From: Escherichia phage BF17 | Sequence record: MW822008.1 | DNA length: 64,000 bases | Direction: 5' to 3' (one strand) | Shown: one piece after another, positions 1 to 64,000 of the stretch | Numbering within the stretch: the stretch's first letter is position 1 | How the letters are laid out: the number at the start of each line of letters is the position of its first letter | The notes under the pieces: generated by a model | What the model was told of the DNA's origin: nothing | Seen by the model: only the letters and a program-made list of their open reading frames with translations | Databases searched by the model: none | Program-made: the position numbers and the translations under genes

Positions 1-276
1 TTGTATATCCAATACGCTACGGTTGATGCTGGAGAATATCTCTACAGTGAAATCTATCGTTCGGTATGGATAAAGTTTTTGGATGAATTACATGAATATT
101 ACCATGATTTGTGCATAGTTCGTGATAATAAAATATACAAATTCCGCGATATTGTTAGTCATAGCGGTAAGCTACGATTGGAATTAAGTACTGATAGTGA
201 TGTTGATTGGATTGGTGTAAATTTACTGGAGTTGGAGAATGAAAAACAACTTAAAGGAAATACAAGTATTTTATAA
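1..276 (+). CDS. hypothetical small protein, possibly 5' truncated by the window edge; small-paralog family
   Basis: ORF track. TTG at position 1 may not be the true start. Size and C-terminal half resemble the neighbouring ~90-aa ORFs. Confidence 0.45.
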   Translation: MYIQYATVDAGEYLYSEIYRSVWIKFLDELHEYYHDLCIVRDNKIYKFRDIVSHSGKLRLELSTDSDVDWIGVNLLELENEKQLKGNTSIL

Positions 277-523
277 ATTCTTATACTTGTCATATGTAAA
301 AGATGAGTACTATGAAAGTGTGTATTATTTTTTATGGCAACATTACCGTACTATAGTAAGAGATTTATATATAGGAAAATCTATCATATCCAATGGTGAA
401 AAATGTATATGTACGGATGTAGTTAGTTTTAATGGTTCTTTAACACTGTGTTTCAGATGCGATAATAATAGTGGGTCATTTTCATTAAACGTATATCAGT
501 TAGAAGGAATAAATTTTGAATAA
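239..523 (+). CDS. small paralog-family protein (Y-I-G-K-x-I core)
   Basis: ORF track. Contains RDLYIGKSIISNG, a motif shared with ORFs at 709, 6308, 7781, 10748 and others. Confidence 0.6.
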   Translation: MKNNLKEIQVFYKFLYLSYVKDEYYESVYYFLWQHYRTIVRDLYIGKSIISNGEKCICTDVVSFNGSLTLCFRCDNNSGSFSLNVYQLEGINFE

Positions 524-716
524 ATGTCCATATTGTAACAGTACTCAATTAGCTCGTTTCCGTTTAGATTCAGACTGGGCGACTGGTGCTGGTGATTTCT
601 TCCCTATTAATGATGATGCGGAATACACCGAAGAACAGCACAAAGATTTTGATAAATCATGGCGACCTGACATTGAGTGCATTTATTGCCTTAATTGTGA
701 GCGTGTTCATGACTAA
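516..716 (+). CDS. small zinc-ribbon protein
   Basis: TTG start overlapping the upstream stop. Two CxxC pairs (CPYC ... CLNC). Confidence 0.55.
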   Translation: MNKCPYCNSTQLARFRLDSDWATGAGDFFPINDDAEYTEEQHKDFDKSWRPDIECIYCLNCERVHD

Positions 717-972
717 AGCTGAACTAATAGTTCATACATATAAAATGATATCAAGTACTGAGTTATCATATAGTGCAGATAATCCAGTACTGGATTATTT
801 TGTTGAATTATTGAAAGAGCATTATATTGGTAAATCACTGATTCTTAATAATATTAATTTCACGGTAAAGGATGTAGCACCTGGAAAAAACGTACTAATA
901 GTATGTGTTACTTCATCTGATAACCCAGTATACCCAATATCAATAATTTTTGAGATATTAGGAGATTTATGA
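709..972 (+). CDS. small paralog-family protein
   Basis: Internal ATG at 709 of track ORF 586..972, overlapping the upstream stop at 714..716. Contains motif EHYIGKSLILNN. Confidence 0.6.
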   Translation: MTKAELIVHTYKMISSTELSYSADNPVLDYFVELLKEHYIGKSLILNNINFTVKDVAPGKNVLIVCVTSSDNPVYPISIIFEILGDL

Positions 973-1259
973 ATATCATTTTAATGCAGAAAACATATGC
1001 TATATTGGTGAAAGATTATTCCATTACTTTCGATTCACAAGAAAGTGCTCTACATAACCTATACAAAAACGTAACACAAGAATACAGAAATATGTTTTCT
1101 GACTTAGTAGTAGGAAGGTATTTCAGTACTAGAAAATACCCAAAACTTCAAATAGTTGATGTTTCTTTTTATTTCAATGGTCATATTACTATTCATAGTT
1201 TAGACCAAGATTCAACAACGTACTTAAACTTTTCATTTGATGAGGTAACATTTTTATGA
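969..1259 (+). CDS. small paralog-family protein
   Basis: ATGA overlap with the upstream stop. Contains SDLVVGRYFS, a variant of the family motif. Confidence 0.6.
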   Translation: MNIILMQKTYAILVKDYSITFDSQESALHNLYKNVTQEYRNMFSDLVVGRYFSTRKYPKLQIVDVSFYFNGHITIHSLDQDSTTYLNFSFDEVTFL

Positions 1260-1432
1260 GAACAGTATTTTTTATCTGGAGTCTTTTTTCATTGGCAGTA
1301 CTGACAGTATGTGGGATTTGTTTCCTTTCATCAATTAATACTTGGTATATCAATTTACTATTTCCATTTGTCGGTGTTGGTTTAGGGTTTACTTTGCATA
1401 GTGTATGTAAGGATTACAATGAGAACAAATGA
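1256..1432 (+). CDS. small membrane protein (58 aa, below the track cutoff)
   Basis: My own translation: MRTVFFIWSLFSLAVLTVCGICF...FPFVGVGLGFTL, giving two hydrophobic segments. ATGA overlap with the upstream stop. Confidence 0.55.
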   Translation: MRTVFFIWSLFSLAVLTVCGICFLSSINTWYINLLFPFVGVGLGFTLHSVCKDYNENK

Positions 1433-1697
1433 AGTACTTATTGCTGAAACAATGAAGATGATTTACAATATCACGTCAGCACAGAATATGCCCTATCCAA
1501 CTAAGTCTTTATTGAGGACTGTGTATCTGGGGATAGTACAGGAGTACTACAAATCCAAGCACCGAAGCATTATTAGTGTTTATCGTGATTATGAAAGGAT
1601 TCGTATTTTATTCTGGAACAAGAATCGAGTACGTTCTGAATGTGACCTAGTGGACTTTAAATTAGAGAATCTTTATTGCTATAAACAGGGACAATAG
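1419..1697 (+). CDS. hypothetical small protein
   Basis: In-frame ATG at 1419 of track ORF 1401..1697, overlapping the stop of the 1256 ORF. Confidence 0.55.
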   Translation: MRTNEVLIAETMKMIYNITSAQNMPYPTKSLLRTVYLGIVQEYYKSKHRSIISVYRDYERIRILFWNKNRVRSECDLVDFKLENLYCYKQGQ

Positions 1698-1715
1698 TTT
1701 AATTCATGATATAAT
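1687..1715 (+). promoter_or_regulatory. promoter: AGGGAC-N17-TATAAT with a TG extension
   Basis: -35-like element at 1687..1692. TGATATAAT at 1707..1715. Gene start at 1756. Confidence 0.55.
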
Positions 1716-1755
1716 AATGGGTAAGGAACAATAATTAACACAAGGAGTGTGTGAA

Positions 1756-2484
1756 ATGCTTGACCGTATCCGTTTCGCTACAGAGATGGCGAATGAATTA
1801 AACATGGCAAATTTCCAAATGTTAACATCAGTAATGGCTGAACATGCATGTGCTTATTCTGTAAGTGGTGTGCAGTGTGGTCAGGAGAATATGTTAGCAG
1901 ATGTTTATAGTGAAGTGCAAAGTAAGCAATATAGTGTGAAGACATATAAGGATAAGTTTGTTAGTCTTTATATGAACGAAGATATTGCCGAAGACCGCAA
2001 ATTCACTGATTTTATTATTGAACGCCGAGTATCAGGTGTATCTAATCCTAATGCATCAAGCGAGGAAGTTTTTGCAGAAGTACTGAAAGATATATACGAA
2101 AATGAATTAAAAAGTAAGAATCATTACAATGTACGTGAAACTAACACAGTGCTCTTGGGATATGATGAAGACGAAGAATACTATTATTTTCGTATGACTG
2201 AAGTTCCTTTTGAATACAAATCTCCATATACAACTACAGTGAAAGAATTTACTGAAAAAAGTAAAAACTTCATGAAGCATGAAGGAAATCGTTGTAGTAT
2301 AAATGGTTATGACGAAAATGGCATTCACATTTATGAGTGGGTTCACCCAAATTGTCAGACATACACTCGTTGCTTGAAAAAACGTTATAATTTAGAAGAG
2401 CATGAATCATTCTATTTTAAAGTTAAGAAGCAAGGTTATACTCGCCCCGCTGATTCTGAATTGTTGGGTATGATATATTTCTAA
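1756..2484 (+). CDS. hypothetical protein
   Basis: ATG at 1756 preceded by AAGGAG. Promoter-like element at 1687..1715. No domain recognised. Confidence 0.7.
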   Translation: MLDRIRFATEMANELNMANFQMLTSVMAEHACAYSVSGVQCGQENMLADVYSEVQSKQYSVKTYKDKFVSLYMNEDIAEDRKFTDFIIERRVSGVSNPNASSEEVFAEVLKDIYENELKSKNHYNVRETNTVLLGYDEDEEYYYFRMTEVPFEYKSPYTTTVKEFTEKSKNFMKHEGNRCSINGYDENGIHIYEWVHPNCQTYTRCLKKRYNLEEHESFYFKVKKQGYTRPADSELLGMIYF

Positions 2485-2494
2485 GGAAACGGCT

Positions 2495-2776
2495 ATGGAT
2501 TTTTATCTACACACATGGACATACGAACAATATATTACATTATATCTTGAAATTATTAACACAGAACCTAGGTGTGGTTGTTGGTTCGCAGATATCATAA
2601 AAGAGTATGCTGACGAGTTCGAGTTTGTGTATCTTGGGTCTGATATATTTGTAAAAAGTGTAGGTAAAACCGGACGAATCACTGATATAGATTACGACAC
2701 TGTTAGTGTTAATTTCTATGTTGATTTTCCTGATACTGGCGTTGATGGTGTATATTGTCTTTATGAAATAATTTAA
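2495..2776 (+). CDS. hypothetical small protein (paralog-family-like)
   Basis: ORF track. Followed by an intrinsic terminator at 2784. Confidence 0.6.
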   Translation: MDFYLHTWTYEQYITLYLEIINTEPRCGCWFADIIKEYADEFEFVYLGSDIFVKSVGKTGRITDIDYDTVSVNFYVDFPDTGVDGVYCLYEII

Positions 2777-2783
2777 ATTCTTA

Positions 2784-2807
2784 GGCCAGCGTTTGCTGGT
2801 CTTTTTT
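2784..2807 (+). terminator. intrinsic terminator
   Basis: GGCCAGC-GTTT-GCTGGTC followed by T6. Confidence 0.7.
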
Positions 2808-2820
2808 CGCAGGTACAAAG

Positions 2821-3123
2821 ATGTTCAGTATAGATTTAATTAACAGTACTATCAAAATGTTGGCTGATTTGGTGAGACAATCCAATGGAACTTTATATCC
2901 ATCAATGTATAAAATGTTTGACCGATACATCAAGGATTGTAACATATCATTATATGGACTTACTGTTGATATAGACGATTACTATGGAATTAATACTTCA
3001 TATAAAACAGGAATTTTAATTGGTATTAATATAAAGATGGGGTATTTCCCTTATTACTGTATAGGATTACCAGATAATACTTTGGTAGAATATCCAGCCA
3101 GTACTATTAAATTAAGAGGATAA
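2821..3123 (+). CDS. hypothetical small protein
   Basis: ORF track. No domain recognised. Confidence 0.6.
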   Translation: MFSIDLINSTIKMLADLVRQSNGTLYPSMYKMFDRYIKDCNISLYGLTVDIDDYYGINTSYKTGILIGINIKMGYFPYYCIGLPDNTLVEYPASTIKLRG

Positions 3124-3130
3124 AACTAAA

Positions 3131-3709
3131 ATGAATGTATTAGAATTAAGTACTAAGCTGATTAGTATGCGTAATGAGTGGTACGATTGGTTTTATAATG
3201 GTACTGATATGAATTTTTCAAAATATCCATTTATGGAATCAGGATGTGATTCAAGATACCGCTGGTTGAGCAAAAGTGATTCTGGTTTACATATTAGAAT
3301 CGATGATAGTGGTCGAGGAATTATACACGATTTACTTCAAGTTGATCAATTCGTCCATGACAATTGGTGTGATAACGATCCATACCTTGGAAATATGATT
3401 TATATAAGTGAAGATGATTGCGTATTCGTTATCCAGCGACATGGTAATTCTATGTTTTATGTAGCAGACAGCAGTACACCAGAAGGTGCAGCAGCCGATG
3501 GACTTATGCCTAAGATTGATATATTGGAATTTGGATTACCTGAGCACTTCCAGATTAGTACTTTATACGATATTCCACCACTTGAGTTCTTTGAAGAATT
3601 TAAATTGTACTTCAATGATCTTCAAAAATTGAGTACTGATAGACGCATTGAAATAACTGTTAAGTACATGGACGGAACGAAATTAACCGATACGGGGATA
3701 GAATTTTGA
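3131..3709 (+). CDS. hypothetical protein
   Basis: ORF track. No domain recognised. Confidence 0.65.
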   Translation: MNVLELSTKLISMRNEWYDWFYNGTDMNFSKYPFMESGCDSRYRWLSKSDSGLHIRIDDSGRGIIHDLLQVDQFVHDNWCDNDPYLGNMIYISEDDCVFVIQRHGNSMFYVADSSTPEGAAADGLMPKIDILEFGLPEHFQISTLYDIPPLEFFEEFKLYFNDLQKLSTDRRIEITVKYMDGTKLTDTGIEF

Positions 3710-4395
3710 TTAAAGATTTAGATAGAATTTTATATGTACTAAGGGGTGTAATTACATTACATCCACAAATCAATCGAATTGAAAGTACATTTCAGTTGGA
3801 GTCAAGAGAAACTCCATATTCACATATATCAAATGTAGTTGGTTCACTCAGTACTGAAGACTCGTCTTACGATATTTGTGTATGTGAAGTACAACCAAGT
3901 TCGGATCTTGGATTTGCTATTTTTGATAAAAATCAAAATCTCATTAGTATGTTTCAGTGCAATAATCCTTTTTGGAAAACATGCCTGTATCCAGAGTGGG
4001 CTATGCTTGATCCAACCAAGAGTACCATTAAAGTTTATGACTCTAAAAATGATGAAGTCGTTATTGATTTAGATGAGTCAATGTCAGAGGAAGAACACTT
4101 TCAGCTAATGATGATGCGTGCTATGCCTGAATACAATGCAATGATTAACACAGTGCAATACATTAAGGATACCATGCCAGCGTTGCGTACACATGAGTTT
4201 TGTCATCCGGTATTGTATGAACATCTAGATTTAGACTTCAGTACTATTAAATTTAAAGATAGTGTTAAAAAATATATTCAAGAGAATGTTAAATTTGATT
4301 TTATTAGTACTATGAACAATAATCCAAAAACTAATTTTAGGCATCAGTACAATGAATCTTTGTCTAATGGACGTGATACCAGTTGGTGGAAATAA
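3706..4395 (+). CDS. hypothetical protein
   Basis: TTG start overlapping the upstream TGA. The alternative-frame ORF 3839..4072 was rejected. Confidence 0.6.
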   Translation: MIKDLDRILYVLRGVITLHPQINRIESTFQLESRETPYSHISNVVGSLSTEDSSYDICVCEVQPSSDLGFAIFDKNQNLISMFQCNNPFWKTCLYPEWAMLDPTKSTIKVYDSKNDEVVIDLDESMSEEEHFQLMMMRAMPEYNAMINTVQYIKDTMPALRTHEFCHPVLYEHLDLDFSTIKFKDSVKKYIQENVKFDFISTMNNNPKTNFRHQYNESLSNGRDTSWWK

Positions 4396-4396
4396 T

Positions 4397-4660
4397 ATGA
4401 ATATTCAAGATAGATTACAATTACTGTACACACTTGAACAGGCTGCTTATGATCTTGTTCGAAAAATCTCAGATGAACTACCTAAAGGAACTAAAGTTCG
4501 TGTACGTGAGATGAATTATTTTTCTGGAGTAATTGAAGAACAAGTACTAACAGTGAATAAAGTAACATACTATGAATCTGAGTTGTCTATTCAGTGTGAA
4601 TCTGATGATGGATTAATATCATATTATGGAACTGATGTAGATATAGAGGTAATAAAATGA
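4397..4660 (+). CDS. small paralog-family protein
   Basis: ATG at 4397 after GGTGGA. Contains LPKGTKVRVREMNYFSGVIE, a variant of the family core. Confidence 0.6.
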   Translation: MNIQDRLQLLYTLEQAAYDLVRKISDELPKGTKVRVREMNYFSGVIEEQVLTVNKVTYYESELSIQCESDDGLISYYGTDVDIEVIK

Positions 4661-5799
4661 CCCTTTTGCAAATATATGAAGATTTAATGCACTTATGTAA
4701 TACAAACGATGCATTCTTTTATGTGGATCATAAAAGTCCTGCTGGTGGCACGTATCGTGTATTCAGTTATCGTCTAGCATCATACACTGATTTCATGCAA
4801 CCAAATGCGTTGGAAACCCGTGGCTCTATGTGGGAAATTGATGAAGAAGGTGACATGATACGTTGTGCAGCACGTACAATGAAAAAGTTCTTCAATGCTT
4901 ACGAGAATCCTGCTACAATGTTCCCTGCTAACACCACATGCGATGACATTGCGGTAGTGATGCCTAAGTTGGATGGCTCGATCATCAGTACTTATCGTGA
5001 TAATGATGGTGAGATTCGTTGTAAATCACATACTGCATTGTATTCTGACCATGCGATTAACAGCACTCGACTTATTAACGAGAACCAGAATTTGTATCAG
5101 TACATCGACGAAGCGGAACGTTTAGGTTACACAGTTAATATGGAGTATACAAGCCCAGAGTACCGAATTGTATTACCATATCAGGTAGAACAACTGTTTG
5201 TACTGAACGTTCGTCATCGTGTGAGTGGTGAGTTGCTTTGTGGTAAAGCACTACGTGATAAGTTTCCATGTCTTGCACAGTACAGTACTAATATGACTGG
5301 AAAAGATATTCATCACACTTTTCCGGTACGAAATACCTTCCGTGAAAGCGTGGAGGAAGTTCATAAAATGCTTGATATTGAGGGTTTTGTGTGCATCCTA
5401 AATAATGGGACAATGTGTAAAATAAAGACTGACTGGTACAGTTCATTACATCTTACAAAAGATAGTATTATTATTGATTCTCATTTATATGAAGCAGTAT
5501 TAAATGGTTCAAGTGATGATTTAAAACAATTGTTCAGTACTGATGAATATGCTATGCAAAAGATATTAAGAATGGAACAATTGGTATTTTCGTGCTATAA
5601 TGCATTACAAGATGAAGTAGAAAGCTTCGTCAAGGAACACAAGCACTTGGAGCGAAAGGAATTCGCAATGAAGGTTCAGGAGTGTTTAACTAATGAACTG
5701 AATCGTCAGGGCTTGGCCTTTGCAATGTATAACAATAAGAAAGTTGATTACAAAGAGACTCTTATAAAATACATGAAAATTGTACTAAAGGATTTTTAG
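4657..5799 (+). CDS. rnlA: RNA ligase 1 (T4 RnlA-like)
   Basis: N-terminus aligns with my recollection of T4 RnlA (YRVFSYRLASYTDF, ETRGSMWE, KKFFNAYENP). Also has the nucleotidyl-transferase motif I KLDGS and a later KIKTDWY motif. Confidence 0.88.
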   Translation: MTLLQIYEDLMHLCNTNDAFFYVDHKSPAGGTYRVFSYRLASYTDFMQPNALETRGSMWEIDEEGDMIRCAARTMKKFFNAYENPATMFPANTTCDDIAVVMPKLDGSIISTYRDNDGEIRCKSHTALYSDHAINSTRLINENQNLYQYIDEAERLGYTVNMEYTSPEYRIVLPYQVEQLFVLNVRHRVSGELLCGKALRDKFPCLAQYSTNMTGKDIHHTFPVRNTFRESVEEVHKMLDIEGFVCILNNGTMCKIKTDWYSSLHLTKDSIIIDSHLYEAVLNGSSDDLKQLFSTDEYAMQKILRMEQLVFSCYNALQDEVESFVKEHKHLERKEFAMKVQECLTNELNRQGLAFAMYNNKKVDYKETLIKYMKIVLKDF

Positions 5800-5829
5800 T
5801 ACTATCTAGCCTAAGCACAAGGAGAAGTG

Positions 5830-6084
5830 ATGGCTAAACCTAAGTATAAAAATGACGGTTCCCTTTCTCCGACTGAGTTCAGGAAAATACAAGAAGAAAT
5901 CGATGAATTACAGCACAAACGCTCAATGAAAGGTGTGAAGATAAGTAAGAAACGAATCGAGAATACCTTCGGATGTAGTAGTACTGAATACAAGAAGAAA
6001 AGGAAACCAAAAGGTGTTAAGCCGAGAATACATGATGTAACTCGCTATACATCGAAACGTGAAAATAAATTTGATCCACTATAA
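5830..6084 (+). CDS. small lysine-rich basic protein
   Basis: ATG at 5830 after AAGGAG. Highly basic composition. Confidence 0.6.
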   Translation: MAKPKYKNDGSLSPTEFRKIQEEIDELQHKRSMKGVKISKKRIENTFGCSSTEYKKKRKPKGVKPRIHDVTRYTSKRENKFDPL

Positions 6085-6093
6085 GGAGTTCAT

Positions 6094-6330
6094 ATGAAAG
6101 TTGAAGTTCAGCATAGTATTGTTCAGGATATGTCAGTAGTTAAATTTCTTTCTCTGAAAGATTACTTCAGATGTATCAAGTTCCTAGAAGAATCTCAATT
6201 ACAGTGGACCCCATTAAAGTACAGTTCATCCAATGATACTGCTAGTATTCGTTGTGATGAATCTGTACTTGTGAAAATCTCCAAGCGATTTGGAGTTGGG
6301 AAATATAATGATAAACAATGCACAAAGTAA
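6094..6330 (+). CDS. hypothetical small protein
   Basis: ORF track. AGGAG lies upstream. Confidence 0.6.
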   Translation: MKVEVQHSIVQDMSVVKFLSLKDYFRCIKFLEESQLQWTPLKYSSSNDTASIRCDESVLVKISKRFGVGKYNDKQCTK

Positions 6331-6619
6331 TTTACTATATATAAAGTCAGTAGAAGCTGAAATTAAAAATTCAGTACAAACTATCGTCGATGAAATGATT
6401 GACAAATACAAGAGCAATCTTATTGGGAAGAAAGTCAGATGTTGGGATTACACATTCAAACACTGGTACGATTCCGAGATTGTGAAAGTTGATGTGAATA
6501 CTGATAGTAATGGTCTAATTAATGGTATTGCGTATATTGGTGTTTTAATACGCAAGGGAACACCACAGGAATGGCTAACTTATCATAATATAGAGCATGT
6601 TAAATTTTTAGAGGATTAA
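6308..6619 (+). CDS. small paralog-family protein
   Basis: ATG at 6308. Contains motif KSNLIGKKVRCWDY. Confidence 0.6.
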   Translation: MINNAQSNLLYIKSVEAEIKNSVQTIVDEMIDKYKSNLIGKKVRCWDYTFKHWYDSEIVKVDVNTDSNGLINGIAYIGVLIRKGTPQEWLTYHNIEHVKFLED

Positions 6620-6622
6620 AGG

Positions 6623-7555
6623 ATGCCAACTATCACACTAACAGTTGGATTGCCTGGGTGTGGTAAAACTACATGGGCAGTGCAAGAGATTAAAAACGCC
6701 AAATCCAAGACTATCAACATCAACCGTGATGATATTCGTGAATCTATGGCTGGGTCACATGATGCTTACAAATTCAACGATGCTAATGAGCAGTACGTAA
6801 CTAATTTACAGTTCAGTGCAGCAAATTCAGCAGCAGAGAATGGTTGGAACATCATCATATCCGATACAAACCTTAAACAACATTTCCGTAATCTCTGGAA
6901 AGTATGGGCTAAAGATAATGGTTATGATTACAAAGAAAAGAACTTCTATGATGATTTTGTACCTAATGAAGACCGTGGTGCAGATGTTCATGAATTCTTT
7001 AAGATTAAAGAGTTCGTAAAACTTTGTAAGAAATATAACCTCCAGCGTGAGCGTTCAGTACAAGATGATATCATTGACACAATGGCAGATACGTACTATT
7101 ATAGTAAGGCATTACACATTGGTTACTATGGTAATTCACGCGAAGCTGCTATCATCGTTGATATCGATGGAACTCTTGCTCATAAATGGGGTCGTAATCC
7201 TTACGATGAAAGTACTGTTCTTCAGGATACACCTGATGAAGAAGTTATTTTGTCTATTATCGCTGAAGCAGTTTTTCATAAACGCAAGATTATCGTCATG
7301 AGTGGGCGTACTGAAGGGTGTCGTGCTGATACCGAACAGTGGCTTAAGAATTGGGGTGTTCCTTACGATGCATTGTTTATGCGAGATATCGATGATAAAC
7401 GTCCTGATGATGTTGTAAAATTCGACCTGTACATGAAAAATGTGGTTGATCATTACGATGTTAAAAAGGTATATGATGACCGCGATCAAGTTGTATTCAT
7501 GTGGCGTAAGCTACTTGGGTTGAAAGTTTTCCAAGTGGCTGAAGGAAATTTCTAA
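6623..7555 (+). CDS. pseT: polynucleotide 5'-kinase / 3'-phosphatase (T4 PseT-like)
   Basis: N-terminal P-loop GLPGCGKTT, then the HAD phosphatase motif DIDGTLA. Size matches PseT. Terminator follows at 7563. Confidence 0.88.
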   Translation: MPTITLTVGLPGCGKTTWAVQEIKNAKSKTININRDDIRESMAGSHDAYKFNDANEQYVTNLQFSAANSAAENGWNIIISDTNLKQHFRNLWKVWAKDNGYDYKEKNFYDDFVPNEDRGADVHEFFKIKEFVKLCKKYNLQRERSVQDDIIDTMADTYYYSKALHIGYYGNSREAAIIVDIDGTLAHKWGRNPYDESTVLQDTPDEEVILSIIAEAVFHKRKIIVMSGRTEGCRADTEQWLKNWGVPYDALFMRDIDDKRPDDVVKFDLYMKNVVDHYDVKKVYDDRDQVVFMWRKLLGLKVFQVAEGNF

Positions 7556-7562
7556 TACAAAA

Positions 7563-7590
7563 GGGATCATATATTGGTCCCTTTTTCTTT
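7563..7590 (+). terminator. intrinsic terminator after pseT
   Basis: GGGATCA-TATAT-TGGTCCC followed by TTTTTCTTTT. Confidence 0.7.
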
Positions 7591-7622
7591 TAAGGTACAT
7601 TATAGTGAATGTAACAACACAG

Positions 7623-7781
7623 ATGTTATTACAAAAAGACTACTTAGAAAATATAGAACGATACTATAGATTGTCTTTGTATGAAAATAAGCATAAAAAT
7701 TATAGTTTTGATAAACTACTAAATTCCAGTACTGATGATTATCTATTTTCATCAATGTTTTATGTGAGAGGTTTATTATAA
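7623..7781 (+). CDS. hypothetical small protein (52 aa, below the track cutoff)
   Basis: My own translation: MLLQKDYLENIERYYRLSLYENKHKNY... Its TAA stop overlaps the next ATG (TAATG). Confidence 0.4.
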   Translation: MLLQKDYLENIERYYRLSLYENKHKNYSFDKLLNSSTDDYLFSSMFYVRGLL

Positions 7782-8041
7782 TGGATAAATTTCACACAGA
7801 TATAACACAGATAGGTAATCTTATCAATAGTCTAATTACTGATTTAGAAGAAAAGTACTTAGGTCGAAATGTATACGTAGAAATGTATGAAACATATGGT
7901 GTTATTGATATGATTTATTACAGTGCATTGAAGTGTGAAATACGTTTAACAGTATGTTTGTTTGAAAAAAATACATTCAACAGAAGTACTGCAATTCGCC
8001 AAGTTGGAGTTGATGATATAGAATTATACGAGGAACAATGA
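7781..8041 (+). CDS. small paralog-family protein
   Basis: Contains motif EEKYLGRNVYVEMYE. Confidence 0.6.
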   Translation: MDKFHTDITQIGNLINSLITDLEEKYLGRNVYVEMYETYGVIDMIYYSALKCEIRLTVCLFEKNTFNRSTAIRQVGVDDIELYEEQ

Positions 8042-8292
8042 TGTTTGAGCAGGACTTAGAGATATTCAAAAGTCATATTGATTACTTGACTATATTAGAA
8101 AATGATTTAACTACAAAGTACAAAGGCATTCGTGTTCTGTGCTGGTATGATGATTGGGATTATAAACGTGAACTCACGATTGATCGAATTTATTTCAGTG
8201 ACGGTGTACTAAATGTACATGGTGTAAATGATTTTGGTCATTCATATACATATTCTAATAATGCTAAATTTAAAAGGATCTACAATGAATGA
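8038..8292 (+). CDS. small paralog-family protein
   Basis: ATGATG overlap with the upstream ORF. Contains motif TTKYKGIRVLCWYDD. Confidence 0.6.
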   Translation: MMFEQDLEIFKSHIDYLTILENDLTTKYKGIRVLCWYDDWDYKRELTIDRIYFSDGVLNVHGVNDFGHSYTYSNNAKFKRIYNE

Positions 8293-8587
8293 ATATTATC
8301 ATAATTTATTCGATTACATAAAACTAATAGATGATCTTTCTTTTGAATTTCTCAGTACTGAAAAAGTTCTTGAACCTCTCTATTATGATTGTATTAGTTC
8401 ACTATGTTTAGATGAAAAAGAGATATTAGCAAACAACTTACCATCCACGGTCTGTACAATCAATGGTTCCAAGGCATTAGTGTGCGAGGTTAATTTTCAT
8501 AAATCACTTAATACAATTGTTTACAAGTTCGATAACACTTGGGTAAATCATGTAACCAGTAATATTAAATCTGTGAGATTTTTATGA
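8285..8587 (+). CDS. hypothetical small protein
   Basis: Internal ATG at 8285 of the track ORF, overlapping the upstream stop. Confidence 0.55.
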   Translation: MNEYYHNLFDYIKLIDDLSFEFLSTEKVLEPLYYDCISSLCLDEKEILANNLPSTVCTINGSKALVCEVNFHKSLNTIVYKFDNTWVNHVTSNIKSVRFL

Positions 8588-8880
8588 ATATAAAAAAATT
8601 ATTTGAACAAGTAAATTTATTGTACTGGTGTTCAGACGGTTCAGATAAGGAATATAGTGAAGTTTATTTAGAACTGTTTAGAACTGAAATTCATCAAATT
8701 CGAAGATACCTAATTGATAACAAAACTAAAGTACAAGTAAGATACCATAACGGTACTTTAAAGAATGGTGTAATTATTGGATTGATAGTTACACGAATGT
8801 CTAATAATATTAAAGTTGCAGTTAGATTAATGACTGATGATGGTGTCTACACAATAGAAGCTAGTGAGATTATATATTAA
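8584..8880 (+). CDS. small paralog-family protein
   Basis: ATGA overlap with the upstream stop. Contains the KTKVQVRYHNGTLKNGVIIG core. Confidence 0.6.
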   Translation: MNIKKLFEQVNLLYWCSDGSDKEYSEVYLELFRTEIHQIRRYLIDNKTKVQVRYHNGTLKNGVIIGLIVTRMSNNIKVAVRLMTDDGVYTIEASEIIY

Positions 8881-9186
8881 ATGGATATACAAACATTCAA
8901 TAAACTTAAGTACTATGATGATGGTTTTGCATTAATAATTAACGAACTTGATGGAATACCATACGAATATCATAATCAAGTAATGAAGATAATAAAATGT
9001 ATATGTGAAGAATTAAAAAGTATATTTAAAAATGAATATGTTTATGATTTAGGTAATAATAGCAAAAAACTATACATAAAGAAATTCTGGGGAACGCATT
9101 GCGGTTTGATGGTCGATTTAGGTTTAAGTTTAGACGATAATTCTGAATCATGTTCATTATATATAGATGAAATGCGAATATCATGA
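8881..9186 (+). CDS. hypothetical small protein
   Basis: ORF track. Starts immediately after the upstream stop. Confidence 0.6.
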   Translation: MDIQTFNKLKYYDDGFALIINELDGIPYEYHNQVMKIIKCICEELKSIFKNEYVYDLGNNSKKLYIKKFWGTHCGLMVDLGLSLDDNSESCSLYIDEMRIS

Positions 9187-9212
9187 GACGTATCAGAATT
9201 CGGTGATATAAT
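9184..9212 (+). promoter_or_regulatory. promoter: TGAGAC-N17-TATAAT with a TG extension
   Basis: TGATATAAT at 9204..9212. Gene start at 9244. Confidence 0.55.
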
Positions 9213-9243
9213 TTGATTACATCACCAATAGGGAGAAGTTGAA

Positions 9244-9570
9244 GTGAATGGTTCGTTTTTAACAATATTAGAAAAGACAACCGAGATGCTTTCTAGCTCG
9301 TTAATGCAGATTTTCAGTACTAATAATTTATACAATACCCAGGTGTTAGATTCAATTAATAATAACTATGTGGTAAGTATATCTGATGAAATATGTCCAT
9401 TTAATGCGTATTCAATTTATAGTGTAGAAGAGTTTCATATATCCGAGATTCGATGTGGTTTTGGTGCTTGGTTAGTTCTAAATGAACGTTCAGGGTTGTC
9501 TTTATACATCGAAGAAGTTAGTAAATTTATATACAAAGGAGTAGAATATGTTAACCCCAATTATTCTTAG
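9244..9570 (+). CDS. hypothetical small protein
   Basis: GTG start after GGGAGAAG. Promoter at 9184..9212. Confidence 0.55.
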   Translation: MNGSFLTILEKTTEMLSSSLMQIFSTNNLYNTQVLDSINNNYVVSISDEICPFNAYSIYSVEEFHISEIRCGFGAWLVLNERSGLSLYIEEVSKFIYKGVEYVNPNYS

Positions 9571-10201
9571 CAGTGCATATGTAATCGGTATTATTATTTC
9601 TGGTATGCTTGCATATAACTATAACCGAAGTGTTCTAGGTTATGTAGTACTTGGTACAGTACTAAGTCCAGTGATTGCCATTGGTCTTCTTGTTATGCTA
9701 GGTGAGAAAAATACAAGCTTCTTTATTACTAAAGAACTTGATAAAATCACTCCAGCACCAGAAACAGTTATTCCAGAAGTTAAAGAAGAAGTTAAAGAAG
9801 AAGTTAAAGAAGAAGTTAAAGAAGTTGAAGTTCAAATGCAAGTTAAAGTGTATAATACACTTGAAGAAACTGATCCTAAAGTTGTAGTGAATGTAGTTCC
9901 AGTCGTTGAAGATGTGAAACCAAAAGCTCCTAAAGTACAGAAAAATACTAAAACTGCAAAGAAAGCTCGTTACACTAAAGGTAAGAACAAAGGTAAATCT
10001 AAGGATGAACCACAACTAGGTGTTCATGACCATACTGCACAAATTGCAACGGCAGCGACCGCAGCAGCAATCGTAACATCACCAATCTACAACAATGATG
10101 ATTACAGTGATTATAGCCGTCACAGCAGTTCTTCCTCTGATTCTTGTTCCTATGATAGCTCTAGTTCTGATTCAAGTTCATCGTCTGGAAGTTGTGATTA
10201 A
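9548..10201 (+). CDS. membrane protein with an EVKE repeat and a Ser/Cys-rich tail
   Basis: Two N-terminal hydrophobic helices. Contains (EVKE)n and a lysine-rich stretch. The C-terminus is SSSSSDSCSYDSSSSDSSSSSGSCD. Confidence 0.65.
   Translation: MLTPIILSSAYVIGIIISGMLAYNYNRSVLGYVVLGTVLSPVIAIGLLVMLGEKNTSFFITKELDKITPAPETVIPEVKEEVKEEVKEEVKEVEVQMQVKVYNTLEETDPKVVVNVVPVVEDVKPKAPKVQKNTKTAKKARYTKGKNKGKSKDEPQLGVHDHTAQIATAATAAAIVTSPIYNNDDYSDYSRHSSSSSDSCSYDSSSSDSSSSSGSCD
9776..9823 (+). repeat. 4 x 12-bp tandem repeat GAAGTTAAAGAA (codes EVKE)
   Basis: Read directly from the sequence. In frame within ORF 9548..10201. Confidence 0.9.
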
Positions 10202-10530
10202 TGTCAATGAAACCACTAATTCAACATAATATTTTTTATAGGTCATTATTCAAAATTCAAGATGATTTTTATCAGACGTTGAGTAATGATCTTATAGGTA
10301 AAACTGTACGATATTCGGAACAATACATCAAACGTATGACAAGTGAGTATATTGACCCTGAATACGAATACGACATTGAACACATTAATCCCAATACTAG
10401 AATGAAAATCATTGAGATATTTAAGAATGGGAGAACTATAGGTGCTGAAATTGAGTACTTGAATTGTGATTGTTACATAGATACCGAGTTAAGTTTGGAT
10501 TATCTTGTTTTAGTGGATGATGAGGAATAA
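10201..10530 (+). CDS. small paralog-family protein
   Basis: Contains motif SNDLIGKTVRYSEQY. Confidence 0.6.
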   Translation: MSMKPLIQHNIFYRSLFKIQDDFYQTLSNDLIGKTVRYSEQYIKRMTSEYIDPEYEYDIEHINPNTRMKIIEIFKNGRTIGAEIEYLNCDCYIDTELSLDYLVLVDDEE

Positions 10531-10532
10531 TT

Positions 10533-10748
10533 ATGATAACATTTTTTGCAATATATGGTTTTGTAGCATTTGTTACATTTATAACCAACTTTCTAGTACT
10601 TAATTGGGGTTGTTTTAAAGATGAAATCATGATTATCATGAATCTCCAAACAGCAGCACTGATGGCTATTATTTGGCCTGTAACATTAGTATATATTTTT
10701 ATTTCACTTACCCAAGATATTATTAACAAATATAAGAGAAAGAAATAA
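10533..10748 (+). CDS. small membrane protein
   Basis: Two hydrophobic segments (FFAIYGFVAFVTFITNFLVL; AALMAIIWPVTLVYIFISL). Confidence 0.6.
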   Translation: MITFFAIYGFVAFVTFITNFLVLNWGCFKDEIMIIMNLQTAALMAIIWPVTLVYIFISLTQDIINKYKRKK

Positions 10749-10999
10749 TGTTCAACACTGACTTATCACATTTGCGATATCTTATGTCTTTGGCTGATGA
10801 TTTTATAAATGATCTGAAGCCAAAATATATTGGTCAAGAAGTACGATTAATAAACTCCAGAGGGTATGGAAAGTATATTATTACTGATATGTATATTAGT
10901 GGTGGTGAATGGCGTTTTAAAATTAATACTTATCTTAAAGATGGTTCTTTTGCTGGAACACAAGTTACTAAACACACTAATATTATATGGTTGGAGTAA
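10748..10999 (+). CDS. small paralog-family protein
   Basis: Contains motif KPKYIGQEVRLINSRGYGKYIITDMY. Confidence 0.6.
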   Translation: MFNTDLSHLRYLMSLADDFINDLKPKYIGQEVRLINSRGYGKYIITDMYISGGEWRFKINTYLKDGSFAGTQVTKHTNIIWLE

Positions 11000-11001
11000 T
11001 A

Positions 11002-11745
11002 ATGAAACACTTCTTAGAAGTAACTGTACCTGATGATAAAGATTTATACATTGTAGGTGATTTGCATGGTAATGGTAAACTATGGGATGCTACAGTGAAA
11101 GAATTTGGTATTACACACAATGATTATGTTTTCAGTGTAGGTGATATTATCGACCGTGGAGAACAAAATTCAAAGCTCCTTTTTGAATTTTTGTTCGGAG
11201 AAAATCGTTACATGATTGCGGGTAATCATGAGATGATGTGCGTTGATTCGGAAACACTTCGAGATTGGTATCATTGTTGGATAAGTAATGGTGGTGATAA
11301 ATTCCTTGATGAAGTTGGAGGAACAGGCATTCAATTCTTTCGTCAGTACTTAAAGGATCTCCCTATGATTATCCAAATCAATCACCGAGGATTGAAGATT
11401 GGGTTAGTTCATGCTGGAGTTCCGTTGGAATATACAACATGGGAACGATTTGTTAATGGGACAAAATCACTTAGTGCTGATATAATTGATAAGTGCTTGT
11501 GGGATAGAAAAACATTCGATTATTGTAGAACTAATAATACATATTATGCACCTAAGTTAGATGGAGTGCATTGTGTCTTTAGTGGACATACAGCAGTTAC
11601 AGACCCACTCATTTACGGTAATCGCATTTGGATTGATAGTCAGTTCTTGACGGGTGACTTAACTCTCGCTACTCCACAAAGTGGTGGGATGAGATACTTA
11701 CGTAAAGAAAAAGATGAGTACTCATTCAATCGTTTCAAAAGGTAA
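11002..11745 (+). CDS. Ser/Thr protein phosphatase (lambda PP-like metallophosphoesterase)
   Basis: Contains motifs GDLHGN, GDIIDRG and GNHE. ATG at 11002 follows GGAG. Confidence 0.8.
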   Translation: MKHFLEVTVPDDKDLYIVGDLHGNGKLWDATVKEFGITHNDYVFSVGDIIDRGEQNSKLLFEFLFGENRYMIAGNHEMMCVDSETLRDWYHCWISNGGDKFLDEVGGTGIQFFRQYLKDLPMIIQINHRGLKIGLVHAGVPLEYTTWERFVNGTKSLSADIIDKCLWDRKTFDYCRTNNTYYAPKLDGVHCVFSGHTAVTDPLIYGNRIWIDSQFLTGDLTLATPQSGGMRYLRKEKDEYSFNRFKR

Positions 11746-11750
11746 TAATT

Positions 11751-12020
11751 ATGCATGATGTAGTTAAAAAATATTTGAATGATAGATATATTATGAAAAA
11801 ATCTATTAATTCTATCCTAAAAGACCATGCAAATCAAATACGTGAGATTCTATCAAATAAACTTATTGGTTGTTCAGTTGAGTTCAACTACAAAAAGAAT
11901 GTCGTGAAGGTTGGAGTTATTAAACGTGTAGTTGCTGTTTATGACCAAGATGTATATGTTGAAATAGAATATGATGGTAAATTATCACAATTAAGTACTG
12001 AAGATTTAACATTTTTATAA
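11751..12020 (+). CDS. small paralog-family protein
   Basis: Contains motif SNKLIGCSVEFNYKKNVVKVGVIK. Confidence 0.6.
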   Translation: MHDVVKKYLNDRYIMKKSINSILKDHANQIREILSNKLIGCSVEFNYKKNVVKVGVIKRVVAVYDQDVYVEIEYDGKLSQLSTEDLTFL

Positions 12021-12030
12021 GGAAATAGAA

Positions 12031-12258
12031 ATGAAAGTAATTCAAGTTATGGTAGAAAAATACCAAACTGAAGATGGTCGTATTTTTGATTCAGCTAAAC
12101 AAGCTGAACACCATGAACGTATTATTTCTGGTGCACGTAAAGTATGTCCTACATGTAATGGAACACAACAAGTACCGTCAGAAGATTACCGCAGCTTTTA
12201 TGCTTGTCCACACTGTGATGGGAAAGGCTACGTAGAAAAACAAGAGGTATGGAAATGA
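12031..12258 (+). CDS. small DnaJ-type zinc-finger protein
   Basis: Contains CPTCNGTQ and CPHCDGKG, both CxxCxGxG-like repeats. Confidence 0.6.
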   Translation: MKVIQVMVEKYQTEDGRIFDSAKQAEHHERIISGARKVCPTCNGTQQVPSEDYRSFYACPHCDGKGYVEKQEVWK

Positions 12259-12668
12259 AATTGTATTGCTTAACTAATATGTACTGCCAAGGTGTCCAAG
12301 CTGGTATTCAAGCATTCCATGCTGGTGTTAAACTAATTAAAGAATATGAAGGTACTGCTTTCAGTACTATTATTGATGAATGGTACTATGAACACGAAAC
12401 TATTGTAGTACTAAATGCTGGTGGACATGATAAGTTAAATTCTTATTATAACAACCTTAGCAAACAGGGAAAAGTTCCGTTTGCCAAATTCAATGAAGCT
12501 GGATTGAATGATGCTATTACCTGTGTAGCAGTACTGTGTACGTCTGAAATGATTGAAGACATGGCTGTTATGCGTATGAATCTTCCTGCTGGTGATCAAC
12601 TAATGCAAGTAAAATATGGTGCATTGTTTGACACATTAAAAGCAATCAGCACAATGAGGACAATTTGA
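12249..12668 (+). CDS. peptidyl-tRNA hydrolase 2 (PTH2)-like fold protein
   Basis: Pattern recalls PTH2: QGVQAGIQAFHAG...W...ETIVVLNAGG...DAITCVAVL. This is similarity by eye only. Confidence 0.45.
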   Translation: MEMKLYCLTNMYCQGVQAGIQAFHAGVKLIKEYEGTAFSTIIDEWYYEHETIVVLNAGGHDKLNSYYNNLSKQGKVPFAKFNEAGLNDAITCVAVLCTSEMIEDMAVMRMNLPAGDQLMQVKYGALFDTLKAISTMRTI

Positions 12669-13867
12669 TGGATTTTCCAGAGAAGTTATTTGTTGCACGT
12701 TCCTATGTAAACCACAACCAAGTTGATGGTTTTATTATCGATGCAACAAAATCACATACAAAAGCGTTTGAAACAAAGAAAGAGAGAGCAGAGTACTGGG
12801 CAAAGAAGAACAATCTTCCATCGTTATATATTGACAACGTTCCAACTACGGGATTTTGTGTAGTTGATAAATTAACAACTCATGCACGAGAAACATATTT
12901 CACGATCCGTCACCCAGAAGGATTTGAATTTATGATTAGTGCAAAAAACATGAATGATTTAATTATCAATAACGATATAATCAAAGGTGTTTTTGTAGAC
13001 CCAATGTTTTTCAACAATAACTTAGAATTAATTAATGGTAAAACAAAAACGTTTGCTAAGTTAGTTGAAAAAGAAAATAAAAAAGAACAACAAAAAGAAA
13101 CTGTAGCAGGTCTTAAAGTTGGTGATGGTTTCACTTATCTTAAAGAAGATTACTATTACTGCGGTAAAGTACATGCAATTTGTATAAAGAAAACTAAAGA
13201 ATTTGCATATCCCGACAAAAGTTCAGTTTATCATTTACTTTTTAACAGTACTCGTGGAACTTATGCATTGAATCAACGTTTGGATAATTACAATCTTGAA
13301 CCTCGTGCACTCTTGAATAAGAAGACTACGGCAGATGAAGAAATTAAACTTGCTAATGAATTTTGGCAAAGCTATAGAACAAACAGACATAACCCATTAG
13401 GTGAATCTAACATTCCAGTACTGGTACACAATAAATCATTTAAAGCAAAAGACCTTAAAATTAAATACGAAGAAATAAATGTTGATGATCTTATGAATAA
13501 TGGACGTTTCAACGAGAACGTACCATTTATGACTAAAGATAATGAACAAACATATCGCGTATTTTTTGGTGTAAGTAATAATACAACGCGTAGTTATTAT
13601 GGGCGTAGTGGAGATTATAATATCCATTATAATGATAAATTTGAACGCTTTAGTGCATATCCAGTTCAAATTGATGATAATGGGATTATGGTAATGGATG
13701 TTGATATTAATGAACACTCATCATTTAGTACATGGAATGGCTATCGTTCCCCATTCTTCCCACCAAATGAACGCAAAACATCAAGCACTCGTTACTACCA
13801 AGACAAACCATGTCACGTTCAACTATCAATTAGTAATCCACTTTATATTGGAAAGTATTATCTATAA
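12668..13867 (+). CDS. hypothetical protein (about 400 aa)
   Basis: TGATG overlap with the upstream ORF. No domain recognised. Confidence 0.65.
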   Translation: MDFPEKLFVARSYVNHNQVDGFIIDATKSHTKAFETKKERAEYWAKKNNLPSLYIDNVPTTGFCVVDKLTTHARETYFTIRHPEGFEFMISAKNMNDLIINNDIIKGVFVDPMFFNNNLELINGKTKTFAKLVEKENKKEQQKETVAGLKVGDGFTYLKEDYYYCGKVHAICIKKTKEFAYPDKSSVYHLLFNSTRGTYALNQRLDNYNLEPRALLNKKTTADEEIKLANEFWQSYRTNRHNPLGESNIPVLVHNKSFKAKDLKIKYEEINVDDLMNNGRFNENVPFMTKDNEQTYRVFFGVSNNTTRSYYGRSGDYNIHYNDKFERFSAYPVQIDDNGIMVMDVDINEHSSFSTWNGYRSPFFPPNERKTSSTRYYQDKPCHVQLSISNPLYIGKYYL

Positions 13868-13878
13868 AGGAATATACA

Positions 13879-15297
13879 ATGAGCATTTTAGCAATTCTTG
13901 AAAGCATTAAAAATACTAGCAGTACTCTGGGCAAAAAGGCTATTCTTGAACAAAATAAAGATAATGTAACTTTACAAAAAGTACTGAAATATACTCTAGA
14001 CCCTTCTATCGTTAGTGGCTATAAGAAGCTCCCTGCCGCTGATGACGTATATCAACATATGACGTTAGATGAAGCAATTGATAAGCTAGAATGCATTTAC
14101 AAGCGTGATGTGACAGGAAATGCGGGGCGTGATTTCATTGCTTCAGTACTGGGTTCTGTATCTGAAGATGATCAGGAAGTTCTACGTAGAATGCTCACTA
14201 AGAACCTTGATTGTGGTATTCAGGAGAAGAACTGCAATGATGTGTTTGGTAAAGGATTCATCAAAGACGAACCATATATGCGTTGTTCTTTGATTGACAA
14301 AAAGACTGCAAAGAACATCAACTTCAAAGATTATGGTTACGCTATATCAGAAGTGAAAATGGATGGTCAGTACTTAAACCACGTTGTCATTAATGGTTCA
14401 TTAACTTCTACATCCCGTAATGGTAAACTATACGACTTCCTGGGTTGTCGTGATGGTGAGATGGCAGGTCTTGCTCACATCATCCAAAGTAAAGATGAAC
14501 GTTTTAGTAGTGGTGTAGTCTTTATGGGGGAAGGTGTAGTACTGGACAATGATGGAGAAACCATTCTCCCACGCACTACTGGCAACGGTATAATTCAGAA
14601 AGCTGGTAAAGATAGCATCAGTCAGAATGAAGCAATGCGTACTGTATTCGTTCTATGGGATGTTGTTCCATATGATGCATTTTGTGAAGGTGTATGGGAT
14701 GTAAAACGTAAAGAACGTCGCGAGATCTTAGTAGATGCAATTAACGAACTCAATAGTGATTTTGTTCGTATGGTTGGATTCCGTAAAGTTCTAAACATCA
14801 AAGAAGCATTTGAGTACAATAGTGAACTAATGAACGAAGGTGAAGAGGGTTCAGTACTGAAATGTGAAGATGGTATCTGGAAATCTCATACTTCACCTAA
14901 GCAGTTGAAAATGAAATTGAAAATGCAACTGGACTTACGTATTGTTGGTTTCAATGAAGGTGAAGGTAAACGTAAAGGAAGCCTAGGTTCTTTACAACTG
15001 GAAAGTGCTTGTGGTTCATTGAAAGTTAATGTGGGTACTGGTATCAAAGAGAAAGATGCTGAATGGACATTTAAAACCATTTGGGAAAGAATGCAAGAAC
15101 TTATTGGTAAAGTGGTTACAGTTGAGTGTAATGACATTGTATTCGACAAGCGTACTGGTGAGCCATCACTGTTCTTACCAGTGTTTATTGAATTTAGATT
15201 TGACAAAAACACTTGTGATGATTATACTCGTATCTTAGAAATTCGTGAGAGTGCTGTTGAAGTGTTCTCAAACAGTATTATTGACGCATTAGGTTAA
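13879..15297 (+). CDS. ATP-dependent DNA ligase
   Basis: Adenylation motif I SEVKMDGQY. Later motifs EGSVLK and KLKM, and the size, fit the T4 gp30 class. Confidence 0.85.
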   Translation: MSILAILESIKNTSSTLGKKAILEQNKDNVTLQKVLKYTLDPSIVSGYKKLPAADDVYQHMTLDEAIDKLECIYKRDVTGNAGRDFIASVLGSVSEDDQEVLRRMLTKNLDCGIQEKNCNDVFGKGFIKDEPYMRCSLIDKKTAKNINFKDYGYAISEVKMDGQYLNHVVINGSLTSTSRNGKLYDFLGCRDGEMAGLAHIIQSKDERFSSGVVFMGEGVVLDNDGETILPRTTGNGIIQKAGKDSISQNEAMRTVFVLWDVVPYDAFCEGVWDVKRKERREILVDAINELNSDFVRMVGFRKVLNIKEAFEYNSELMNEGEEGSVLKCEDGIWKSHTSPKQLKMKLKMQLDLRIVGFNEGEGKRKGSLGSLQLESACGSLKVNVGTGIKEKDAEWTFKTIWERMQELIGKVVTVECNDIVFDKRTGEPSLFLPVFIEFRFDKNTCDDYTRILEIRESAVEVFSNSIIDALG

Positions 15298-15316
15298 CCA
15301 TTTATTGGAGGTGATT

Positions 15317-16108
15317 ATGAAATTTGTTGTAACATCTGATGTACACGGTGGGACTGATTACCTCCATAGTGGTGATTACAGTGATACAGTACTGATTATT
15401 GCTGGGGACTTCGATGAAGTTAAACGCAGTCGTTACCGTACTGGTATAGAATCACTATGTAAGCAGTTTAAGAATGTAGTACTGGTTCCAGGCAATCATG
15501 AATATTATGGTTCCAATATCCACAAAACGCATAAAGTACTGTCCGATATGCAAGATGAGATTCCAAATTTCATCTTTTTGCAAAACAAATTTGTATGGCT
15601 GGACGGAGTACTGCTTGTTGGTAGTACTCTGTGGACAGACTTCGATAAAGGTAATTCTTTGACGAAGTTTGATGCTCGTCTGAAGATGAACGATTACAAA
15701 CATATCCGTCATGGAACAACATCAGAGCCTTGGCGTAAGAAACTGACACCAGATGATACTGAGTTTATGCATCACAAAGATAAACAATTTATCAAAAATT
15801 CTATTGACACAGTTCGCTTTATGCATGATAATGATTTCAAGGTCATCGTGGTTACCCATCACGCACCAAGTTATCAAAGTGTTTCACCAAAATATAAAAA
15901 TGATTCACTGAATGGTTGTTACTGTTCCGATATGGATCAGTACATTGAAGATTTGGGTGCTGATGTTTGGATTCATGGTCATGTTCATAGTAGTTTTGAC
16001 TACCACATTGGTAAGACACGTATCATTTGTAATCCACGAGGCTATGAATCATACAGTGGAGCTTGTGAGAATTTTGATTACAATCCTAAATTTGTATTTG
16101 AAATTTAA
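15317..16108 (+). CDS. calcineurin-like metallophosphoesterase
   Basis: Contains SDVHG, AGDF, GNHEYY, THHAP and GHVH. ATG at 15317 follows GGAGG. Confidence 0.8.
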   Translation: MKFVVTSDVHGGTDYLHSGDYSDTVLIIAGDFDEVKRSRYRTGIESLCKQFKNVVLVPGNHEYYGSNIHKTHKVLSDMQDEIPNFIFLQNKFVWLDGVLLVGSTLWTDFDKGNSLTKFDARLKMNDYKHIRHGTTSEPWRKKLTPDDTEFMHHKDKQFIKNSIDTVRFMHDNDFKVIVVTHHAPSYQSVSPKYKNDSLNGCYCSDMDQYIEDLGADVWIHGHVHSSFDYHIGKTRIICNPRGYESYSGACENFDYNPKFVFEI

Positions 16109-16120
16109 TGAGAGGATATT

Positions 16121-16504
16121 GTGTCATTAATTTATTTTGAACTGCCAGAATATACCAATTATCCAAGCCGAGTTATTTGCTCAGTTTATAGTAATGCATA
16201 TCATCACTTGTTAGTGAATAGTAATAAAGCTGTGCATTATTATCGAAATAAAGAACCACGTACATTAAAGAATCGTTATGGGTTTGACCCAACTAACACT
16301 GAAGTTGAACTCTGTGATCTGTTCGGGGAAGTAATGGTGGTATTGAAACGAGATATTCATCTTTTCCATACATACAAACTTAATCAGTACTTTATGGAAA
16401 CACTGTCTATACGTTCCCATGCTCCGATGATTAAAGTTGATTTGAATTATGTTGATGATAAATTGAAATATGATTTCATTAATTCACTTGTTTATTTGGA
16501 GTAA
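16121..16504 (+). CDS. hypothetical protein
   Basis: GTG start after GAGAGGA. No domain recognised. Confidence 0.55.
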   Translation: MSLIYFELPEYTNYPSRVICSVYSNAYHHLLVNSNKAVHYYRNKEPRTLKNRYGFDPTNTEVELCDLFGEVMVVLKRDIHLFHTYKLNQYFMETLSIRSHAPMIKVDLNYVDDKLKYDFINSLVYLE

Positions 16505-16505
16505 T

Positions 16506-16910
16506 ATGAATATACGTTCAGTACGAATATTTTCATTTGTTGATATGAATAAAAAACACTCTTATGTGTTTGAAAATGTCAATAAGTTAAATCCTCATAC
16601 GGCAAAAATGATTGAAACCATGAAGAACTTGAGTTTACATATAGAAGTTTACTATCTTCATGACGATTCTGTTTATGTATATGATGATGGATGGTATGAC
16701 GGTGTGTTTTATGATGACATTAGCACTACTGCTGATTACTACTTTCTAGTGAGTAATCCACTATTCAGTACTAAAACTTTGTTTGACATTACCGATACAA
16801 GCGTGTATGATACAAGTCATGTTGAGTTACTTAAGTTTGATCCAGTATTATTCAACAAAGAGACGGCGTATTGGATGACTGATTTCTTTTCAAATATTCC
16901 AGTAAAATAG
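16506..16910 (+). CDS. hypothetical protein
   Basis: ATG at 16506 after GGAG. No domain recognised. Confidence 0.6.
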   Translation: MNIRSVRIFSFVDMNKKHSYVFENVNKLNPHTAKMIETMKNLSLHIEVYYLHDDSVYVYDDGWYDGVFYDDISTTADYYFLVSNPLFSTKTLFDITDTSVYDTSHVELLKFDPVLFNKETAYWMTDFFSNIPVK

Positions 16911-16911
16911 T

Positions 16912-16940
16912 TTGGACATTTTAAATCTTAGTGATATAAT
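16912..16940 (+). promoter_or_regulatory. promoter: TTGGAC-N17-TATAAT with a TG extension (clpP)
   Basis: TGATATAAT at 16932..16940. clpP ATG at 16975. Confidence 0.6.
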
Positions 16941-16974
16941 ACTCACAACAACGAAATAATAGAGGAAATTAATA

Positions 16975-17670
16975 ATGGTTGAACAATTCATGTTTGGTGG
17001 TTATGCTAATGGCGAAGTACGTAACATTTCTATTCCTTACGTAGTTGAGAAAGTTAATGGTTCAGAACGTACATATGATCTAGCATCTCGTATGATGCAA
17101 GACCGTATCATTTTCCTTGATACTGATTTCAATGATCAAATGGCACATATCATCAAACAACAATTGGTATGGTTAGACTCACAAGGTGATTCCCCTATTA
17201 CATTCTACATTAGTTCACCGGGTGGTTCAGTACACGCAGGTTTGGGTATTGCAGATGTTGCTAAGTCTTGTATTTCGCCAATTCGCACTGTAGTAATGGG
17301 CTATGCAGCATCAATGGGTTGCTATACACAATCTGTTATTGGGACTAAAGGTTTCCGTTTAGGTGGTAAACGCTCATACTTCATGTGTCACCAAGTAAGT
17401 TCTGGTACACAAGGTCTAATTACAGACCAGAAGATTTCCCTACAACATTCTGATGCACTGAATACATTGTTGACCAAAGAAATTGCAGAAGCTGTAGGTG
17501 TATCACATGAACAATTACTAAAAGATGCTGACCGCGATTTGTGGTTAAATGCAGAAGAAGCACTTGAATATGGTGAACATGGTTTCATTGATGGTATTAT
17601 TCTTGGTCCACGTAACGAAGAAGGCAAGTACTTAGTTAAGCGTCGCGGTGGTGTAGAAGAGTGGGTGTAA
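16975..17670 (+). CDS. clpP: ATP-dependent Clp protease proteolytic subunit
   Basis: Contains RIIFL, YISSPGGSVHAGLGI, GYAASMGC (Ser) and CHQ (His). Promoter at 16912..16940. Confidence 0.88.
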   Translation: MVEQFMFGGYANGEVRNISIPYVVEKVNGSERTYDLASRMMQDRIIFLDTDFNDQMAHIIKQQLVWLDSQGDSPITFYISSPGGSVHAGLGIADVAKSCISPIRTVVMGYAASMGCYTQSVIGTKGFRLGGKRSYFMCHQVSSGTQGLITDQKISLQHSDALNTLLTKEIAEAVGVSHEQLLKDADRDLWLNAEEALEYGEHGFIDGIILGPRNEEGKYLVKRRGGVEEWV

Positions 17671-17679
17671 GATAGATTT

Positions 17680-17707
17680 TGATGCCTCAATATGGGGCAT
17701 CATCTTT
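17680..17707 (+). terminator. hairpin / weak terminator after clpP
   Basis: TGATGCC-N9-GGCATCA followed by TCTTTG. Confidence 0.45.
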
Positions 17708-17718
17708 GTGGAGATTAT

Positions 17719-18009
17719 ATGAAAGTACTAGTACGTAATAATACGGAAGTAGCAAATGTATTAGAAGATTCCGATTTTATTAATGTTGCGTTCGATCAAA
17801 TTAGTGCAGTAGCACTTGAATTAAAAAATGTAGATGAATCTGAGCGTGTGCTGAATGGTTTTGCAATTGTACTTGAATTAATGAATGAAGTACTAATTAA
17901 AAAGAACATTAATCCAGTTGATGCGGTTCAACATGCAGAAGCTGTGCGTAAAGAACACGGTACATTCTCTGACAAAAAATACATTCAAACTGATGAGGTA
18001 AAAGAATAA
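17719..18009 (+). CDS. hypothetical protein
   Basis: ATG at 17719 after GGAG. The upstream part of the track ORF overlaps a terminator hairpin. Confidence 0.6.
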   Translation: MKVLVRNNTEVANVLEDSDFINVAFDQISAVALELKNVDESERVLNGFAIVLELMNEVLIKKNINPVDAVQHAEAVRKEHGTFSDKKYIQTDEVKE

Positions 18010-18010
18010 T

Positions 18011-18457
18011 ATGTCCAATGCACAATATAAAGATGGTTATGACGCATACAAAGCAAAAGTAGTTCTAAGTGCTGAACAGCTAAAAATGCAGCATCCATTA
18101 TATCGTCAGGGCTATCGTGCAGCACAAGCAGAAGCAATGAAGAAAAATAATGTAACTTTCCCTACTACACTATATGATATTCCAAAACGTCCACACATTT
18201 TTAAAGCTGAATGGACTGATATTATGGCAGCGACAAAGCGTCCACGCTTTGCTAAATTACACACCGATGAAGGTCGCTGGTTGCTAATGGGGATTATGAA
18301 AGCAGTTGAGAATCAATCTCATAAGATTGTTCGTTATAAAGATGTTGTTGCTATGGTTGATAAAGCATTTGACCTTGTACTTCAATATGGTTATGATGAA
18401 GGTGTTCTAACTGTTTCTGATTGTGAAAAATATCAGTACACCCCATATCAAAAATAA
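18011..18457 (+). CDS. hypothetical protein
   Basis: ORF track. Followed by a terminator at 18468. Confidence 0.65.
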   Translation: MSNAQYKDGYDAYKAKVVLSAEQLKMQHPLYRQGYRAAQAEAMKKNNVTFPTTLYDIPKRPHIFKAEWTDIMAATKRPRFAKLHTDEGRWLLMGIMKAVENQSHKIVRYKDVVAMVDKAFDLVLQYGYDEGVLTVSDCEKYQYTPYQK

Positions 18458-18467
18458 TATTGTGAAA

Positions 18468-18499
18468 AGGAATCCTATCATGGGATTCCTATTTTTATT
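18468..18499 (+). terminator. intrinsic terminator
   Basis: AGGAATCC-N7-GGATTCCT followed by ATTTTTATT. Confidence 0.7.
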
Positions 18500-18583
18500 G
18501 CTGTATATCAATTTTCCATTGATCATATTTTGATCTATATGAGCTAAATACCCAAGGAATCATTGTTACTAGGGTAGGTGAAT

Positions 18584-19132
18584 ATGCAGCAATATAATTT
18601 AACTGAAGAACAAAGTGATATTTTTTACCATCATATGTTTTTAATTGATGAATTTGCTTTAAAAATTAATTCTGAAGCAATTGATATATTGAAGAAATGG
18701 TATAGTTGTTATAATAAAAACAAAAAGTGGTATTGGTTTAATAGAAATATAAAATCATTTCTAAAAACAATCACATACACTGATAGTATTGAGTTAATAC
18801 ATAGTTCTATTGGATATAGTTACTTAACTAAACACAACAGTACTATGATGTTATCAGGGTTTAAAGTTGAAAGAATTTCCAAGTTAACAGGTTTGTCATT
18901 AGAAACAATTCTATATGATATTGAGAAAATTTGGAAAACTATAGAATTAATGCATAAAAATATGTCATTCATATATAGAAATTATGATATATTCACTGAT
19001 GTACGACAATATCATAATAAACCGTATGTATTGGATGAAAAGTACTATAATCATATGGAAGTTTGTTCTAAACTCGTTGATGATTGGAATCTAGAGGGAC
19101 ATAATGAAATACACACACCTAAGTATAGATGA
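18584..19132 (+). CDS. hypothetical protein
   Basis: ATG at 18584 after AGGTAGG. No domain recognised. Confidence 0.6.
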   Translation: MQQYNLTEEQSDIFYHHMFLIDEFALKINSEAIDILKKWYSCYNKNKKWYWFNRNIKSFLKTITYTDSIELIHSSIGYSYLTKHNSTMMLSGFKVERISKLTGLSLETILYDIEKIWKTIELMHKNMSFIYRNYDIFTDVRQYHNKPYVLDEKYYNHMEVCSKLVDDWNLEGHNEIHTPKYR

Positions 19133-19628
19133 TACTAATATCTGGTTAGATAACATAATCAAGACATTAGAATTAATTAAACTTACATTACAAAAAACTA
19201 CTGATATTGAAATTAATATTAAACAAGAAATATTAAACTATTATCATAGAAACAAATATAGCACGTTTATCTCTAAATTAATTTATGGATTATATGATAT
19301 TGAAGATATTTGCATCGGTTACAGTACTGGTATTTGCTTCACAGTTAATGGTTTAAAAAATGATTTAAATTTCAGACTTTCCGATGAAGAGCAAGATTTT
19401 CGTAGATTTTGTGATAATATTATGGATACAGATAAAATTACATTTGTTATTGAATTAAATCAAACGTGGTCTACATATGCAGATAAACCATTTGAAATTA
19501 ATGAAACAGATGTGTTAAACTATATTCGAGTTATGAAAATTCATGATTTGTGTAAAAACGCATTGTTAAGTATTGGAGCTTATAATGAAACATACGACTT
19601 GGTTGAAGATAGCAGAAGTAGTTGCTGA
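19104..19628 (+). CDS. hypothetical protein
   Basis: ORF track. No domain recognised. Confidence 0.6.
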   Translation: MKYTHLSIDDTNIWLDNIIKTLELIKLTLQKTTDIEINIKQEILNYYHRNKYSTFISKLIYGLYDIEDICIGYSTGICFTVNGLKNDLNFRLSDEEQDFRRFCDNIMDTDKITFVIELNQTWSTYADKPFEINETDVLNYIRVMKIHDLCKNALLSIGAYNETYDLVEDSRSSC

Positions 19629-20064
19629 GGAAAGTAAATGTATTTCACAAAAAGTTGGTTGTGTTATTGTTAAAAATAACCGAGTATTGAGTACTGGATA
19701 CAATGGTACTCCATCAAAACAACCAAATTGTTGTGATGTGAATCAACACTTAGTCAATGATGGACGTTTTCAAGACTGGGTTAGTGATGAAGCAAAGCAT
19801 GAACATCATGAGTGGAGTAATATTCATGAAATCCATGCTGAAATGAACGCTTTACTCTATAGTTCTCCTACTGAACGTCAAGGTGCTACTCTTTACACAA
19901 CACTACAACCATGTTATACTTGTTCTAAGTTGATCGCAGGTAGTGGAATTTCACGTGTAATTTATCTCAAAAATTATCCTCGTACACCACCAGAAGCTAT
20001 TAAAGTACTGGAAGATGCTGGAATTATTGTTAATTGCATTTATGATAAGGGTCTTGATAAATGA
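19585..20064 (+). CDS. cd: dCMP deaminase
   Basis: Zinc motifs HAEMNAL and PCYTCSKLI. ATG at 19585 follows GGAG. Confidence 0.85.
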   Translation: MKHTTWLKIAEVVAEESKCISQKVGCVIVKNNRVLSTGYNGTPSKQPNCCDVNQHLVNDGRFQDWVSDEAKHEHHEWSNIHEIHAEMNALLYSSPTERQGATLYTTLQPCYTCSKLIAGSGISRVIYLKNYPRTPPEAIKVLEDAGIIVNCIYDKGLDK

Positions 20065-20318
20065 CAGTAATAATTATTATTGCTTTTCTAATAACAGTGT
20101 TTTTCATTTTTATGTTATATATAGTTGCTATGGATGAACCTAATACTTCTTTTCGAAATTATGAAGTTCGTTTTTCTGCACAAAATAATAAGTACTATAT
20201 TGTAAACTGTATACACCGTAGTGAGAAAAGGGTAACAAGTAGATTTGGATTTACCATTTATTATAAAGACCGAGTAGAAGCTGATATGATTTGTCAGAAG
20301 CTTAATACTGTAGAATAA
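20061..20318 (+). CDS. small membrane-anchored protein
   Basis: N-terminal helix VIIIIAFLITVFFIFMLYIV. ATGA overlap with the upstream stop. Confidence 0.6.
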   Translation: MTVIIIIAFLITVFFIFMLYIVAMDEPNTSFRNYEVRFSAQNNKYYIVNCIHRSEKRVTSRFGFTIYYKDRVEADMICQKLNTVE

Positions 20319-20347
20319 AAAAAAGGAGCCGTATGGCTCCTTTTTTT
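20317..20347. terminator. bidirectional intrinsic terminator between convergent genes
   Basis: A8-GGAGCC-GTAT-GGCTCC-T7. Confidence 0.8.
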
Positions 20348-20348
20348 G

Positions 20349-20726
20349 TTAACCAGGGAGGTTACAATAATACAAATCCCAAGGGTGATATTTCATCGCA
20401 CCAGTACTCAATTTAATTTTATGAAACTGGAATGATTCGGCAAATGCACTATCGTCAATCTTAATACAAAAAGTGTTTTTGGCTAGAGTTGGTGCAATTT
20501 CCAATGCTGTTTTAGATGCATCTAATCTAATTTTATCTTTATCATAACTAGTGATAGTTACAAAACGATAAACATTAAAATCAGTATCAATGAGATCGTA
20601 AACACAACTAGAACGTTGATTAAAGATGTTCAAGTTATATTTCAATTCACCGTTTATATTAGCTGCGGTTACACAAAACCCGCCGATATTGAATGGTAGT
20701 TTACCTTGTGCTGCGATAGCTTTCAT
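20349..20726 (-). CDS. hypothetical protein; the only minus-strand gene in the window
   Basis: ATG with AAGGAAA upstream on the minus strand. Convergent with the 20061 ORF across a bidirectional terminator. No domain recognised. Confidence 0.6.
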   Translation of the reverse strand: MKAIAAQGKLPFNIGGFCVTAANINGELKYNLNIFNQRSSCVYDLIDTDFNVYRFVTITSYDKDKIRLDASKTALEIAPTLAKNTFCIKIDDSAFAESFQFHKIKLSTGAMKYHPWDLYYCNLPG

Positions 20727-20795
20727 ATTTTATTTCCTTTTTAAATATAAGTATGAAATATATTTGTTTTTTACATCAGATGCACCATGAACTAG

Positions 20796-20824
20796 TTGAC
20801 AAAACATCAGTGGTATGATATGAT
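20796..20824 (+). promoter_or_regulatory. promoter: TTGACA-N17-TATGAT
   Basis: Lies in the 210-bp intergenic region after the minus-strand gene. Confidence 0.5.
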
Positions 20825-20886
20825 CTGTTATAAACTGTACACCTTAAGTTTTATTTTTAAAAATTTGAGTTAAGTACAGAAAAAGT

Positions 20887-20915
20887 TTGACTTAAGTGTT
20901 TAAGTACTATATTAT
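20887..20915 (+). promoter_or_regulatory. promoter: TTGACT-N17-TATTAT
   Basis: Second tandem promoter upstream of the 20951 gene. Confidence 0.5.
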
Positions 20916-20950
20916 TTATATCTTCCTAAACAAAATTGAGGACTTGTTAT

Positions 20951-21559
20951 ATGAAAAGACTATGGCTTGAAGTGATACAAGCAGCAATGTTTCTATTGTT
21001 AATAAATTTTCCAGCCAGTGCTGGTATTGAAAGTAAAAATGTGATAAAGTATAATCCTGAAACCCGAAATGTATATTTCATATCAGATATTACAGATGGG
21101 TCACTCAAGAGAATGATAGAGTTGTATGATAAAGAACACTATGATACCATCACAATTACATCTCCTGGTGGTGATTTTGATGCAGGTATTCGAATGGCAA
21201 ACTTTGTTAGAGACAATGGGATAAATTTAATTGTTTCTAGGTATTGCAATTCAGCATGTACTGTGGTATTCTTTAGTGTATCTCCCGAAAAGCGATATAT
21301 GACAAATCGCTCAGTACTGGGTCTTCATAACATTTCGATTAAAAGTAATGTTACTGATGGTGATAATTCATTTGTGTCTGTAAGACAGTTATCAACTTTT
21401 ACCGAAGAAATGGCAACAAAGGTAGGTTTCCTTTTTTCACTATATGCAGCAAATGGAATCCCACCAGAAGTTCTATTTAGAGTTAGTCGTTCTCGTGGTG
21501 AAGATGTTGTAATATTAACAAAACCAGAACTGGTTTTTTACGGTTCAGTCAAACAATAA
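20951..21559 (+). CDS. secreted ClpP/SppA-fold serine-protease-like protein
   Basis: Signal peptide MKRLWLEVIQAAMFLLLINFPASAG. TSPGGDFDAGIRMANF and CNSAC align with the ClpP motifs SPGG and ASMG. Confidence 0.6.
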   Translation: MKRLWLEVIQAAMFLLLINFPASAGIESKNVIKYNPETRNVYFISDITDGSLKRMIELYDKEHYDTITITSPGGDFDAGIRMANFVRDNGINLIVSRYCNSACTVVFFSVSPEKRYMTNRSVLGLHNISIKSNVTDGDNSFVSVRQLSTFTEEMATKVGFLFSLYAANGIPPEVLFRVSRSRGEDVVILTKPELVFYGSVKQ

Positions 21560-21629
21560 AAATAATTAAAATAACAGGATGATTATGATGTACTTCCTTT
21601 GTTATTAATTATATTGAGATTATATAACT

Positions 21630-21890
21630 ATGACAAACATCCAAAACTTGACATCTATTATTTTTTATGCTACTGTAGTAATGTATGCTACAGTTATTTT
21701 TCTAACAGTTTTCATTTACAAAGATTATCGTAATGGCTTTATTGATTCAACTACAATGAAGTTCAATTCAAAATTCGAAGCAATAATTTATTATGTACTA
21801 TCAACTTCATACTTGGTGTGCCTAATGTTGTTAGGAGCACTAATTTATATCTTATACACAACATTATTTGCAATTGGAGCTATTTTATGA
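21630..21890 (+). CDS. small membrane protein
   Basis: Two to three hydrophobic helices. Confidence 0.6.
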   Translation: MTNIQNLTSIIFYATVVMYATVIFLTVFIYKDYRNGFIDSTTMKFNSKFEAIIYYVLSTSYLVCLMLLGALIYILYTTLFAIGAIL

Positions 21891-22480
21891 CCTGTATTAT
21901 TGCACACACTAACGGAGTAAGTTCTTTTATTGCTGGGGATAAGTTAGGAAGCAATGGATTTACAAAAACTGTTCAAACTGAACCAAAGGTATTCGAGAAA
22001 GAATTTATCAAGTTACATGATGATGGACTAACTAGAACTAAAGAAGTAATGGCATTGGGTTATACTACATCATTTCGTATGGGTCAGTTGTTAAATTATA
22101 ACCTTAATTTACCTGAACAAGATGCTAGTCAAACATTTTCACAATATTTGGTTCTTAAAGTTATTCCAATTATTCGTCAAATGTTTAAAGAAGAATGGGG
22201 TGCACGAGATGCATCACAAGATGTAGGTGGTGGACAATTTATCATTCTCCACAATCATACAATCTATGAAGTTCAAGAAGACTTTTCAGTACTACAACCT
22301 AAAACAAGAATTACCGCAGTAGGTAGTGGGACATATCATGCAATTGCAGCAATGCAAGCATATATTGAAGTTGAGAACGAATCTAAAAAACCACTACACG
22401 AACGTATCAAATCAATTTTTAAAATTGTTAGTGATAATGTAACAAGCGTAAGCGAAGAGTTTGATGTTTTAAAATATTAA
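21887..22480 (+). CDS. Ntn-hydrolase / proteasome-beta (HslV)-like protein
   Basis: ATGA overlap start gives MTCIIAHT..., a Thr next to the initiator Met. Contains GDKLGSNG and AVGSGTYHAIAAMQA, matching the proteasome-type pattern. Confidence 0.55.
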   Translation: MTCIIAHTNGVSSFIAGDKLGSNGFTKTVQTEPKVFEKEFIKLHDDGLTRTKEVMALGYTTSFRMGQLLNYNLNLPEQDASQTFSQYLVLKVIPIIRQMFKEEWGARDASQDVGGGQFIILHNHTIYEVQEDFSVLQPKTRITAVGSGTYHAIAAMQAYIEVENESKKPLHERIKSIFKIVSDNVTSVSEEFDVLKY

Positions 22481-22507
22481 AAGTACTAATATTATAAGAG
22501 AGAATAG

Positions 22508-22702
22508 ATGATGGCATACACAATTTATGAATGGGTTTTGAGTTTTTTTATAGTTTTTTCTATTGTTGTAATTTATAACAATACTAAATGCTTATATAGG
22601 GACTTGAAATCCAATGGTTATCACAAAGATAATAATTTTATGTATGCCTATCATATTGGAATCATTCTGTTATTATCAATATATTTAATTGGTTTTTTAT
22701 AA
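22508..22702 (+). CDS. small membrane protein
   Basis: Two hydrophobic helices. Confidence 0.55.
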   Translation: MMAYTIYEWVLSFFIVFSIVVIYNNTKCLYRDLKSNGYHKDNNFMYAYHIGIILLLSIYLIGFL

Positions 22703-22711
22703 GGATTGAAT

Positions 22712-23464
22712 ATGATATCAGAAAAATTTATAAGCAATGAAGGTAAAAAGCGATTACTGATTATATCAGGTGCAGGACTTTCTGTTGAAAGTGGTATGGA
22801 ACCTTTTCGATTTGATGATGGTTTGTGGGATACATTTAAAATTAATGATGTATGTAACATTGCTAGTTTAACTACAAAATATCATGTTGTTCATTCTTTC
22901 TATAATACATTACGTGTAAAATTGGGACAATGCGAACCGAATGCAATGCATTATTTTATAAAATCGTTAGAAGATCAATATGGTGATTGCTTCCTTCATA
23001 TGACTTCTAACATGGACGATCTTTATACTCGTATTGGTGGTCATGAGCTTAAACTTCATGGAAACTTGTGCGAAGTTATTGAAAATTATAGTATCAATTC
23101 CGATGATTATAATGTTATTAACTGCGGATACGAACCATACATACCAAAACATGATGTTTTTGCTAAACCAAATGTAGTAATGATTGGAGAATATCATCGT
23201 TATGTTGATGGTATTCGCTTACCAATTTACGAAGAACGAAATAATGTGTTGAAATCTCTTAATGAAAATGATACAGTTATTGTAATTGGTAGTAGCGATA
23301 CAGTACTGGTATGGTCGAGATTAGCAGCAGCATTACCATGTTATAGTGTTAATGTTAACATTCGTAAAAATGATAATGATTTTTTGTTTAATGAAAAAGT
23401 TATCAAGCCAGCAACCAAAGCAATACCGCATCTAGAGACTATAATTAAGGAACGTATGAAATGA
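22712..23464 (+). CDS. Sir2-family NAD-dependent deacylase / ADP-ribosyltransferase
   Basis: Contains GAGLSVESGMEPFR (compare GAGISxxSGIPxFR), TSNMDDL (compare TQNIDxL) and the catalytic LHGN. Confidence 0.8.
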   Translation: MISEKFISNEGKKRLLIISGAGLSVESGMEPFRFDDGLWDTFKINDVCNIASLTTKYHVVHSFYNTLRVKLGQCEPNAMHYFIKSLEDQYGDCFLHMTSNMDDLYTRIGGHELKLHGNLCEVIENYSINSDDYNVINCGYEPYIPKHDVFAKPNVVMIGEYHRYVDGIRLPIYEERNNVLKSLNENDTVIVIGSSDTVLVWSRLAAALPCYSVNVNIRKNDNDFLFNEKVIKPATKAIPHLETIIKERMK

Positions 23465-24012
23465 GTGTTAAAGAAGTTCCCTTTGGTGAATATGGCACAC
23501 GTGCAAATTTTGTATTTTGTTATTTCTTTGCAAGAAAATGCAACCCTTACAAAAACTATGAGTTGAATGATATACCAGAAGTAAATTTAGTATTACTGCA
23601 ATTACGATGGGATGGTCTTCTTGGTGGATGTGGTGGAACCGTAGAAAGTACTGATATCTCACTAGAAGATGCGTTGCGTCGTGAAGTTCAAGAAGAAATG
23701 GATTACAATATTTTTGTTTCCCATCTTCGACCACTCAAAACTTTTGAAATTTACCCAGGTGCAAACAGTCACAGTTTTAGCTATGAAGTAACCTATGACG
23801 AGTTGAAACACATTAGAGATGGATACACTAATGCTAAACATGCAAGTGCAGAAGTTGCTGGTGTAAATTTATGTCATATTTCTCGTTATTCTAAGGGACA
23901 AAATCGAGAAGCGGGATATAATAATCTTATGACACAGAACTTCATCGGTACAGCAAAACAAGAATTGGAGTATCTGGTTCAAAAAGAAAACTTACTAATT
24001 AGTTATCTATAG
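23461..24012 (+). CDS. Nudix-family hydrolase (slightly atypical box)
   Basis: Contains GGTVESTDISLEDALRREVQEEMDY. The REVQEE core is present, but the upstream spacing is one residue longer than in MutT. Confidence 0.65.
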   Translation: MSVKEVPFGEYGTRANFVFCYFFARKCNPYKNYELNDIPEVNLVLLQLRWDGLLGGCGGTVESTDISLEDALRREVQEEMDYNIFVSHLRPLKTFEIYPGANSHSFSYEVTYDELKHIRDGYTNAKHASAEVAGVNLCHISRYSKGQNREAGYNNLMTQNFIGTAKQELEYLVQKENLLISYL

Positions 24013-24021
24013 GAGTTTAAC

Positions 24022-24342
24022 ATGTCTTACTCAATGTTTTTGGATGATATTCGTGATGCAAATCTATATTATCCAAACCAAGATATGGTGGTATGTCGTG
24101 ACTTTAAAAGTGCATGTGAATATGTTATTGAAAATGGAATTCCAGCATTTGTATCATTCGACCATGACTTGGGTGATGTGAGCGAAGACGAAAAGACTGG
24201 ATATTCTTTTGCTAAGTTTCTTATTGATTATATGTTTGATAATAATATTAAAGAACCGTTTGAGTACTTTGTTCACAGTAGTAATCCTGTTGGTAAAATT
24301 AATATTGAAACATACTTAAACAATGGATTTAACGCATTATGA
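24022..24342 (+). CDS. cyclic-phosphate-processing receiver (cREC)-like domain protein
   Basis: FLDDIR...SFDHDLGD...TGYSFAKFL...VHSSNPVG matches my recollection of the cREC_REC family. I could not verify this. Confidence 0.45.
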   Translation: MSYSMFLDDIRDANLYYPNQDMVVCRDFKSACEYVIENGIPAFVSFDHDLGDVSEDEKTGYSFAKFLIDYMFDNNIKEPFEYFVHSSNPVGKINIETYLNNGFNAL

Positions 24343-24641
24343 TTCAAACACACATCAAAAGTCTTATTTGTACTGTTCTGTTAGGTGCAGGAGTTCTTTG
24401 GTTCGGACAGTATCACGAGAACACTAAGCGTACCAACATTCACTACAATACCGCAGAAGTTGTTAGTTTAGGACAATGTAGCGAGTCCAAATGTTCATTT
24501 ATGTATAAAACCCAAAGTGGTGAAGTACGTAATGGACTATCAAGAGAACCAGTTTCAATTGGTCAACTTGTTTACCAGGAGTGCTGGGAAGAAAAGGTTC
24601 GAGGTTCACGTTGCTATGTTGAATACGAACCAAATATGTAA
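24339..24641 (+). CDS. membrane-anchored small protein
   Basis: N-terminal helix LICTVLLGAGVLWFG. ATGA overlap with the upstream stop. Confidence 0.6.
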   Translation: MIQTHIKSLICTVLLGAGVLWFGQYHENTKRTNIHYNTAEVVSLGQCSESKCSFMYKTQSGEVRNGLSREPVSIGQLVYQECWEEKVRGSRCYVEYEPNM

Positions 24642-24701
24642 TAATCCGAGTCAATAACATTAGTCGAGTACAAGGATGTACTCATAACTCAAGGATGTTT
24701 T

Positions 24702-26141
24702 ATGAAAAAATATACAATTGACACAAACGTACTACTATCTGACCCGAATGCATCTATTGCTTTTGATGGTGCTGCAATCATTCTACCATTTACAGTACTG
24801 GAAGAATTGGATTCAATTAAGAGTCGTAATGTAGATGTTTCACGCGATGCTCGTGTTGCTATTCGTAACATTGAAGCAATTATTGCAGATGCATCACATG
24901 ATGAGATTAGTAGTACTGGTGTTAATATTGCTGATGTTCATACCAATATGAATCCTGATAGCAAATTGTTTGTTATTACAAACGAAGAAGCTGAAGCACT
25001 AATTCGTACTAAAGGTTCAGAAGAGAAAGTTCAAACCCTTCTCAAAAGCACAGTACCTGATGATAAAATCATTCTGGTAGCTTTAGCAACAGAATCAGTA
25101 CTGGTAACTCGTGATATCAACATGCGTATCAAAGCACTAAGTTATGGTGTCGAGGTACAAGATTATCGCCATGATATTGTTATTGGTGATAGTGATTTGA
25201 TTCACATTGGTCAACACCATTTGGAAATTAATTTTTGGGAAGTATATAGCAACTTATCCAATACTAATATTCAATCCGAACAAGTTGGTCGTCGTTTGTA
25301 TCATTACATTTCTAAAAGCTTGATTGAACATTTGCTTCCACAAAATCTATGCATCGGTGATTATCTATATGATGATGCAGACGTATTATTTGTGTACGAA
25401 GGTCAATCAGCAATTGAGGAAGATGATGGAACACTAACACCAGAAGATATTTTGGTATTCCAAGATATTGGACAATCAGTAGCTTTACGTGCTAAAGTAT
25501 GGGATATTAAAGCAAAGAATATCCAACAAGCACTCGCCATCAACAGTATTCTCGATCCTGATGTACATCTAACAGTACTGCTAGGTTCTGCTGGTACTGG
25601 TAAAACACTAATTACGATTGCTACTGCATTAGAATTAGTACTGGAAAAACGTAAATACGACCGAATCATCTTCTCTAAAACTCAAGACTCACAGTTTGAA
25701 GATATTGGTTTCTTGCCAGGTTCAGAAGCAGAAAAAGTGATTCCATTCTGTGGAGCCGCAATTGACGCGTTAGAGTTTCTTCATAAAGATGATGCTAACC
25801 CACAAGGTAGTATTGAAGAGATTATGAAACGTAATGTTATTCAATTTAAAGCACTAAACTTTGTACGTGGACGTTCATTCACCAACACTATTCTAGTAGT
25901 TGATGAATTCCAAAACATTACACCTGCACAAGCCAAAACAATCTTGACACGAGCAGGATTAAACTGTAAAGTAGTAATTATGGGTAACTTGAGTCAGATT
26001 GACAGTAAGTTTATTAGTCCTGTTAACAGTGGTTTGACATATGTAACTGAGAAGTTTAAAGATTGGGCAGGTTGTCGTGTCATCGAACTTGAAGGTGTTG
26101 TTCGCTCACCACTAGCTGAATTTGCTGAAGAAAATATGTAA
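24702..26141 (+). CDS. phoH: PIN-domain + PhoH-like ATPase (PhoH2/YlaK type)
   Basis: N-terminal PIN domain (YTIDTNVLL...LEELD). C-terminal P-loop LLGSAGTGKTL and Walker B VVDEFQN. Confidence 0.85.
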   Translation: MKKYTIDTNVLLSDPNASIAFDGAAIILPFTVLEELDSIKSRNVDVSRDARVAIRNIEAIIADASHDEISSTGVNIADVHTNMNPDSKLFVITNEEAEALIRTKGSEEKVQTLLKSTVPDDKIILVALATESVLVTRDINMRIKALSYGVEVQDYRHDIVIGDSDLIHIGQHHLEINFWEVYSNLSNTNIQSEQVGRRLYHYISKSLIEHLLPQNLCIGDYLYDDADVLFVYEGQSAIEEDDGTLTPEDILVFQDIGQSVALRAKVWDIKAKNIQQALAINSILDPDVHLTVLLGSAGTGKTLITIATALELVLEKRKYDRIIFSKTQDSQFEDIGFLPGSEAEKVIPFCGAAIDALEFLHKDDANPQGSIEEIMKRNVIQFKALNFVRGRSFTNTILVVDEFQNITPAQAKTILTRAGLNCKVVIMGNLSQIDSKFISPVNSGLTYVTEKFKDWAGCRVIELEGVVRSPLAEFAEENM

Positions 26142-26148
26142 TATTGTA

Positions 26149-26178
26149 TGGGACATTATGTCCCATACATGATATAAT
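26149..26178 (+). promoter_or_regulatory. promoter: TGGGAC(A) ... TGATATAAT with an inverted repeat in the spacer
   Basis: GGGACATTATGTCCC at 26151..26165. TGATATAAT at 26170..26178. Nearly identical to the element at 51371. Confidence 0.6.
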
Positions 26179-26209
26179 GTTGTTATCATACTACAGAAGG
26201 AGATATAAA

Positions 26210-26398
26210 ATGGCTAAACAACCTAAGAAAAAAGAACCAGTAGCAAAAGTTAAGAAAGAGAAAGTTATTCAATCTAAAGAACAACGTATGTACGAACAAC
26301 GTAAGAGTGAAACCCTATCCGGTCTACAAGCTCTACGCAAACAAGGTGTACTAACTCGTGCACAGTACCGTGAACTAGTAGCTCAGAAAGGTTTTTGA
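26210..26398 (+). CDS. small lysine-rich basic protein
   Basis: ATG at 26210 after AAGGAG. The upstream part of the track ORF overlaps the promoter at 26149..26178. Confidence 0.6.
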   Translation: MAKQPKKKEPVAKVKKEKVIQSKEQRMYEQRKSETLSGLQALRKQGVLTRAQYRELVAQKGF

Positions 26399-26503
26399 TT
26401 CATTTGAAGACATATTGTGGAGTTCTTAATAAATACTTTTATAAGAATAATAATACTTTTTATTAAATTAAAAAGAACTCCATGTGTTATTTCAGTTTTT
26501 CGT

Positions 26504-26528
26504 CCCTGTCTTTTGGCAGGGATTTTTT
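26504..26528 (+). terminator. intrinsic terminator
   Basis: CCCTGTC-TTTT-GGCAGGG followed by ATTTTTT. Confidence 0.7.
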
Positions 26529-26624
26529 ATATCTATATCTTGACAAAAGGAACAAATCATGAGAACATGTATTAAAGGAAGAATGACTTTCCATTAGGTT
26601 ATTTTAACTTAAAGGAGATTTCAT

Positions 26625-27182
26625 ATGTTTTTTGACCAAACATTTACGTTGTATCACGATTCTGGTAAAGTTGAGATTATTGATAATCTGTTAGAGTACA
26701 TTGCGGAACATGACGGTATAGACCGTTTCCACAGTAAGATGAAATTCGATTTAGCTGAATTCAACAAAAAGAATCGTGAAACATTTTGGAAGAACCGTTT
26801 CTATTACGAAATGTATCCAGAAAAGTTCGTAGGTTATTATCTTTGTACTGAAAAAGGATTACTTGTATCTCCTGATTTACTTATGGGTGAATACATGATA
26901 CTCTATAATGAGTACTGGGAACATAAACGTAAAGCTCGTGATAAGGAATGGCGACATAAGCGTTCGTATATGTACAAACATAACCACTCCCGATACAAGC
27001 GTCCTAAGACTCAGCAAGAGCGTCGTATGGCTTGTGCAGTACTGAAGGATGAGGGGGAACCTGAAATACGTGGAAGACGTAAGATGCGTTCATTACCATC
27101 GTATTGGGACGATATCAGAACAAGACACAGTACTGGCTGGAAATACAGTACTAAACGTAAACATCAATACAAAGGGAGCTAA
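26625..27182 (+). CDS. hypothetical protein with a highly basic C-terminus
   Basis: AAGGAG upstream. No domain recognised. Confidence 0.65.
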   Translation: MFFDQTFTLYHDSGKVEIIDNLLEYIAEHDGIDRFHSKMKFDLAEFNKKNRETFWKNRFYYEMYPEKFVGYYLCTEKGLLVSPDLLMGEYMILYNEYWEHKRKARDKEWRHKRSYMYKHNHSRYKRPKTQQERRMACAVLKDEGEPEIRGRRKMRSLPSYWDDIRTRHSTGWKYSTKRKHQYKGS

Positions 27183-27209
27183 TGCTCCCTAATTTTATAG
27201 GTGAACTTT

Positions 27210-27539
27210 ATGAACAAAATTGACGTTACTGTAGTGATTGGTTATATTGAAATTGAACCGTGTGGCATTGATACCTTTATTGACACTCTTAATAAGTATC
27301 GTGCTGAATATAACGGTCCCATTAGTCTTTCACCCGACGGTGGTTACGGCGGTTTTCATGGATACAATGTAATTTGGACCAGAGAAGAAACTGACGAAGA
27401 ATATAATACACGAATTGAAGCTGAATCTAAAAAATGTGAAGAAATTGAACGTCAAGAAATGAAACACTTAATGAACAAGAAATCATTAAGTACCGAAGAG
27501 AAATCTAAACTGCTAAAATATATCAAGGATTACATGTAA
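27210..27539 (+). CDS. hypothetical protein
   Basis: ATG at 27210 within track ORF 27201. Confidence 0.6.
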   Translation: MNKIDVTVVIGYIEIEPCGIDTFIDTLNKYRAEYNGPISLSPDGGYGGFHGYNVIWTREETDEEYNTRIEAESKKCEEIERQEMKHLMNKKSLSTEEKSKLLKYIKDYM

Positions 27540-28189
27540 TGAAAAATGTAACTCAAGAAAAGATTCTGTACCTTGCAAAGTACAATGGTGGTTTCAATAT
27601 CATTAGCCGTGAGTACAGTGGTAATTTGGCTAAGTTGATTGACAGTTTGTTAGAATTTGATTTCATTAAATGGGAAACTAATGAACTTTGGTACGAATAT
27701 GCTGGTCAGAAATGGGAAAGTGATTATGATAATGCAATACATTCATACACTATCACCAAAGCAGGTGAAGTTCGATTAGCCATTATGCGTTGTGCATATA
27801 CTTACAAAAATCATAAAGGTGAAGAAAAACATATTCGCAGAAATGAAGAGCTATTACTTCTCATGGAAGCAGCAAAAGTTACAATGCATGATTTGTTCCA
27901 CCACCCACGTTGGTATGAAAATCTAACAAAAGCAGAGTACAAAGCTTTACGTTACATTGATGAACAAAACAACACCCCAGTTGAAGTTGATGATGTTAGT
28001 GATGATGAACTAAGCCTCAAAAATGTATTTGAAAGTACCAGTACTGAAAGTATTACAGACATTTCTGTACAGATGGCCCTAAAAGCAATGGAACTTTTCA
28101 AGACACAATATGAAGGACACAGTGCTGAAGAAGTAGAGCGTGAGTTCATCACACGCGTACAGATTGCATTGTTCCAATCGAAAAAGTAG
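27539..28189 (+). CDS. hypothetical protein
   Basis: TAATG overlap with the upstream ORF. Its C-terminal ~40 aa are repeated, in degenerate form, downstream. Confidence 0.65.
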   Translation: MKNVTQEKILYLAKYNGGFNIISREYSGNLAKLIDSLLEFDFIKWETNELWYEYAGQKWESDYDNAIHSYTITKAGEVRLAIMRCAYTYKNHKGEEKHIRRNEELLLLMEAAKVTMHDLFHHPRWYENLTKAEYKALRYIDEQNNTPVEVDDVSDDELSLKNVFESTSTESITDISVQMALKAMELFKTQYEGHSAEEVEREFITRVQIALFQSKK

Positions 28190-28202
28190 GATGATATGAA
28201 AT

Positions 28203-28397
28203 ATGAACATCCGTGATGGGTTATCATATAAAGAAGCAGGTAAAGATGGTGTCAAAGGTGAAGCTGTAGATCTTTGCATTTGTGCACTTGACATGTTCGC
28301 TTTGTAATGCGATAATATGAGTTCAGAAGAGATGGAACGTGAGTTCCTTACTTACATGAATGTTAAACTAGCCAAATGGCGTAAATCAATTCAATAG
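28203..28397 (+). pseudogene. degenerate duplicate of the 3' end of the upstream gene, interrupted by an in-frame TAA
   Basis: One frame reads MNIRDGLSYKEAGKDGVKGEAVDLCICALDMFAL*CDNMSSEEMEREFLTYMNVKLAKWRKSIQ*. The TAA is at 28305..28307. SSEEMEREF parallels SAEEVEREF in the upstream ORF. Confidence 0.5.
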
Positions 28398-28406
28398 GTA
28401 TTTTAA

Positions 28407-29378
28407 ATGAAAACTAAAATTATTTCTGAACAAAAAATTGGCAATACTACAGTACTGAATCTTGAAGTTCAAGGTCTTAGTAATGTTCGTTCTCTTACGG
28501 TTTGTACTCAGAGAGATGATTTGACTGATTTCTATAGCTCAGAATACATGTCAGAAGAACCTTGGGATATGGGATGGTTGGACGGTAGTAGTTATATCAG
28601 TTCACGTTATAGTTTTGGTTCTCATGAAAATATTGAACAATTAAAAAATGAGTATATTAAACTCAGTGATACTATTGAAATGAAAGAAGAAGATTGTGTA
28701 GAACTTTTCATTTTTGAATTCGATGCCGGAAATGGTAATTCATTACTAGTAAGTAATATTGAAGAACATTTAATGTATCATGAAATTGAAGATGTAGATT
28801 TTGAAAGTATTAAAAATGTTGTTCATATGGTTGGTGGTAGTATTACTGATGATTCAGATATCGGTCATAATATTTCACTGTGCTTAATTTCTCATCCAAA
28901 AACTCGTGGTTTTAAAGTTCCACAAGATGAAACTTACGTGTCTGAAACTGCTGATGAAGGAATTTATCCTTGGAATGATTATGTAGAATACTATGGTCAT
29001 TTCTGTTCTGATACAAAAGAACTGAAAAAAGGCGAACAATATTTTGATATGTTCCGTGCTGCACAGCGTTTAGTACTGAATAATACTGAACTATTTCCTG
29101 ATCGCGGCGAAGAAAATATGATTGATATTATCTTCAAGAACTATGATTATGTACAGAACATTCCTGATAATGTACATTTGGAATATGTTCACAGTTCTTC
29201 AAACAAATTCTATAATATTGAATTGAATGCTCCAGTGTGTGAAGTAATTATTGAGTACGGTGCTATTGGTAAAACCAGTACTACTGATGGTGAAGAATTC
29301 GAAACTATTGAAGAAGCACGTAAGTTCTTCGAGAAGAAAGTAATTTCCAAAATTAAAAGTGGTTATAGCCCAAAATGA
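28407..29378 (+). CDS. protein with a C-terminal WGR domain
   Basis: C-terminus is SSNKFYNIELN...IEYGAIGKTSTTDGEEFETIEEARKFFEKKVISKIKSGY, a WGR-like pattern with YGAIG in place of WGRIG. Confidence 0.6.
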   Translation: MKTKIISEQKIGNTTVLNLEVQGLSNVRSLTVCTQRDDLTDFYSSEYMSEEPWDMGWLDGSSYISSRYSFGSHENIEQLKNEYIKLSDTIEMKEEDCVELFIFEFDAGNGNSLLVSNIEEHLMYHEIEDVDFESIKNVVHMVGGSITDDSDIGHNISLCLISHPKTRGFKVPQDETYVSETADEGIYPWNDYVEYYGHFCSDTKELKKGEQYFDMFRAAQRLVLNNTELFPDRGEENMIDIIFKNYDYVQNIPDNVHLEYVHSSSNKFYNIELNAPVCEVIIEYGAIGKTSTTDGEEFETIEEARKFFEKKVISKIKSGYSPK

Positions 29379-29755
29379 AAATCACACGCTTTGGTAAAAC
29401 CTTTGAACTAAACATTGTTTCTGTTTATAAAAAAGGAAAATCAGGAAAGTTAAGCACTGATAATATTAGATTTGTTATTAGTGATTATTATGATATGTTT
29501 AATCAGGCATTTGAAGAAAATAAATTTGGTTTGATTTTATGTAAACCACAAAAACCGGAATTAGGTATTTTGGATTTAAGAACTGATAAGTCTGATTTTA
29601 TTGGTAATCTTGATATTATTGAATTTAAAGTTGATATATCAAAAGAACATTTTAGAGTTAAAAACTATAATTATTACAAAGTTGATATTAATTCTATCGA
29701 AGTACAAAACGTACTTGATGAACTTATCAGTAATAATTCGTGTTTTACTAAATGA
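29375..29755 (+). CDS. hypothetical protein
   Basis: ATGA overlap with the upstream stop. No domain recognised. Confidence 0.6.
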   Translation: MKITRFGKTFELNIVSVYKKGKSGKLSTDNIRFVISDYYDMFNQAFEENKFGLILCKPQKPELGILDLRTDKSDFIGNLDIIEFKVDISKEHFRVKNYNYYKVDINSIEVQNVLDELISNNSCFTK

Positions 29756-29767
29756 GAAAAAAATATC

Positions 29768-30001
29768 ATGAAAAATATATTCATTACATTAACAATATTT
29801 GTATCCATTATTCTCTGTGGTTGTGCTCCTAAAGTTGATGAGATGGATGCTGAAATCATCCGTCAAGGTTTAACAAAACTAAATCACCAAGGAACACTAT
29901 ACGCATGTCATACTATGCGTCATGGGCAAGATCTTAATCTCATGTGCAGGAAGATTGTGAATCGCAAACGTCTTAATACTGTTCCGAAGGATGCACAATG
30001 A
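29768..30001 (+). CDS. putative lipoprotein
   Basis: Signal-like MKNIFITLTIFVSIILCGC. The lipobox L-C-G-C is slightly atypical. Confidence 0.55.
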   Translation: MKNIFITLTIFVSIILCGCAPKVDEMDAEIIRQGLTKLNHQGTLYACHTMRHGQDLNLMCRKIVNRKRLNTVPKDAQ

Positions 30002-30168
30002 AAGAAGTAATTGACTACAAATGTAAAAATTGTGGCAAAGATAAGGGTAAGCATTCAGTACAAGGGATGGCTTGCCCGAATCCAGGTCGTGGTAATTTCA
30101 GCGGGTTCAGTACTGAAAAGTCTTACGAACCGGATCATACCAAACCTGTAATGGGTTATAAATTATGA
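29998..30168 (+). CDS. small Cys-containing protein (56 aa, below the track cutoff)
   Basis: My own translation: MKEVIDYKCKNCGKDKGKHSVQGMACPNPGRG... ATGA overlaps at both ends. Confidence 0.5.
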   Translation: MKEVIDYKCKNCGKDKGKHSVQGMACPNPGRGNFSGFSTEKSYEPDHTKPVMGYKL

Positions 30169-30524
30169 GTGATTATGTAGCATTTCTTCATCGCTTTGGA
30201 GAAGCTAAAGAAAAACATATTATCCGTATGCCATTATATGGTGAAAAAGACTGGTACAAAAGTACTATAAGTGTAGGTGCATTTCGTGACCGTGAAGCTG
30301 GATTCTTTCTGGGTAAGCAACATGAACGAGAGGTACTTTGCTCACTGTGGCGTTTGGATGAATGGGATAGTGAGAACGTAAGAACTGCTGAATCAATGCT
30401 GGCTATTGTTGGTATTGCGAACTATCAGCACCCATATGACCTATTACCTACATTTGAACATGCTTCTTTGTTTGATTTTTACAAAGCAGTAGGGTATGAT
30501 TATAAAAAGAAACGTTACATTTAA
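30165..30524 (+). CDS. hypothetical protein
   Basis: ORF track. Followed by a terminator at 30529. Confidence 0.65.
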   Translation: MSDYVAFLHRFGEAKEKHIIRMPLYGEKDWYKSTISVGAFRDREAGFFLGKQHEREVLCSLWRLDEWDSENVRTAESMLAIVGIANYQHPYDLLPTFEHASLFDFYKAVGYDYKKKRYI

Positions 30525-30528
30525 TATC

Positions 30529-30556
30529 AGTACTACCACAGTGGGCAGTACTTTTT
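30529..30556 (+). terminator. intrinsic terminator built from two AGTACT copies
   Basis: AGTACT-A-CCA(CAG)TGG-GC-AGTACT followed by TTTTT. Confidence 0.55.
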
Positions 30557-30570
30557 AATTGGAGATTACT

Positions 30571-31185
30571 ATGACTACATCTGAAAAGTACTGGTGGATT
30601 TTGGCTCATCCTAAATTCATAAACAAAGATATGGTTCCAGCTAGGATTGATATAGAACCTCATGATGTGTGTCCAATGACAAATCGAATTGAAGATTTCA
30701 AAGCATTGAATACAAAGACTCAATTTTGGGTAGAATTTCTTTCACCAATGTATATTGAGCAAGACGACGAATGGGTACAAGCACATGATTATCAATTGGA
30801 TTGTGGTGGTGATACGTATGAAGAGGCGATTGATAAATTATACAAAAATGTGCTAAACACATATGGTGATTACACCCAACAAGAAGCAGATAACACATTT
30901 AATAAGATCCATGCATTCAAATCTACTCCATCAATTTTTAATCCTACTAAAACTGTTTGGGAGGAACGACACAGTTGGAGTTCATGTGTAATCGATGAAG
31001 AAACCAAAGAAAAAATCATCGATGATATAAAAAATTTAAAAAATACGATAGAAGCCTTGCGTGAATTCATAATGTCTTGTACAATAGAACAACAGAAAGA
31101 GGCAAAGATACATTTGGAGAGTGAAGAATGTAAACTTTGGGTTCTAGAGAAATCTATTGAAAAGGGTATAGACTTAGACTTATGA
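30571..31185 (+). CDS. hypothetical protein
   Basis: ATG at 30571 after GGAG. Confidence 0.65.
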   Translation: MTTSEKYWWILAHPKFINKDMVPARIDIEPHDVCPMTNRIEDFKALNTKTQFWVEFLSPMYIEQDDEWVQAHDYQLDCGGDTYEEAIDKLYKNVLNTYGDYTQQEADNTFNKIHAFKSTPSIFNPTKTVWEERHSWSSCVIDEETKEKIIDDIKNLKNTIEALREFIMSCTIEQQKEAKIHLESEECKLWVLEKSIEKGIDLDL

Positions 31186-31550
31186 ATAGTAAATTGGAGA
31201 AACTAATCGAAGAATTACGCCAGATGCCACCTATTGAACAAGTAGGAAATTACAAACGGTATCGTGTTATTGCTCGTGCACTTGATAAAAAAGGTAGAGT
31301 ACTGGCAACTCGCACAAATTCTTATACACAGACTCACCCAGTACAGAAGGGTTTCGCCATTCGTGCTGGGCGACCGCAAGGTGAGTTTCTTCATGCTGAA
31401 ATTTCATGTTTACTGGCTGCTCGTGCTGATGTTCATACTTTACTGATTGCACGGATAAGTAAAGATGGAATTCCTGTTCCGGCTAAACCATGTGAAATTT
31501 GCTCATTAGCAATAAAAGAATATGGGGTGAAAGAGATTATCCACACATGA
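31182..31550 (+). CDS. cytidine/deoxycytidylate-deaminase-fold zinc enzyme (second deaminase)
   Basis: Contains HAE (FLHAEISCL) and PCEIC zinc motifs. The protein is compact at 122 aa. Confidence 0.7.
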   Translation: MNSKLEKLIEELRQMPPIEQVGNYKRYRVIARALDKKGRVLATRTNSYTQTHPVQKGFAIRAGRPQGEFLHAEISCLLAARADVHTLLIARISKDGIPVPAKPCEICSLAIKEYGVKEIIHT

Positions 31551-31768
31551 AAATTGAAAGATATGCTAAGCATACTGTTGGGTGTGTAAATGATATATTC
31601 TATTATTATATTTTTGCACCTGAACTACGTTTTCAAATCACAACATACAATGATGGCAGATTTAAAGATACAAACTTCCTCATAACCGACTTAGCAAAGT
31701 ATGCGAATACAGAACATTTTAATCATTTAGTATTTGTGTACTGTATACCAAACCCAAATAAAAAGTAG
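31547..31768 (+). CDS. hypothetical small protein
   Basis: ATGA overlap at 31547. Confidence 0.55.
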   Translation: MKIERYAKHTVGCVNDIFYYYIFAPELRFQITTYNDGRFKDTNFLITDLAKYANTEHFNHLVFVYCIPNPNKK

Positions 31769-31778
31769 GAGATTAAAA

Positions 31779-32138
31779 ATGGCTAAAACAATTTCTTTAA
31801 AAAATGAAAATGTAGGACAACGCAAAGATGGTTTCTTTGGTTTTTCTTGGACAACATTATTCTTTGGACCGTTCCCTGCATTGTTTCGTGGTGACTTTAT
31901 TACGTTCATCGGTGCATTCGTAATTTACTTCATCCTCAACGCAGTGTCATTTTGGATTGTGGGTACAATTGCAATGGTTGTATGGGCATTTCTTTATAAT
32001 AAGTACTACACCGTGAATCTCATCAAGAATGGGTATAAATTCAATGGCACACATGAAGAAAATGCTGAAGCTGCAATGGCTTTGCAAATTGATTTGAATA
32101 AAAACAACACAGTTGATAAAAATAAAGATCCTGAATAA
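31779..32138 (+). CDS. membrane protein
   Basis: ATG after AGGAG. Two hydrophobic helices (FGFSWTTLFFGPFPALF; FIGAFVIYFILNAVSFWIVGTIAMVVWAFL). Confidence 0.65.
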   Translation: MAKTISLKNENVGQRKDGFFGFSWTTLFFGPFPALFRGDFITFIGAFVIYFILNAVSFWIVGTIAMVVWAFLYNKYYTVNLIKNGYKFNGTHEENAEAAMALQIDLNKNNTVDKNKDPE

Positions 32139-32357
32139 ATGGAAAAATACGATATAATTTACGATTATTATGGTAAGGCTTATATGAAGTGTGGGCGTTA
32201 TGTTGAACTCTCTAATAGAGAATCAATAGACCCCCACACTCTTATAACAATTCATAATTCGTACTATAAAAAAGTTACAATAGCTAATTTTGCAACATAC
32301 GTAAATAATCCTTTATTTCCTTACATTATTCAGTACTACTGTAGAGTTATCAAATAA
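32139..32357 (+). CDS. hypothetical small protein
   Basis: ORF track. Confidence 0.55.
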   Translation: MEKYDIIYDYYGKAYMKCGRYVELSNRESIDPHTLITIHNSYYKKVTIANFATYVNNPLFPYIIQYYCRVIK

Positions 32358-32368
32358 GGTAAAAAGAA

Positions 32369-32779
32369 ATGTTAGCTGATGAATTTATGTCACTAAGTAT
32401 CAAGATATTTGATATACTAGGTGATGAAACAGATTTCAATCTAAGCGACAAAGATATTCCATTGGAAGATGGTGGATACTTTTTTGCGATTGGAACTACG
32501 TATAATCTGGATCTTTCAAAGCCTATCAGTGATGATAGTGATTATAATGCAACAACATATTTTGATTTCCAGCTTGATGGACATAAAGAGCGTTTACTAA
32601 CGTACAGACGTAAAGGTAGTTTCAATAGAACCGAGATTACAATAATGGATTTTGAAAAACGCATTGAACTAGCTAAGAAACATCCATTCATCAGTACTCA
32701 TACATTTAATAGACTAATCGATCTATTAGATAATTATCCATATACAATCCGAGGGTCGTTACGTTTAAATGCAGAATGA
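32369..32779 (+). CDS. hypothetical protein
   Basis: ORF track. Confidence 0.6.
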   Translation: MLADEFMSLSIKIFDILGDETDFNLSDKDIPLEDGGYFFAIGTTYNLDLSKPISDDSDYNATTYFDFQLDGHKERLLTYRRKGSFNRTEITIMDFEKRIELAKKHPFISTHTFNRLIDLLDNYPYTIRGSLRLNAE

Positions 32780-32954
32780 AATCTTCAAAAAAGAATACGA
32801 TGGTGAAAGTCTCTATGATATTCAAAGAGACGTACATGAAGCATTCGATTCAAGATTTAACCCATTAGCTGAACAAATCCCACAAGATGAGTTTGGTTTT
32901 CAGGAAGGCACTTTCACAGTGACTATTACATGGAGTCCAGATGAGACTAGCTAA
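32769..32954 (+). CDS. hypothetical small protein
   Basis: ORF track. Confidence 0.5.
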   Translation: MQNEIFKKEYDGESLYDIQRDVHEAFDSRFNPLAEQIPQDEFGFQEGTFTVTITWSPDETS

Positions 32955-33057
32955 ACTTGTCATAGGTTGTAGTGCACTTGCTGCATATATGCTTTTTTCC
33001 GCACCAACCAATGTATTACTGTTAATTTGGGCAGTTGTTATATTAGCAGTACTTTAA
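32941..33057 (+). CDS. very small hydrophobic peptide (38 aa)
   Basis: My own translation: MRLAKLVIGCSALAAYMLFSAPTNVLLLIWAVVILAVL. It ends at the terminator at 33057. Confidence 0.4.
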   Translation: MRLAKLVIGCSALAAYMLFSAPTNVLLLIWAVVILAVL

Positions 33058-33079
33058 AGCACCCTAGTGGTGCTTTTTC
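33057..33079 (+). terminator. intrinsic terminator
   Basis: AAGCACC-CTAGT-GGTGCTT with a T run. Confidence 0.7.
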
Positions 33080-33113
33080 TATTTGTGCAAATAAAAACCA
33101 ATGTGACTTTTCC

Positions 33114-33127
33114 TTGATATAGGTCAA
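33114..33127 (+). promoter_or_regulatory. FNR/CRP-family box TTGAT-ATAG-GTCAA
   Basis: Matches 9 of 10 positions of TTGAT-N4-ATCAA. Centred at 33120.5, which is 41.5 bp upstream of the start predicted from the -10 at 33150..33155. Confidence 0.55.
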
Positions 33128-33149
33128 GAGAAATAACCTGTTCTGACGC

Positions 33150-33155
33150 TATAAT
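33150..33155 (+). promoter_or_regulatory. -10 hexamer TATAAT of the nrdD promoter (no good -35)
   Basis: Perfect TATAAT. The -35 region is poor, as expected for an activator-dependent class II promoter. Confidence 0.5.
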
Positions 33156-33216
33156 GTTGTCTGGTGATATTAAATATCTTCACCCCCAGATGATTTCAAA
33201 ATACAAGGAATGTACA

Positions 33217-35022
33217 ATGCAATTAGATAAATTATATACTGACGTAACGAATTTCCTCAATCAGAGCAATACTGATCTTACCAACGAAAATGCGAACAAA
33301 GATGCGAAATGCGTCAATACACACAGGGATTTACTTGCAGGTATCCTATCTAAGCATTATTCACAAGATGTTATTCCAAATGAGCTAATGCAGTGGCATA
33401 ATGATGGTTATGGTCATATTCATGATTTAGACTACTATATCAGCCCATTAACCAACTGTTGCTTAGTTAACTACCCAGATATGCTAAAAAATGGATTTAC
33501 CATTGGTTGTGCCAAAATTGAAGAACCAAAGAGTTTTAGTGTAGCATGTACAGTACTGACACAGATTGTACAAGCTGTAGCTAGTTCCCAATACGGCGGT
33601 CAATCGTTGGCTCACATTGATGTCGGTTTAGAACCTTACGTTCAAAAGTCATGGGATAAGCTGTTAGAAAAACAAAAGAAATATAATCTAAGTGATGAGT
33701 TCATTGAAGAAGAATTACGAAAAGAAGTATACGATGGATGTCAAACATTACTTTACCAGACTAATTCAATGATTAGCACTAATGGACAAGCTGCATTCAT
33801 TTCTCTTAGTTTAGGGCTTAATACTTCTAAATTTGGTAAATTAATCACTGAACAGTACTTAAAAGTTCATGAGAATGGTTTAGGTAAAGATAAGATTACT
33901 CCAGTGTTTCCTAAAGTAATTTTCTTTTTACAAGATGGTATAAACATGAATACCAATGATAGTAATTATGACCTTAAACAGTTAGCTATGCGTTGTGCAT
34001 CAAAACGAATCTACCCAGACTTTGTTTCAGTTCCATTAAATCACAAAGTGACGGGAAGTAGTAGTACTGCTGTAACACCGATGGGATGTCGTTCATTCTT
34101 AGGAAAATGGGAAGATTCAAATGGAAATGAACAATACAACGGTCGTTTCAATTTAGGTGTGGTTTCTATCAATTTACCTCTAATTGCTCTTGAGAGTGAT
34201 TCTGATGGAGAGTTTTTTGATAAGATAGACGAGCATATGAATATTGCATATCGTGCTCAGATGAACCGTGTGGAGCGTTTAAAAGGCACTAAAGCGAAGC
34301 AGAATCCAATTTTGTTCATGGAAGGTGCATTAGCACGTTTAGGTGCAGAAGAAACCATTGACAAGCTATTTTACAATGGTTATGCTAGTATTAGTATTGG
34401 TTATGTTGGTCTTGTTGAATGTTCAGAAATCCTCACTGGTTCTATCAGTAAGGAGTTTTGTATGTCAGTACTGAATTATATGAAAGTAAAATGTGATGAG
34501 TTCAAAAAAGAAAGTAATATTGCTTTTAGTCTATATGGAACTCCAGCAGAGTCGCTTTGTTATAAATTTGCACGTTGCATTGAAGCAAAATATCCTTCAG
34601 TACTAAAACGTGATTACATCACAAATTCCTTCCATCAACCAGTATGGGTAGAAAGTTCTCCATTTGATAAATGGAGTTATGAAGAAGGGTTTGCTTACCT
34701 AAGTAACGGTGGAAACATCAGTTATGTTGAATCTCCAAACTTAGCAAACAACATTCAAGCACTTGAAACATTAGTTAACTATGCGTACACTAAGATACCA
34801 TATTTTGGTATTAACCAACCAGTTGACCATTGTTATGAATGTGGCTTCCAGGGTGAGTTCAGTGTAGATAAACATGGTTTCCACTGTCCTGTATGTGATA
34901 ATCGTAATGAGAAGACAATCTCAGTGATTCGTCGTGTTTCTGGGTACTTGGGTAATCCTTCTTCGCGTGGCTTCAATAAAGGCAAGCAACAAGAGTGTTG
35001 TGAGCGTATTCAGCACAAATAA
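33217..35022 (+). CDS. nrdD: anaerobic ribonucleoside-triphosphate reductase
   Basis: NENANKD...RDLLAGI...HIHDLDYY parallels the T4 NrdD N-terminus as I recall it. The C-terminus has the Zn site CxxC...CPVC and the glycyl-radical motif RRVSGYLG. Start moved to ATG 33217 (AAGGA upstream) because track start 33154 overlaps the -10. Confidence 0.9.
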   Translation: MQLDKLYTDVTNFLNQSNTDLTNENANKDAKCVNTHRDLLAGILSKHYSQDVIPNELMQWHNDGYGHIHDLDYYISPLTNCCLVNYPDMLKNGFTIGCAKIEEPKSFSVACTVLTQIVQAVASSQYGGQSLAHIDVGLEPYVQKSWDKLLEKQKKYNLSDEFIEEELRKEVYDGCQTLLYQTNSMISTNGQAAFISLSLGLNTSKFGKLITEQYLKVHENGLGKDKITPVFPKVIFFLQDGINMNTNDSNYDLKQLAMRCASKRIYPDFVSVPLNHKVTGSSSTAVTPMGCRSFLGKWEDSNGNEQYNGRFNLGVVSINLPLIALESDSDGEFFDKIDEHMNIAYRAQMNRVERLKGTKAKQNPILFMEGALARLGAEETIDKLFYNGYASISIGYVGLVECSEILTGSISKEFCMSVLNYMKVKCDEFKKESNIAFSLYGTPAESLCYKFARCIEAKYPSVLKRDYITNSFHQPVWVESSPFDKWSYEEGFAYLSNGGNISYVESPNLANNIQALETLVNYAYTKIPYFGINQPVDHCYECGFQGEFSVDKHGFHCPVCDNRNEKTISVIRRVSGYLGNPSSRGFNKGKQQECCERIQHK

Positions 35023-35030
35023 GGTAAATT

Positions 35031-35363
35031 ATGGATTTAAAGCCAATTGTGGTTAACAAATACAAAGAACCGTATGATGTGTATATTGGACGTGGGTCTA
35101 AATGGGGAAACCCATTTACCCATATTAAAGATAAACAAACCAAAGCCGAGTTCATTGTTAGTACAAGAGAAGAATCAATTGAAAAATTCAGAGAATACAT
35201 TATTGAACGTATTTCTTGTGGAGAAGTTAAGATTGATGAATTACTTGAACTCGCAGGGAAACGCCTTGGTTGTTTCTGTAAACCAAAATCATGTCACGGC
35301 GATGTTCTTGTCGAAATAGTGAGTGCAATATTAGATGAATTACCAGACGATAATCAAGGATGA
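35031..35363 (+). CDS. DUF4326-like protein
   Basis: YDVYIGRGSKWGNPF...LGCFCKPKSCHGDVL matches my recollection of DUF4326. Confidence 0.6.
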   Translation: MDLKPIVVNKYKEPYDVYIGRGSKWGNPFTHIKDKQTKAEFIVSTREESIEKFREYIIERISCGEVKIDELLELAGKRLGCFCKPKSCHGDVLVEIVSAILDELPDDNQG

Positions 35364-35805
35364 TTTAGTAAATGGAGAGGGCGTTCGCTGCTCTTTATTT
35401 GTTAGTGGGTGTTCGCACGGATGTGATGGTTGCTTCAATGAAGAAGCATGGGATTACAGAAGTGGTCAATTGTTCAGTACTGAAACAGTTGAGATTATAC
35501 TACAGGAACTAAAAAAACCATATGTTAGTGGTTTGTCACTTCTAGGCGGCGATCCATTAATGAAAAAGAATATAGATGAAGTTTTAAATCTATGCAAAGT
35601 AGTTAAAGAAACTTATCCTAGTAAAACTATTTGGTGCTGGAGTGGGTATACTTTAGATGAGATTATGAAAAATCATGCTAAAGATATACTTCAGTACTTA
35701 GATGTATTAGTTGATGGTAAGTTTATTGAGTCCGAAAAGAATTTAAAATTACCTTTCCGTGGTTCAAATAATCAAAGAATACTATATAAAAATAAAGATT
35801 TTTAG
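35335..35805 (+). CDS. nrdG: anaerobic ribonucleotide reductase activating protein (radical SAM)
   Basis: Contains DLVNGEGVRCSLFVSGCSHGCDGCFN, the CxxxCxxC cluster. Confidence 0.88.
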   Translation: MNYQTIIKDDLVNGEGVRCSLFVSGCSHGCDGCFNEEAWDYRSGQLFSTETVEIILQELKKPYVSGLSLLGGDPLMKKNIDEVLNLCKVVKETYPSKTIWCWSGYTLDEIMKNHAKDILQYLDVLVDGKFIESEKNLKLPFRGSNNQRILYKNKDF

Positions 35806-35809
35806 CATA

Positions 35810-35832
35810 AGCACCCGTTGGGTGCTTTTTTA
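35810..35832 (+). terminator. intrinsic terminator after nrdG
   Basis: AGCACCC-GTT-GGGTGCT followed by T6. Confidence 0.75.
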
Positions 35833-35881
35833 TTATGTATATAAATACATTAACTAATATCTAATTTATAAGGGATATATA

Positions 35882-38578
35882 ATGTCAAAGAAAATATATG
35901 GTGGCTTAGATGTCACACATAATGTGACAGTTAATGGTAAAAGAACAATTCAAGGAATAAATGAACAAGTTTTTGATTCCAACGGTAACTTGGAATTAGA
36001 TACTTATTCCAGAGATGAAGTACTAGATATAGTAAGTATGATGCCAATCTCCCATTATGGTTCACAAAACTATCTACCTGCGGGTGTTTCTGGGGATTTC
36101 AATGGTGCATCAGAAAACCAGTCACAACGTAGAAATAAAATTTTATTAGAAAACGATGGTACACTAGTACTTTTACGTAGTGGGACAAACGGTAGTGTTG
36201 AGGGATTATTTTATTCATATTTGGCTAACGCATTATCAGTTGATGACATGAGCCGTACAATTAACACTAGTCGTCAATACAAGCCTGGGTTTTTTGGTTC
36301 AAATAGAGTTGCGATTGGTTTATACAATACTGATCCAAATATTTTACTCGGTAGATATATTGATACTTCTAACAGTACTAATGGTTTGTTCATATCAATT
36401 ACCAATGGTACATTAGATGATAAATTGCATACTGGTTTTTTCGTTAACCAAGCAGATATATCACCTGAAGGTGGTATTGAATATGCTATGATGGCAGAAG
36501 ATGGTTCTATATATGTTTTTAACGTACTTAATGAAAATAACCAACTACAATTAGTTGTTGTAAAAGTTGTTTATAATATAAGCAATGGTACTTATACTGC
36601 AACTCGAATTACTGGATGGACTACTAAAACATTTTATAACACGACATATTCTGCACAAAATAATATGGTTATTACTAATCAGGTAACATCAACAAATATT
36701 GCTGATAAACCTTATGTGTATGTTCCACAAAATCTACGTGGTATTGGGATTTACATGACATCAATTGATTTATATGTTGCACAGCAGCCAGGAACGCAGA
36801 ATTTCCGCTTTAGAATGAACGGGGACGCTTGGTTTACAATGGCAACATATAATACACGTCCACAGCATAGTTACAGTTTTGTGTTCAATATGAGTACTAA
36901 ACAATGTACATTAGATGCGGGTAACGATATTGGTTCATATCAAGCACCATTAGTTATAACTAATACTGGTTCGGCATTAGTTCCTACTGGTAACGTTTTA
37001 AATAACGATCCATTGTATAACCATGCAAATGCAAGAAACATTTATAGTTCATATTTTTATTTGAATTCTGGTGAAGCTTTTTGTACTACATGTCCAAACT
37101 TAGCAGAACCATTACTTATGCAAAAAGCTAAGTTTCCTATTCAAATAGTTTATAGTATGCTGAATGTCCGTGCTGTACTTTCTACTGACTTCAAAGGTGG
37201 TATAGTTCGCCCGTCTTTTGGTTCAGCGGTTGGTTCATTTATTAATGGTGTAGAATTACTACCAGATAACAGTACTAAACAATATTCACGTGCATCAGGT
37301 AGTGGTGGATTTAGACCATCATATGCAGTTCATAAAAGTACTCCTAATTTTACATTTAAATCATTATCTTTAGGAACAATACAAGGTTATGAACCTACAG
37401 TTGAACGTGCTAATGTTGATGATAATGCAAATAATAGAATTTTTATTAGTAGTATTTCTGGGTCAACTGTCACAACCAATGGTGGTATTTTTATGGTTGG
37501 GCAACGTTATTCACAATCATTATCCTATGATAAAAACTTAAATGGCACAGGAATTATAAGCGTTACACAATCAGTACTGGACAATTTTAGAAATACTGAA
37601 TATGCCAAAGTTCTAAGTGATTGGAATTTATCAGCACAAGCATACCGTGATATGACACTATTTGTTCCACAACAAACAGACATTCCAGCTTTTGTTATGT
37701 TGAGTACAATTACTAATGATTATAGAAACTATATTAGAATTGCTGAAGTTAATGTCAATACTAGAGTTGGTAATATTACATCTATTACATTTAAGCGTTT
37801 AGTACTTGAGAATACGTATGGTGATAACTTTACACCAACTGGGAATGGTTCGATTGCATCTTCTTCTGTTGGTTTGACCATATATGATGGTGGTTCATTC
37901 TACTTCATTGGTGGTTCTGACCCATTATCACATCCAACAATAGGTAATACTGCAACTCATCAATTTAGAGCATATGTAACTAAATCAACTGCACAATTTA
38001 CAAGTTTTATAATTACTGGATCTCATGCCAGTTATGAACAAGGAAGTCAACCAGCAGCATTACCTGGTATTGGTTTTGGAATTTTTGAACCAATGGATTA
38101 CTCAAATAAAATGACATTCAAAAAATATGGAACAACGATTGCAGACTATAATAACTGGACTGCACAAGGTAGCCCAATTAACGTAGTATCCCAGGACGTT
38201 GCTCAAGGGTTTATTGTATATTTTACAGAGGAAACACCAGTTATTCTTTCAGGTAAGTCATTTTCACTACCAGTTTCAAATATTGATTTGAGAACTATTA
38301 AGTCTAATCCAGCAAATACAACATTTTATGTATATGTTAAATTGGAACAAGGATTGGCAAACTATTACATAACTACTGATGTTATTTCTGAAACAGGGAC
38401 AACTGCATATAATATTTTTTGGATAGGTACAATTCAAACTAATGCAATTCAAATCGAAACAATTAATATACAAAAACGTTCCCGTTTAGATATATTTGGT
38501 GCTTCACTTGAATCAGCAGGTTCATCGTTCCCAGTTAGCTACGGTCTACCATCACAAACAGGAACCATAAACTGGTAA
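35882..38578 (+). CDS. tail fibre protein (long paralog 1)
   Basis: 898 aa, rich in Gly/Ser/Thr/Asn. Shares N-terminal, sub-terminal and C-terminal modules with 38590 and 39194. Confidence 0.7.
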   Translation: MSKKIYGGLDVTHNVTVNGKRTIQGINEQVFDSNGNLELDTYSRDEVLDIVSMMPISHYGSQNYLPAGVSGDFNGASENQSQRRNKILLENDGTLVLLRSGTNGSVEGLFYSYLANALSVDDMSRTINTSRQYKPGFFGSNRVAIGLYNTDPNILLGRYIDTSNSTNGLFISITNGTLDDKLHTGFFVNQADISPEGGIEYAMMAEDGSIYVFNVLNENNQLQLVVVKVVYNISNGTYTATRITGWTTKTFYNTTYSAQNNMVITNQVTSTNIADKPYVYVPQNLRGIGIYMTSIDLYVAQQPGTQNFRFRMNGDAWFTMATYNTRPQHSYSFVFNMSTKQCTLDAGNDIGSYQAPLVITNTGSALVPTGNVLNNDPLYNHANARNIYSSYFYLNSGEAFCTTCPNLAEPLLMQKAKFPIQIVYSMLNVRAVLSTDFKGGIVRPSFGSAVGSFINGVELLPDNSTKQYSRASGSGGFRPSYAVHKSTPNFTFKSLSLGTIQGYEPTVERANVDDNANNRIFISSISGSTVTTNGGIFMVGQRYSQSLSYDKNLNGTGIISVTQSVLDNFRNTEYAKVLSDWNLSAQAYRDMTLFVPQQTDIPAFVMLSTITNDYRNYIRIAEVNVNTRVGNITSITFKRLVLENTYGDNFTPTGNGSIASSSVGLTIYDGGSFYFIGGSDPLSHPTIGNTATHQFRAYVTKSTAQFTSFIITGSHASYEQGSQPAALPGIGFGIFEPMDYSNKMTFKKYGTTIADYNNWTAQGSPINVVSQDVAQGFIVYFTEETPVILSGKSFSLPVSNIDLRTIKSNPANTTFYVYVKLEQGLANYYITTDVISETGTTAYNIFWIGTIQTNAIQIETINIQKRSRLDIFGASLESAGSSFPVSYGLPSQTGTINW

Positions 38579-38589
38579 AGGATTACATA

Positions 38590-39177
38590 ATGGCATATAA
38601 AATAAGAGCAGACCTTAAGGCAATGCAACAAGTTACAGTTCAGGGTAAAAGTACTGGTCTTGGTGTATTAGGTAATAATATGACTTATTACCCAACAAAT
38701 TCAAATGGGGAATGTACATTCCCCTCTATTACCAAAGATGAAGTTAACTTTATTGTCAATGGATTACCACTTACACAATACGGAGAATTGTATGATGACG
38801 CTAGTCTAAATATTACTTCATCAGGCTATAGTCTTACATTTAATAGACAGATACCATCATTTATTGGTGGTTATCTTTATAAATTTCCAGCAGTTTCTAT
38901 TTTTGCTTCAACTGTTTCATCTGGAACACAAACACAATACGTATATGCAACGTTAGTTCTCGGTGAACCAATTTATAAAATATCACCAACACAAATACAA
39001 GAATCTGAAATTATAATGTTTATTGGAACACTGACCGTTGGTACAAGTGGTATTACAAATATAAACATTAATAAAGTATCCAGATTTAGTACATATAGAC
39101 CTAGTGTTACACAAAAAGGTTCTTCATTCCCAGTCAGTACTGGAAAACCATCAGAAACTGGTACAATTGGTTGGTAA
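38590..39177 (+). CDS. short tail-fibre paralog (195 aa 'mini-fibre')
   Basis: N-terminus (ITKDEVNFIVNGLPLTQYGE) and C-terminus (SRFSTYRPSVTQKGSSFPVSTGKPSETGTIGW) match both long fibres. Confidence 0.6.
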   Translation: MAYKIRADLKAMQQVTVQGKSTGLGVLGNNMTYYPTNSNGECTFPSITKDEVNFIVNGLPLTQYGELYDDASLNITSSGYSLTFNRQIPSFIGGYLYKFPAVSIFASTVSSGTQTQYVYATLVLGEPIYKISPTQIQESEIIMFIGTLTVGTSGITNININKVSRFSTYRPSVTQKGSSFPVSTGKPSETGTIGW

Positions 39178-39193
39178 ATTAAGGAAAAGAAAG

Positions 39194-41923
39194 ATGTCAT
39201 CAAAACGAATTATAGGAAGTGCCGAGATCCTTGGGAACTTGGCAATTGGACAAAGGTACGCTATGCGTACTTTTAATGGAACCTCACCGAATGCCAATAC
39301 TGGAATTGTTCAATATCCAATATATAAGCGTTCAGAAGTTCAAAGTATTTTAGATATGTTGCCTATATCACGTGTAGGAGAAATGGATTACTTACCATTA
39401 AACGTAAGTGGGTCGTATGAAGGTGCTACACCTATGTCAAGTGACCAAGTAGTTCAGCCAACAATTATTGAAGATGATGGAACCGCCGTTGTTCTGCGTA
39501 GCGGAACCAATGGTAGTACTAAAGGTTTTTATTATTCATTTATACGAGAACTCCGAAATATAACTATGATTTCACAAGAAAGTGTTATTTCAACCAATTC
39601 AATGTATAAACCTTCAATTATGAGTAGTACTGAAAATATTAAGTATTTTATTGGCTCTAATGGTTATGAGATGCTTGGATGTTTAAGTACTGAAGATAAT
39701 TATATTTTTACTATAACCAATGGCACATTTAACGAAATATCACATATTCATGCTAAAGTGCCAAGTACTTCTTTTGGTAATGATATGCCAATATATACAC
39801 ATATTGTTGGGACAAAGGTTTATATTTGGTGTAAAGATAAAAGTGTTTCTAATTTAGGATTAGCACTTTCAATTTATACAGTAGAGCTAAGTGATGTGAA
39901 AGCAAGCTCAATGGCATCATTAACAAAAGTTACTGGGTTATCAGGTCAAACTGTTCGAAACACAAGTTATTCTGCATCTAATAACATAAGAGTGTTCGAT
40001 AAATTATATAGTGTTGGTACTAGCTCGGATTCATTATTCGAAGTTACATCACCAGTATCACGTGTAGAATTTTCAGACTATACAGACTTTAACATTCAAG
40101 CCAACGTTAGTCCTGATTTATCAAAAATACGTGTAACTTTATATCCAACACATCGAATGGTTACACCTTTGTATATTTCAACAGTTTATGGTACTGGAAT
40201 AAGTTTTGTTTATAATATAAACTCAAAATCTATGTCACTAGATGGTAGTGCTCGTGCACCTGCAACTGTTTCATATAATAATGGATTTCAAGTTTCTAAC
40301 CCATTTGAAATTAATATGGTCAACTTCACAGGGACAACTGCTGCTGGTGTATTAGGAAACGCAGGTGGTTTATGTCAAACTAAAGATGGTTTGGTATTTG
40401 CATCTAAATTTAGATGGAGTTCAACTGAATTTTATGGTCTACAACGATATAAGGTTAGTGGTACACCGTTTGATTCATGGGTTGCCAGTACTAGAACCGC
40501 AAGTAACGTTATAAATGCAAACGTTTTACCAGTTTTTGGTAGTGCTGTTGGTGCAAACCTTTTAGGTGTACGTTTCATCGATAATAGAAAAATATTATTA
40601 GCATGTTCTGGTACGTATGATGATGTAACATATAATTATAATAATACTGTTTTTTCTGAAATAGGTTCACAACCAACATATCAATATAACTCAGTTCAAA
40701 ATAATACTACATTAAATGGTTTTGCACCACAATCTAATCGTAAACAAATAGGCGATGATTTTACATACACTGCTATGATTTCTCTTGTTGATACCGATGG
40801 TAGTGTTAGATGCTATGGAACATCATTCATTGAAGGTGTATATAAAACAAGTGGTGGATTATTAAACCCAGATACTTTAGAATTTGATGAAACATATACA
40901 ATAGAACCAACGGTATTAGAATCATTAAAACAAGATATTTTTGCTAATATAGGAAACTCTGGCATTGTTGGCACACTATCTGGACAAATTGTATTATATT
41001 ATGTACCTGATAATACTTTTTCTAAATCCATCGCAGTAGTTTCAGCATATAATCTTAACAATAACCAAGGTTATGCAATCTATGCCGAAGTTGATGTTGT
41101 ATTATCTGGAACTAACATAACTTCAGCTACATTGGTGAGTACTAGATATGAGACACTTAGTTCTGTTACAGGAATTATTACTGAAGCATATATGAAACGT
41201 TGTACTGGTCTAACAGTTGCAAAATATTCAGGATTTGGTTACATTGGTGTTGATGCTGTTCATCAATTTTCACAACCAGGTAATGCACAATTTAAGATGA
41301 TGATAGCTAAAACAGTAGATGGTGTCATAACATCAAATCGTTTTTTATCATCTAGTTACATCCAACTTGGTGCAGCATATCAACATGGTGTTATTCCTGG
41401 TGTTGGTTTTGGATATTACAATTTTCAAGATTCTGACTATCAAACCAAATCTGTATTCAGCGTTTTTGGTACAACATCTGCTGAAATGGATGGTTTAATT
41501 AGTGGAAATGGTAGCGTTAAAGAAAAGATTGTGGTAGTATCACAAGACGTTGCACAAGGATTCTCAGTGTACTTTACACGTGAAGTTCCGGTGTTTTTAG
41601 GTGGAATTTTCGACAGACTACCTATACAAAGTGTTGATTTAAGTACTGTAAAAAGTAACCCAGCTAATACTACGTTCTATTTGTATATACAAATGAACAG
41701 GAATACTAAGAAAGCGTCATATGTTATTAGTACTGAAACAATTGATGAATCTTTAACTAGCACTTACATTGGTAAGATAGTTACTGGAACTTCAGGAATA
41801 ACTTCAATTGATACAGAAAAAGTAACTCGTTTTTTGACATATCGTCCAAGTACAACGAAACGTGGTTCAGCGATACCTGCCAGTACTGGTGTACCATCAG
41901 GTCCAGGTACACGTTGGAAATAA
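39194..41923 (+). CDS. tail fibre protein (long paralog 2)
   Basis: ATG at 39194 after AAGGAAAAG. VVSQDVAQGFSVYFT...SNPANTTFYLY parallels 35882. Confidence 0.7.
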   Translation: MSSKRIIGSAEILGNLAIGQRYAMRTFNGTSPNANTGIVQYPIYKRSEVQSILDMLPISRVGEMDYLPLNVSGSYEGATPMSSDQVVQPTIIEDDGTAVVLRSGTNGSTKGFYYSFIRELRNITMISQESVISTNSMYKPSIMSSTENIKYFIGSNGYEMLGCLSTEDNYIFTITNGTFNEISHIHAKVPSTSFGNDMPIYTHIVGTKVYIWCKDKSVSNLGLALSIYTVELSDVKASSMASLTKVTGLSGQTVRNTSYSASNNIRVFDKLYSVGTSSDSLFEVTSPVSRVEFSDYTDFNIQANVSPDLSKIRVTLYPTHRMVTPLYISTVYGTGISFVYNINSKSMSLDGSARAPATVSYNNGFQVSNPFEINMVNFTGTTAAGVLGNAGGLCQTKDGLVFASKFRWSSTEFYGLQRYKVSGTPFDSWVASTRTASNVINANVLPVFGSAVGANLLGVRFIDNRKILLACSGTYDDVTYNYNNTVFSEIGSQPTYQYNSVQNNTTLNGFAPQSNRKQIGDDFTYTAMISLVDTDGSVRCYGTSFIEGVYKTSGGLLNPDTLEFDETYTIEPTVLESLKQDIFANIGNSGIVGTLSGQIVLYYVPDNTFSKSIAVVSAYNLNNNQGYAIYAEVDVVLSGTNITSATLVSTRYETLSSVTGIITEAYMKRCTGLTVAKYSGFGYIGVDAVHQFSQPGNAQFKMMIAKTVDGVITSNRFLSSSYIQLGAAYQHGVIPGVGFGYYNFQDSDYQTKSVFSVFGTTSAEMDGLISGNGSVKEKIVVVSQDVAQGFSVYFTREVPVFLGGIFDRLPIQSVDLSTVKSNPANTTFYLYIQMNRNTKKASYVISTETIDESLTSTYIGKIVTGTSGITSIDTEKVTRFLTYRPSTTKRGSAIPASTGVPSGPGTRWK

Positions 41924-41929
41924 ATTTAA

Positions 41930-41957
41930 AGCTCGTCTATTGACGGGCTTTTCTTTT
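41930..41957 (+). terminator. intrinsic terminator after the tail fibre genes
   Basis: AGCTCGTC-TATT-GACGGGCT followed by TTTCTTTT. Confidence 0.7.
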
Positions 41958-41968
41958 ATGTGTATAAT
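41940..41968 (+). promoter_or_regulatory. promoter: TTGACG-N17-TATAAT with a TG extension, with -35 inside the terminator hairpin
   Basis: TGTATAAT at 41961..41968. Gene start at 41991. Confidence 0.55.
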
Positions 41969-41990
41969 TGAATAAAAATAGGAGGAAATT

Positions 41991-42557
41991 ATGGTCAAAT
42001 CTTTATTACCGCCACCAAAACGTCACAAAATCAAAGAAATGAAAGAACAACGTACATTAAAGATGTACATCAATTTAGTTAAGTTACTGTGTAAAAGTCC
42101 ATCGCTCAAAGCAGAGTTTAAAACTGATGATGACCGCAAAGCACTAATTGAGATGAAGTATATGCTCAGTAAAATGTCCTTTTACAAATTTGTAAAAGAA
42201 TACGCATCTGACCCATTTAGTCCTCGTTGGAGAGCCAAACCAAGAGAGTATTTTTACGGTGGTTCATATACGGATCTCATTCAAGACACAGTGATGGGAG
42301 TTGAATTTGAAATCGATTATGAGCCGAATGGTGTGGAAAGCTGGCCGATTGAGAAACGTTTACCAAGTGAAGAAGAAATTTATGTTTATGCAAGAAAACT
42401 TTCAAATTTCAGTTCAAGAATTACTCTAGGCAATTTAGATTCATTTATTATTTTCTATACACGTGTTGGTGTAGATAAAATGGTAACTAAACTCAATGAA
42501 CTTTCATTACAACAAAAACAGATTAATGCATACAAAGACATTACTGATTTATACTAA
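41991..42557 (+). CDS. tandem-paralog protein A
   Basis: AGGAGG upstream. Shares the (D/N)DxR(K/R)x(L/I)I(E/D)xKYxLSK motif with the next two ORFs. Confidence 0.65.
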   Translation: MVKSLLPPPKRHKIKEMKEQRTLKMYINLVKLLCKSPSLKAEFKTDDDRKALIEMKYMLSKMSFYKFVKEYASDPFSPRWRAKPREYFYGGSYTDLIQDTVMGVEFEIDYEPNGVESWPIEKRLPSEEEIYVYARKLSNFSSRITLGNLDSFIIFYTRVGVDKMVTKLNELSLQQKQINAYKDITDLY

Positions 42558-42563
42558 TGAGGA

Positions 42564-43085
42564 ATGGATATGTTTTTTGGATCAGTTGGAAAACAAAACA
42601 GTACTTTAATTTGGCATGAAATTATCTTTAAAATTATATCTAAAAGCTACTCACTAAAGGATATTATCACCACAGATAATGATAGACGTATCCTGTTAGA
42701 TGCAAAATATAAATTGAGCAAACACCCTTTACTTTCTTTAATCATTGATTACGTTAATGATTATGAATCTAGTCGTTGGAAGTGGGAAGACGGCGGTTTA
42801 TTTCGTGGAAAAACATTCTACGGTGCGGAACGATATGTTTTCAGTGATACATCAAATGGCGTTAAGTTTGCTATTAGAAACTTTAACTCCAAAGAAAATG
42901 ATTATCTTGAAAGTGGAGTGAAAGTATATATCGATAATAATAGCAATGTACTAACATATGACGAATCACTAATTATGTTACAAATAATGCGTGGAGTTGA
43001 AGGTGTAAGAAACAACCTTACTAAATTGAAAATCCAGCAAAATGATATACATAATAGACAGAAAATTAAGGGTTTATATAAATGA
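42564..43085 (+). CDS. tandem-paralog protein B
   Basis: Contains TDNDRRILLDAKYKLSK. Confidence 0.65.
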   Translation: MDMFFGSVGKQNSTLIWHEIIFKIISKSYSLKDIITTDNDRRILLDAKYKLSKHPLLSLIIDYVNDYESSRWKWEDGGLFRGKTFYGAERYVFSDTSNGVKFAIRNFNSKENDYLESGVKVYIDNNSNVLTYDESLIMLQIMRGVEGVRNNLTKLKIQQNDIHNRQKIKGLYK

Positions 43086-43591
43086 TTTCATTTTTCAAAA
43101 AGAAACAAAAAGTTGATGAAACCGGATTAGAATCGTTTCTGTGGACTCTTATCATCAAAAAAAGCCCATTGATGAAAGAATATGCTATCAATGATGCTAA
43201 TAGAAAAACTATCATTGAATACAAATATGAATTATCTAAATGTGATCCAATTGTTTATCACTTTGCGAAGTACTGTTCAAAAAATTTATCGGATATCACA
43301 ATCGACCACGAGTCAGTCCCGATGAGTTTTCCTTATGGTGATTGGGTAGATACTTTTGATATTTTTGATGGGTCAAATGGTTTCAGTTTCTTTTACTCGT
43401 CAAATAAAGCAAATGTTCGTATTAAAACAGACATAGGTTGGACACAGCATAGCTCAAATAAAGAAGATTATAATTTATTAGCTGACGTATACCGAAGTGT
43501 GAAGAATTCAAAGGATATTGATGAAAGAATTAAAAAGCAAAATCGTATATCTTTATCACTTGAAACATACAAGTCAAAGTATGGTGGTTAA
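43082..43591 (+). CDS. tandem-paralog protein C
   Basis: Contains NDANRKTIIEYKYELSK. ATGA overlap with the upstream stop. Confidence 0.65.
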   Translation: MISFFKKKQKVDETGLESFLWTLIIKKSPLMKEYAINDANRKTIIEYKYELSKCDPIVYHFAKYCSKNLSDITIDHESVPMSFPYGDWVDTFDIFDGSNGFSFFYSSNKANVRIKTDIGWTQHSSNKEDYNLLADVYRSVKNSKDIDERIKKQNRISLSLETYKSKYGG

Positions 43592-43593
43592 CT

Positions 43594-43995
43594 ATGACTA
43601 CAGTTGATGATATCTATAGCACTATACGCAATATGAGTACAGATAGAAAAGTATTTGGCGATAAAGAAAAATCTAAGTGTTATGGTATTGATTCTTTTGA
43701 TATAATTTCTTATGAGTACAATACAAGTGGAAATAGTTCACTGAATATCGTCTGTCCTCGTGACCCAGAAAATAATTTTATGTATGTTGAAATTAATAAT
43801 GATGGAATGTTTTTTACAAAAGTTTTCAAAGGTGGAATTAATTACGAACCTATTGAATGTATGAATGAAGAAACTTTCTTTCAAGAAGATACAATTATCA
43901 ATTTAGGTTTTAGTTTTGATGATTATAAAACATTAGAACATGACTTTAATCGTTATTATAATGGTTTCTTAAAGGAGTTAACAATTTATCTATGA
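43594..43995 (+). CDS. hypothetical protein
   Basis: ORF track. Confidence 0.6.
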   Translation: MTTVDDIYSTIRNMSTDRKVFGDKEKSKCYGIDSFDIISYEYNTSGNSSLNIVCPRDPENNFMYVEINNDGMFFTKVFKGGINYEPIECMNEETFFQEDTIINLGFSFDDYKTLEHDFNRYYNGFLKELTIYL

Positions 43996-45224
43996 ATAAC
44001 CAATATATTGAACAAACAATAGTGAAACACTTGGCTGGGTCACAAGCCTACGGAACCAGTACACCGGAAAGTGATACTGATTATCGTGGTATTTTTCTTG
44101 CTAATAAAGAATTTATTCTTACACCCTTCTATAAGGTCAAAGAGGTAGCTGACAAAAGCGAAGAAGATACTAAATTCTATGAGTTGAATCAGTATTTAAA
44201 ATTATACACTGAAGCTAACCCTAATATTCTTGAATCACTTTGGGTTGAACCTGAACACATTGTGGAAAGTACTGAAATTTATGACTATCTTCGTTCATTT
44301 AACCAAAAACTTCTTAGTTCCAAGATTGCATTTTCATACACTGGATATGCATATAATCAGATTAAGCGTATGACAAATCATCACGGTTGGATGGATAAAG
44401 AGCGTATTGCTGAAAAACGATTAAATGAGATTTTAGAAGAACACCCTGTCGATGAGGTTCTTGCGTGGATGTATGATTCATTCCCACAGTATCTTGTTGA
44501 ACGTTTAGATACATCCAACTTACATCCATTTAATGCTAAAAAGATTGATTTTGAAAAATATATGCGTGATACATCATTGCAGTTAGTTTCGAAAAATCCA
44601 TTAAAGCAATATCATTTCGTAAGATTAGTGCATAACTACACTACTGAAAAAATTCTTGATCGTGATTTCAATTTATTGAATTTTAATAATGGTTATGAAC
44701 TAATTCATTACGGAGAAAACATTTTTGCGATTGTTAAGAATCCTAATGAAAGCACTATTAACCATGATGGTTCATTGCGTTATTTTTCAAAAGAACGTAG
44801 TACTGAAGAGTTGAAAACCAAACCAGAACTAATTGTCAAATTTAACGAAAAAGAATATCAGGAAAATAGTGAGAATAGGAAAAGTTATCATAAATGGAAA
44901 GAAAATCGTAATGCCAAACGTGCTATTTTAGAATCACAACACGGATACGATTGTAAACATGCTATGCACACAATCCGACTTTTGAATAGTGCAGAAGAAG
45001 CGTTACAAAGTGGAATTATTCAAGTTAAACGACCAGATGCACAAATGTTGATGGATATTCGTAATGGTAAATGGAAGTATGAAGAAGTATTAGAATATTT
45101 CGATGATAAAGTACAATACATTCGTGATGTTCTATATAAGAAATCAGTACTTCCTAAAAAACCAAACATCAAGTTAGCATCAAAAATTATCATTGATATT
45201 AGAGAAATGCAATGGTATAAGTAA
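43992..45224 (+). CDS. Pol-beta-superfamily nucleotidyltransferase (RlaP-like)
   Basis: N-terminal LAGSQAYGTSTPESDTDYRGIF is the GS...D.D nucleotidyltransferase motif typical of the PF10127-type family. Confidence 0.65.
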   Translation: MNNQYIEQTIVKHLAGSQAYGTSTPESDTDYRGIFLANKEFILTPFYKVKEVADKSEEDTKFYELNQYLKLYTEANPNILESLWVEPEHIVESTEIYDYLRSFNQKLLSSKIAFSYTGYAYNQIKRMTNHHGWMDKERIAEKRLNEILEEHPVDEVLAWMYDSFPQYLVERLDTSNLHPFNAKKIDFEKYMRDTSLQLVSKNPLKQYHFVRLVHNYTTEKILDRDFNLLNFNNGYELIHYGENIFAIVKNPNESTINHDGSLRYFSKERSTEELKTKPELIVKFNEKEYQENSENRKSYHKWKENRNAKRAILESQHGYDCKHAMHTIRLLNSAEEALQSGIIQVKRPDAQMLMDIRNGKWKYEEVLEYFDDKVQYIRDVLYKKSVLPKKPNIKLASKIIIDIREMQWYK

Positions 45225-45233
45225 CATATACAA

Positions 45234-45262
45234 GTGTAATGGTACTAAAAATGCCATTACAC
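45234..45262 (+). other. 9-bp perfect hairpin between the nucleotidyltransferase gene and the next ORF (no U tract)
   Basis: GTGTAATGG-N11-CCATTACAC. Confidence 0.5.
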
Positions 45263-45301
45263 TCAATAAATACTCAATATAAATTAACACAAGGATTAAG
45301 T

Positions 45302-45430
45302 ATGGCACAACAAATTTTCACAGATATCCACACTACCGGAGTTATTAAATTTCAAAATAATTTTTCTGGTGCTACTGGTGTAGACATTAAAAATGATGGT
45401 TTTAACATTGTCAGTACTCGGATCTATTGA
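45302..45430 (+). CDS. short ORF, possibly the 5' part of a frame-split gene
   Basis: ATG after AAGGA. It stops after 42 codons. The downstream ORF overlaps it in the +1 frame and has no SD of its own. Confidence 0.4.
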   Translation: MAQQIFTDIHTTGVIKFQNNFSGATGVDIKNDGFNIVSTRIY

Positions 45431-45929
45431 TGGTGAAGATAGTTCTCTTAGTGATTCTGTGATTGCATCATTCGGAACTAATAAAAACAGTTCTTTTATT
45501 ATATCTGGATGGACTGGAATGACTGATTCTGAAAATAATGTTAAGATAAAAGCTAAAGCTACTAACGAGAATCATGAAACAGAATGGGTAACATTATATG
45601 ATAGTGCAAGTAATAAGTTATATAATGTATTAAGTTCTAATAATATTTTAATTAATCCACTGTCGGGCAATTCTGTTTTTAATATTAATTTATCTGATAG
45701 AAATACTACTATTTCGATTGGTGCGGCTCCTACTGAAGTTTATTCAATTACCATCCTATTAACACAACAAACAGGTTCAAACCTAGTTAATTGGGGTTCT
45801 AATGTTAAATGGTCATATAACAGACCAGTTGTTCTTTCTTATGAAATTGGTGAAAAAGATATTATTTCATTAGAAACATATGATAAAGGAGTTACATGGT
45901 ACGGTGCATTAATTAGAGCAGGAGTATGA
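45393..45929 (+). CDS. hypothetical (structural-like) protein, possibly continuous with 45302 through a frame change
   Basis: ORF track. No obvious RBS before ATG 45393. Confidence 0.5.
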   Translation: MMVLTLSVLGSIDGEDSSLSDSVIASFGTNKNSSFIISGWTGMTDSENNVKIKAKATNENHETEWVTLYDSASNKLYNVLSSNNILINPLSGNSVFNINLSDRNTTISIGAAPTEVYSITILLTQQTGSNLVNWGSNVKWSYNRPVVLSYEIGEKDIISLETYDKGVTWYGALIRAGV

Positions 45930-45930
45930 T

Positions 45931-48720
45931 ATGTTAAACAATAATATTGATAATATTGTACAACTTCTTTATGGGCATCACAAATTTATTGAAAGAAATA
46001 CTGGTGATACAATAGACCCAACAGTACAACATTATGTGGTGAATAATCAGGGTGTTTTGGCGAACAACCGTCATTTTATTAACTATTCTGCAATGGAAGG
46101 TCAACCAAACGGTGACGGGACAACAGAAGGTCAAAGTCTATTAATTTTAGGATACATTTATGCGTATCTGGCAACAAATGATCCAATGTTTTTAGATAAG
46201 GCAAAGTGGTACTGGGACGCATATCATCAGTACTTTTATGCTGGACGTGAATTACCAGATCCACCTACACCACTACAATGTAACTGGATAGTTAATGCCA
46301 AAGAACCTATATTGGCTAACTGGCCTTTAGCTGATGATGGCTGGCCCACACATGGTGGTTTCAAGGGAGTAGAATTTACATTTACTAATGGTCAATGTAA
46401 AATACCACATGGTGCACCATATTATGGTCAGTTCTTGGATAAAGTGACATTTGCATTCAAAGGTGCGTTAGCATGGAACCAAATAAATGCTTCAGTAAAA
46501 GCATTATTACCAGATGGTAGTGTTGATTGGGATACACCAGGTGAACAATATGATGTTGACTGGATTATCGATTTCATGGGTAGAAAAATCGACTGGGATG
46601 GTAATATTTTAGAAGAAGGTTTTGACGAATCTGAAAAAGGAACTGTTCAATTAAAGAATACAACAATTAATGGTGTATATAAATTAAATTTTGCAAATCG
46701 TCAACCAGTAGAATATGGTGGTGTGATAATTCAACGAAATGAAATGCAACACAACCGCCCTCTTCATGTTCCAATTGATTTGGAATTTGCTGATAACGCA
46801 TCAGATGCAGAATTATGGTTTAGTGATGCTTCTTATTTGTTATATAAAATAACAAAAGAAAGAAAACATTATTTGGGTTGGAAATGTTCACTACTAACGT
46901 GTTATGCTTATGGTGATATTGACTCCAGAGATAAATTTTTCAGACAAAGTACAATTGTAACCACACCATTCACTGATGGTATTTCCTATGAATATTTTTA
47001 TCCTAGTGATGCTATTGCTAAGTTTGGTAGAAATTCTCTAGGATATATTACTATCAGGCAAGACCAAAGTGCACAAAGTACTATGGAACAACAAGCTATT
47101 TGGTTCAGGGTCAATGCTGATTCTAAATTACTTGTAGACTATGGTGGTGTATGTGATGATGGTAAGCCGTTATCATTTAAACCAGTACTGGAATTGTCAA
47201 AAACAAAAAATGACCATGATGTTGTTCGTTATCGTTGTGGCTTACCGGAAAGTAAAGACCAAAATATCACACATTCATTAACACCTTTAAGTGCATTTGT
47301 TAGAGAAAAGAAAGCAGATGGTTCCCCTTATATAATTGCTGATAGTAGAATTGTTGTTCCTTATGGTGCAGCTACGTCCGAAATGATATATAGTACTGAT
47401 ATATTAGTTACACGCCGCGATACCATTAATCAGTTAGTTTGTGGTGAAGATGATGGTGCTGTTATTGGATTTTGGCTATTAGCAACAAATAAGTCTGAAG
47501 TTAAATCTTTTACCTATCGTTCATATGAAGATGATTACAATATAAGAATTGTAGATGATAATGGTTGGAGATGGTGGTGGATGATTCCTGCAACACACGG
47601 GGAATGGACTACAATCACACTAAGTTCCGATACATTACGTTTATCTGGGTATCAGCCAAATCATCCAAGTTCTGACCCAAGACCAGATGCACCAGTTTAT
47701 AGTGAACTAGAAGATATTACTATTTTACCTGATACAACCCCAGTAGATGGTGTTGCTGCAATAATTGATTGGTATTGTATTAATGACATTCCAGAATTAT
47801 ACACGGATGCTGACGGTGATGACTATACTATGACATTTTCAATAACAATTGCAGGTGAATCACCATATACTGCACAGTTAGGGGATTGTGTAATCAAGGA
47901 TTATTTGTTAAACTCATTGCATTACACACCAGGAACAATACCATTTTCTAACATCACTGACCCGTATGCGAACCAGTATTCAGGATGGCGTGGTTTACCG
48001 TATCCAGGTTATCAATATCCTGTGATATATTGTTTTAAAGACCAGCCAGTAGATAACACACGCTTAGGAAACATGTTAAGCTTTATGAAAGATTCCCAAA
48101 CATGGTTTACTCAACAATTCGGTACTGTTGGTCCGTGTGCACAAGCATATGTTTGGAACCGCTGGGATAACTTAAAATATGGTGAACCAGATACATTTAC
48201 TATGCTACATTGGGGTGATCAAGCATGGAGTGGGTATGAACCACGTGCGTTCTTTGGGGCTGCCAGAGCATGGCAAGAACTCGCAGAGAGAGGAATTGAA
48301 CCACCAGCAGATCTTGTTGAATTTTGTGAGAATTGGATTCACTTTTTAATTCAATTTCAAAAAGATAATGATGGTCGTTCACCAACAATCTTCAATAAAG
48401 ATGGCACAGTTGAAGGTCCAGATTGGGACTTTACAGGTCATATGTGTGGGTTGTGGTTAGCTGGGGCTTGTGCTGCTGGATTGGCTGGATGTAAAATAGA
48501 AGGTCTAACAACACTCGCTGATAACTTAGTTCTCGAACTTCAAAAGAATTATGTTATTGTAAATCCAGGTTCACCAATGAATGGTTCATGGAGTCCAGCA
48601 GTTAGAGAAGGTACTGATAATGGTATGTTTTTTGGTTTCTGGGCAGGTGAGATTATGCGTGGATTGGGATTATACTCAATGTACCGCTTAAACACACCAA
48701 ATCGTTTCCGTGATTTATAA
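45931..48720 (+). CDS. large (929 aa) protein in the tail-gene block; function unknown, possibly tail-associated or carbohydrate-active
   Basis: Long Trp/Tyr/Gly-rich ORF directly after fibre-like genes. No motif I can name. Confidence 0.6.
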   Translation: MLNNNIDNIVQLLYGHHKFIERNTGDTIDPTVQHYVVNNQGVLANNRHFINYSAMEGQPNGDGTTEGQSLLILGYIYAYLATNDPMFLDKAKWYWDAYHQYFYAGRELPDPPTPLQCNWIVNAKEPILANWPLADDGWPTHGGFKGVEFTFTNGQCKIPHGAPYYGQFLDKVTFAFKGALAWNQINASVKALLPDGSVDWDTPGEQYDVDWIIDFMGRKIDWDGNILEEGFDESEKGTVQLKNTTINGVYKLNFANRQPVEYGGVIIQRNEMQHNRPLHVPIDLEFADNASDAELWFSDASYLLYKITKERKHYLGWKCSLLTCYAYGDIDSRDKFFRQSTIVTTPFTDGISYEYFYPSDAIAKFGRNSLGYITIRQDQSAQSTMEQQAIWFRVNADSKLLVDYGGVCDDGKPLSFKPVLELSKTKNDHDVVRYRCGLPESKDQNITHSLTPLSAFVREKKADGSPYIIADSRIVVPYGAATSEMIYSTDILVTRRDTINQLVCGEDDGAVIGFWLLATNKSEVKSFTYRSYEDDYNIRIVDDNGWRWWWMIPATHGEWTTITLSSDTLRLSGYQPNHPSSDPRPDAPVYSELEDITILPDTTPVDGVAAIIDWYCINDIPELYTDADGDDYTMTFSITIAGESPYTAQLGDCVIKDYLLNSLHYTPGTIPFSNITDPYANQYSGWRGLPYPGYQYPVIYCFKDQPVDNTRLGNMLSFMKDSQTWFTQQFGTVGPCAQAYVWNRWDNLKYGEPDTFTMLHWGDQAWSGYEPRAFFGAARAWQELAERGIEPPADLVEFCENWIHFLIQFQKDNDGRSPTIFNKDGTVEGPDWDFTGHMCGLWLAGACAAGLAGCKIEGLTTLADNLVLELQKNYVIVNPGSPMNGSWSPAVREGTDNGMFFGFWAGEIMRGLGLYSMYRLNTPNRFRDL

Positions 48721-48721
48721 C

Positions 48722-48750
48722 TTGACATAGAAAAAGTAATTATGTATAAT
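48722..48750 (+). promoter_or_regulatory. promoter: TTGACA-N17-TATAAT with a TG extension
   Basis: Consensus hexamers. Predicted start near 48757 lies inside the 5' arm of the terminator at 48752..48782. Confidence 0.65.
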
Positions 48751-48751
48751 C

Positions 48752-48782
48752 AGAGAACTTCATATGGAGTTCTCTTTTTTTT
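48752..48782 (+). terminator. intrinsic terminator
   Basis: AGAGAACT-N8-AGTTCTCT followed by T8. Confidence 0.75.
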
Positions 48783-48795
48783 ATAAGGTGATAAA

Positions 48796-49215
48796 ATGTT
48801 AAATGAACGTATTAAAAATGCACTACATGTATTGAACCAAGAAGTCAATTCTATTCATAAAAGTACTGACCGTTATAAAGTAATGCATGAAATCAAACAA
48901 GAATTGGAATCTATTAATAAGGGAGAGTGGTGGTATCTTCAGCCCGAATATCAAACTCGTGAATTAAACGATGTTGAAAAAGAAATTGTCAAATTCATCA
49001 CTACTCGTTATTGTGATACATCAGAGAATGATGTATCAGCGAACTTCAATCTTACTAAATTGGAAGTCGAAGAAAAATTCCATTTTGATTGGCTTGATTG
49101 GATTGAAATGGTAATGGAACTAGAAGAAAAATTCAATGTTGAAGTTGATGAAAAGTTCGAGAATAATGAAACTAAGCTGTATGAACTAGTAGAACATATT
49201 CAAAAAATGTTGTAA
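48796..49215 (+). CDS. acyl-carrier-protein-like protein lacking the phosphopantetheine serine
   Basis: The C-terminal 75 aa align position by position with E. coli ACP. FHFDWLDWIEMVMELEEKFNVEV matches [23 protein letters not shown]. The DSL serine is Trp (TGG at 49090..49092). Confidence 0.65.
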   Translation: MLNERIKNALHVLNQEVNSIHKSTDRYKVMHEIKQELESINKGEWWYLQPEYQTRELNDVEKEIVKFITTRYCDTSENDVSANFNLTKLEVEEKFHFDWLDWIEMVMELEEKFNVEVDEKFENNETKLYELVEHIQKML

Positions 49216-49218
49216 AAC

Positions 49219-49232
49219 TATACAATTGTATA
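49219..49232. promoter_or_regulatory. perfect 14-bp palindrome TATACAATTGTATA upstream of the spanin genes
   Basis: Self-complementary. Overlaps the extended -10-like TGTATACT at 49227..49234. Confidence 0.35.
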
Positions 49233-49268
49233 CTCTAAATAATATCATCAACTATAGGAGATATTATT

Positions 49269-49643
49269 ATGAGTATGTTAGAAATAATTGTTTCAAAAAT
49301 TCTTATTCCATTTTGGAAACCAATTTCTTTTGTATTATTAATTGGCGGTTCAGCTTATGCTGGTTGGGAAGCTAATACTTATTACAGTGGATATCAACAA
49401 AGCATAGAGCAACAAATAGCTAAAAAAGTTGATACCGCCTTGGATAAAATGCAACAAGAAAATGCAAAAAATTACCTTGAAACTAAAAAAATCATGGAAG
49501 ATAATGCTAAAGTTATTGAAACAAAGGTTCCTTTTATTGTAGAACGTGAAGTTTATAAGAATGTATGTTTAGATGAAGATGGTGTAAAAGTACTGAATGA
49601 ACTAAAACAAAATTCTCAAGCAGCGAGGAATAAATTCAAATGA
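49269..49643 (+). CDS. i-spanin (Rz-like)
   Basis: N-terminal TM helix followed by a charged helical periplasmic part. Overlaps the downstream lipoprotein gene through ATGA. Confidence 0.6.
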   Translation: MSMLEIIVSKILIPFWKPISFVLLIGGSAYAGWEANTYYSGYQQSIEQQIAKKVDTALDKMQQENAKNYLETKKIMEDNAKVIETKVPFIVEREVYKNVCLDEDGVKVLNELKQNSQAARNKFK

Positions 49644-49948
49644 AAAAATTATTAGTTCCAATGATTTCTTTTTTAATTATAAGTGGGTGTGCCGAGCAAG
49701 TAAAACTACAATCCCCCGCACCAATTAAACAAGAAATTCTGTTAGAAAGATGTGATGATGATACACCTCTACCACAAAAAATTATGATTGACAAAAATGG
49801 TTTTAAAGGTTATGATGGTGCAGAAATTCTTAAAGTACTTACTCGTTGGGATGCAGTCTACAATGAATGTGCTTTAAAACACGACGCATTGATTAAAACT
49901 ATTCGTGATTTACAAGGTAAAGATATTAAAATCAATATCAAGGAATAA
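49640..49948 (+). CDS. o-spanin (outer-membrane lipoprotein)
   Basis: Signal plus lipobox MKKLLVPMISFLIISGC. Confidence 0.6.
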   Translation: MKKLLVPMISFLIISGCAEQVKLQSPAPIKQEILLERCDDDTPLPQKIMIDKNGFKGYDGAEILKVLTRWDAVYNECALKHDALIKTIRDLQGKDIKINIKE

Positions 49949-49949
49949 A

Positions 49950-50561
49950 ATGAACAAATATCATGTTTACTATACGACAAAATTATCACTTCTTGAAGAA
50001 TTAAATCAACGAAGTACTAAGATGAAACGCTACACTTTAAATGGTATTACTTTTCGATATTTCCCACAAAAAGTTCTTACTTTTGTTAAGAATCCAAAAT
50101 GCGTGGCATGTGGGATTGAAGCTACTGAAGTACGCATTGAACGTTCATTATGTTCTGATCCAGTATATGGTAAACCACATTTAAATGTATATGCTGTATG
50201 TGGTCTTTATGAAGTTTTAATGACAGTTGACCATAATCATCTGGCATCTAAGGGTGGACCTGATTTAGAGTCAAACTTTAATACTATGTGCTCCAGATGT
50301 AATCAACTACGTTCGAATAAAACTGAAACAGTTGATGAGTTTCTTGAGAAAGTTAAAGGTCGTAATCTTCTCCAAGAACATATGAATAATTTCTTTAATG
50401 TACAAAAAAAGAAAAATAACATTGACAAGTCGAAACTACTAGAAGAACGTAGGTTACGTCAAGAATTATGGGAAACCGATCATCTATGGCATGTTCGAGA
50501 GTTTGGTCGTCATATGAAAGCTTTGAAAAAAGAACAGAAGAAATTGAATAAACATGATTGA
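49950..50561 (+). CDS. free-standing HNH endonuclease
   Basis: Contains VDHNHLASKGGPDLESNFNTMCSRCNQLRSNK (HNH with Cys pairs). ATG at 49950 follows AAGGA. Confidence 0.75.
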   Translation: MNKYHVYYTTKLSLLEELNQRSTKMKRYTLNGITFRYFPQKVLTFVKNPKCVACGIEATEVRIERSLCSDPVYGKPHLNVYAVCGLYEVLMTVDHNHLASKGGPDLESNFNTMCSRCNQLRSNKTETVDEFLEKVKGRNLLQEHMNNFFNVQKKKNNIDKSKLLEERRLRQELWETDHLWHVREFGRHMKALKKEQKKLNKHD

Positions 50562-50572
50562 TATGATATTAT
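50544..50572 (+). promoter_or_regulatory. promoter: TTGAAT-N17-TATTAT with a TG extension
   Basis: Predicted start near 50579 lies inside the 5' arm of the terminator at 50574..50602. Confidence 0.55.
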
Positions 50573-50573
50573 A

Positions 50574-50602
50574 GGGACTTGAGTATTCAAGTCCTTTTTT
50601 TT
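50574..50602 (+). terminator. intrinsic terminator after the HNH gene
   Basis: GGACTTGA-GTAT-TCAAGTCC followed by T8. Confidence 0.75.
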
Positions 50603-50613
50603 GGAGAAAATAA

Positions 50614-50970
50614 ATGAAATCTAAAATCTTTTTACCACAATTAATGTGGCATCTAGCAGAGTTAGATGAAAATGATGAATATACTGACTATGGTGCATGG
50701 GATGACAGTACTGAAACTTTTAAACCAGATGTAAAATATAAAATCATCTGCAATGAAAGCAAAGGGCACAGAAGGTGGACTGAAGAATTTGATCTCGTAT
50801 TTCTTGACATGAGCACAAATAAGTTTTATCATTGTACTTATGAACGAGGTTTAACAGAAGATAGACCAGTACAACCATTCAGTACTGAAACTGATGGTGT
50901 TAAGTGCAATGAAGTTTCTGTTACCAGAGAAGAAATTATCACTTATCGAACTTTGTGGAAATATTTGTAA
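50614..50970 (+). CDS. hypothetical protein
   Basis: GGAG upstream. Promoter/terminator element at 50544..50602. Confidence 0.6.
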   Translation: MKSKIFLPQLMWHLAELDENDEYTDYGAWDDSTETFKPDVKYKIICNESKGHRRWTEEFDLVFLDMSTNKFYHCTYERGLTEDRPVQPFSTETDGVKCNEVSVTREEIITYRTLWKYL

Positions 50971-50971
50971 A

Positions 50972-51370
50972 ATGCTTAAAGAATTAGATTTTTCAAACTT
51001 AGAAATTATCAGTGCTGTAAAAAACATTTCCGATATGGGAGATGAGAAAGCAGTTCTTGTTACTATTACTTTTGTAAAAGAAAAAGATAGCTATAGCCAT
51101 TTAACTGGCATTGAAGAACTAATTCATAAAACCAATCTTGAGAATGATGGTAAACTCATCAAGCTTCAGGCTTCCTATACGCAAAAAACGTCAAATTTTA
51201 TAGACCTAAATAATGTAGTCAAGGTGGTATACAATCATCCTGAACACACATATAGGAACACGACAAGAAATGAAAATGTTGCTAACGATTCGAATATTAT
51301 CGAAGATGTTGAATTCATAAACACAATTTTTGATCGTTGTTCTAAGGATTTAAAAAAAGTATACATGTAA
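50972..51370 (+). CDS. hypothetical protein
   Basis: ATG at 50972, immediately after the upstream stop. Confidence 0.55.
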   Translation: MLKELDFSNLEIISAVKNISDMGDEKAVLVTITFVKEKDSYSHLTGIEELIHKTNLENDGKLIKLQASYTQKTSNFIDLNNVVKVVYNHPEHTYRNTTRNENVANDSNIIEDVEFINTIFDRCSKDLKKVYM

Positions 51371-51399
51371 TGGGACATTATATGTTCCAATGATATAAT
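51371..51399 (+). promoter_or_regulatory. promoter: TGGGAC-N17-TATAAT with a TG extension, driving the noncoding locus
   Basis: TGGGACATTATATGTTCCAATGATATAAT is nearly the same as the element at 26149. Confidence 0.6.
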
Positions 51400-51677
51400 G
51401 TATATAGAAAATGACAACGGACATTGAAAAATGGACACTGAGAACCTACTTCTCTTGAAAATGTAAAGGATAGATGAGCTTTACCGTTGTAGCGAACAGC
51501 AGAAGAAACCTGTTAGAGTACTGGCATTCAAACAAACACGATGTAAGACCACGAATCACGGCGACACGGCTGTATAAAGAACTCCGATAAGCATACAGAG
51601 AGTTCCTAGATAGATGTATAAGGTTCGCACCTTACCAGATTTGCTAAGGGAGTTCAAGAATAGCGGACGCAATTTTT

Positions 51678-51706
51678 ACAAGAAAGTTGCGTCCAAAATT
51701 TGAGAA
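51678..51706 (+). repeat. internal repeat module A of the noncoding locus
   Basis: ACAAGAAAG-TTGC-GTCCAAAATTTGAGAA. Matches 27 of 29 positions of 51830..51858. Confidence 0.85.
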
Positions 51707-51829
51707 CAAGTACTACTTTGATCGAATAGAGTTAGTACTGAGTGCTGTTGATGAAAAGACCAGCGACCGTTGCATATGACTGCGATAGAGAGAAACCGAG
51801 CAACCCGCTTTCGCTCTCTAAATTTTGGT

Positions 51830-51858
51830 ACAAGAAAGATCCGTCCAAAATTTGAGAA
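51830..51858 (+). repeat. internal repeat module B of the noncoding locus
   Basis: ACAAGAAAG-ATCC-GTCCAAAATTTGAGAA. Confidence 0.85.
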
Positions 51859-51894
51859 ATTCGCAATTCGATAATATCCGATGCCATCATCGTC

Positions 51895-51920
51895 AAGAGA
51901 GACTTAATTGTCTCTTTTTT
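51895..51920 (+). terminator. intrinsic terminator closing the noncoding locus
   Basis: AAGAGAGAC-TTAATT-GTCTCTTTT with a T run to 51920. Confidence 0.65.
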
Positions 51921-52060
51921 ATTACCTTCATTCCCCTGCGGGGGGATGTAATAGTCCTCAACAAATCCCGTCAAGTTTTTAAAGTACATTATCATTTTCA
52001 GAAGGAACTAGTTTACGAAGTAAACGCAGTGACTTCTTGAGTTACGAGAGAACGAAGTGA

Positions 52061-52489
52061 ATGAGTAACACAACGAAAATATCCGATAAATCCGAATTAA
52101 CACAAATGTTATTCAAAGAATATTTTGAGTTTCAGATAAAAGACGAACATCAATTACCACAGCAATATTTGAAAAGAATTAAAGATCCGTCAGTAATTAC
52201 TAAAGAAACTAATTTTTATAATAGTATTTTGGATTTCGTTAAATCAGTTCATACAACAAGACCTATTGTAGTTTTGTTTTTTGATAAATCTATTCCTTTA
52301 GTAGTTCCTGAAAATGTATTTTTTATTTCAGAAACTGATTTAAATAATCAAAGTACTGTAAGTAGATTAAGAAATTGCTTACTTGTAGTATGTGATTCTT
52401 CTTTGTATAATAACAGAATACTATGGGATAGAAGTAAACGCAATGCAGTTTCGGAAATGAATCCTGAAATTACCTTTATTATTAACTAA
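52061..52489 (+). CDS. hypothetical protein
   Basis: ORF track. Weak RBS. Confidence 0.55.
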   Translation: MSNTTKISDKSELTQMLFKEYFEFQIKDEHQLPQQYLKRIKDPSVITKETNFYNSILDFVKSVHTTRPIVVLFFDKSIPLVVPENVFFISETDLNNQSTVSRLRNCLLVVCDSSLYNNRILWDRSKRNAVSEMNPEITFIIN

Positions 52490-52521
52490 ATAATAAGAGA
52501 ATAACTCTAAGGAGAGATATT

Positions 52522-52962
52522 ATGGAAGATATTAATGATTTACGACACGTAATGGACTTTATCGGAAGTACTGAAGAAGATAATTCATATGATGAAGTAC
52601 TATTAACTTTTATTGAAAATAGTTTGTTTTTAAGTTCTGCTGCACATAACTGGCACTTACAATGTCATTTTTATACAAAGCATTTACAATTAGATGAACT
52701 ATATAAAGAATTACCAGAATATGTAGACGCATTTGTTGAAGGTATCATGAATAATCGTGGTGCTTTGCAAGTTGGGACTGGTAATAGTTATCGTTTTACA
52801 CCAATTGAAGATTGTGTACCAATTCTTGAAGAATATGTTGAGCAATGCAGAGCAATTCATGATATGCTTGAAGAATCGGGTGATTACGGCAGTGTAAACA
52901 CATTAGAAGATATTATGAGTTTTGTTGAAGGAACACTTTACAAACTTAAAGTTTTACAATAA
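52522..52962 (+). CDS. Dps/ferritin-like four-helix-bundle protein
   Basis: AAHNWHLQCHFYTKHLQLDELYKELPEYVDAFVEGI parallels the Dps pattern HW...F..LH..F.E.Y.EL....D..AERI. Confidence 0.6.
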   Translation: MEDINDLRHVMDFIGSTEEDNSYDEVLLTFIENSLFLSSAAHNWHLQCHFYTKHLQLDELYKELPEYVDAFVEGIMNNRGALQVGTGNSYRFTPIEDCVPILEEYVEQCRAIHDMLEESGDYGSVNTLEDIMSFVEGTLYKLKVLQ

Positions 52963-52969
52963 ACTATAT

Positions 52970-52999
52970 GGTGAGTCGCTATGACTCTCCTTTTCTTTT
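52970..52999 (+). terminator. intrinsic terminator after the Dps-like gene
   Basis: GGTGAGTC-GCTAT-GACTCTCC (one mismatch) followed by TTTTCTTTT. Confidence 0.6.
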
Positions 53000-53010
53000 G
53001 GAGAAATAAT

Positions 53011-53628
53011 ATGAAATCGCATGAGTTAGCAAAATTACTACTATCTCAACCAAATCTAGAAATTTATCATTATGATGCAGAGAGTGACTTGCATTATCAG
53101 AATTTTGATAATAGATTAATGGTTACACCATCTGGTATTTTCACAACGGTAAAACCTACATCAGTTTCTGAAAATGTACTTACACCATACGAAACCCCCC
53201 TCTTGGGTCATGTGCAAATTTTCTTTAAGGATGGTACTATTACTCCAAAATTGGAGGGTTCACATATTCAAACTGTTCTTAGCTTAGAATATGGGTTGGT
53301 ATTTAACATTCCTTATGAAAAGCCAATTGTTTTATTAGGTAAAAATAAATCAACACAATTCTCTAATCAACATGCTGTTTGTTATACATCTGATGATATT
53401 GATTTCATTTCAGTACTGACAGAATATGATCCTAATACTTGGCATGAAACATGGGAAAATATGTCATATGATGAAGCAATTGAATGTGGTAAAAATTTAG
53501 CCAAAATGTTATTTCCACCGAAAAAAGAACTTTCACAAGAACAAAATGAATCATTTTCTAAAGATTTTCCTGATTCTGAATTCAATGTTAAAGTATCACC
53601 TTCTATGATTGATAAAATTGAAAAATAA
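53011..53628 (+). CDS. hypothetical protein, paralog of 54364
   Basis: MKSHELAKLLLSQPNLEIYHY parallels MKAKDLAALLLQNPEMEVYHE. ATG follows GGAG. Confidence 0.65.
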   Translation: MKSHELAKLLLSQPNLEIYHYDAESDLHYQNFDNRLMVTPSGIFTTVKPTSVSENVLTPYETPLLGHVQIFFKDGTITPKLEGSHIQTVLSLEYGLVFNIPYEKPIVLLGKNKSTQFSNQHAVCYTSDDIDFISVLTEYDPNTWHETWENMSYDEAIECGKNLAKMLFPPKKELSQEQNESFSKDFPDSEFNVKVSPSMIDKIEK

Positions 53629-53640
53629 AAGAGGTTGAAC

Positions 53641-53994
53641 ATGAGTGATTACCGCGTAACATCTGGACTAATGGCACGTCTTATTGAAGCAGTTCCTGAA
53701 GATGATTATGAAGCTATTTCAGATCGTCTTTTTGACGCAGATTCTAAACTCCATATTACATATGATGGTGCATTGATTTACAGTACTGATATTGATATGT
53801 CTAGTTATGAATTTGAGATTTCTTTTGGTAACAAACTAACTACTGAAGAATTCGCTCGAAAATGTGAGCGTGAAGGATTCTGTATTGATATTAGTTCAGT
53901 TCAGCCATATACATCACTGTGGTATGATGGTGCTGATAGTCCAATGTCTACTACATCTTTACAGGATTTTCTAAATGCAAATCAAAAAGATTAA
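53641..53994 (+). CDS. hypothetical acidic protein
   Basis: ATG at 53641 after AGAGG. Confidence 0.6.
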   Translation: MSDYRVTSGLMARLIEAVPEDDYEAISDRLFDADSKLHITYDGALIYSTDIDMSSYEFEISFGNKLTTEEFARKCEREGFCIDISSVQPYTSLWYDGADSPMSTTSLQDFLNANQKD

Positions 53995-54367
53995 ATTCCA
54001 CCAGCATTGTTCTATACATGAATGTGATGATTGTGGTATACAAATGAGTGACATTTATACAGTTTCCTGTAAAGGTTTCAAATTCACTCACGGTGAACCT
54101 GCTTATTGTTATGGTACAGAAGAAGGTGATATCGAAGTAGTACTGAAAGAATTGTTCCAGTACTTGCAAAGTGTAGGTCATGATGTTACAATACCCACAT
54201 ATTATGAAGATGATTATGATGCACATGTAGAAGAAAATACATATTATAATCAATTCGTTTATGGTAATGGTTTTATCACATACCTACATGAGAATGGTAT
54301 TGAGGTAAAAACTAAGTACACCAGTGATGATTATGATGATGATAATTCTATGGAGATTGTAGATTGA
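53975..54367 (+). CDS. hypothetical acidic Cys-containing protein
   Basis: ORF track. Confidence 0.55.
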   Translation: MQIKKIKFHQHCSIHECDDCGIQMSDIYTVSCKGFKFTHGEPAYCYGTEEGDIEVVLKELFQYLQSVGHDVTIPTYYEDDYDAHVEENTYYNQFVYGNGFITYLHENGIEVKTKYTSDDYDDDNSMEIVD

Positions 54368-54951
54368 AAGCAAAAGACTTAGCAGCACTGTTGTTGCAGA
54401 ATCCTGAAATGGAAGTGTATCATGAGCACATGCACATTGATGACATGTGTGACGCTTACTATTCACCAGAAAATGTGTCTGGTATTGAAATTACCCCTAG
54501 TGGAGTATTCATCAGTACTGAACATATTGATTTCGATTCCCAGCAAGAAATCAAAACTCCACATAATAAGCCTCGCATTGGTGCTATTGACCTAGTATTT
54601 CATCAGGACCGTTTGGTGGAATATGATGAAGACGATGGTACTACCCGAACTGATGTTGAGAACATTGTTTTTCCTTTTTATAATGCATACGGAGACTCAA
54701 CAACAGGTGAAGATTTCTTCAGTGAACTATTAAATGATGGGGAAGTTTATGGTCAGAATGGAACAGTTTTTGTACTAGATCCTAATTATGAGCCAGACCA
54801 TAATACATGGCAATTCTACACACCTGAAGATGTAATGGAAGTTAAAGTACTTACAGATCTTGACGATAATTGGAACCCAGTATATACTTCAATGACATTT
54901 GAAGAAGCAAAAAACCATTTCGTTTCTAAACTAAACATTACAAAAGAATAA
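54364..54951 (+). CDS. hypothetical protein, paralog of 53011
   Basis: TTG start. The N-terminal alignment with the 53011 paralog supports this start. Confidence 0.6.
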   Translation: MKAKDLAALLLQNPEMEVYHEHMHIDDMCDAYYSPENVSGIEITPSGVFISTEHIDFDSQQEIKTPHNKPRIGAIDLVFHQDRLVEYDEDDGTTRTDVENIVFPFYNAYGDSTTGEDFFSELLNDGEVYGQNGTVFVLDPNYEPDHNTWQFYTPEDVMEVKVLTDLDDNWNPVYTSMTFEEAKNHFVSKLNITKE

Positions 54952-54964
54952 GGATTTGAAATTT

Positions 54965-55246
54965 ATGAAAATTGTCGCAAGTGCATGGATGAAACTACAA
55001 GATGGTACTACTGCTTTTGAAGAGTATGGTTTTGTTGAAAGTGTAGAAGAATTAAATCGTTTTAAACGTGAAAATGATGATGATGTATTTGACATTGTAT
55101 TCACCTATCACCATATTCCAAATGATACAGATTATGAACATTATTATTACAATCCAGATCTGCTGGAAACTCTAGTTTGCGACAATCAACATGAAATTGA
55201 TGAAAACACTGCTCTACTAATGCTGAGTACCGTATCTCCGGTATAA
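54965..55246 (+). CDS. hypothetical acidic protein
   Basis: ATG at 54965 within track ORF 54956. Confidence 0.55.
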   Translation: MKIVASAWMKLQDGTTAFEEYGFVESVEELNRFKRENDDDVFDIVFTYHHIPNDTDYEHYYYNPDLLETLVCDNQHEIDENTALLMLSTVSPV

Positions 55247-55254
55247 GGAGTTAT

Positions 55255-55734
55255 ATGTATAACCTTACAATTATCCGCGAACCAAATGATTATGAAGGTA
55301 ATACAATCTATGGTGAAGTTTTGGTATTTCAAAGTACTGAACAAAGTGGTATTGAACATAAATTAAAAGATTATTTACGTGATCATTTATATCTGCACCG
55401 TACTGATGCAAATTGTAATTATGGTGATATAATGTTTATTGTAACGCACAATGGTGCGGTAATTGAACATGTGAACATGACAAATGTAATGGATTTTTAT
55501 AATTACACTGACACTTCTTTTCCATTGGATAACTATTTCAGTACTGTTTTTGATGCGTTACGTAAGAACGTTGCTAAAAATGATAGATTCTGTACTAATT
55601 TTAGATTATTAGAAACAAATACAAGAAAGAATCTTTCTAAGAAGTATGATGAAGAACATAAGAAAAATCAGGAAATTCAACGTTTACATGAGTTAATGAA
55701 GAAATATCCCAACGAGGTCAAATATGGCTCTTAG
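55255..55734 (+). CDS. hypothetical protein
   Basis: AGGAG upstream. Confidence 0.6.
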   Translation: MYNLTIIREPNDYEGNTIYGEVLVFQSTEQSGIEHKLKDYLRDHLYLHRTDANCNYGDIMFIVTHNGAVIEHVNMTNVMDFYNYTDTSFPLDNYFSTVFDALRKNVAKNDRFCTNFRLLETNTRKNLSKKYDEEHKKNQEIQRLHELMKKYPNEVKYGS

Positions 55735-56062
55735 AGGACAAACTCAATATAAGTGTATTGAAGAAATCAGAAAGAAAGATGGAACACTTTTTGACAGGAA
55801 ATTAAAACAAGAATATAAAGACCTAAGAGATGTTATCCGAAATGAAAGTTTCGGTGGGAAGCGTAGGCAGAAGATTTATGAATTTCTGAAGAATGGTGTA
55901 GAAATTCAAGTCAATGGTCTTCATTGTGTACAAACCAAAAACGATCCAGATATTTTACGTCTTTTAAAAGAGGGTAAAATAGAAATGTTCAATATCCCAA
56001 TTTCATCCTATGGTAATAGATTAAAATGTAAGCACACGTACTTAAGGATTAAAAATGGGTAA
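55724..56062 (+). CDS. hypothetical basic protein
   Basis: ORF track. Confidence 0.55.
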   Translation: MALRGQTQYKCIEEIRKKDGTLFDRKLKQEYKDLRDVIRNESFGGKRRQKIYEFLKNGVEIQVNGLHCVQTKNDPDILRLLKEGKIEMFNIPISSYGNRLKCKHTYLRIKNG

Positions 56063-56639
56063 ATTAGTATATTACTATGGTAGTATGTCTAGTGGTAAAA
56101 GTACTCATCTTTTACAAAAAGCATATAACCATAAGAAAAATGGAATGAAGGTAATTTACTTAACCAGTGCACTTGATGATCGTTATGGAACAGGAAAGAT
56201 TACTTCAAGAATTGGCATCGAAGCTGTGGCTGAAGTAATTCCAAAAAATGACATTAGTGTTCTTCTTAAAGTTAAAGAAACACTCAAAAATGACGTTGAC
56301 ATTAACAGTATCTATGTTGATGAATGTCAATTTTTAAACAGAGAACAGATTGACCATTTAGCTGATATAGCAGATAATTATGGTGTTGATGTTTCCTGTT
56401 ATGGAATACGAACAGATTTTGAATCCAATCTATTTGAAGGTTCACAAAGACTGTTCGAAATAGCTGATGACATACATGAACTTAAGAACGTGTGTGAGAA
56501 TCAGAAGTGTGGCAAAGAAGCCACGATGAATGCCCGTATAGTTGAAAGTACTGATAAAGTCTTTATTGGTGGTGATGAATCATACAAGAGTCTATGCAGA
56601 ACTTGCTATATGGATTATATGAGGAATAAAAATGGTTGA
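56055..56639 (+). CDS. tdk: thymidine kinase
   Basis: P-loop GSMSSGKST, Walker B YVDECQF, and C-terminal Cys pairs (CENQKC ... CRTC). Confidence 0.88.
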   Translation: MGKLVYYYGSMSSGKSTHLLQKAYNHKKNGMKVIYLTSALDDRYGTGKITSRIGIEAVAEVIPKNDISVLLKVKETLKNDVDINSIYVDECQFLNREQIDHLADIADNYGVDVSCYGIRTDFESNLFEGSQRLFEIADDIHELKNVCENQKCGKEATMNARIVESTDKVFIGGDESYKSLCRTCYMDYMRNKNG

Positions 56640-56856
56640 TTCATTTATGAAACGCGTTTTGAATGATGTACTATCTGGATTTAAAAAAGCGACTAGTCTT
56701 ATTTTTAGTTCAGTAGTGATGGTTATTACCGTAATGGCATTTGCACTTGTACTGCATTTTGTACCATTCTGGTTAGTATTCATTGTACTCATTGTTCTTC
56801 TAGGTACGCATGTTTATTATGTTTACCGTGAAGCTTTGGATGATGATAACGTTTAA
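56632..56856 (+). CDS. small membrane protein
   Basis: Two hydrophobic helices. Terminator at 56865. Confidence 0.6.
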   Translation: MVDSFMKRVLNDVLSGFKKATSLIFSSVVMVITVMAFALVLHFVPFWLVFIVLIVLLGTHVYYVYREALDDDNV

Positions 56857-56864
56857 AAGTGTTT

Positions 56865-56888
56865 GACCTCACTATGTGGGGTCTTTTT
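56865..56888 (+). terminator. intrinsic terminator
   Basis: GACCTCAC-TAT-GTGGGGTC followed by T5. Confidence 0.65.
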
Positions 56889-56899
56889 AAGGTATCTAT

Positions 56900-57343
56900 A
56901 TGCATAACGAAACTGAAGTCTTCAAACGTTTCATTGATATTTGTTTACACACGAATTTGGTATATTTGGGTCCAGGAGCAAACTTCAGAACTTTATCTTC
57001 AATTTTAGGATACACTGAACCATCATGCTTATATTGCGATGGGAACATGATCCATCTCACTGATGGTGATTTTAATGTTCAGTACATTTCACAATGTGAT
57101 ATGTATGTGTTTAATACGCCAGAATATAATATTATTATTGAAGAACGTACTAAAGATAATTACCCAACCCAATATGTAAGTTGGGATAGAACAGATTGCG
57201 TATATGCCACTGGTCCAGTACAGAAACCTATGAACTATCCTACTATTCATTTGAATGTTATCCATGATGAATTGAAAGATTACTGTAACAGTATTTCAGA
57301 TTCGGAAACAAAATACTTTCCTATTATATTTTTTAAGGTTTGA
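56900..57343 (+). CDS. hypothetical protein
   Basis: ORF track. Confidence 0.6.
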   Translation: MHNETEVFKRFIDICLHTNLVYLGPGANFRTLSSILGYTEPSCLYCDGNMIHLTDGDFNVQYISQCDMYVFNTPEYNIIIEERTKDNYPTQYVSWDRTDCVYATGPVQKPMNYPTIHLNVIHDELKDYCNSISDSETKYFPIIFFKV

Positions 57344-57345
57344 TT

Positions 57346-57735
57346 ATGAGATGGCGTAAACGACATGTAACAAGATTTAATAAAATAATCAAAAAGTATT
57401 TCTCGCATAAGTTAGATCCAATCATACTTCAACTAAGAAGTAGTATGTTTGATAGACGTTTCCCACAGTGTTTAGAATCGTACAGTCGTAGACGTTCCAA
57501 GAATGAATACCTGGTATATCGTTATGATTTATCAGAATTCTTTTTGAATACTCGTGTATCTGTACCCATAAAACTGTACTCAAGGGTAAAACGAAGTAGG
57601 ATTCAAGATATCACGTATGGTTATCTTATGCTTGAAATCAGCGAACTAAATGAAAAAACAGGTAGAAATTTCAGTACTTTATGTCTGGAAAACAATGATA
57701 CCATAAAAAGAATTATAGAAGATTTGGGCAAGTAG
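57346..57735 (+). CDS. hypothetical basic protein
   Basis: ATG at 57346 (TGATTATG). Confidence 0.55.
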   Translation: MRWRKRHVTRFNKIIKKYFSHKLDPIILQLRSSMFDRRFPQCLESYSRRRSKNEYLVYRYDLSEFFLNTRVSVPIKLYSRVKRSRIQDITYGYLMLEISELNEKTGRNFSTLCLENNDTIKRIIEDLGK

Positions 57736-57753
57736 GATTTTTTATGCTATAAT
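57725..57753 (+). promoter_or_regulatory. possible promoter: TGGGCA-N17-TATAAT with a TG extension
   Basis: Good motif, but the predicted start (about 57760) would remove the GGAG RBS. The message would then be short-leadered or leaderless from ATG 57759. Confidence 0.35.
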
Positions 57754-57764
57754 TGGAGATGAGT

Positions 57765-58109
57765 ATGAAATACATCGACAAAGGTACAGTTGAAACGCAG
57801 TACTGGAATATTCATATTGCTGGTGATATCCAAACAGCAAGAGAGTACACAAGAAAGTTCACATTCAATCTTGGTTTTTGTGTACAATTGATTCCGTGTG
57901 AATACATCTACACGGGTGGTCTTGAAAGTGGAATGTGTGCTCGTATTATTCAGTACCCACGCTTTCCAAAAGAAGAAGTATATCTCAACCGAGATGTATT
58001 AAACTATGCTAAGGGTTTAGCTGAAGAGTTGTGTCAAAAGAGTTTTACTATTGAGCGAAACAATGATACAATCTATTATGAAAGTGCCAACCCTTTACAC
58101 AAGAAATGA
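57765..58109 (+). CDS. hypothetical protein
   Basis: ATG at 57765 after GGAG. Alternative in-frame starts at 57753 and 57759. Confidence 0.6.
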   Translation: MKYIDKGTVETQYWNIHIAGDIQTAREYTRKFTFNLGFCVQLIPCEYIYTGGLESGMCARIIQYPRFPKEEVYLNRDVLNYAKGLAEELCQKSFTIERNNDTIYYESANPLHKK

Positions 58110-58120
58110 AAGGAAAATAT

Positions 58121-58252
58121 ATGAATGGACTAAAAAAGTTTGGTAAAGATTTTCTAAAGTGCATCCGTTATACATACGATGCCAACCCTGAAATGACTGC
58201 CATCGTGGGTGTGTTTATTACACTCGTTGTATTAAGCTTTATTGTGGTGTAA
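58121..58252 (+). CDS. small tail-anchored membrane peptide (43 aa)
   Basis: My own translation: MNGLKKFGKDFLKCIRYTYDANPEMTAIVGVFITLVVLSFIVV. AAGGAAA upstream. Confidence 0.5.
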   Translation: MNGLKKFGKDFLKCIRYTYDANPEMTAIVGVFITLVVLSFIVV

Positions 58253-58255
58253 AAT

Positions 58256-58459
58256 ATGATTGAAATTAATGCTGATGTATATTGTAGTGCATCACCCAAC
58301 TACTTCATTTATGCACTAAGTACATTTGGGGAAACTGAAGGTGAAACTTTTGTTTTAGTAGATAATACTACATGGTACAAAACAAGTAATAAAATTCCGA
58401 AAGATGTTTTGGAAACTTATGTTCGTATTGAAAATAAAAACATATATGTAAATTTATAG
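58256..58459 (+). CDS. hypothetical small protein
   Basis: ORF track. Confidence 0.55.
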   Translation: MIEINADVYCSASPNYFIYALSTFGETEGETFVLVDNTTWYKTSNKIPKDVLETYVRIENKNIYVNL

Positions 58460-58466
58460 GTAAAAT

Positions 58467-58877
58467 ATGATTGAAATGGAAGGAACTCTGGTGTATGATC
58501 CAGATCGTGGCACTATGAAAAAGAAGAAGGACTTCTGGTTAGTACTACAACTTCCATTGCAGTTGGTTCGATACTACCAGTACTTCATCAGAACTAACTT
58601 ACATATTGATATTAAAGACCCACAATGGGGAGCACATGTCAGTATCGTTCGTGGTGAAGTGCCACCAAATCCAGAGTACTGGAAAAAGTACGATGGAATG
58701 AAAGTTAAGATTAAGTTCGATCCTTTCATCGAAGAAGTAAAAGACAATAAGAAACCTGGGTCATTCTTTATCATAGAGTTTGAAGATGATTTCATTGCAC
58801 AAATTCGTGATGAACTTGGTTTAGCATCTAAATATTTCAAATATCACATCACCATTGGTAGAACATACTACGATTAG
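58467..58877 (+). CDS. 2H-phosphoesterase superfamily protein (LigT/cyclic-nucleotide phosphodiesterase-like)
   Basis: Two H-x-[ST]-x motifs with appropriate spacing: GAHVSIVRG and KYHITIGRT. Confidence 0.6.
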   Translation: MIEMEGTLVYDPDRGTMKKKKDFWLVLQLPLQLVRYYQYFIRTNLHIDIKDPQWGAHVSIVRGEVPPNPEYWKKYDGMKVKIKFDPFIEEVKDNKKPGSFFIIEFEDDFIAQIRDELGLASKYFKYHITIGRTYYD

Positions 58878-58900
58878 TGTGGATATTTGGTAAATAGGTC

Positions 58901-58929
58901 TTGATATAACTAAAAAGTATGCTATACTA
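58901..58929 (+). promoter_or_regulatory. promoter: TTGATA-N17-TATACT (endolysin, ~110-nt leader)
   Basis: Hexamers with a 17-bp spacer. Confidence 0.5.
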
Positions 58930-59044
58930 CTTAAATGTTCCAAAGAACAACTGAGTACTGTAGAAAGTCCAATGAGGCTTTTGCAAATGGCCTCTTTGCC
59001 CTCTTTGTGATTGCTCATTGTTAACAACCAACAAAGGAGGCGTT

Positions 59045-59971
59045 TTGAAAAAAGCGAAAAAAGCACTGAAAACTAAAATTGCCATAGGCGTGTTAGTTTC
59101 ATCAGCCCTATTCGCTGCGATTGGATTTTATGGTTTTTCTCAAAGTGATCGTGCATCATCATTAGACGAAAGTCAGGTGCATAATTTAAAACCACAAGTT
59201 ACGCAAATTCAAAAGCAGGAACTACCACAGGTATCAGTACCAAAAGCAGTTCCAAGCAGCGAGAAACATTATACGGTTCAACCTGGAGATAGTTATTATT
59301 CTATTGCACAGAAATTTAAACCTAAAAATGTACAGATTGAAGATTATGTCATTTTGTTGAAGAACATCAACTTAAATGCAACTCTTCATACTTCTCAGGG
59401 TATCTTTATCCCAACAAAAGAGGATTTGAAGAACGTATTGTTACCAGATGTGACTGTACTGTTTGATTATAAAGATCCAGAAATTGTCAATCACATCAAA
59501 GAAGCTGAAGGTTCTATTGAATTTCAGTCCAAGAACAAACGACGTTTACTTGGTGGGAAAGTTGGAGTTCCTTTCCACAATTCTAAATTTCATCCCTATA
59601 AGGACATGAAAGGTAATTATACAATTGGTTATGGGCATTATTTGGGTAAGAAAGATTCTGATGCAATGAAGTACAGAAACGGGATTACCAAAGCACAGGC
59701 CAACAAACTTTTAATGCAAGATATGAAAAGGACTTACGAGGACTTTACACTATTGATGCAGAAGAAAGATGCAGTTAATCTGACAAAAGAACAGCAGCGT
59801 ATCCTGTTTGAAATGTCATACACAATGGGCGTTGATAAGTTGGCAACATTTAACAAACTATGGAAAAGTGTTAAAATGGATAACCCTAAGAAATTCAAGA
59901 AAGAAATCATGAATTCCTTGTGGTATCGCCAAGTTACAAACAGAGCGGATTTGTTGTTAAGCTCACTCTAA
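59045..59971 (+). CDS. endolysin with N-terminal signal-anchor, LysM and GH24 (T4-lysozyme-like) domains
   Basis: TTG at 59045 is 4 nt after AAGGAGG. TM helix IAIGVLVSSALFAAIGFYGF. LysM HYTVQPGDSYYSIAQKF. Catalytic KEAEG and YKDMKGNYTIGYGH. Confidence 0.8.
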   Translation: MKKAKKALKTKIAIGVLVSSALFAAIGFYGFSQSDRASSLDESQVHNLKPQVTQIQKQELPQVSVPKAVPSSEKHYTVQPGDSYYSIAQKFKPKNVQIEDYVILLKNINLNATLHTSQGIFIPTKEDLKNVLLPDVTVLFDYKDPEIVNHIKEAEGSIEFQSKNKRRLLGGKVGVPFHNSKFHPYKDMKGNYTIGYGHYLGKKDSDAMKYRNGITKAQANKLLMQDMKRTYEDFTLLMQKKDAVNLTKEQQRILFEMSYTMGVDKLATFNKLWKSVKMDNPKKFKKEIMNSLWYRQVTNRADLLLSSL

Positions 59972-59986
59972 AAAGGTAGGTAAATT

Positions 59987-60319
59987 ATGCTAAATCTAGT
60001 TATCCAAGGTAATGTTGATATTACTCCAGCAATCAATGACGCAATTCATGCTGAAGCAAATGCACTAACGAAGTTTAGTGATTCTTCAGTACTGCATATT
60101 GGTGTTCATGTGAAGAAAGAGCATAAGAATCAATATTTCGTAACTTTAACATCAGGCGGTAAGAGTGTTACAGCCGATGATGCAGATTTATACAAAGCAA
60201 TTGGTGATTCATTTGAAAAAATGGAAACTGTCTTAGGTAAAGACAAAAGCATCAAATTGTATCGCCGTAACCACCCCGAACATCCAGTTCAAGAAGACTT
60301 GACTGAAGACGAAGAGTAA
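59987..60319 (+). CDS. hpf: ribosome hibernation promoting factor / RaiA family
   Basis: MLNLVIQGNVDITPAINDAIHAE...LYKAIGDSFEKME aligns with E. coli HPF (MQLNITGNNVEITEALREFV...MYAAIDGLIDKL). Confidence 0.8.
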   Translation: MLNLVIQGNVDITPAINDAIHAEANALTKFSDSSVLHIGVHVKKEHKNQYFVTLTSGGKSVTADDADLYKAIGDSFEKMETVLGKDKSIKLYRRNHPEHPVQEDLTEDEE

Positions 60320-60327
60320 GATATAAT
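60299..60327 (+). promoter_or_regulatory. promoter: TTGACT-N17-TATAAT, overlapping the hpf stop
   Basis: Predicted start near 60334 lies inside the 5' arm of the terminator at 60331..60358. Confidence 0.55.
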
Positions 60328-60330
60328 AAA

Positions 60331-60358
60331 GGGACAGAGATTATTCTGTCCCTTTTCT
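60331..60358 (+). terminator. intrinsic terminator after hpf
   Basis: GGGACAGA-GATTAT-TCTGTCCC followed by TTTTCTT. Confidence 0.7.
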
Positions 60359-60373
60359 TATGGAGTTTTAATT

Positions 60374-60790
60374 ATGAATTATGTTTGGGCAGATGTAGTA
60401 AAATCTCTCGTATCAACACATGATGTTGATTTACCAGATAGTCTGGTATTTAACAGATGGTACTATCCAAACCCAGAGGACTGTAACGTTGGAATTGGAT
60501 TTTTTATTAATGATAAATCTAATTTGTTTGGATTAATTGAAGATGAGACAAAATCCAACCTTATATTCTCGATTGAGTTGAATGCTGATCACATAAAATA
60601 CTACACCAATAAAATGGACGAAGACGATGGAGATGTTATAATCCCAGCAGAAATAGACGAAGCTTCATTTTTTCAGTTATCATTGATTTATGATCTATCT
60701 AACATTACTTATGATAATGTGAAAGACCTTTTTATATTGTACAATAAAATGTATAATTACTTTTTAAGACCTTTTTATATTGTACAATAA
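60374..60790 (+). CDS. hypothetical protein; C-terminus altered by a 43-bp tandem duplication
   Basis: GGAG upstream. The last 7 codons (RPFYIVQ) come from the second repeat copy read out of frame. Confidence 0.6.
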   Translation: MNYVWADVVKSLVSTHDVDLPDSLVFNRWYYPNPEDCNVGIGFFINDKSNLFGLIEDETKSNLIFSIELNADHIKYYTNKMDEDDGDVIIPAEIDEASFFQLSLIYDLSNITYDNVKDLFILYNKMYNYFLRPFYIVQ

Positions 60791-60809
60791 AATGTATAAT
60801 TACTTTTTA
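60724..60809 (+). repeat. perfect 2 x 43-bp tandem duplication
   Basis: AGACCTTTTTATATTGTACAATAAAATGTATAATTACTTTTTA occurs at 60724..60766 and again at 60767..60809. Each copy carries TGTATAAT. Confidence 0.95.
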
Positions 60810-60825
60810 TAACAGAGGAATTGTA

Positions 60826-61011
60826 ATGGAATATACCATATGTGTAATTGTATGTATCATAGCCTTACTCGCAGGAGTTGGTGTGATGATTTACTGTGAT
60901 GCGGAACCAAGTACTGAAGTAGGTACAACCATCACACTTAAACCTGGTGTTAAAATTAATGATACCTATTGCTACAATCCAAACACAAACCGCTATGAGA
61001 TTTGTTTATGA
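60826..61011 (+). CDS. small membrane protein
   Basis: GAGGA upstream. Helix ICVIVCIIALLAGVGVMIY. Confidence 0.6.
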   Translation: MEYTICVIVCIIALLAGVGVMIYCDAEPSTEVGTTITLKPGVKINDTYCYNPNTNRYEICL

Positions 61012-61415
61012 GAACATTCAACATTGATTATATAATTGATTCGATTGCAGAACATATGAAAAACATAAGTAAAAACGAGCCTGGTTTTTACTTCAACTTA
61101 GATAAACTCCATCGCAATACCAATGTATCTAGTTTTAATCGTGCTAAGAAACTTTACATCCGTATACATAACCTTTGGTACAGTGACGATACGTTGATGA
61201 TAGATATTACTGTTGATGAAGACATAACATTAAGATACATTGACGATTTTAAATCAGATGATATTCGTGCTGGATCATTACCAATTGATGCTTCATATGA
61301 AGAATATCTGCAATACCAGTTCATTGATGACACATTTGGATTTGACTTTGATCTATATAATAGTATAATGAACGTATACCATATATACGAAAGGAATTTG
61401 AATGGACATTCGTAA
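61008..61415 (+). CDS. hypothetical protein, paralog of 61402
   Basis: ATGA overlap at 61008. QFIDDTFGFDFDLYNSIMNVYHIYERNL parallels MFIDDTFSIDYPSFQCILAIHKKYYDRL. Confidence 0.6.
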   Translation: MRTFNIDYIIDSIAEHMKNISKNEPGFYFNLDKLHRNTNVSSFNRAKKLYIRIHNLWYSDDTLMIDITVDEDITLRYIDDFKSDDIRAGSLPIDASYEEYLQYQFIDDTFGFDFDLYNSIMNVYHIYERNLNGHS

Positions 61416-61824
61416 AATACCAAATTTCCACAGTACATTAAGGTTCTTTTCTGAACAAGAAATCAGTACTGAAAGACGTGGCTTGATTTCATACAATCAT
61501 CATCGTGTTATGTACACTAATCATTTCCAGGGTACAGTTCGTATTAAATTTCGTAATGCACTCGACGACAATGATGAATTGTTAATTTTACTACGAAAAA
61601 GTAAGATAGAATTGACATACGCAACTCACCATATTGAAAGTGAGTTGATGTGGCACACACTATCAAAAAAAGAAGGGTCATTACCAGTTGATGATAATGG
61701 ACCAGAAACACTTGATCAGTACATGTTCATTGATGATACATTTAGTATTGACTATCCATCATTTCAGTGTATACTAGCTATACATAAAAAATATTACGAC
61801 CGTCTACGTGACAGATTAATTTAA
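61402..61824 (+). CDS. hypothetical protein, paralog of 61008
   Basis: See the 61008 entry. Confidence 0.6.
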   Translation: MDIRKIPNFHSTLRFFSEQEISTERRGLISYNHHRVMYTNHFQGTVRIKFRNALDDNDELLILLRKSKIELTYATHHIESELMWHTLSKKEGSLPVDDNGPETLDQYMFIDDTFSIDYPSFQCILAIHKKYYDRLRDRLI

Positions 61825-61835
61825 TTGGAGGCATT

Positions 61836-61958
61836 ATGATTGCTATGTTAGAAGAAGATTGGGGTGTTTCCGAGCAAGGCACTGATGAATATGAATACCC
61901 AGAATATAAGCCTAAAGGCTTTTGGGAACGTTTGCGTGATTGGTTGATGGGGGAATAA
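61836..61958 (+). CDS. small acidic peptide (40 aa, below the track cutoff)
   Basis: My own translation: MIAMLEEDWGVSEQGTDEYEYPEYKPKGFWERLRDWLMGE. GGAGG upstream. Confidence 0.45.
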   Translation: MIAMLEEDWGVSEQGTDEYEYPEYKPKGFWERLRDWLMGE

Positions 61959-61959
61959 C

Positions 61960-64000: not shown

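Follow-up and report, generated by a model that had tools for sequence, protein, structure and literature searches.

Iyer, Burroughs, Anantharaman and Aravind (2022, Viruses 14:1977; PMC9503650) described for Serratia phage BF a gene neighbourhood (their configuration 1, prototype sirtuin AQW88637.1) that they predicted to form an NAD+-dependent RNA end-repair system, in which the sirtuin is predicted to act like Tpt1/KptA. This system is a prediction, and we found in the literature neither an experimental report on the cluster nor a demonstration of a sirtuin acting on an RNA phosphate. The gene set and its RNA-repair prediction have thus already been published and are not new here; the published description omits a small membrane protein of the cluster and the ATPase half of its last gene product (the word PhoH has zero occurrences).

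The template for the prediction is the Tpt1/KptA pathway of fungal and plant tRNA splicing and of KptA-bearing jumbo phages, which includes a 2H cyclic phosphodiesterase (CPDase) and a Macro/Poa1p enzyme. By analogy, the logic would be the same in both: NAD+ is spent, and the RNA phosphate is removed to give an ADP-ribose cyclic phosphate that downstream hydrolases clear. Tpt1 chemistry proceeds in two steps, which the sirtuin sequence of nucleophilic attack on C1'' followed by attack of a His-activated 2''-OH parallels (PMC6333775). However, sirtuins are not homologous to Tpt1, which has an ART fold, and the predicted clean-up relies on a Nudix hydrolase and a cyclic-phosphate-processing receiver-like (cREC) protein instead of CPDase and Macro.

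Organization of the BF17 cluster

We analysed 64,000 nucleotides of Escherichia phage BF17 (MW822008.1; hereafter the window). The five-gene cluster in this giant E. coli virus is real, and all five open reading frames are confirmed where the initial annotation had placed them (Table 1). Its heading, an NAD/ADP-ribose and RNA-processing cluster, was right, as was every domain call in it. Its claim that the five genes are translationally coupled stands for two junctions: the Sir2 stop and Nudix start, and likewise the cREC stop and membrane protein start, overlap as ATGA. It fails for the other two, with a 9-nt gap containing GGAG between Nudix and cREC and 60 nt, including a separate AAGGA and a weak hairpin, before PIN-PhoH. 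Sir2 starts at the ATG at 22712, 7 nt past an AAGGA, whereas the mechanical reading frame begins at TTG 22706. The genes flanking the cluster encode proteases and small membrane proteins.

Table 1. Features of the cluster and its 3' flank in the BF17 window
Feature	Position	Strand	Description
Sir2	22712..23464	+	250 aa; phage-clade sirtuin
Nudix	23461..24012	+	183 aa; Nudt16-like Nudix hydrolase
cREC	24022..24342	+	106 aa; cyclic-phosphate-processing receiver-like domain protein
TM4C (small membrane protein)	24339..24641	+	N-terminal hydrophobic anchor and ~70-aa beta domain
PIN-PhoH	24702..26141	+	479 aa; PhoH2-type architecture, predicted RNA endonuclease/ATPase
Stem-loop	26146..26168	+	perfect 10-11 bp, directly after the PhoH stop codon, without U-tract
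Intrinsic terminator	26502..26523	+	first convincing one 3' of the cluster (terminator scan)

A sirtuin without the zinc module

Sir2 matches Pfam SIR2 (PF02146) at 3.6e-20 (73 bits, curated cut-off 24) and PHROG 2162 at 2e-77, and its closest solved structures are those of CobB (6rxj and 1s5p, 3e-22). GenBank annotators name it cobB or NAD-dependent deacylase. The motif and catalytic HG noted earlier as intact are indeed present, with GAGLSVESGMEPFR at residue 20, TSNMD at 98 and HG at 116. Motifs and alignment show the NAD+ site and His116 intact, with all sirtuin hallmarks retained (NAD+ loop GAGxSxxSGxxxFR, Asn and Asp of TQNxD, catalytic His) and only the Gln of TQNxD replaced by Ser. The alignment also shows that the phage clade as a whole keeps GAGxSxxSGxxxFR, the Asn/Asp of TxNxD, the catalytic His and the Tyr and Arg of the class III FYNxxR motif.

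The similarity to CobB and other class III deacylases, which rests on the sequence match, the NAD-binding loop, the catalytic His and FYNxxR, ends at the substrate side. The Zn-Cys cluster is missing from all aligned members of the phage clade, and GTSxxVxPxA has become G[SC]SxxVxxW; in BF17, only C120 and C138, two Cys instead of the four that bind Zn, fall in the segment aligned to the CobB Cys cluster, and GSSDTVLVWS stands where CobB has GTSGHVYPAA. Both changes are common to T5-like, rV5-like, Mydo-like and Vibrio phage sirtuins. Relative to CobB, Sir2 also has 8-11 residues inserted behind the (I/F)GE motif. Its scores with the CobB equivalog models, 85-93 bits, fall far short of their cut-offs (243-320), and it reaches none of the NCBIfam deacylase cut-offs. 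In sirtuins, the Zn-binding module and the GTSxxVxPxA strand form the acyl-peptide cleft. Because these two elements are lost while the NAD site is kept, the aligned features fit an NAD-dependent enzyme whose substrate would be other than a canonical acyl-lysine peptide.

The NAD+-centred theme is shared with the defence SIR2 NADases (ThsA, DSR1/2, SIR2-HerA) and with the phage NARP1/2/3 pathways. Unlike the former, Sir2 is a single-domain protein with no sensor or partner domain (SLOG, HerA, TIR, pAgo) and has no PADLOC match at E <= 0.01. The NARP enzymes include no sirtuin, Nudt16-like Nudix or cREC.

The Nudix and cREC proteins

The Nudix protein matches Pfam Nudt16-like (PF22327) at 8e-19 (68.6 bits, cut-off 27), Pfam NUDIX at 5e-7 and, directly by phmmer, human NUDT16 and Xenopus X29 at 3e-12. 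The match runs through the entire domain and takes in the extended Nudix box with its Glu residues: GGCGGTVESTDISLEDALRREVQEEMD aligns to the NUDT16/X29 box with the catalytic Glu retained, and what had been noted as a slightly atypical box is, in alignment with both proteins, of NUDT16/X29 type with a longer spacer before REVQEE. NUDT16 and X29 act in U8 snoRNA decapping, as IDP-ases and as ADP-ribose pyrophosphatases on protein- or RNA-linked ADP-ribose, and human NUDT16 strips ADP-ribose from phosphate-end ADP-ribosylated RNA (PMC6582358). The phage enzyme differs in being only ~30% identical and in its relation to cREC. In six related loci (CBB-, BF- and GAP32-type) the two form a single protein of 299-302 aa, and this fusion is the strongest evidence that both work on one substrate.

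The initial cREC assignment is upheld by Pfam cREC_REC (PF20274; 80.5 bits, cut-off 27), by a receiver-like fold, and by acidic residues ending beta1 and beta3 and a Ser ending beta4. No histidine-kinase partner is annotated within 45 kb around the cluster. cREC is predicted to be a cyclic-phosphate phosphoesterase; the literature consulted reports no assay of it. The RNA-repair context of the domain is clear at two loci: in L011, an unrelated T4-like contig, the cREC gene overlaps that of an Rnl2-type ligase, behind which come Rnl1, a kinase and Metallophos, and Mydovirus KPP-1 has the order Rnl1 - cREC (4e-17) - AAA_33 kinase - x - Sir2. Across 51 diverse non-Rak2 cREC loci, however, no Pfam family occurs in more than 2 of the 117 neighbouring proteins and no Sir2 lies within 6 kb (0 of 51), so that gene context in general argues less strongly for cREC than the literature suggests. 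Proximity of cREC to PhoH elsewhere (4 of 53 loci) is at about chance level.

The membrane protein, PIN-PhoH and the 3' flank

The membrane anchor noted initially in TM4C corresponds to a hydrophobic helix spanning residues ~3-28. TM4C has no Pfam match and belongs to PHROG 14661, 'membrane protein'; only 4 of its homologues are close, and 1.84 billion proteins contain about 19 cluster representatives. G45, C47, C52, C82, W83 and C92 are invariant, and one homologue carries a lipobox-like FIAAC. The structural model (pLDDT 75) consists of one helix and five strands, with weak fold matches to OB-like domains and a phage lipoprotein. The initial annotation took TM4C as a system component. Its position within the cluster is kept in all Rak2-like relatives, but the protein resembles, and probably is, an exported envelope protein. 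We therefore consider it most likely an unrelated passenger and not a pathway enzyme; its description as a conserved four-Cys, probably exported passenger is new here.

The last gene is the most conserved of the cluster (68-76% identity to orthologues), and the PhoH2-type call holds on both halves of the protein. Pfam PIN_4 (7e-20, 72 bits against 21.9) covers profile positions 1-132 of 132 and PhoH (7e-44, 150 bits against 27) positions 2-198 of 205; PDB 3b85 PhoH matches at 2e-22. The translation has the PIN acidic residues D7, E34, D120 and D138, Walker A GSAGTGKT and Walker B ILVVDE. This is the two-domain architecture of mycobacterial PhoH2, a PIN RNase joined to a PhoH RNA helicase, although the score of 152 bits is far below the 680-bit cut-off of the NCBIfam PhoH2 equivalog (NF053827) and no PhoAT-like antitoxin gene lies upstream. 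The role of PIN-PhoH in jumbo phages has been called 'enigmatic' (Iyer et al. 2021).

The stem-loop behind this gene (-18.7 kcal/mol for an 80-nt stretch, z -1.85; Rfam match sub-threshold and not significant) may be a processing site or a weak terminator. The terminator further downstream (-15.2 kcal/mol, z -4.4; 0 of 200 shuffles as stable) is preceded by a 62-aa reading frame at 26210..26398 and is likely the 3' end of the transcription unit.

Relatives and gene context

Configuration 1 contains orthologues of Sir2, Nudix, cREC and the PIN-domain protein in the same linked order. In BF (L017) and CBB (L003/L013) the arrangement is 2H - small ORF - Sir2 - Nudix~cREC - TM4C - PIN-PhoH, and EJP2 (L002) lacks the small ORF; orthologues in relatives are 40-76% identical to those of BF17 (44-68% for BF). 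BF17 departs from this pattern: Nudix and cREC are separate genes, and the 2H cyclic phosphodiesterase gene, which directly precedes Sir2 in all other Rak2-like relatives, is neither beside Sir2 nor, by tblastn with the EJP2 and CBB proteins, elsewhere in the 64-kb window. Of the 225 phage records matching 2H, EJP2 is the only Escherichia record among the matches listed, and Escherichia is outside the ten listed genera (each with at least 4 records). In EJP2, CBB and BF, NARP2-type NAD+ reconstitution genes (Nampt and an NMNAT/Nudix gene) precede the cluster by 2-5 kb; Nampt and NMNAT are absent from the window. That the PBECO4/121Q lineage, as seen in the window, is without the 2H gene and the adjacent NAD-salvage genes of its relatives is new here.

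Outside the Rak2-like phages, a gene for an RNA ligase, a kinase or a HAD-SAK protein adjoins the phage-clade sirtuin in three other lineages. Besides KPP-1, these are the T5-like Th1, where HAD_SAK_2 (a Swiss-army-knife HAD RNA-repair phosphatase, 4e-20) directly follows Sir2, and the rV5-like V18, where Rnl1 is three genes upstream. Jumbo phages with 2H carry it either alongside KptA (Erwinia and Dickeya phages of 255-275 kb) or alongside phage-clade Sir2 (Rak2-like phages, together with the Vibrio phage 1.081.O), and no phage among the records listed has both KptA and Sir2. KptA is absent from the window, which encodes Rnl1 (4657-5796), a T4-type Pnkp (6623-7552, 15 kb upstream of the cluster), a Pth2-like hydrolase and the RNA-repair nucleotidyltransferase RlaP.

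Proposed mechanism and alternatives

Based on the above data, we tentatively propose, with a probability of roughly 0.4, that all Rak2-like jumbo phages carry an NAD+-consuming RNA end-processing module centred on the sirtuin, and that the cluster is the version of it in the PBECO4/121Q lineage. We infer all the chemical steps. Metal-independent RNases, such as anticodon nucleases of the host, would leave RNA ends with a 2',3'-cyclic phosphate or a 2'- or 3'-phosphate. The cyclic phosphate would be opened by a cyclic phosphodiesterase, which in the relatives may be the adjacent 2H and here presumably is cREC or the T4-type Pnkp. The sirtuin would then spend NAD+ in the manner of Tpt1/KptA, the RNA phosphate attacking C1'' of NAD+ with release of nicotinamide. 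The Nudt16-like enzyme and cREC, made as a single polypeptide by relatives, would remove the ADP-ribose, either as the free cyclic-phosphate by-product or while attached to the RNA phosphate, to yield AMP and phosphoribose products. Lastly, PIN-PhoH could unwind or trim the RNA substrate, and the ends would be sealed by Rnl1, encoded elsewhere in the genome.

The initial annotation had envisaged that the phage manipulates host NAD+ or ADP-ribose signalling, detoxifies defence products or counters Thoeris and DSR. This idea found no specific support, and the comparative evidence favours RNA end-healing over it, given the ligase, kinase and HAD-SAK neighbours of the clade sirtuin, the 2H gene and Nudix~cREC fusion of the relatives, the loss of the Zn module and peptide motif with retention of the NAD site and His, the separation of KptA from Sir2 among the rows listed, the order and orthology conserved with the published prototype, cREC beside ligases in L011, and the Rnl1, Pnkp, Pth2-like hydrolase and RlaP genes of the window. 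It is unlikely, in our estimate, that Nudix and cREC destroy or recycle ADP-ribose (ADPR)-derived products while the sirtuin modifies a host protein, so that the phage is protected from NAD-centred immunity. The NARP2-type genes near the cluster in EJP2, CBB and BF would suit such a role, defence is now known to yield ADPR-1''-phosphate, which phages counter with a phosphatase, and Iyer et al. (2021) named cREC and Nudix as proteins that might process ADPr signals; yet the anti-aRES phosphatase is a Macro domain and not cREC, a sirtuin consumes NAD+ where restoration would be expected, and Sir2 lacks a PADLOC match. Nor has this lineage kept the NAD-salvage linkage, since Nampt, NMNAT and 2H are missing from the window, and salvage genes are not the recurrent neighbours of the clade sirtuin. 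Candidate targets for such a role are ADPR, ADPR-1''-phosphate, cyclic ADPR isomers and a host defence or metabolic protein. Somewhat less probable still is a CobB-like deacylase or protein ADP-ribosyltransferase serving host takeover, with the Nudix clearing O-acyl-ADPR or ADPR and with cREC and PIN-PhoH separate. The nearest solved and curated relatives of Sir2, which are CobB-type class III deacylases, the conserved NAD site, His and FYNxxR, and the GenBank name point this way, against which stand the low equivalog scores, the Zn-binding module and GTSxxVxPxA strand absent or altered throughout the clade, and an RNA end-processing gene context in four lineages.

Several observations also weigh against RNA end repair itself. 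The T4-type Pnkp of the phage itself turns cyclic phosphates into 2',3'-OH ends, creating no 2'-phosphate, and E. coli has KptA, so that the need for a Tpt1 analogue is not evident. PIN nucleases leave 5'-P/3'-OH ends that need no healing. The adjacent 2H is lost in the PBECO4/121Q lineage, and the adjacency of Sir2, Nudix, cREC and PIN-PhoH occurs in only one deeply syntenic phage lineage, so that the PIN-PhoH link could be inherited gene order. The last point bears equally on whether there is one system at all, or independent early or middle genes held together by synteny in Rak2-like phages, with only Nudix-cREC, and perhaps Sir2, forming a unit. The separate ribosome-binding site of PIN-PhoH, the envelope-like TM4C, the heterogeneous neighbours of cREC elsewhere and the proteases and small membrane proteins on either side agree with the latter; but gene order and spacing are maintained between relatives whose proteins are 40-76% identical, although the flanking 2H, NAD-salvage and HslV-like genes come and go, and with the two start/stop overlaps and the Nudix~cREC fusion this leaves such a loose assemblage an unlikely explanation.

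A further alternative, improbable in our judgement and the least probable of those considered, is that the sirtuin and the Nudt16-like~cREC enzyme are a writer/eraser pair that marks phosphate ends of RNA with ADP-ribose and takes the mark off again, instead of performing a mere repair step. Like Tpt1/TRPT1, the sirtuin would be able to cap 5'-, 3'- or 2'-phosphates of RNA with ADP-ribose, and the cap would come off in two steps catalysed by the Nudix-cREC enzyme. The state of the end would be read by PIN-PhoH, acting as a 5'-end-dependent helicase-nuclease. If this holds, the enzyme would be the first sirtuin directed at RNA, and the phage would encode an NAD-dependent control over RNA fate.

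Organization of the cluster

A 5-kb query across the cluster matched, over its full length and with 99.4-99.6% identity, jumbo coliphages of the PBECO4/121Q/phAPEC6/JP4 type (~350-370 kb; Asteriusvirus, the 'Rak2-like' group), whose GenBank records already label the five genes as Sir2, nudix hydrolase, hypothetical, membrane protein, and PhoH-like. All five proteins also belong to existing PHROG phage families. The five reading frames lie exactly where the initial annotation had placed them (see table), in a region of ~33% G+C in which every gene is on the + strand. The translational coupling that it proposed for all five holds at two junctions, Sir2/Nudix and cREC/membrane protein, which show ATGA start/stop overlaps; it does not hold for cREC, preceded by a 9-nt spacer containing GGAG, nor for PIN-PhoH, which has a 60-nt spacer with its own AAGGA. 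A hairpin in this 60-nt spacer falls short of significance (z -1.45). The terminator at 26502 is the only convincing signal of an operon boundary. The promoter scan remained at chance level (58 sites found vs 52 expected), and no Rfam match above threshold indicated a structured RNA within the cluster or close to it. A perfect GUAUGGGAC/GUCCCAUAC stem-loop lies immediately 3' of the PhoH stop codon and overlaps a promoter-like GGGACA-N17-TATAAT site; one GenBank relative annotates a terminator somewhere within the matched 5-kb region.

Features of the cluster and its surroundings (window coordinates)
Feature	Coordinates	Strand	Support or remark
Rnl1, T4-type RNA ligase 1	4657-5796		RNA_lig_T4_1 + T4_Rnl1_C tRNA-specific domain
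Pnkp, T4-type	6623-7552		AAA_33 kinase + HAD_PNKP phosphatase
Pth2-like peptidyl-tRNA hydrolase	12255-12665		2e-5
dCMP-deaminase-like gene	19573-20064
ClpP/NfeD-like serine protease	20936-21559		N-terminal hydrophobic segment
Small membrane ORF	21630-21890
HslV-family peptidase	21887-22480
Small membrane ORF	22508-22702
Sir2	22712..23464	+	Pfam SIR2 3.6e-20
Nudix	23461..24012	+	Pfam Nudt16-like 8.1e-19, NUDIX 4.9e-7
cREC	24022..24342	+	Pfam cREC_REC 1.5e-22
Membrane protein TM4C	24339..24641	+	without Pfam match
PIN-PhoH	24702..26141	+	Pfam PIN_4 7.3e-20, PhoH 7.4e-44
Stem-loop	26146-26168		GUAUGGGAC/GUCCCAUAC
First strong terminator 3' of the cluster	26502..26523		terminator scan + fold test
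185-aa protein	26625-27182		PHROG 12793, without Pfam match
RlaP-family 'RNA repair pathway' polymerase-beta-type nucleotidyltransferase	43992-45221		3e-16

Just upstream of Sir2, genes for a ClpP/NfeD-like protease and an HslV-family peptidase are interleaved with two small membrane ORFs; phage EJP2 also has an HslV-like gene upstream of its cluster (75% identity). The 185-aa protein encoded downstream, of unknown function and with a very basic, Lys/Arg/His-rich C-terminal half, is kept downstream of PIN-PhoH in phages CBB and BF and in other Rak2-like loci (38-47% identity). The region is bordered by two dCMP-deaminase-like genes, one in the window and one in the JP4 locus (27790-28158), and anaerobic ribonucleotide reductase genes lie further downstream, so that the cluster is embedded in a long nucleotide-metabolism/repair block.

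A 2H-less, unfused variant of a predicted system

The cluster is already known as a computational prediction, in which the sirtuin was proposed to act like KptA on RNA 2'-phosphates (Iyer et al. 2022, PMC9503650). In Serratia phage BF the order is 2H (cyclic phosphoesterase) - 71 aa - Sir2 - Nudix~cREC - TM4C - PIN-PhoH, where ~ denotes a fusion, and the five shared proteins are 44, 47, 62, 43, and 68% identical to those of the window. This common order of orthologues makes the window cluster an orthologous copy of the published, computationally predicted system; judged from its genes, it is a 2H-less, unfused variant. In the window and in EJP2, Nudix and cREC are encoded separately; in CBB, BF, and related contigs they are fused. 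A 2H protein (143-148 aa, HxT...HxS) is encoded directly upstream of Sir2 in EJP2, CBB, BF, and five IMG/VR contigs. No 2H, Nampt, or NMNAT gene was found within the 64-kb window when these proteins of EJP2 and CBB served as tblastn queries; the corresponding upstream slot there holds the ClpP-like protease, small membrane proteins, and the HslV-like peptidase. 2H matched 225 phage records; Escherichia is absent from the ten genera among the matches listed, EJP2 being the only Escherichia 2H record among them. In relatives, a NARP2-type 'NAD island' (NMNAT/ADP-ribose pyrophosphatase plus Nampt) is located 2-5 kb upstream of 2H - Sir2, at 414-3549 of the EJP2 locus and 640-3847 of the CBB locus; the island is missing from the 64-kb window.

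The membrane protein TM4C is not mentioned in the neighbourhood description of Iyer et al. 2022. Its slot between cREC and PIN-PhoH is kept in every Rak2-like relative. The family is small and phage-restricted, with only four close homologues in a collection of 5.8 billion proteins and ~19 cluster representatives, nearly all of ~100 aa, among 1.84 billion; no match was obtained in Pfam, NCBIfam, or PADLOC. G45, C47, C52, C82, W83, and C92 are invariant, and in one homologue a lipobox-like FIAAC stands in for the anchor. The model (moderate pLDDT of 75) comprises one N-terminal helix and a five-stranded beta domain, with weak OB-like and lipoprotein-like fold matches. Assignments of TM4C to Zn ribbons or to RNA-binding OB proteins were rejected. 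We infer that TM4C is an exported, disulfide-bonded envelope protein and a conserved passenger of the cluster.

Nudix, cREC, and PIN-PhoH

The Nudix protein can be aligned directly to human NUDT16 and Xenopus X29 (3e-12), across their extended Nudix box as well; this alignment identifies the box described initially as slightly atypical as the NUDT16 type. When TRPT1 or PARP10 has ADP-ribosylated a phosphate end of RNA, NUDT16 strips the ADP-ribose off again (PMC6582358). In view of this activity, possible substrates of the Nudix~cREC pair include ADP-ribose joined to RNA in addition to free ADPR cyclic phosphate. The cREC domain, defined in jumbo phages (Iyer et al. 2021), had been proposed in the initial annotation, and the assignment is confirmed by the profile search. 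Its 169 homologues in the 5.8-billion-protein collection are essentially all stand-alone proteins of 100-145 aa, and an alignment of 55 sequences reveals the invariant residues D8, D9, R11, D47, H48, D49, S86, N88, and G91. AlphaFold (pLDDT 96.7) predicts a four-stranded alpha/beta sandwich, in which the invariant residues would lie at the C-terminal ends of strands 1, 3, and 4; a search of solved structures by sequence gave no match. The possibility that cREC is the phage ADPR-1''-phosphate phosphatase of the aRES paper was rejected, that enzyme being a Macro domain. PIN-PhoH, termed 'enigmatic' in jumbo phages (Iyer et al. 2021), was correctly called and contains Walker A and B motifs.

A Pfam scan of 117 proteins neighbouring cREC in 51 dereplicated, diverse IMG/VR loci yielded no family more than twice (RNA ligase, PolyA_pol, and PhoH once each; AAA_33 and Metallophos twice each), and on this basis we propose no general rule linking cREC to RNA ligases. 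Neither Sir2 nor a Nudt16-like Nudix occurs within 6 kb of cREC in any of these 51 loci. On an unrelated T4-like contig, cREC overlaps an Rnl2-type ligase gene, after which come Rnl1, a kinase, and a Metallophos gene. In four other unrelated viral contigs (L024, L044, L075, and L092) a stand-alone cREC lies one to three genes from a PIN-less PhoH; cREC-PhoH proximity in 4/53 loci is about the chance rate, PhoH being common.

The sirtuin and its RNA-repair context

The Sir2 contains GAGLSVESGMEPFR, TSNMD, and HG. Related sirtuins were found by tblastn in 986 phage records, including T5-like, rV5-like, phi92-like, and KVP40-like Vibrio phages, among others. An alignment with CobB shows that the NAD loop, Asn/Asp, catalytic His, and FYNxxR are retained in all members of this clade and that none has the Cys cluster that belongs to the Zn module. 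A VCNI motif is clade-wide, T[STA]NxD replaces TQNxD, and G[SC]SxxVxxW replaces GTSxxVxPxA. The acyl-peptide cleft of sirtuins is formed by the Zn module and the GTSxxVxPxA strand, and the Tyr/Arg pair of class III sirtuins binds anionic acyl groups. This pattern is consistent with an NAD-dependent enzyme whose substrate is not a peptide and is possibly anionic. A homologue on a 45.8-kb Logan contig (P0133, 63% identical) has a degenerate NAD loop, GNGLSMDSGFDLYD vs GAGLSVESGMEPFR, and may have been inactivated in what is otherwise a similar phage.

Phage sirtuins occur beside RNA-repair genes in several lineages. In the T5-like Salmonella phage Th1, the gene after Sir2 encodes HAD_SAK_2 (4e-20), a phosphatase of the 'Swiss Army Knife RNA repair' type; the rV5-like phage V18 has an Rnl1-type ligase three genes upstream of Sir2; and Klebsiella phage KPP-1 (Mydovirus) has the order Rnl1 - cREC - AAA_33 kinase - x - Sir2. 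Lying 15-18 kb upstream of the cluster in the window, Rnl1 and Pnkp have the domains of a complete classical pair for tRNA healing and sealing. The Pth2-like and RlaP genes are further translation-rescue/RNA-repair genes, despite the absence of tRNA genes from the 64-kb window. Homologues of E. coli KptA occur in 98 phage records, most of them from jumbo phages of Erwinia, Dickeya, and Klebsiella (255-307 kb), and KptA-bearing Erwinia and Dickeya phages also occur among the 2H matches listed. Rak2-like, T5-like, and rV5-like phages are absent from the KptA matches listed, and tblastn with E. coli KptA found no homologue within the 64-kb window. Among the matches listed, the distribution of KptA and phage Sir2 looks, qualitatively, like non-homologous displacement.

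Possible functions of the cluster

The best-supported reading, to which we assign a probability of roughly 0.4, is an NAD+-dependent RNA end-processing module. Several points weaken it. No neighbour family occurs more than twice around cREC in the 51 loci, none of which has Sir2 or a Nudt16-like Nudix within 6 kb; the complete Sir2 - Nudix - cREC - PIN-PhoH order is confined to one deeply syntenic lineage; the host E. coli has KptA; and the phage's own Pnkp makes no 2'-phosphates. Mere synteny is one of the rival explanations. A CobB-like, protein-modifying role is another rival, in which the sirtuin would act on proteins; Sir2 scores far below the CobB equivalog cut-offs, and the clade has lost the Cys cluster.

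The initial annotation favoured manipulation of host NAD+ or ADPR signalling. Its domain calls stand, and its interpretation is partly supported. Sir2 as a defence-type NADase was rejected since no PADLOC defence SIR2 model matched. A role in NAD/ADPR counter-defence, a further rival, draws its main support from the NARP2-type genes that adjoin the cluster in relatives, together with recent aRES/ADPR-1P work. Our literature search found no experimental study of the cluster, of any phage sirtuin, or of cREC.

As a sequence finding, the cluster is an annotated and previously described gene neighbourhood, and its value lies in testable biochemistry in a tractable coliphage: the copy in E. coli jumbo phages that are easy to grow (PBECO4, 121Q, phAPEC6) makes the prediction of RNA end processing directly testable. 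Among sequenced phages, nearly a thousand carry a sirtuin. Should the Tpt1-like prediction prove true, sirtuin chemistry would reach beyond proteins to RNA, and phage tRNA repair would gain an NAD+-consuming branch that ties RNA-targeting defences to the NAD+ arms race.

Follow-up and report, generated by a model that had tools for sequence, protein, structure and literature searches.

The anaerobic ribonucleotide reductase genes of Escherichia phage BF17 lie behind an FNR-type box that is kept in every Rak2-like jumbo phage examined, and the phage probably turns on the nrdD-DUF4326-nrdG unit only without oxygen. FNR is encoded by E. coli and the other enterobacterial hosts and is active as a [4Fe-4S] dimer only in the absence of oxygen. 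In the reading that we find reasonably likely, positions 33114-33127 of the window (the whole 64,000-nucleotide stretch of record MW822008.1 that was analysed) would be a working site for host FNR, with class II activation and anaerobic expression of the three genes. An earlier, sequence-only reading of this DNA had proposed that host FNR controls them. Comparative evidence gives that central idea strong support: the box is conserved, of FNR type and set in a promoter geometry that is unique in the genome; FNR control itself is what we infer from this pattern.

The unit opens with nrdD (33217..35022, plus strand), which codes for an anaerobic class III ribonucleotide reductase of 601 aa with matches to the Pfam families NRDD (PF13597, E=1.4e-166) and Gly_radical. 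On the same strand follow a DUF4326 gene (35031..35363; PF14216, E=6e-24) and nrdG (35335..35805), coding for the radical-SAM activase (Fer4_12, PF13353, E=3e-53, and Radical_SAM). Pfam thereby confirms the identities that the sequence-only reading had given to the three genes. A ribosome-binding site, AAGGAA, is found at 33205..33210 on the plus strand, where the relatives align with AAGGA or GGAG. The unit is closed by a plus-strand terminator at 35809..35827, detected by the terminator scan and annotated in phage G17. The scan also returned an intrinsic terminator upstream of the unit, AAAGCACCC-TAG-TGGTGCTTT followed by a T run (33056..33076, plus strand), which is annotated in the records of phages G17 and UE-S1 and conserved in the alignment. 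This predicted terminator would close the gene cluster before the unit and shield nrdD from read-through.

Between this terminator and nrdD lies the box, TTGAT-ATAG-GTCAA (TTGATATAGGTCAA; 33114..33127, with no strand assigned), recognised by its sequence and by the conservation of its half-sites. The match to the consensus TTGAT-N4-ATCAA had been put at nine of ten positions, and re-reading gives the same count with the core TTGA-N6-TCAA intact (8/8). The sole deviation of this phage, GTCAA for ATCAA, does not affect the core, and the ATCAA half-site is present in UE-S1 and RaK2. By its TTGA half-site the box is classed as FNR-type and not as CRP-type (GTGA); a search for the CRP site TGTGA-N6-TCACA with up to two mismatches gave no match at the nrdD locus. 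Likewise, no NrdR box pair (16-bp acaCwAtATaTwGtgt, up to three mismatches) was detected near 33040-33220, and the whole window holds three NrdR-box matches versus 4.3 expected. A tblastn search of 50,697 phage records with E. coli FNR found no homologue in this phage group, the only hit being a Listeria fragment.

Taken in one genome alone, the box is weak evidence and only suggestive, because about ten boxes per 64 kb are expected and the composite of box and TATAAT arises in about 6.5% of simulations. Boxes with at most one mismatch number 16 in the window (9.8 ± 2.7 expected), and a perfect box at position 3923 falls inside an ORF. The whole 352-kb genome, counted on the assembled 351,992-bp genome of this phage type, contains 64. 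The combination with a perfect TATAAT at a distance of 21-23 nt is seen a single time in the window and a single time in the genome. In Markov simulations its mean number is 0.067 per 64 kb, and 6.5% of the runs contain at least one. Of the 64 genomic boxes, only that of nrdD lies between genes and has a -10 at 21-23 nt; as none of the others shows promoter geometry, the idea of a broader FNR regulon in the phage was rejected. The significance of the box comes from its place before nrdD and from its conservation.

Conservation is the main evidence that the box has a function, and its footprint over at least five phage genera strongly supports this. The set examined comprised Asteriusvirus, RaK2, GAP32, the Eneladusvirus phages of Yersinia and Erwinia, and 13 IMG/VR loci. 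In every one of these Rak2-like jumbo phages an FNR-type box stands 90-112 nt before nrdD, in most of them as a perfect TTGAT-N4-ATCAA (10/10). TTGAT and TCAA are invariant across Asteriusvirus, RaK2 (Klebsiella), GAP32 (Cronobacter), fHe-Yen9-03 (Yersinia), pEa_SNUABM_47 (Erwinia) and uncultured relatives, while the N4 spacer takes eight different forms and the flanks share only 37-55% identity between groups. In 14 diverse leaders the half-site columns are 96% identical versus 61-69% for the flanks. The pattern TTGA...TCAA is found in 15 of 16 leaders of relatives, the remaining one (L139) reading ATGA in the left half. Conservation in related phages had been named as a check by the sequence-only reading, and it strongly supports the proposal, the box being kept across at least five genera with divergent N4 and flanks.

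Four leaders of the tabulated set came only from a pattern scan and are ascertainment-biased; the test was for this reason repeated with a protein-based search, in which the 13 IMG/VR loci were chosen by NrdD identity, independently of the box pattern. Where NrdD is at least 70% identical, the box is present in 13/13 loci at -90 to -103 and perfect in ten of them; among more distant nrdD loci, 13/67 have a box within 300 nt. From IMG/VR the pattern scan recovered 12 nrdD loci together with 16 contigs that belong to a single unrelated family, plus a few chance matches in coding regions, and the metagenome scan added one new relative only, L139. In two unrelated phage contigs of higher GC content (L098 and L103), a perfect box is followed after 22 nt by TAACCT or TACCCT before nrdD. 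The phi92-like phage ESCO9 also carries a 9/10 box, which is ambiguous because it lies within the end of the upstream CDS and a terminator follows it.

The promoter core of this phage is consistent with activation by FNR. A perfect -10 hexamer, TATAAT (33150..33155, plus strand), begins exactly 22 bp 3' of the box. The -35 position reads GAGAAA/AGAGAA and the promoter scan found no sigma-70 pair ending at 33155, in agreement with the earlier description of a perfect TATAAT without a usable -35. Counting from the -10, transcription is predicted to start on the plus strand at T33162, G33163 or G33164 (33162..33164), which would place the box centre at -41.5 to -43.5. The distance of 41.5 bp that had been calculated earlier holds arithmetically for +1 = 33162. 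In E. coli, the site lies at -41.5 ± 4 in 19 of 23 FNR-activated promoters (PMC3688515). A class II geometry is likely in this phage.

Among the relatives, TATAAT at 22 nt is invariant in Asteriusvirus and RaK2, and three leaders (L041, L045 and L039) have it at 23 nt with a TGA extended -10. Altogether, this phage and eight other leaders carry TATAAT at 22-23 nt. In the three leaders with the 23-nt spacing, the promoter also contains a phage-type GGGAC(A/G) element and, given this element and the extended -10, may not need FNR. The clade of GAP32 and Eneladusvirus shows at 23 nt only weak (TATTTT, TATTAT) or unusable (TTGAAT, GTTTTT) hexamers, with a terminator-like hairpin and T run between the box and the expected -10. 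The class II assignment proposed earlier thus fits this phage and eight leaders, but is weak or absent in the GAP32/Eneladusvirus clade, and an element at 43 nt, TAAATA, competes with it. A generic phage promoter motif was rejected as an explanation: the recurring promoters of the window are of two classes, GGGACA-N16-TATAAT and TTGAC-N17-TATAAT, and the nrdD promoter belongs to neither. RpoD-like promoters have been described in Rak2-like phages (PMC5259590), and PA5oct, a related jumbo phage, relies on the RNA polymerase of its host (PMC7318152). Rak2-like phages also encode their own sigma factors (PMC5259590), and RNA polymerase may be remodelled by them.

The invariant TAAATA (33171..33176, plus strand) begins 43 nt after the end of the box and is followed by TCACC at 33180-33184. 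Of 16 distinct leaders, 15 have a spacing of exactly 43 nt, among them L065, whose recovery did not depend on the pattern; L139 differs in having 44 nt and a full TATAAATA as the element. The most strictly kept distance is hence that from box to TAAATA, while that from box to TATAAT varies between 22 and 23 nt. Within the window, the arrangement TAAATA..TCACC is unique. The element could act as an alternative -10, as the core of a late-type promoter or as a leader element.

The same region contains an imperfect palindrome, GGTGATAT-TAA-ATATC(TT)CACC (33163..33184, plus strand), which had been pointed out before and is indeed present in the sequence. It is lineage-specific: the palindrome occurs in the window and in UE-S1, its left arm is not conserved elsewhere, and the only conserved parts within it are TAAATA and (T)CAC(C). 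The predicted fold of the window leader RNA (-5.9 kcal/mol, z = +0.83) is no better than that of shuffled sequences, RNAalifold on 9 and on 14 leaders gave no consensus structure (0 kcal/mol), and an Rfam search of the leader had no match at E ≤ 1. A conserved RNA hairpin or known RNA in the leader was rejected on these results. The suggestion that the palindrome serves as a repressor site or 5' UTR hairpin finds no support as proposed, since it is conserved neither as a palindrome nor as a hairpin.

The fixed position of TAAATA raises the question of whether FNR might bind the box but act in a class I-like way, at about -62.5 to -64.5, with the -10 in the TAAATA(AT) region from 33171 onward and a start near 33183-33186, copying the unusual geometry of host nrdDG. 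The TATAAT at 33150 would then be a second or clade-specific promoter, and, with roughly two turns of the helix between the two positions, one FNR dimer could serve both starts. Several observations point this way. The element stays at 43 nt in 15/16 leaders while the intervening sequence diverges and TATAAT shifts by 1 nt, and the GAP32/Eneladusvirus clade has no good -10 at 22-23 nt. In E. coli, 44 nt separate the end of FNR site 2 from the -10 TAAAAT, and that site, at -64.5, is necessary and sufficient (PMC10425943). Furthermore, AATAAT occurs within TAAATAAT in Yen9-03, pEa47, L039 and L045, and the record of Yen9-03 predicts a -35 TTGAAT and a -10 GTAAATAAT there. However, TAAATA lacks the T at -7 required by sigma-70, and the better overlapping hexamers (TATCTT, TAAATT, AATAAT) are not present in all leaders. 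A class I-like arrangement also leaves unexplained why nine leaders have a perfect TATAAT at the class II distance, and this hexamer would fall at about -35 of the rival promoter. Moreover, class I FNR promoters are rare (1/23; PMC3688515), and L139 has a spacing of 44 rather than 43 nt. On balance, we regard this arrangement as rather unlikely.

TAAATA might instead supply the core sequence for a late promoter of the T4 type (TATAAATA/ATAAATA) that a phage gp55-like sigma recognises, which would add oxygen-independent late transcription of nrdD to that from the FNR promoter. This explanation, to which we likewise assign a low probability, concerns the downstream element and is compatible with class II activation by FNR. 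A gp55-like factor and predicted late promoters of the form ATAAATA have been reported in Rak2-like phages (PMC5259590), a TATAAATA stands at position 35840 of the window before a large ORF, and the divergent relative L139 has the full TATAAATA at its nrdD. Against it, the A at position 2 of the consensus is missing in 15/16 leaders (the window reads ATTAAATA), the dinucleotides that precede TAAATA among the leaders being AT, GT, TT, TC, CG and TG. An independent promoter would need no fixed distance of 43 nt from the box, and genes of nucleotide metabolism are usually early or middle.

A third possibility is that the box is kept for a reason other than activation, i.e., as the operator of a phage regulator, as a site of FNR repression or inert FNR binding, or as the target of another host protein. 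In genome-wide studies, some FNR-bound sites have little effect on transcription (PMC1802558), and many proteins of this phage group are uncharacterised. Yet the pattern is the one that FNR recognition predicts, with fixed half-sites, a free N4 and TTGA rather than GTGA, and the box is placed 5' of the -10 without overlapping it, at the distance most often seen in activation. In addition, the host counterpart of nrdD is FNR-activated, and phage contigs of unrelated origin also carry this box before nrdD. No other promoter of the genome carries the box; a phage regulator with a single target is conceivable but less economical. We thus consider such an explanation improbable. A chance match without function, for which the expected number of boxes (about ten per 64 kb) and the composite with TATAAT in 6.5% of simulated windows might speak, is effectively refuted by conservation at the same place before the same gene, with divergent flanks, across at least five genera.

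If class II activation by FNR is the correct reading, the upstream terminator would stop read-through into nrdD-DUF4326-nrdG, so that these genes would depend on their own promoter. As this promoter has a perfect -10 and no -35, host RNA polymerase would have to be helped by an activator. The contacts that it lacks would come from FNR, positioned some 41.5 bp before a start near 33162; this corresponds to class II activation and not to repression. The oxygen-labile glycyl-radical reductase and its activase would then be made mainly in anaerobic hosts, and the aerobic class I enzyme of the phage (NrdAB) would be used otherwise.

More tentatively, the leader comparison suggests a broader possibility, namely that the Rak2-like clade (at least five genera, with Escherichia, Klebsiella, Cronobacter, Yersinia and Erwinia hosts) may have wired one auxiliary metabolic operon into the FNR regulon through a two-part module of box, 43 nt and TAAATA. 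This module perhaps lets one dimer serve two starts, or couples FNR to a second factor such as a phage sigma. It would be, as far as found, the first described oxygen-responsive promoter of a lytic phage that depends on a host transcription factor, with the same solution apparently reached independently in L098 and L103. The literature search retrieved neither an account of a phage nrdD under FNR control nor transcription start or 5'-end data for the Asteriusvirus group.

Lytic phages are usually viewed as running a fixed, self-contained transcription programme. If FNR control is true, a large virulent phage would read the oxygen status of its host and choose NrdAB (aerobic) or NrdDG (anaerobic) for its supply of DNA precursors. 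This would bear on how phages replicate in the gut, a habitat of these coliphages and a place where phage therapy must work. It would also provide a simple case of host-regulon capture by a phage and a natural, anaerobically inducible phage promoter. The module of box, 43 nt and TAAATA is a concrete question raised by the comparison of leaders.

The closest parallels are found among the class II FNR promoters of E. coli, such as narG, dmsA, nirB, nrfA, yfiD/grcA and pflB, which serve anaerobic genes including those of glycyl-radical enzymes (PMC3688515). The phage promoter shares with them an inverted repeat like TTGAT-N4-ATCAA, a sigma-70 -10 and a poor or absent -35, and its predicted start would put the centre of the repeat at their distance of about 41.5 bp. 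Unlike them, it is located in the 350-kb genome of a virulent phage and not in a chromosome, and the invariant TAAATA at a fixed 43 nt sets it apart from the textbook class II arrangement.

Other phages with the same enzyme genes do without such a box. None was seen before nrdD in T2, T5, an rV5-like phage or a Felix O1-like phage, and FNR control is therefore not a general need of phage nrdD genes. In these T2/T4-type, T5, rV5-like and Felix O1-like phages the surroundings of the gene also differ: nrdD overlaps its upstream neighbour in T2 and pangalan, stands behind a strong TTGACA/TATAAT promoter in T5 and begins 24 nt after a terminator in wV8.

A parallel of another kind comes from cyanophages, in which auxiliary metabolic genes are placed under host regulators, with pho boxes (PhoB) before pstS/phoA and with NtcA sites. 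In both cases a lytic phage carries the site of a host environmental sensor before a metabolic gene, whose expression tracks (or, for nrdD, would track) the state of the host. The two cases differ in regulator, signal (oxygen versus phosphate or nitrogen), host group and phage family.

For the enzyme system itself, the obvious reference is host nrdDG, which is FNR-activated (PMC2892513; PMC10425943) and whose promoter in E. coli and Salmonella has FNR sites at -64.5 and -33.5 and two NrdR boxes (PMC10425943). Phage and host share the enzyme system and, for the phage by prediction, the regulator. The phage nevertheless has one FNR box instead of two, no NrdR box and a perfect TATAAT at the class II distance. 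Its NrdD is only 44% identical to that of E. coli and is without the N-terminal region of about 95 residues, so the promoter did not simply come along with a captured host gene. No similarity is seen between the intervening sequences. The spacing between the end of the upstream FNR site and an A/T-rich hexamer, however, hardly differs: it is 44 nt in E. coli, where the hexamer is TAAAAT, and 43 nt in the phages, where it is TAAATA.

It is very probable that the 14-bp inverted repeat TTGAT-ATAG-GTCAA (33114-33127) upstream of nrdD in phage BF17 is a functional site for the host FNR protein and that the nrdD operon responds to oxygen. The associated promoter is most likely of class II, reading from the TATAAT at 33150-33155. 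Taken jointly, and judged from comparison of sequences, the two parts carry moderate confidence. The letters and coordinates of both elements, proposed in a sequence-only reading, were confirmed, with a gap of exactly 22 bp between them. The lack of a usable -35 element also held, as the position reads GAGAAA/AGAGAA, unlike TTGACA, and a promoter scan returned no sigma-70 pair there.

The region (G+C of the window, 33.6%) matches Escherichia phages SHEFM2K, slurp01, and phAPEC6 at 100% identity and 121Q and PBECO4 at 95-98%, all of them jumbo coliphages of 350 kb that belong to Asteriusvirus, a genus in the 'Rak2-like' group. Pfam matched the genes originally named, backing the identities of NrdD, DUF4326, and the NrdG-type activase. 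The box is truly intergenic, lying between nrdD and an intrinsic terminator (33056-33076); a second terminator from the same scan (35809-35827) closes the nrdD-DUF4326-nrdG unit. Just past the T run of the first terminator lies a palindrome, TTTGT(G/A)CAAA (33082-33091), which is conserved in Asteriusvirus and RaK2, while the GAP32 clade carries AAACGTTAAYCAA there instead. Directly past the nrdG terminator, the T4-type late promoter consensus TATAAATA occurs at 35840-35847, 35 nt ahead of an 898-aa open reading frame (35882-38578). The nrdD start was placed at 33217 on the + strand, preceded by AAGGAA. An in-frame ATG at 33154, within TATAATG, was reported by the ORF lister and would add 21 codons; the GenBank record of UE-S1 begins nrdD at this longer type of start. 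Its use is unlikely. The ribosome-binding site and homologue alignment favor 33217, and the longer start would sit upstream of the predicted transcription start.

The conservation of the box in related phages was examined by aligning the nrdD leaders of the divergent Asteriusvirus members UE-S1, ph0011, JNE01, and A4, Klebsiella phage RaK2, Cronobacter phage GAP32, Yersinia phage fHe-Yen9-03, Erwinia phage pEa_SNUABM_47, and one uncultured IMG/VR relative. Every leader contains the box, with perfect consensus in RaK2 (TTGAT-TTAA-ATCAA) and in GAP32, Yen9-03, and pEa47 (TTGAT-CTAG-ATCAA). TTGAT and TCAA do not vary, and the half-sites differ only at the opening base of the right half (G or A); the N4 spacer takes eight forms, and in the flanks identity between groups is no more than 37-55%. 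Column identity across 14 leaders reaches 96% in the half-sites versus 61-69% elsewhere. To avoid circularity, a second sample of IMG/VR nrdD loci was gathered by protein similarity alone; where NrdD was at least 70% identical, the box was found at -90 to -103 in 13/13 loci and was perfect in ten of these. A metagenome scan added one relative (L139, 70% identity) with a weakened box, ATGAT-TTAG-ATCAA. The FNR consensus is TTGATnnnnATCAA (PMC3688515; PMC10425943), and fixed half-sites around a free spacer, with TTGA in place of CRP's GTGA, are the pattern that FNR recognition would predict.

Within a single genome, the box with its TATAAT is only marginally above chance. Boxes with at most one mismatch number 16 in the window (9.8 +/- 2.7 expected) and 64 in the complete 351,992-bp genome of this phage type. 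The window and that genome each have a single case in which a perfect TATAAT follows 21-23 nt after a box; in Markov simulations, 6.5% of 64-kb sequences contained at least one. Every other box, among them the perfect one at 3923, either falls within a coding sequence or has no -10. It is the comparative evidence, rather than these counts, that decides against chance.

The proposed class II geometry held in part. TATAAT follows the box by 22 nt in BF17, other Asteriusvirus members, and RaK2, and by 23 nt in three uncultured relatives (L041, L045, L039), where TGA (an extended -10) precedes it and GGGAC(A/G) directly abuts the box. Because 19/23 E. coli FNR-activated promoters have their site at -41.5 +/- 4 (PMC3688515), class II is the best reading for BF17. 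The geometry is weaker in the GAP32/Eneladusvirus clade (GAP32, Yen9-03, pEa47, and loci L044, L034, and L065), where the box is separated from the expected -10 by a terminator-like hairpin (ATACCCC...GGGGTAT) and its T run, and the hexamer at 23 nt is TATTTT, TATTAT, TTGAAT, or GTTTTT.

Elsewhere on the + strand of the window, a promoter-like motif, GGGACA-N16-(TGA)TATAAT, recurs, its extended -10 paired with a -35-like element specific to the phage (TATAAT at 1710, 23917, 26173, 51394, and 63103; looser copies at 11481, 16935, and 57748). The motif probably corresponds to the promoters reported in CBB and GAP32 as 'divergent RpoD-like', and its GGGAC(A/G) part is the one that stands immediately after the FNR box of L041, L045, and L039. 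Another promoter-like unit, ...ACTTTTTAAGACCTTTTTATATTGTACAATAAAATG-TATAAT, is tandemly duplicated (~43 bp) at ~60710-60800, with TATAAT at 60752 and 60795.

The poor hexamers of the GAP32/Eneladusvirus clade favor the main rival, a class I-like (-63-type) or dual-promoter arrangement with its -10 in the TAAATA region. TAAATA (33171-33176), followed by (T)CAC(C), is invariant and lies exactly 43 nt past the box in 15/16 distinct leaders; this spacing stays fixed even though the distance to the ATG ranges from 33 to 47 nt and the -10 moves by one base. In E. coli nrdDG, the essential -64.5 site (FNR site 2) ends 44 nt before the -10 TAAAAT, and for this reason the rival is kept beside class II. 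Alternatively, TAAATA could be the core of a T4-type late promoter, which in this group of phages has the consensus ATAAATA (PMC5259590). L139 has a full TATAAATA here, 44 nt from the box, but the other 15 leaders deviate from the late consensus at position 2. L139 is a 349-kb metagenome contig (Ga0308166_1000037) whose FNR box is short of one core base, and its lineage may be shifting from FNR toward late-promoter control. The imperfect palindrome described at 33163-33184 is present, but its suggested role as a repressor site or hairpin at +1 is unsupported in the form proposed: conservation is limited to TAAATA and (T)CAC(C) and does not extend to the left arm (GGTGATAT); the fold of the window's nrdD leader is no more stable than those of shuffled sequences (-5.9 kcal/mol, z = +0.83); RNAalifold gave no consensus structure for 9 or 14 leaders, individual hairpins ranging from 0 to -9.6 kcal/mol in differing registers; and an Rfam search of the leader gave no match.

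Among other phage nrdD loci, two unrelated, higher-GC IMG/VR contigs of 45-53 kb (L098 and L103; NrdD 42-44% identical) carry a perfect box (TTGATTTTAATCAA / TTGATCTCAATCAA), 22 nt, and TAACCT or TACCCT upstream of nrdD, and share the leader motif TCAGTAAAYRCTTAATGA. The two contigs seem to be a separate instance of FNR-type control of a phage nrdD. The box-22 nt-hexamer layout has apparently evolved more than once. No box precedes nrdD in T2, T5, an rV5-like phage, or a Felix O1-like phage. In the phi92-like Escherichia phage ESCO9 (L012, ~607-650), TTGACTAAGATCAA, 22 nt, and TAAAAT lie ahead of nrdD; this box overlaps the end of the upstream coding sequence and is followed by a terminator-like hairpin and the nrdD ribosome-binding site, leaving its meaning ambiguous. 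Sixteen IMG/VR contigs of an unrelated phage family (a subset of L021-L049) carry a perfect intergenic TTGATCCTAATCAA flanked by a radical-SAM-like gene and a 50-aa ORF (e.g., L023, 5369-5438). They fit the box-43-TAAATA pattern, yet TATAAT lies just 8 nt past the box, and the match is probably chance, counted repeatedly through relatedness.

A tblastn search of 50,697 phage records with E. coli FNR found no homologue except a Listeria fragment, so that it would be the host protein that reads the box. Both RpoD-like promoters and sigma factors of their own are reported for Rak2-like phages (PMC5259590), and PA5oct, a related jumbo phage, relies on the RNA polymerase of its host (PMC7318152). 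We found no prior report of FNR control of a phage nrdD in the searchable literature; the kind of promoter is well known, and its setting in a virulent jumbo phage is what is unusual. Capture of the host nrdDG promoter was rejected, as phage NrdD (33217-35022) is only 44% identical to E. coli NrdD, aligning from host residue 97 and lacking the N-terminal ~95 residues, and as the search of its promoter for an NrdR box found none and only one FNR box is present. The host nrdDG operon is activated by FNR through two sites, at -64.5 and -33.5 (PMC2892513; PMC10425943), whereas the phage promoter carries a single box.

Follow-up and report, generated by a model that had tools for sequence, protein, structure and literature searches.

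A tandem trio of paralogous genes with a body-less middle member in Escherichia phage BF17, and its possible assembly into a baseplate-fibre-type complex

Layout of the three-gene unit

The window analysed here, the whole 64,000-nucleotide (64-kb) stretch of Escherichia phage BF17 (MW822008.1), is 100% identical to Escherichia phage vB_EcoM_phAPEC6 (Asteriusvirus) and contains three tandem genes, referred to below as A, B and C, whose products of 898, 195 and 909 aa had been given with the right sizes and coordinates in a preliminary description of this DNA. The genes, their modules and the flanking signals are as follows.

35809..35827, + strand: terminator-like hairpin after nrdG (8 pairs, 5 G-C), then a T run
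35840..35847, + strand: TATAAATA, putative T4-late-promoter-like motif, 35 nt upstream of ATG 35882
35882..38578, + strand: gene A (phAPEC6 gp323c), 898 aa
35882-36106, + strand: gene A N-module (aa 1-75)
36107-38191, + strand: gene A body, predicted beta-propeller (aa 76-770)
38192-38476, + strand: gene A C-terminal module, predicted beta-sandwich (aa 771-865)
38477-38575, + strand: gene A conserved C-tail (aa 866-898)
38590..39177, + strand: gene B, body-less paralogue, 195 aa
38590-38790, + strand: gene B N-module (aa 1-67)
38791-38823, + strand: gene B linker (aa 68-78)
38824-39081, + strand: gene B C-module (aa 79-164)
39082-39174, + strand: gene B conserved C-tail (aa 165-195)
39194..41923, + strand: gene C, 909 aa, from ATG 39194
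39194-39424, + strand: gene C N-module (aa 1-77)
39425-41542, + strand: gene C body, predicted beta-propeller (aa 78-783)
41543-41920, + strand: gene C C-module and tail (aa 784-909)
41928..41951, + strand: terminator-like hairpin 5 nt past the gene C stop (10 pairs, 5 G-C), with a T run

The longest open reading frame for gene C would begin at GTG 39104 and overlap the 195-aa gene, but ATG 39194 appears to be the better start, because of an AAGGAA Shine-Dalgarno-like motif, similarity to the 898-aa protein from residue 2-3, and annotation of the same start in UE-S1 and EC.P1. The possibility that gene B arose by a frameshift in, or fusion with, a neighbour was rejected because every gene of the trio has a stop codon, a spacer and a Shine-Dalgarno-like motif of its own, and relatives conserve these features.

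Judged from the sequence, the two hairpins probably represent the upstream and downstream borders of the three-gene unit, and the annotation of UE-S1 has a terminator at the place matching the first of them. A, B and C would form one late-transcribed unit between these hairpins and behind the putative T4-late-like motif, which has 2 copies in the 64 kb against 12.8 expected; the CBB paper describes an ATAAATA motif before structural genes together with a gp55-like sigma factor. In phAPEC6, the trio follows nrdD/nrdG and precedes small genes of unassigned function and a nucleotidyltransferase, and this setting amid nucleotide-metabolism genes, outside the tail module, counts against a baseplate-fibre reading. 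No further copy of the trio was found elsewhere in the window by tblastn, exactly three loci of the family are present in phAPEC6 as a whole, and exactly three copies per genome were counted in 50 of the 60 phage records listed. The product of 45931-48720, gp314c, which is annotated as a tail fibre, was tried as a further paralogue and rejected, since it falls in PHROG 2871 and gave no tblastn match.

Terminal modules and centres of the three proteins

The N-terminal, sub-terminal and C-terminal modules noticed in the preliminary description are real and significant, with the quoted motifs present in the alignments, and its view of the trio as paralogues with common terminal modules is borne out by significant pairwise E-values, also for the 195-aa protein. 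The latter aligns to the 909-aa protein at 43% identity over 120 aa in its C-terminal part (E 7e-24) and 32% over 44 aa in its N-terminal part (E 1e-3), and to the 898-aa protein at 36% over 125 aa (E 1e-16) and 34% over 85 aa (E 5e-7), respectively. The same description took the central regions to be dissimilar, which proved mistaken: the ~700-aa centres of A and C, aligned alone, are 24% identical over 709 aa (E 7e-21), an alignment of the two large proteins runs their whole length (28% identity over 945 columns, E 3e-64), and both match PHROG 3573 across the full extent of its profile (E 1.7e-274 for 898 aa, 7.7e-267 for 909 aa). On these grounds, the centres are diverged homologues of one fold and not unrelated cassettes. 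The 195-aa protein matches only PHROGs 26864, 3573 and 7449, the first over positions 1-195 (E 4.4e-115). Neither the three proteins nor ten diverse members of the family nor the RAY homologues gave a Pfam match, and PDB sequence searches, run with individual proteins and with the A1 and A2 profiles, gave no meaningful one. A full-length member consists of an N-module, a body of ~700 aa predicted as propellers, a predicted beta-sandwich of ~95 aa and a C-tail of ~33 aa.

The earlier proposal built on dissimilar centres was one of a constant N- and C-terminal scaffold that receives unrelated receptor-binding centres by cassette exchange. In its favour, conservation is stronger at the ends than in the centre (mean identity among 41 orthologues of 64-82% and 51%, respectively, the C-tail being the most conserved segment at 82%), the body of gene C outpaces the gene C ends in evolution (62% identity to UE-S1 versus 80-90%, and dN/dS 0.23 versus 0.07), and local recombination patches are seen between phAPEC6 and 121Q. 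Nonetheless, the homology of the A and C centres argues against exchange, as does conservation of the centre out to the chimalliviruses (E 1e-112 to 1e-153), and the comparison with relatives revealed a replaced centre in none of the 41 orthologues, the centre diverging smoothly with the rest. Moreover, the one recombination patch observed against 121Q spans almost the whole gene, N-module included, and replaces it with a ~10% diverged allele; it is in the N-terminal module that phage lineages differ. For the sequences examined, cassette exchange on a constant scaffold is contradicted, and it is highly improbable.

The body-less gene B and its relatives

The trio resembles CBB_147/148/149 and GAP32_143-145 (Mimasvirus; annotated as hypothetical or structural) in its position after nrdD/nrdG and in the one-to-one orthology of these genes with A, B and C. 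It differs from the CBB set in that the latter comprises three full-length tandem paralogues (902, 916 and 916 aa) after nrdG, the middle gene keeping its body. A profile of the mini family, A1, matched CBB_148 at residues 1-94 (E 5e-21) and 797-916 (E 4e-45), and no other CBB paralogue as well. By position and sequence, the 195-aa protein is the orthologue of the 916-aa CBB_148 minus ~700 residues, which agrees with one option of the preliminary description, that of a fibre whose centre was lost. It is a class B protein from which the entire body has been cut out cleanly at the domain borders. The junction is identical across minis, and the linker YD.A.LNITSS is common to the 195-aa protein and the Hallingskeid mini. 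MAFFT placed the mini linker on a segment of the CBB_148 body, a match too short for interpretation.

Gene B has a dN/dS of 0.12-0.19, similar to that of neighbouring genes, and its product keeps a length of 190-202 aa down to 46% identity. These two properties rule out a decaying remnant and indicate that gene B is a functional gene maintained under purifying selection.

An exhaustive profile search returned 538 family representatives (at 50% identity). Among the best 147 of these, 52 have a length of 160-260 aa and 71 one of 861-1050 aa, so that body-less relatives make up about one-third. A full-length paralogue adjoins the mini in all four unrelated metagenomic minis examined, two of these sets having one big gene and two minis, and the gene order in XaC1 is mini, mini, big. 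The number of bodies per trio is three in CBB, two in phAPEC6 and one in XaC1. C-module identity within classes is 65-84% for A, 52-70% for C and 43-48% for B, and for class B it is 71% between CBB_148 and XbC2_140. The trio, with its classes A, B and C, is ancient, and a layout with a body-less member recurs in many giant phages. Body-less paralogues that recur beside full-length ones look functional and should not be discarded by annotators as fragments; they also offer a simple test case for mixed-paralogue fibre assembly in giant phages.

Predicted folds, virion evidence and possible assembly

AF2 models predict the body to be beta-propellers resembling lectins and glycosidases, a likeness that is generic, with 5-10% identity to the propeller proteins phi11 RBP (5efv), phi92 endosialidase (4hiz), AAL-type fucose lectins and sialidases. 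Should the propellers act on surface glycans, by binding or by cleavage, the trio would be a candidate host-range determinant, relevant to the engineering of therapeutic jumbo coliphages. The monomer models are of low confidence in the N-module and C-tail (pLDDT 30-40 for the latter), and the core of the 195-aa protein, residues 70-160, is modelled at pLDDT 85-95. All 12 of the best Foldseek matches of the mini in the PDB come from phages, the majority being receptor-binding or tail-fibre proteins, and they include, at weak scores (E ~1e-2, TM 0.37-0.44), p2 RBP, Mtd, the A-1(L) fibre and SPP1 gp22. No extended fibrous shaft (coiled coil, beta-helix or triple beta-spiral) is predicted in the AF2 models, which consist of globular propellers and beta-sandwich, and the word "fibre" is to be qualified in this sense.

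Published mass spectrometry of phAPEC6 virions detected gp323c, with 4 unique peptides and 5.6% coverage. Genes B and C are unannotated in the phAPEC6 record (in MK817115, gene B altogether and gene C apart from a 114-nt ORF within it), so that their products were probably never searched for, and the published virion proteome is blind to two of the three genes. The "structural protein" label of CBB_148 and CBB_149 was set aside as virion evidence, both being missing from the CBB mass spectrometry Table 4. A tail- or baseplate-fibre-type role, in line with the tail fibres of the preliminary description, gains indirect support from gp323c in virions, the putative late promoter and fusions in chimalliviruses.

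In chimalliviruses, the body and C-module are fused to a phiKZ gp131-type fibre-base domain, beside gp130 and spike genes. In RAY, gp16 is the phiKZ gp130 homologue, gp17-19 carry an N domain of gp131 type, gp18 (420 aa) consists of this N domain and the C-module, gp19 and gp20 have body and C-module, and the next gene after gp20 is the spike. EL, Proteus phage 10 and pEa_SNUABM_37 share this arrangement, and the N domain was detected in EL114/115, Pr10_b/c, S37_19/20 and RAY17-19 at E 1e-7 to 1e-26. Profiles A1, A2 and A3 gave no significant match to phiKZ gp131-135, and phiKZ itself lacks the C-module. Like the trio, phiKZ gp131-gp135 are tandem paralogues with a common terminal module and a very short member (gp132, 110 aa); none of them carries transposon insertions, all being non-redundant by transposon sequencing. 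The C-domain of gp131 was reportedly solved as a crystal structure by Sycheva in 2012. In cryo-EM of phiKZ, gp131 has a beta-propeller head, as predicted for the phAPEC6 bodies, and the paralogues co-assemble, the N domains of gp131, gp133, gp134 and gp135 forming a single hetero-hexameric fibre base under gp130 alongside a gp131 homotrimer (PMC13250141). Unlike the phiKZ family, the phAPEC6 proteins have an unrelated N-module of ~75 aa in place of the ~250-aa N domain, and their unit does not adjoin a gp130 homologue, spike or baseplate genes. A family of 538 representatives that has no Pfam model and whose PHROGs are of "unknown function" now has a defined architecture and is tied to the phiKZ gp131 fibre system, whose placement is experimental.

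We give roughly even odds (about 0.5) to the reading that A, B and C are co-transcribed late genes for a baseplate-fibre-type complex in which they probably co-assemble. Their chains would contribute to a fibre or receptor-binding complex at the baseplate periphery, the short, lineage-specific N-module may provide virion attachment or a stalk, and co-assembly would proceed via the common N- and C-terminal modules, most simply, as pure conjecture, into an A:B:C heterotrimer. Such a complex would bear three propeller lobes in CBB, two in phAPEC6 and one in XaC1, with the mini chain filling a scaffold position without a lobe. Extended to Rak2-like phages as well as to chimalliviruses and numerous uncultured giant phages, this leads to a tentative proposal, possible though hardly probable as yet, of a previously undescribed hetero-oligomeric, probably heterotrimeric, fibre tunable to three, two or one lobes, in which body-less chains are an obligatory scaffold. 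The RisingSun/Joad and jumbo-phage overview literature contained nothing on the trio's family.

Most characterised phage fibres are homotrimers, and A, B and C could likewise form three independent homo-oligomeric fibres, A and C bearing propellers and the mini being a head-less stub that fills a site on the baseplate (as strut, plug or adaptor) and binds no receptor. Class signatures kept over long divergence would fit three such distinct attachment sites, and the phiKZ fibre has its gp131 homotrimer besides the mixed base (PMC13250141). This doubtful alternative leaves unexplained why the copy number is constant at three when the body number is 3, 2 or 1, and why, in the four metagenomic sets, minis always neighbour a big paralogue of matching N-terminal type.

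Small genes beside fibre genes often encode assembly factors, and the mini might be a non-virion protein that transiently mimics the A and C termini as a template or chaperone for folding or attachment and is no longer present in the mature particle. In phAPEC6, the mini has not been reported from virions, gene B being unannotated there, which is compatible with such a role. We consider it unlikely, however, as the mini is the genuine orthologue of a structural-type paralogue of full length, keeps the N-module by which the big proteins would attach, and matches no tail-fibre-assembly family in Pfam or PHROGs, and as the RAY mini, gp18, is annotated (by annotation only) as a "virion structural protein".

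Departing from co-assembly of A, B and C in one complex, the C-tail of each chain might dock on the N-module of the next to give flexible head-to-tail filaments, possibly the "hairy" whiskers seen on phAPEC6 and CBB, in which the mini would serve as a spacer without a lobe. The combination of a C-tail that is the most conserved segment yet predicted to be disordered points this way, as does the fact that the whiskers of both phages have no assigned genes. A parallel exists in Goslar DUF7941, whose virion-associated long and short paralogues gp22/gp23, the short form lacking a globular domain of the long one, have a conserved disordered segment proposed for assembly and polymerise head-to-tail (bioRxiv 10.64898/2026.04.21.720040). 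The three proteins are not DUF7941, however: they gave no match to PF25613, against which the positive control phiKZ gp127 scored E 1.2e-27 in the same library, and they differ from the Goslar pair in domain order and have no sequence relationship to it. Such polymers are rather improbable, since GAP32 has the trio and no whiskers have been reported for it, and the low abundance of gp323c by mass spectrometry argues against a high-copy polymer.

The three proteins and their shared parts

The proteins of genes A, B and C belong to an uncharacterised but widespread giant-phage virion-protein family, best filed among the known paralogous baseplate-fibre proteins.

Genes of the trio (window positions, from the ORF listing)
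35882-38578: gene A, 898 aa (p898)
38590-39177: gene B, 195 aa (p195, the mini)
39194-41923: gene C, 909 aa (p909) from ATG 39194; longest form from GTG 39104

Their 6-kb region is 100% identical to that of Escherichia phage vB_EcoM_phAPEC6 (MK817115, Asteriusvirus, 352 kb) and 94-99.8% identical to those of PBECO4, 121Q and other jumbo coliphages. Gene A alone of the trio is annotated in the phAPEC6 record (gp323c, hypothetical protein), while other records show three hypothetical proteins; at MK817115 239579-242912 (window 38590-41923) genes B and C are unannotated, the sole entry being a 114-nt ORF, gp322c, inside gene C. With both genes missing from that annotation, the published virion proteome was probably blind to their products, including the mini, which a rival reading makes an assembly factor outside the virion. 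For gene C, ATG 39194 is to be preferred as the start: AAGGAA stands 8-13 nt 5' of it, similarity between p909 and p898 starts at residue 2-3, and relatives have the identical annotated start (MSSKRIIG).

The preliminary description of these ORFs was largely right, and the three modules that it saw as common to the two large paralogues are all borne out by BLASTP, the C-terminal ~120 residues of the mini matching p909 (43% identity, E 7e-24) and p898 (36%, E 1e-16), and its N-terminus matching the same two proteins at E 1e-3 and E 5e-7. It erred in calling the centres dissimilar, as these align by themselves (24% identity, 709 aa, E 7e-21) and within a full-length alignment of p898 and p909 (28% identity, E 3e-64), both of which fit PHROG 3573 end to end. 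No further copy of the family was found in the window, and the whole phAPEC6 genome holds it at three places and none besides.

Exchange of centres as cassettes on a constant scaffold is unsupported, since the centres are homologous and none has been replaced among 41 class-A orthologues (those of gene A; 45-86% identity). Mean identity to p898, the reference of that alignment, is 64% in the N-module, 51% in the body, 70% in the C-module and 82% in the C-tail, and body identity falls smoothly with overall divergence. Conservation of the body and C-module reaches as far as distant giant phages, with profile positions 52-897 matching gp19 and gp20 of Erwinia phage RAY, gp20 and gp21 of pEa_SNUABM_37 and proteins of Proteus phage 10 (E 1e-112 to 1e-153); the part that varies from lineage to lineage is the N-terminal one. 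Between phAPEC6 and 121Q, flanks are 98-100% identical, gene A (35882-38381) 87-92% (266 nucleotide versus 36 amino-acid differences, mostly synonymous) and, within the body of gene C, a patch (39382-40381) 94-96%. Similar diverged patches occur in unrelated upstream genes (30882-33881, the nrdD region), and all represent mosaic allele replacement through homologous recombination.

Origin and maintenance of the body-less paralogue

At the position that the trio takes in phAPEC6, directly after nrdD/nrdG, all three paralogues of Pectobacterium phage CBB are full-length (CBB_147, 902 aa; CBB_148 and CBB_149, 916 aa each), and C-module identities sort these and related proteins into three orthologous classes.

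Orthologous classes and C-module identities
Class A: p898, CBB_147, Hallingskeid 524, XbC2_139; 65-84%
Class B: p195, CBB_148, Hallingskeid 523, XbC2_140, XaC1_224; 43-48%, and 71% for the Mimasvirus pair, CBB_148 and XbC2_140
Class C: p909, CBB_149, Hallingskeid 522, XaC1_225; 52-70%

The mini-family profile matches CBB_148 at residues 1-94 (E 5e-21) and 797-916 (E 4e-45), and CBB_147 and CBB_149 far worse. Together with the C-module classes, this identifies the 195-aa protein as a class B member minus about 700 residues, so that the suggestion of a fibre without its centre was correct, the full-length orthologue being CBB_148. The deletion runs from just after an LPxxQYG motif to just before the C-module start, G(F/Y)x(L/V)xF, and the linker YD.A.LNITSS common to p195 and the Hallingskeid mini (45% identity) places a single old deletion before their split. 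The linker of p195 (YDDASLNITSS, residues 68-78, window 38791-38823) was aligned by MAFFT with a body segment, LSYD...ISIS, of CBB_148, p898 and p909, a match that could be a remnant of a body hairpin or chance.

The mini is a functional gene. Across 12 clusters, with identity as low as 46%, it stays 190-202 aa long, and the family has 40 invariant columns, many in the C-tail; genes A, B and C each have a separate SD-like motif and stop codon. Nei-Gojobori dN/dS values versus UE-S1 and EC.P1, respectively, are 0.12 and 0.19 for the mini, 0.12 and 0.09 for gene A, and 0.19 and 0.13 for gene C.

Body-less members also recur. An exhaustive profile search of 1.84 billion representatives gave 538 proteins at E <= 1e-3, and among the best 147 of these, 52 are 160-260 aa long, 71 are 861-1050 aa and nine are 1051-1250 aa. 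Minis bear several unrelated N-terminal types, and all four that were looked up directly adjoin a full-length paralogue ("big") of matching N-terminal type; their metagenomic loci read big-mini (L015; L018, a short contig), big-mini-mini (L017) and mini-big-mini (L016). Trios comprise three bigs in CBB, two bigs and one mini in phAPEC6, Hallingskeid and RAY, and one big and two minis in Xanthomonas phage XaC1, where two tandem minis (190 and 194 aa) precede one full-length 911-aa member (L008 4413-8325). In XaC1 the class-A position is likewise held by a mini. The set of three thus looks like the conserved unit, in which up to two chains seem able to do without the propeller body; a rival reading has separate homo-oligomers, the mini being a stub.

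Chimallivirus relatives, predicted fold and proposed assembly

With the mini as tblastn query, the C-module was found in 96 phage records, among them those of Rak2-like phages and of chimalliviruses (for example Erwinia phages of the Ea35-70/RAY type, Pseudomonas phages of the EL type and one Salmonella phage), usually at exactly three places per genome. The RAY arrangement is also that of EL, Proteus phage 10 and pEa_SNUABM_37.

Proteins of the RAY locus
gp16: phiKZ gp130 homologue (E 2e-27)
gp17: gp131-type N domain alone
gp18: 420 aa; gp131-type N domain and C-module, a body-less member
gp19: 1163 aa; gp131-type N domain, body and C-module
gp20: 1151 aa; short N-terminus, body and C-module
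gp21: spike

In RAY gp20 (L019 9415-12870) ~150 extra residues follow the conserved C-tail, the profile match stopping at 1001 of 1151, so the C-tail is not always the C-terminus.

In the phiKZ cryo-EM atlas, six gp131-type N domains (three of gp131 and one each of gp133, gp134 and gp135) make up the fibre base, a hetero-hexamer that sits beneath gp130 at the outer periphery of the baseplate, with the gp131 propeller directed at the host (PMC13250141). None of phiKZ gp131-135, including the 110-aa gp132, has transposon insertions, and for SPN3US the gp131 relative gp168 is given as a baseplate/fibre protein. The N-domain fusions at RAY-type loci and this fibre base together indicate that gp131-type baseplate fibres of chimalliviruses have the body and C-module of the phAPEC6 family as their distal part. 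In phAPEC6 itself the proteins lack the gp131-type N domain; by analogy they would occupy a similar baseplate-fibre location, and the finding of gp323c in purified phAPEC6 virions (4 unique peptides, 5.6% coverage; PMC7247149) supports this.

No Pfam family was found over any part of the proteins, and a PDB sequence search gave no match. The AF2 model of p898 is confident (pLDDT 86.9, pTM 0.79), with an all-beta body at residues 80-770 (pLDDT >90) and low confidence at its two ends (~40 N-terminal and ~25 C-terminal residues). That of the mini is confident only at residues 70-160, a beta-sandwich (pLDDT 85-95). The 12 best Foldseek matches of the mini model in the PDB come without exception from phages and are for the most part receptor-binding or tail-fibre proteins (lactococcal p2 RBP, Bordetella Mtd, cyanophage A-1(L) fibre, SPP1 gp22), though weak (E ~1e-2, TM 0.37-0.44).

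We offer a testable hypothesis in which the assemblies are mixed and their head number varies: three chains would co-assemble via their shared N- and C-terminal modules, in the simplest form as a heterotrimer, into a baseplate-peripheral receptor-binding complex, presumably glycan-binding, whose number of propeller lobes would differ between phages, the mini providing a scaffold position without a lobe. Alternatively, the conserved, predicted-disordered C-tail might dock on the N-module of the next chain in a head-to-tail polymer, a mode like that proposed for Goslar DUF7941 proteins, although the phAPEC6 proteins lie outside DUF7941; the whiskers of phAPEC6 and CBB, so far unexplained, might even be such a polymer.

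Probable transcription unit and neighbouring genes

Features around the trio (window positions)
20913-20920 and 35840-35847: TATAAATA, T4 late-promoter consensus
35809-35827 and 41928-41951: terminator-like hairpins
41991-42557, 42564-43085 and 43082-43591: small paralogues of 188, 173 and 169 aa
45931-48720: gp314c

The hairpins flank exactly the three genes, and one copy of TATAAATA lies 35 nt 5' of the gene A ATG. Its strong depletion (2 copies in 64 kb versus 12.8 expected from shuffles) suggests a functional motif in the phage, and the CBB paper describes an ATAAATA motif ahead of structural genes and a gp55-like sigma factor; genes A, B and C are probably co-transcribed late. The tandem small paralogues directly 3' of the trio (PHROGs 18641 and 7868) form a second local gene-duplication array. 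Further downstream, gp314c, an annotated tail fibre detected by mass spectrometry, was considered as a trio member and rejected as unrelated (PHROG 2871, tail protein); in 121Q an extra 173-aa 'tail fiber' ORF is annotated just 5' of its homologue.
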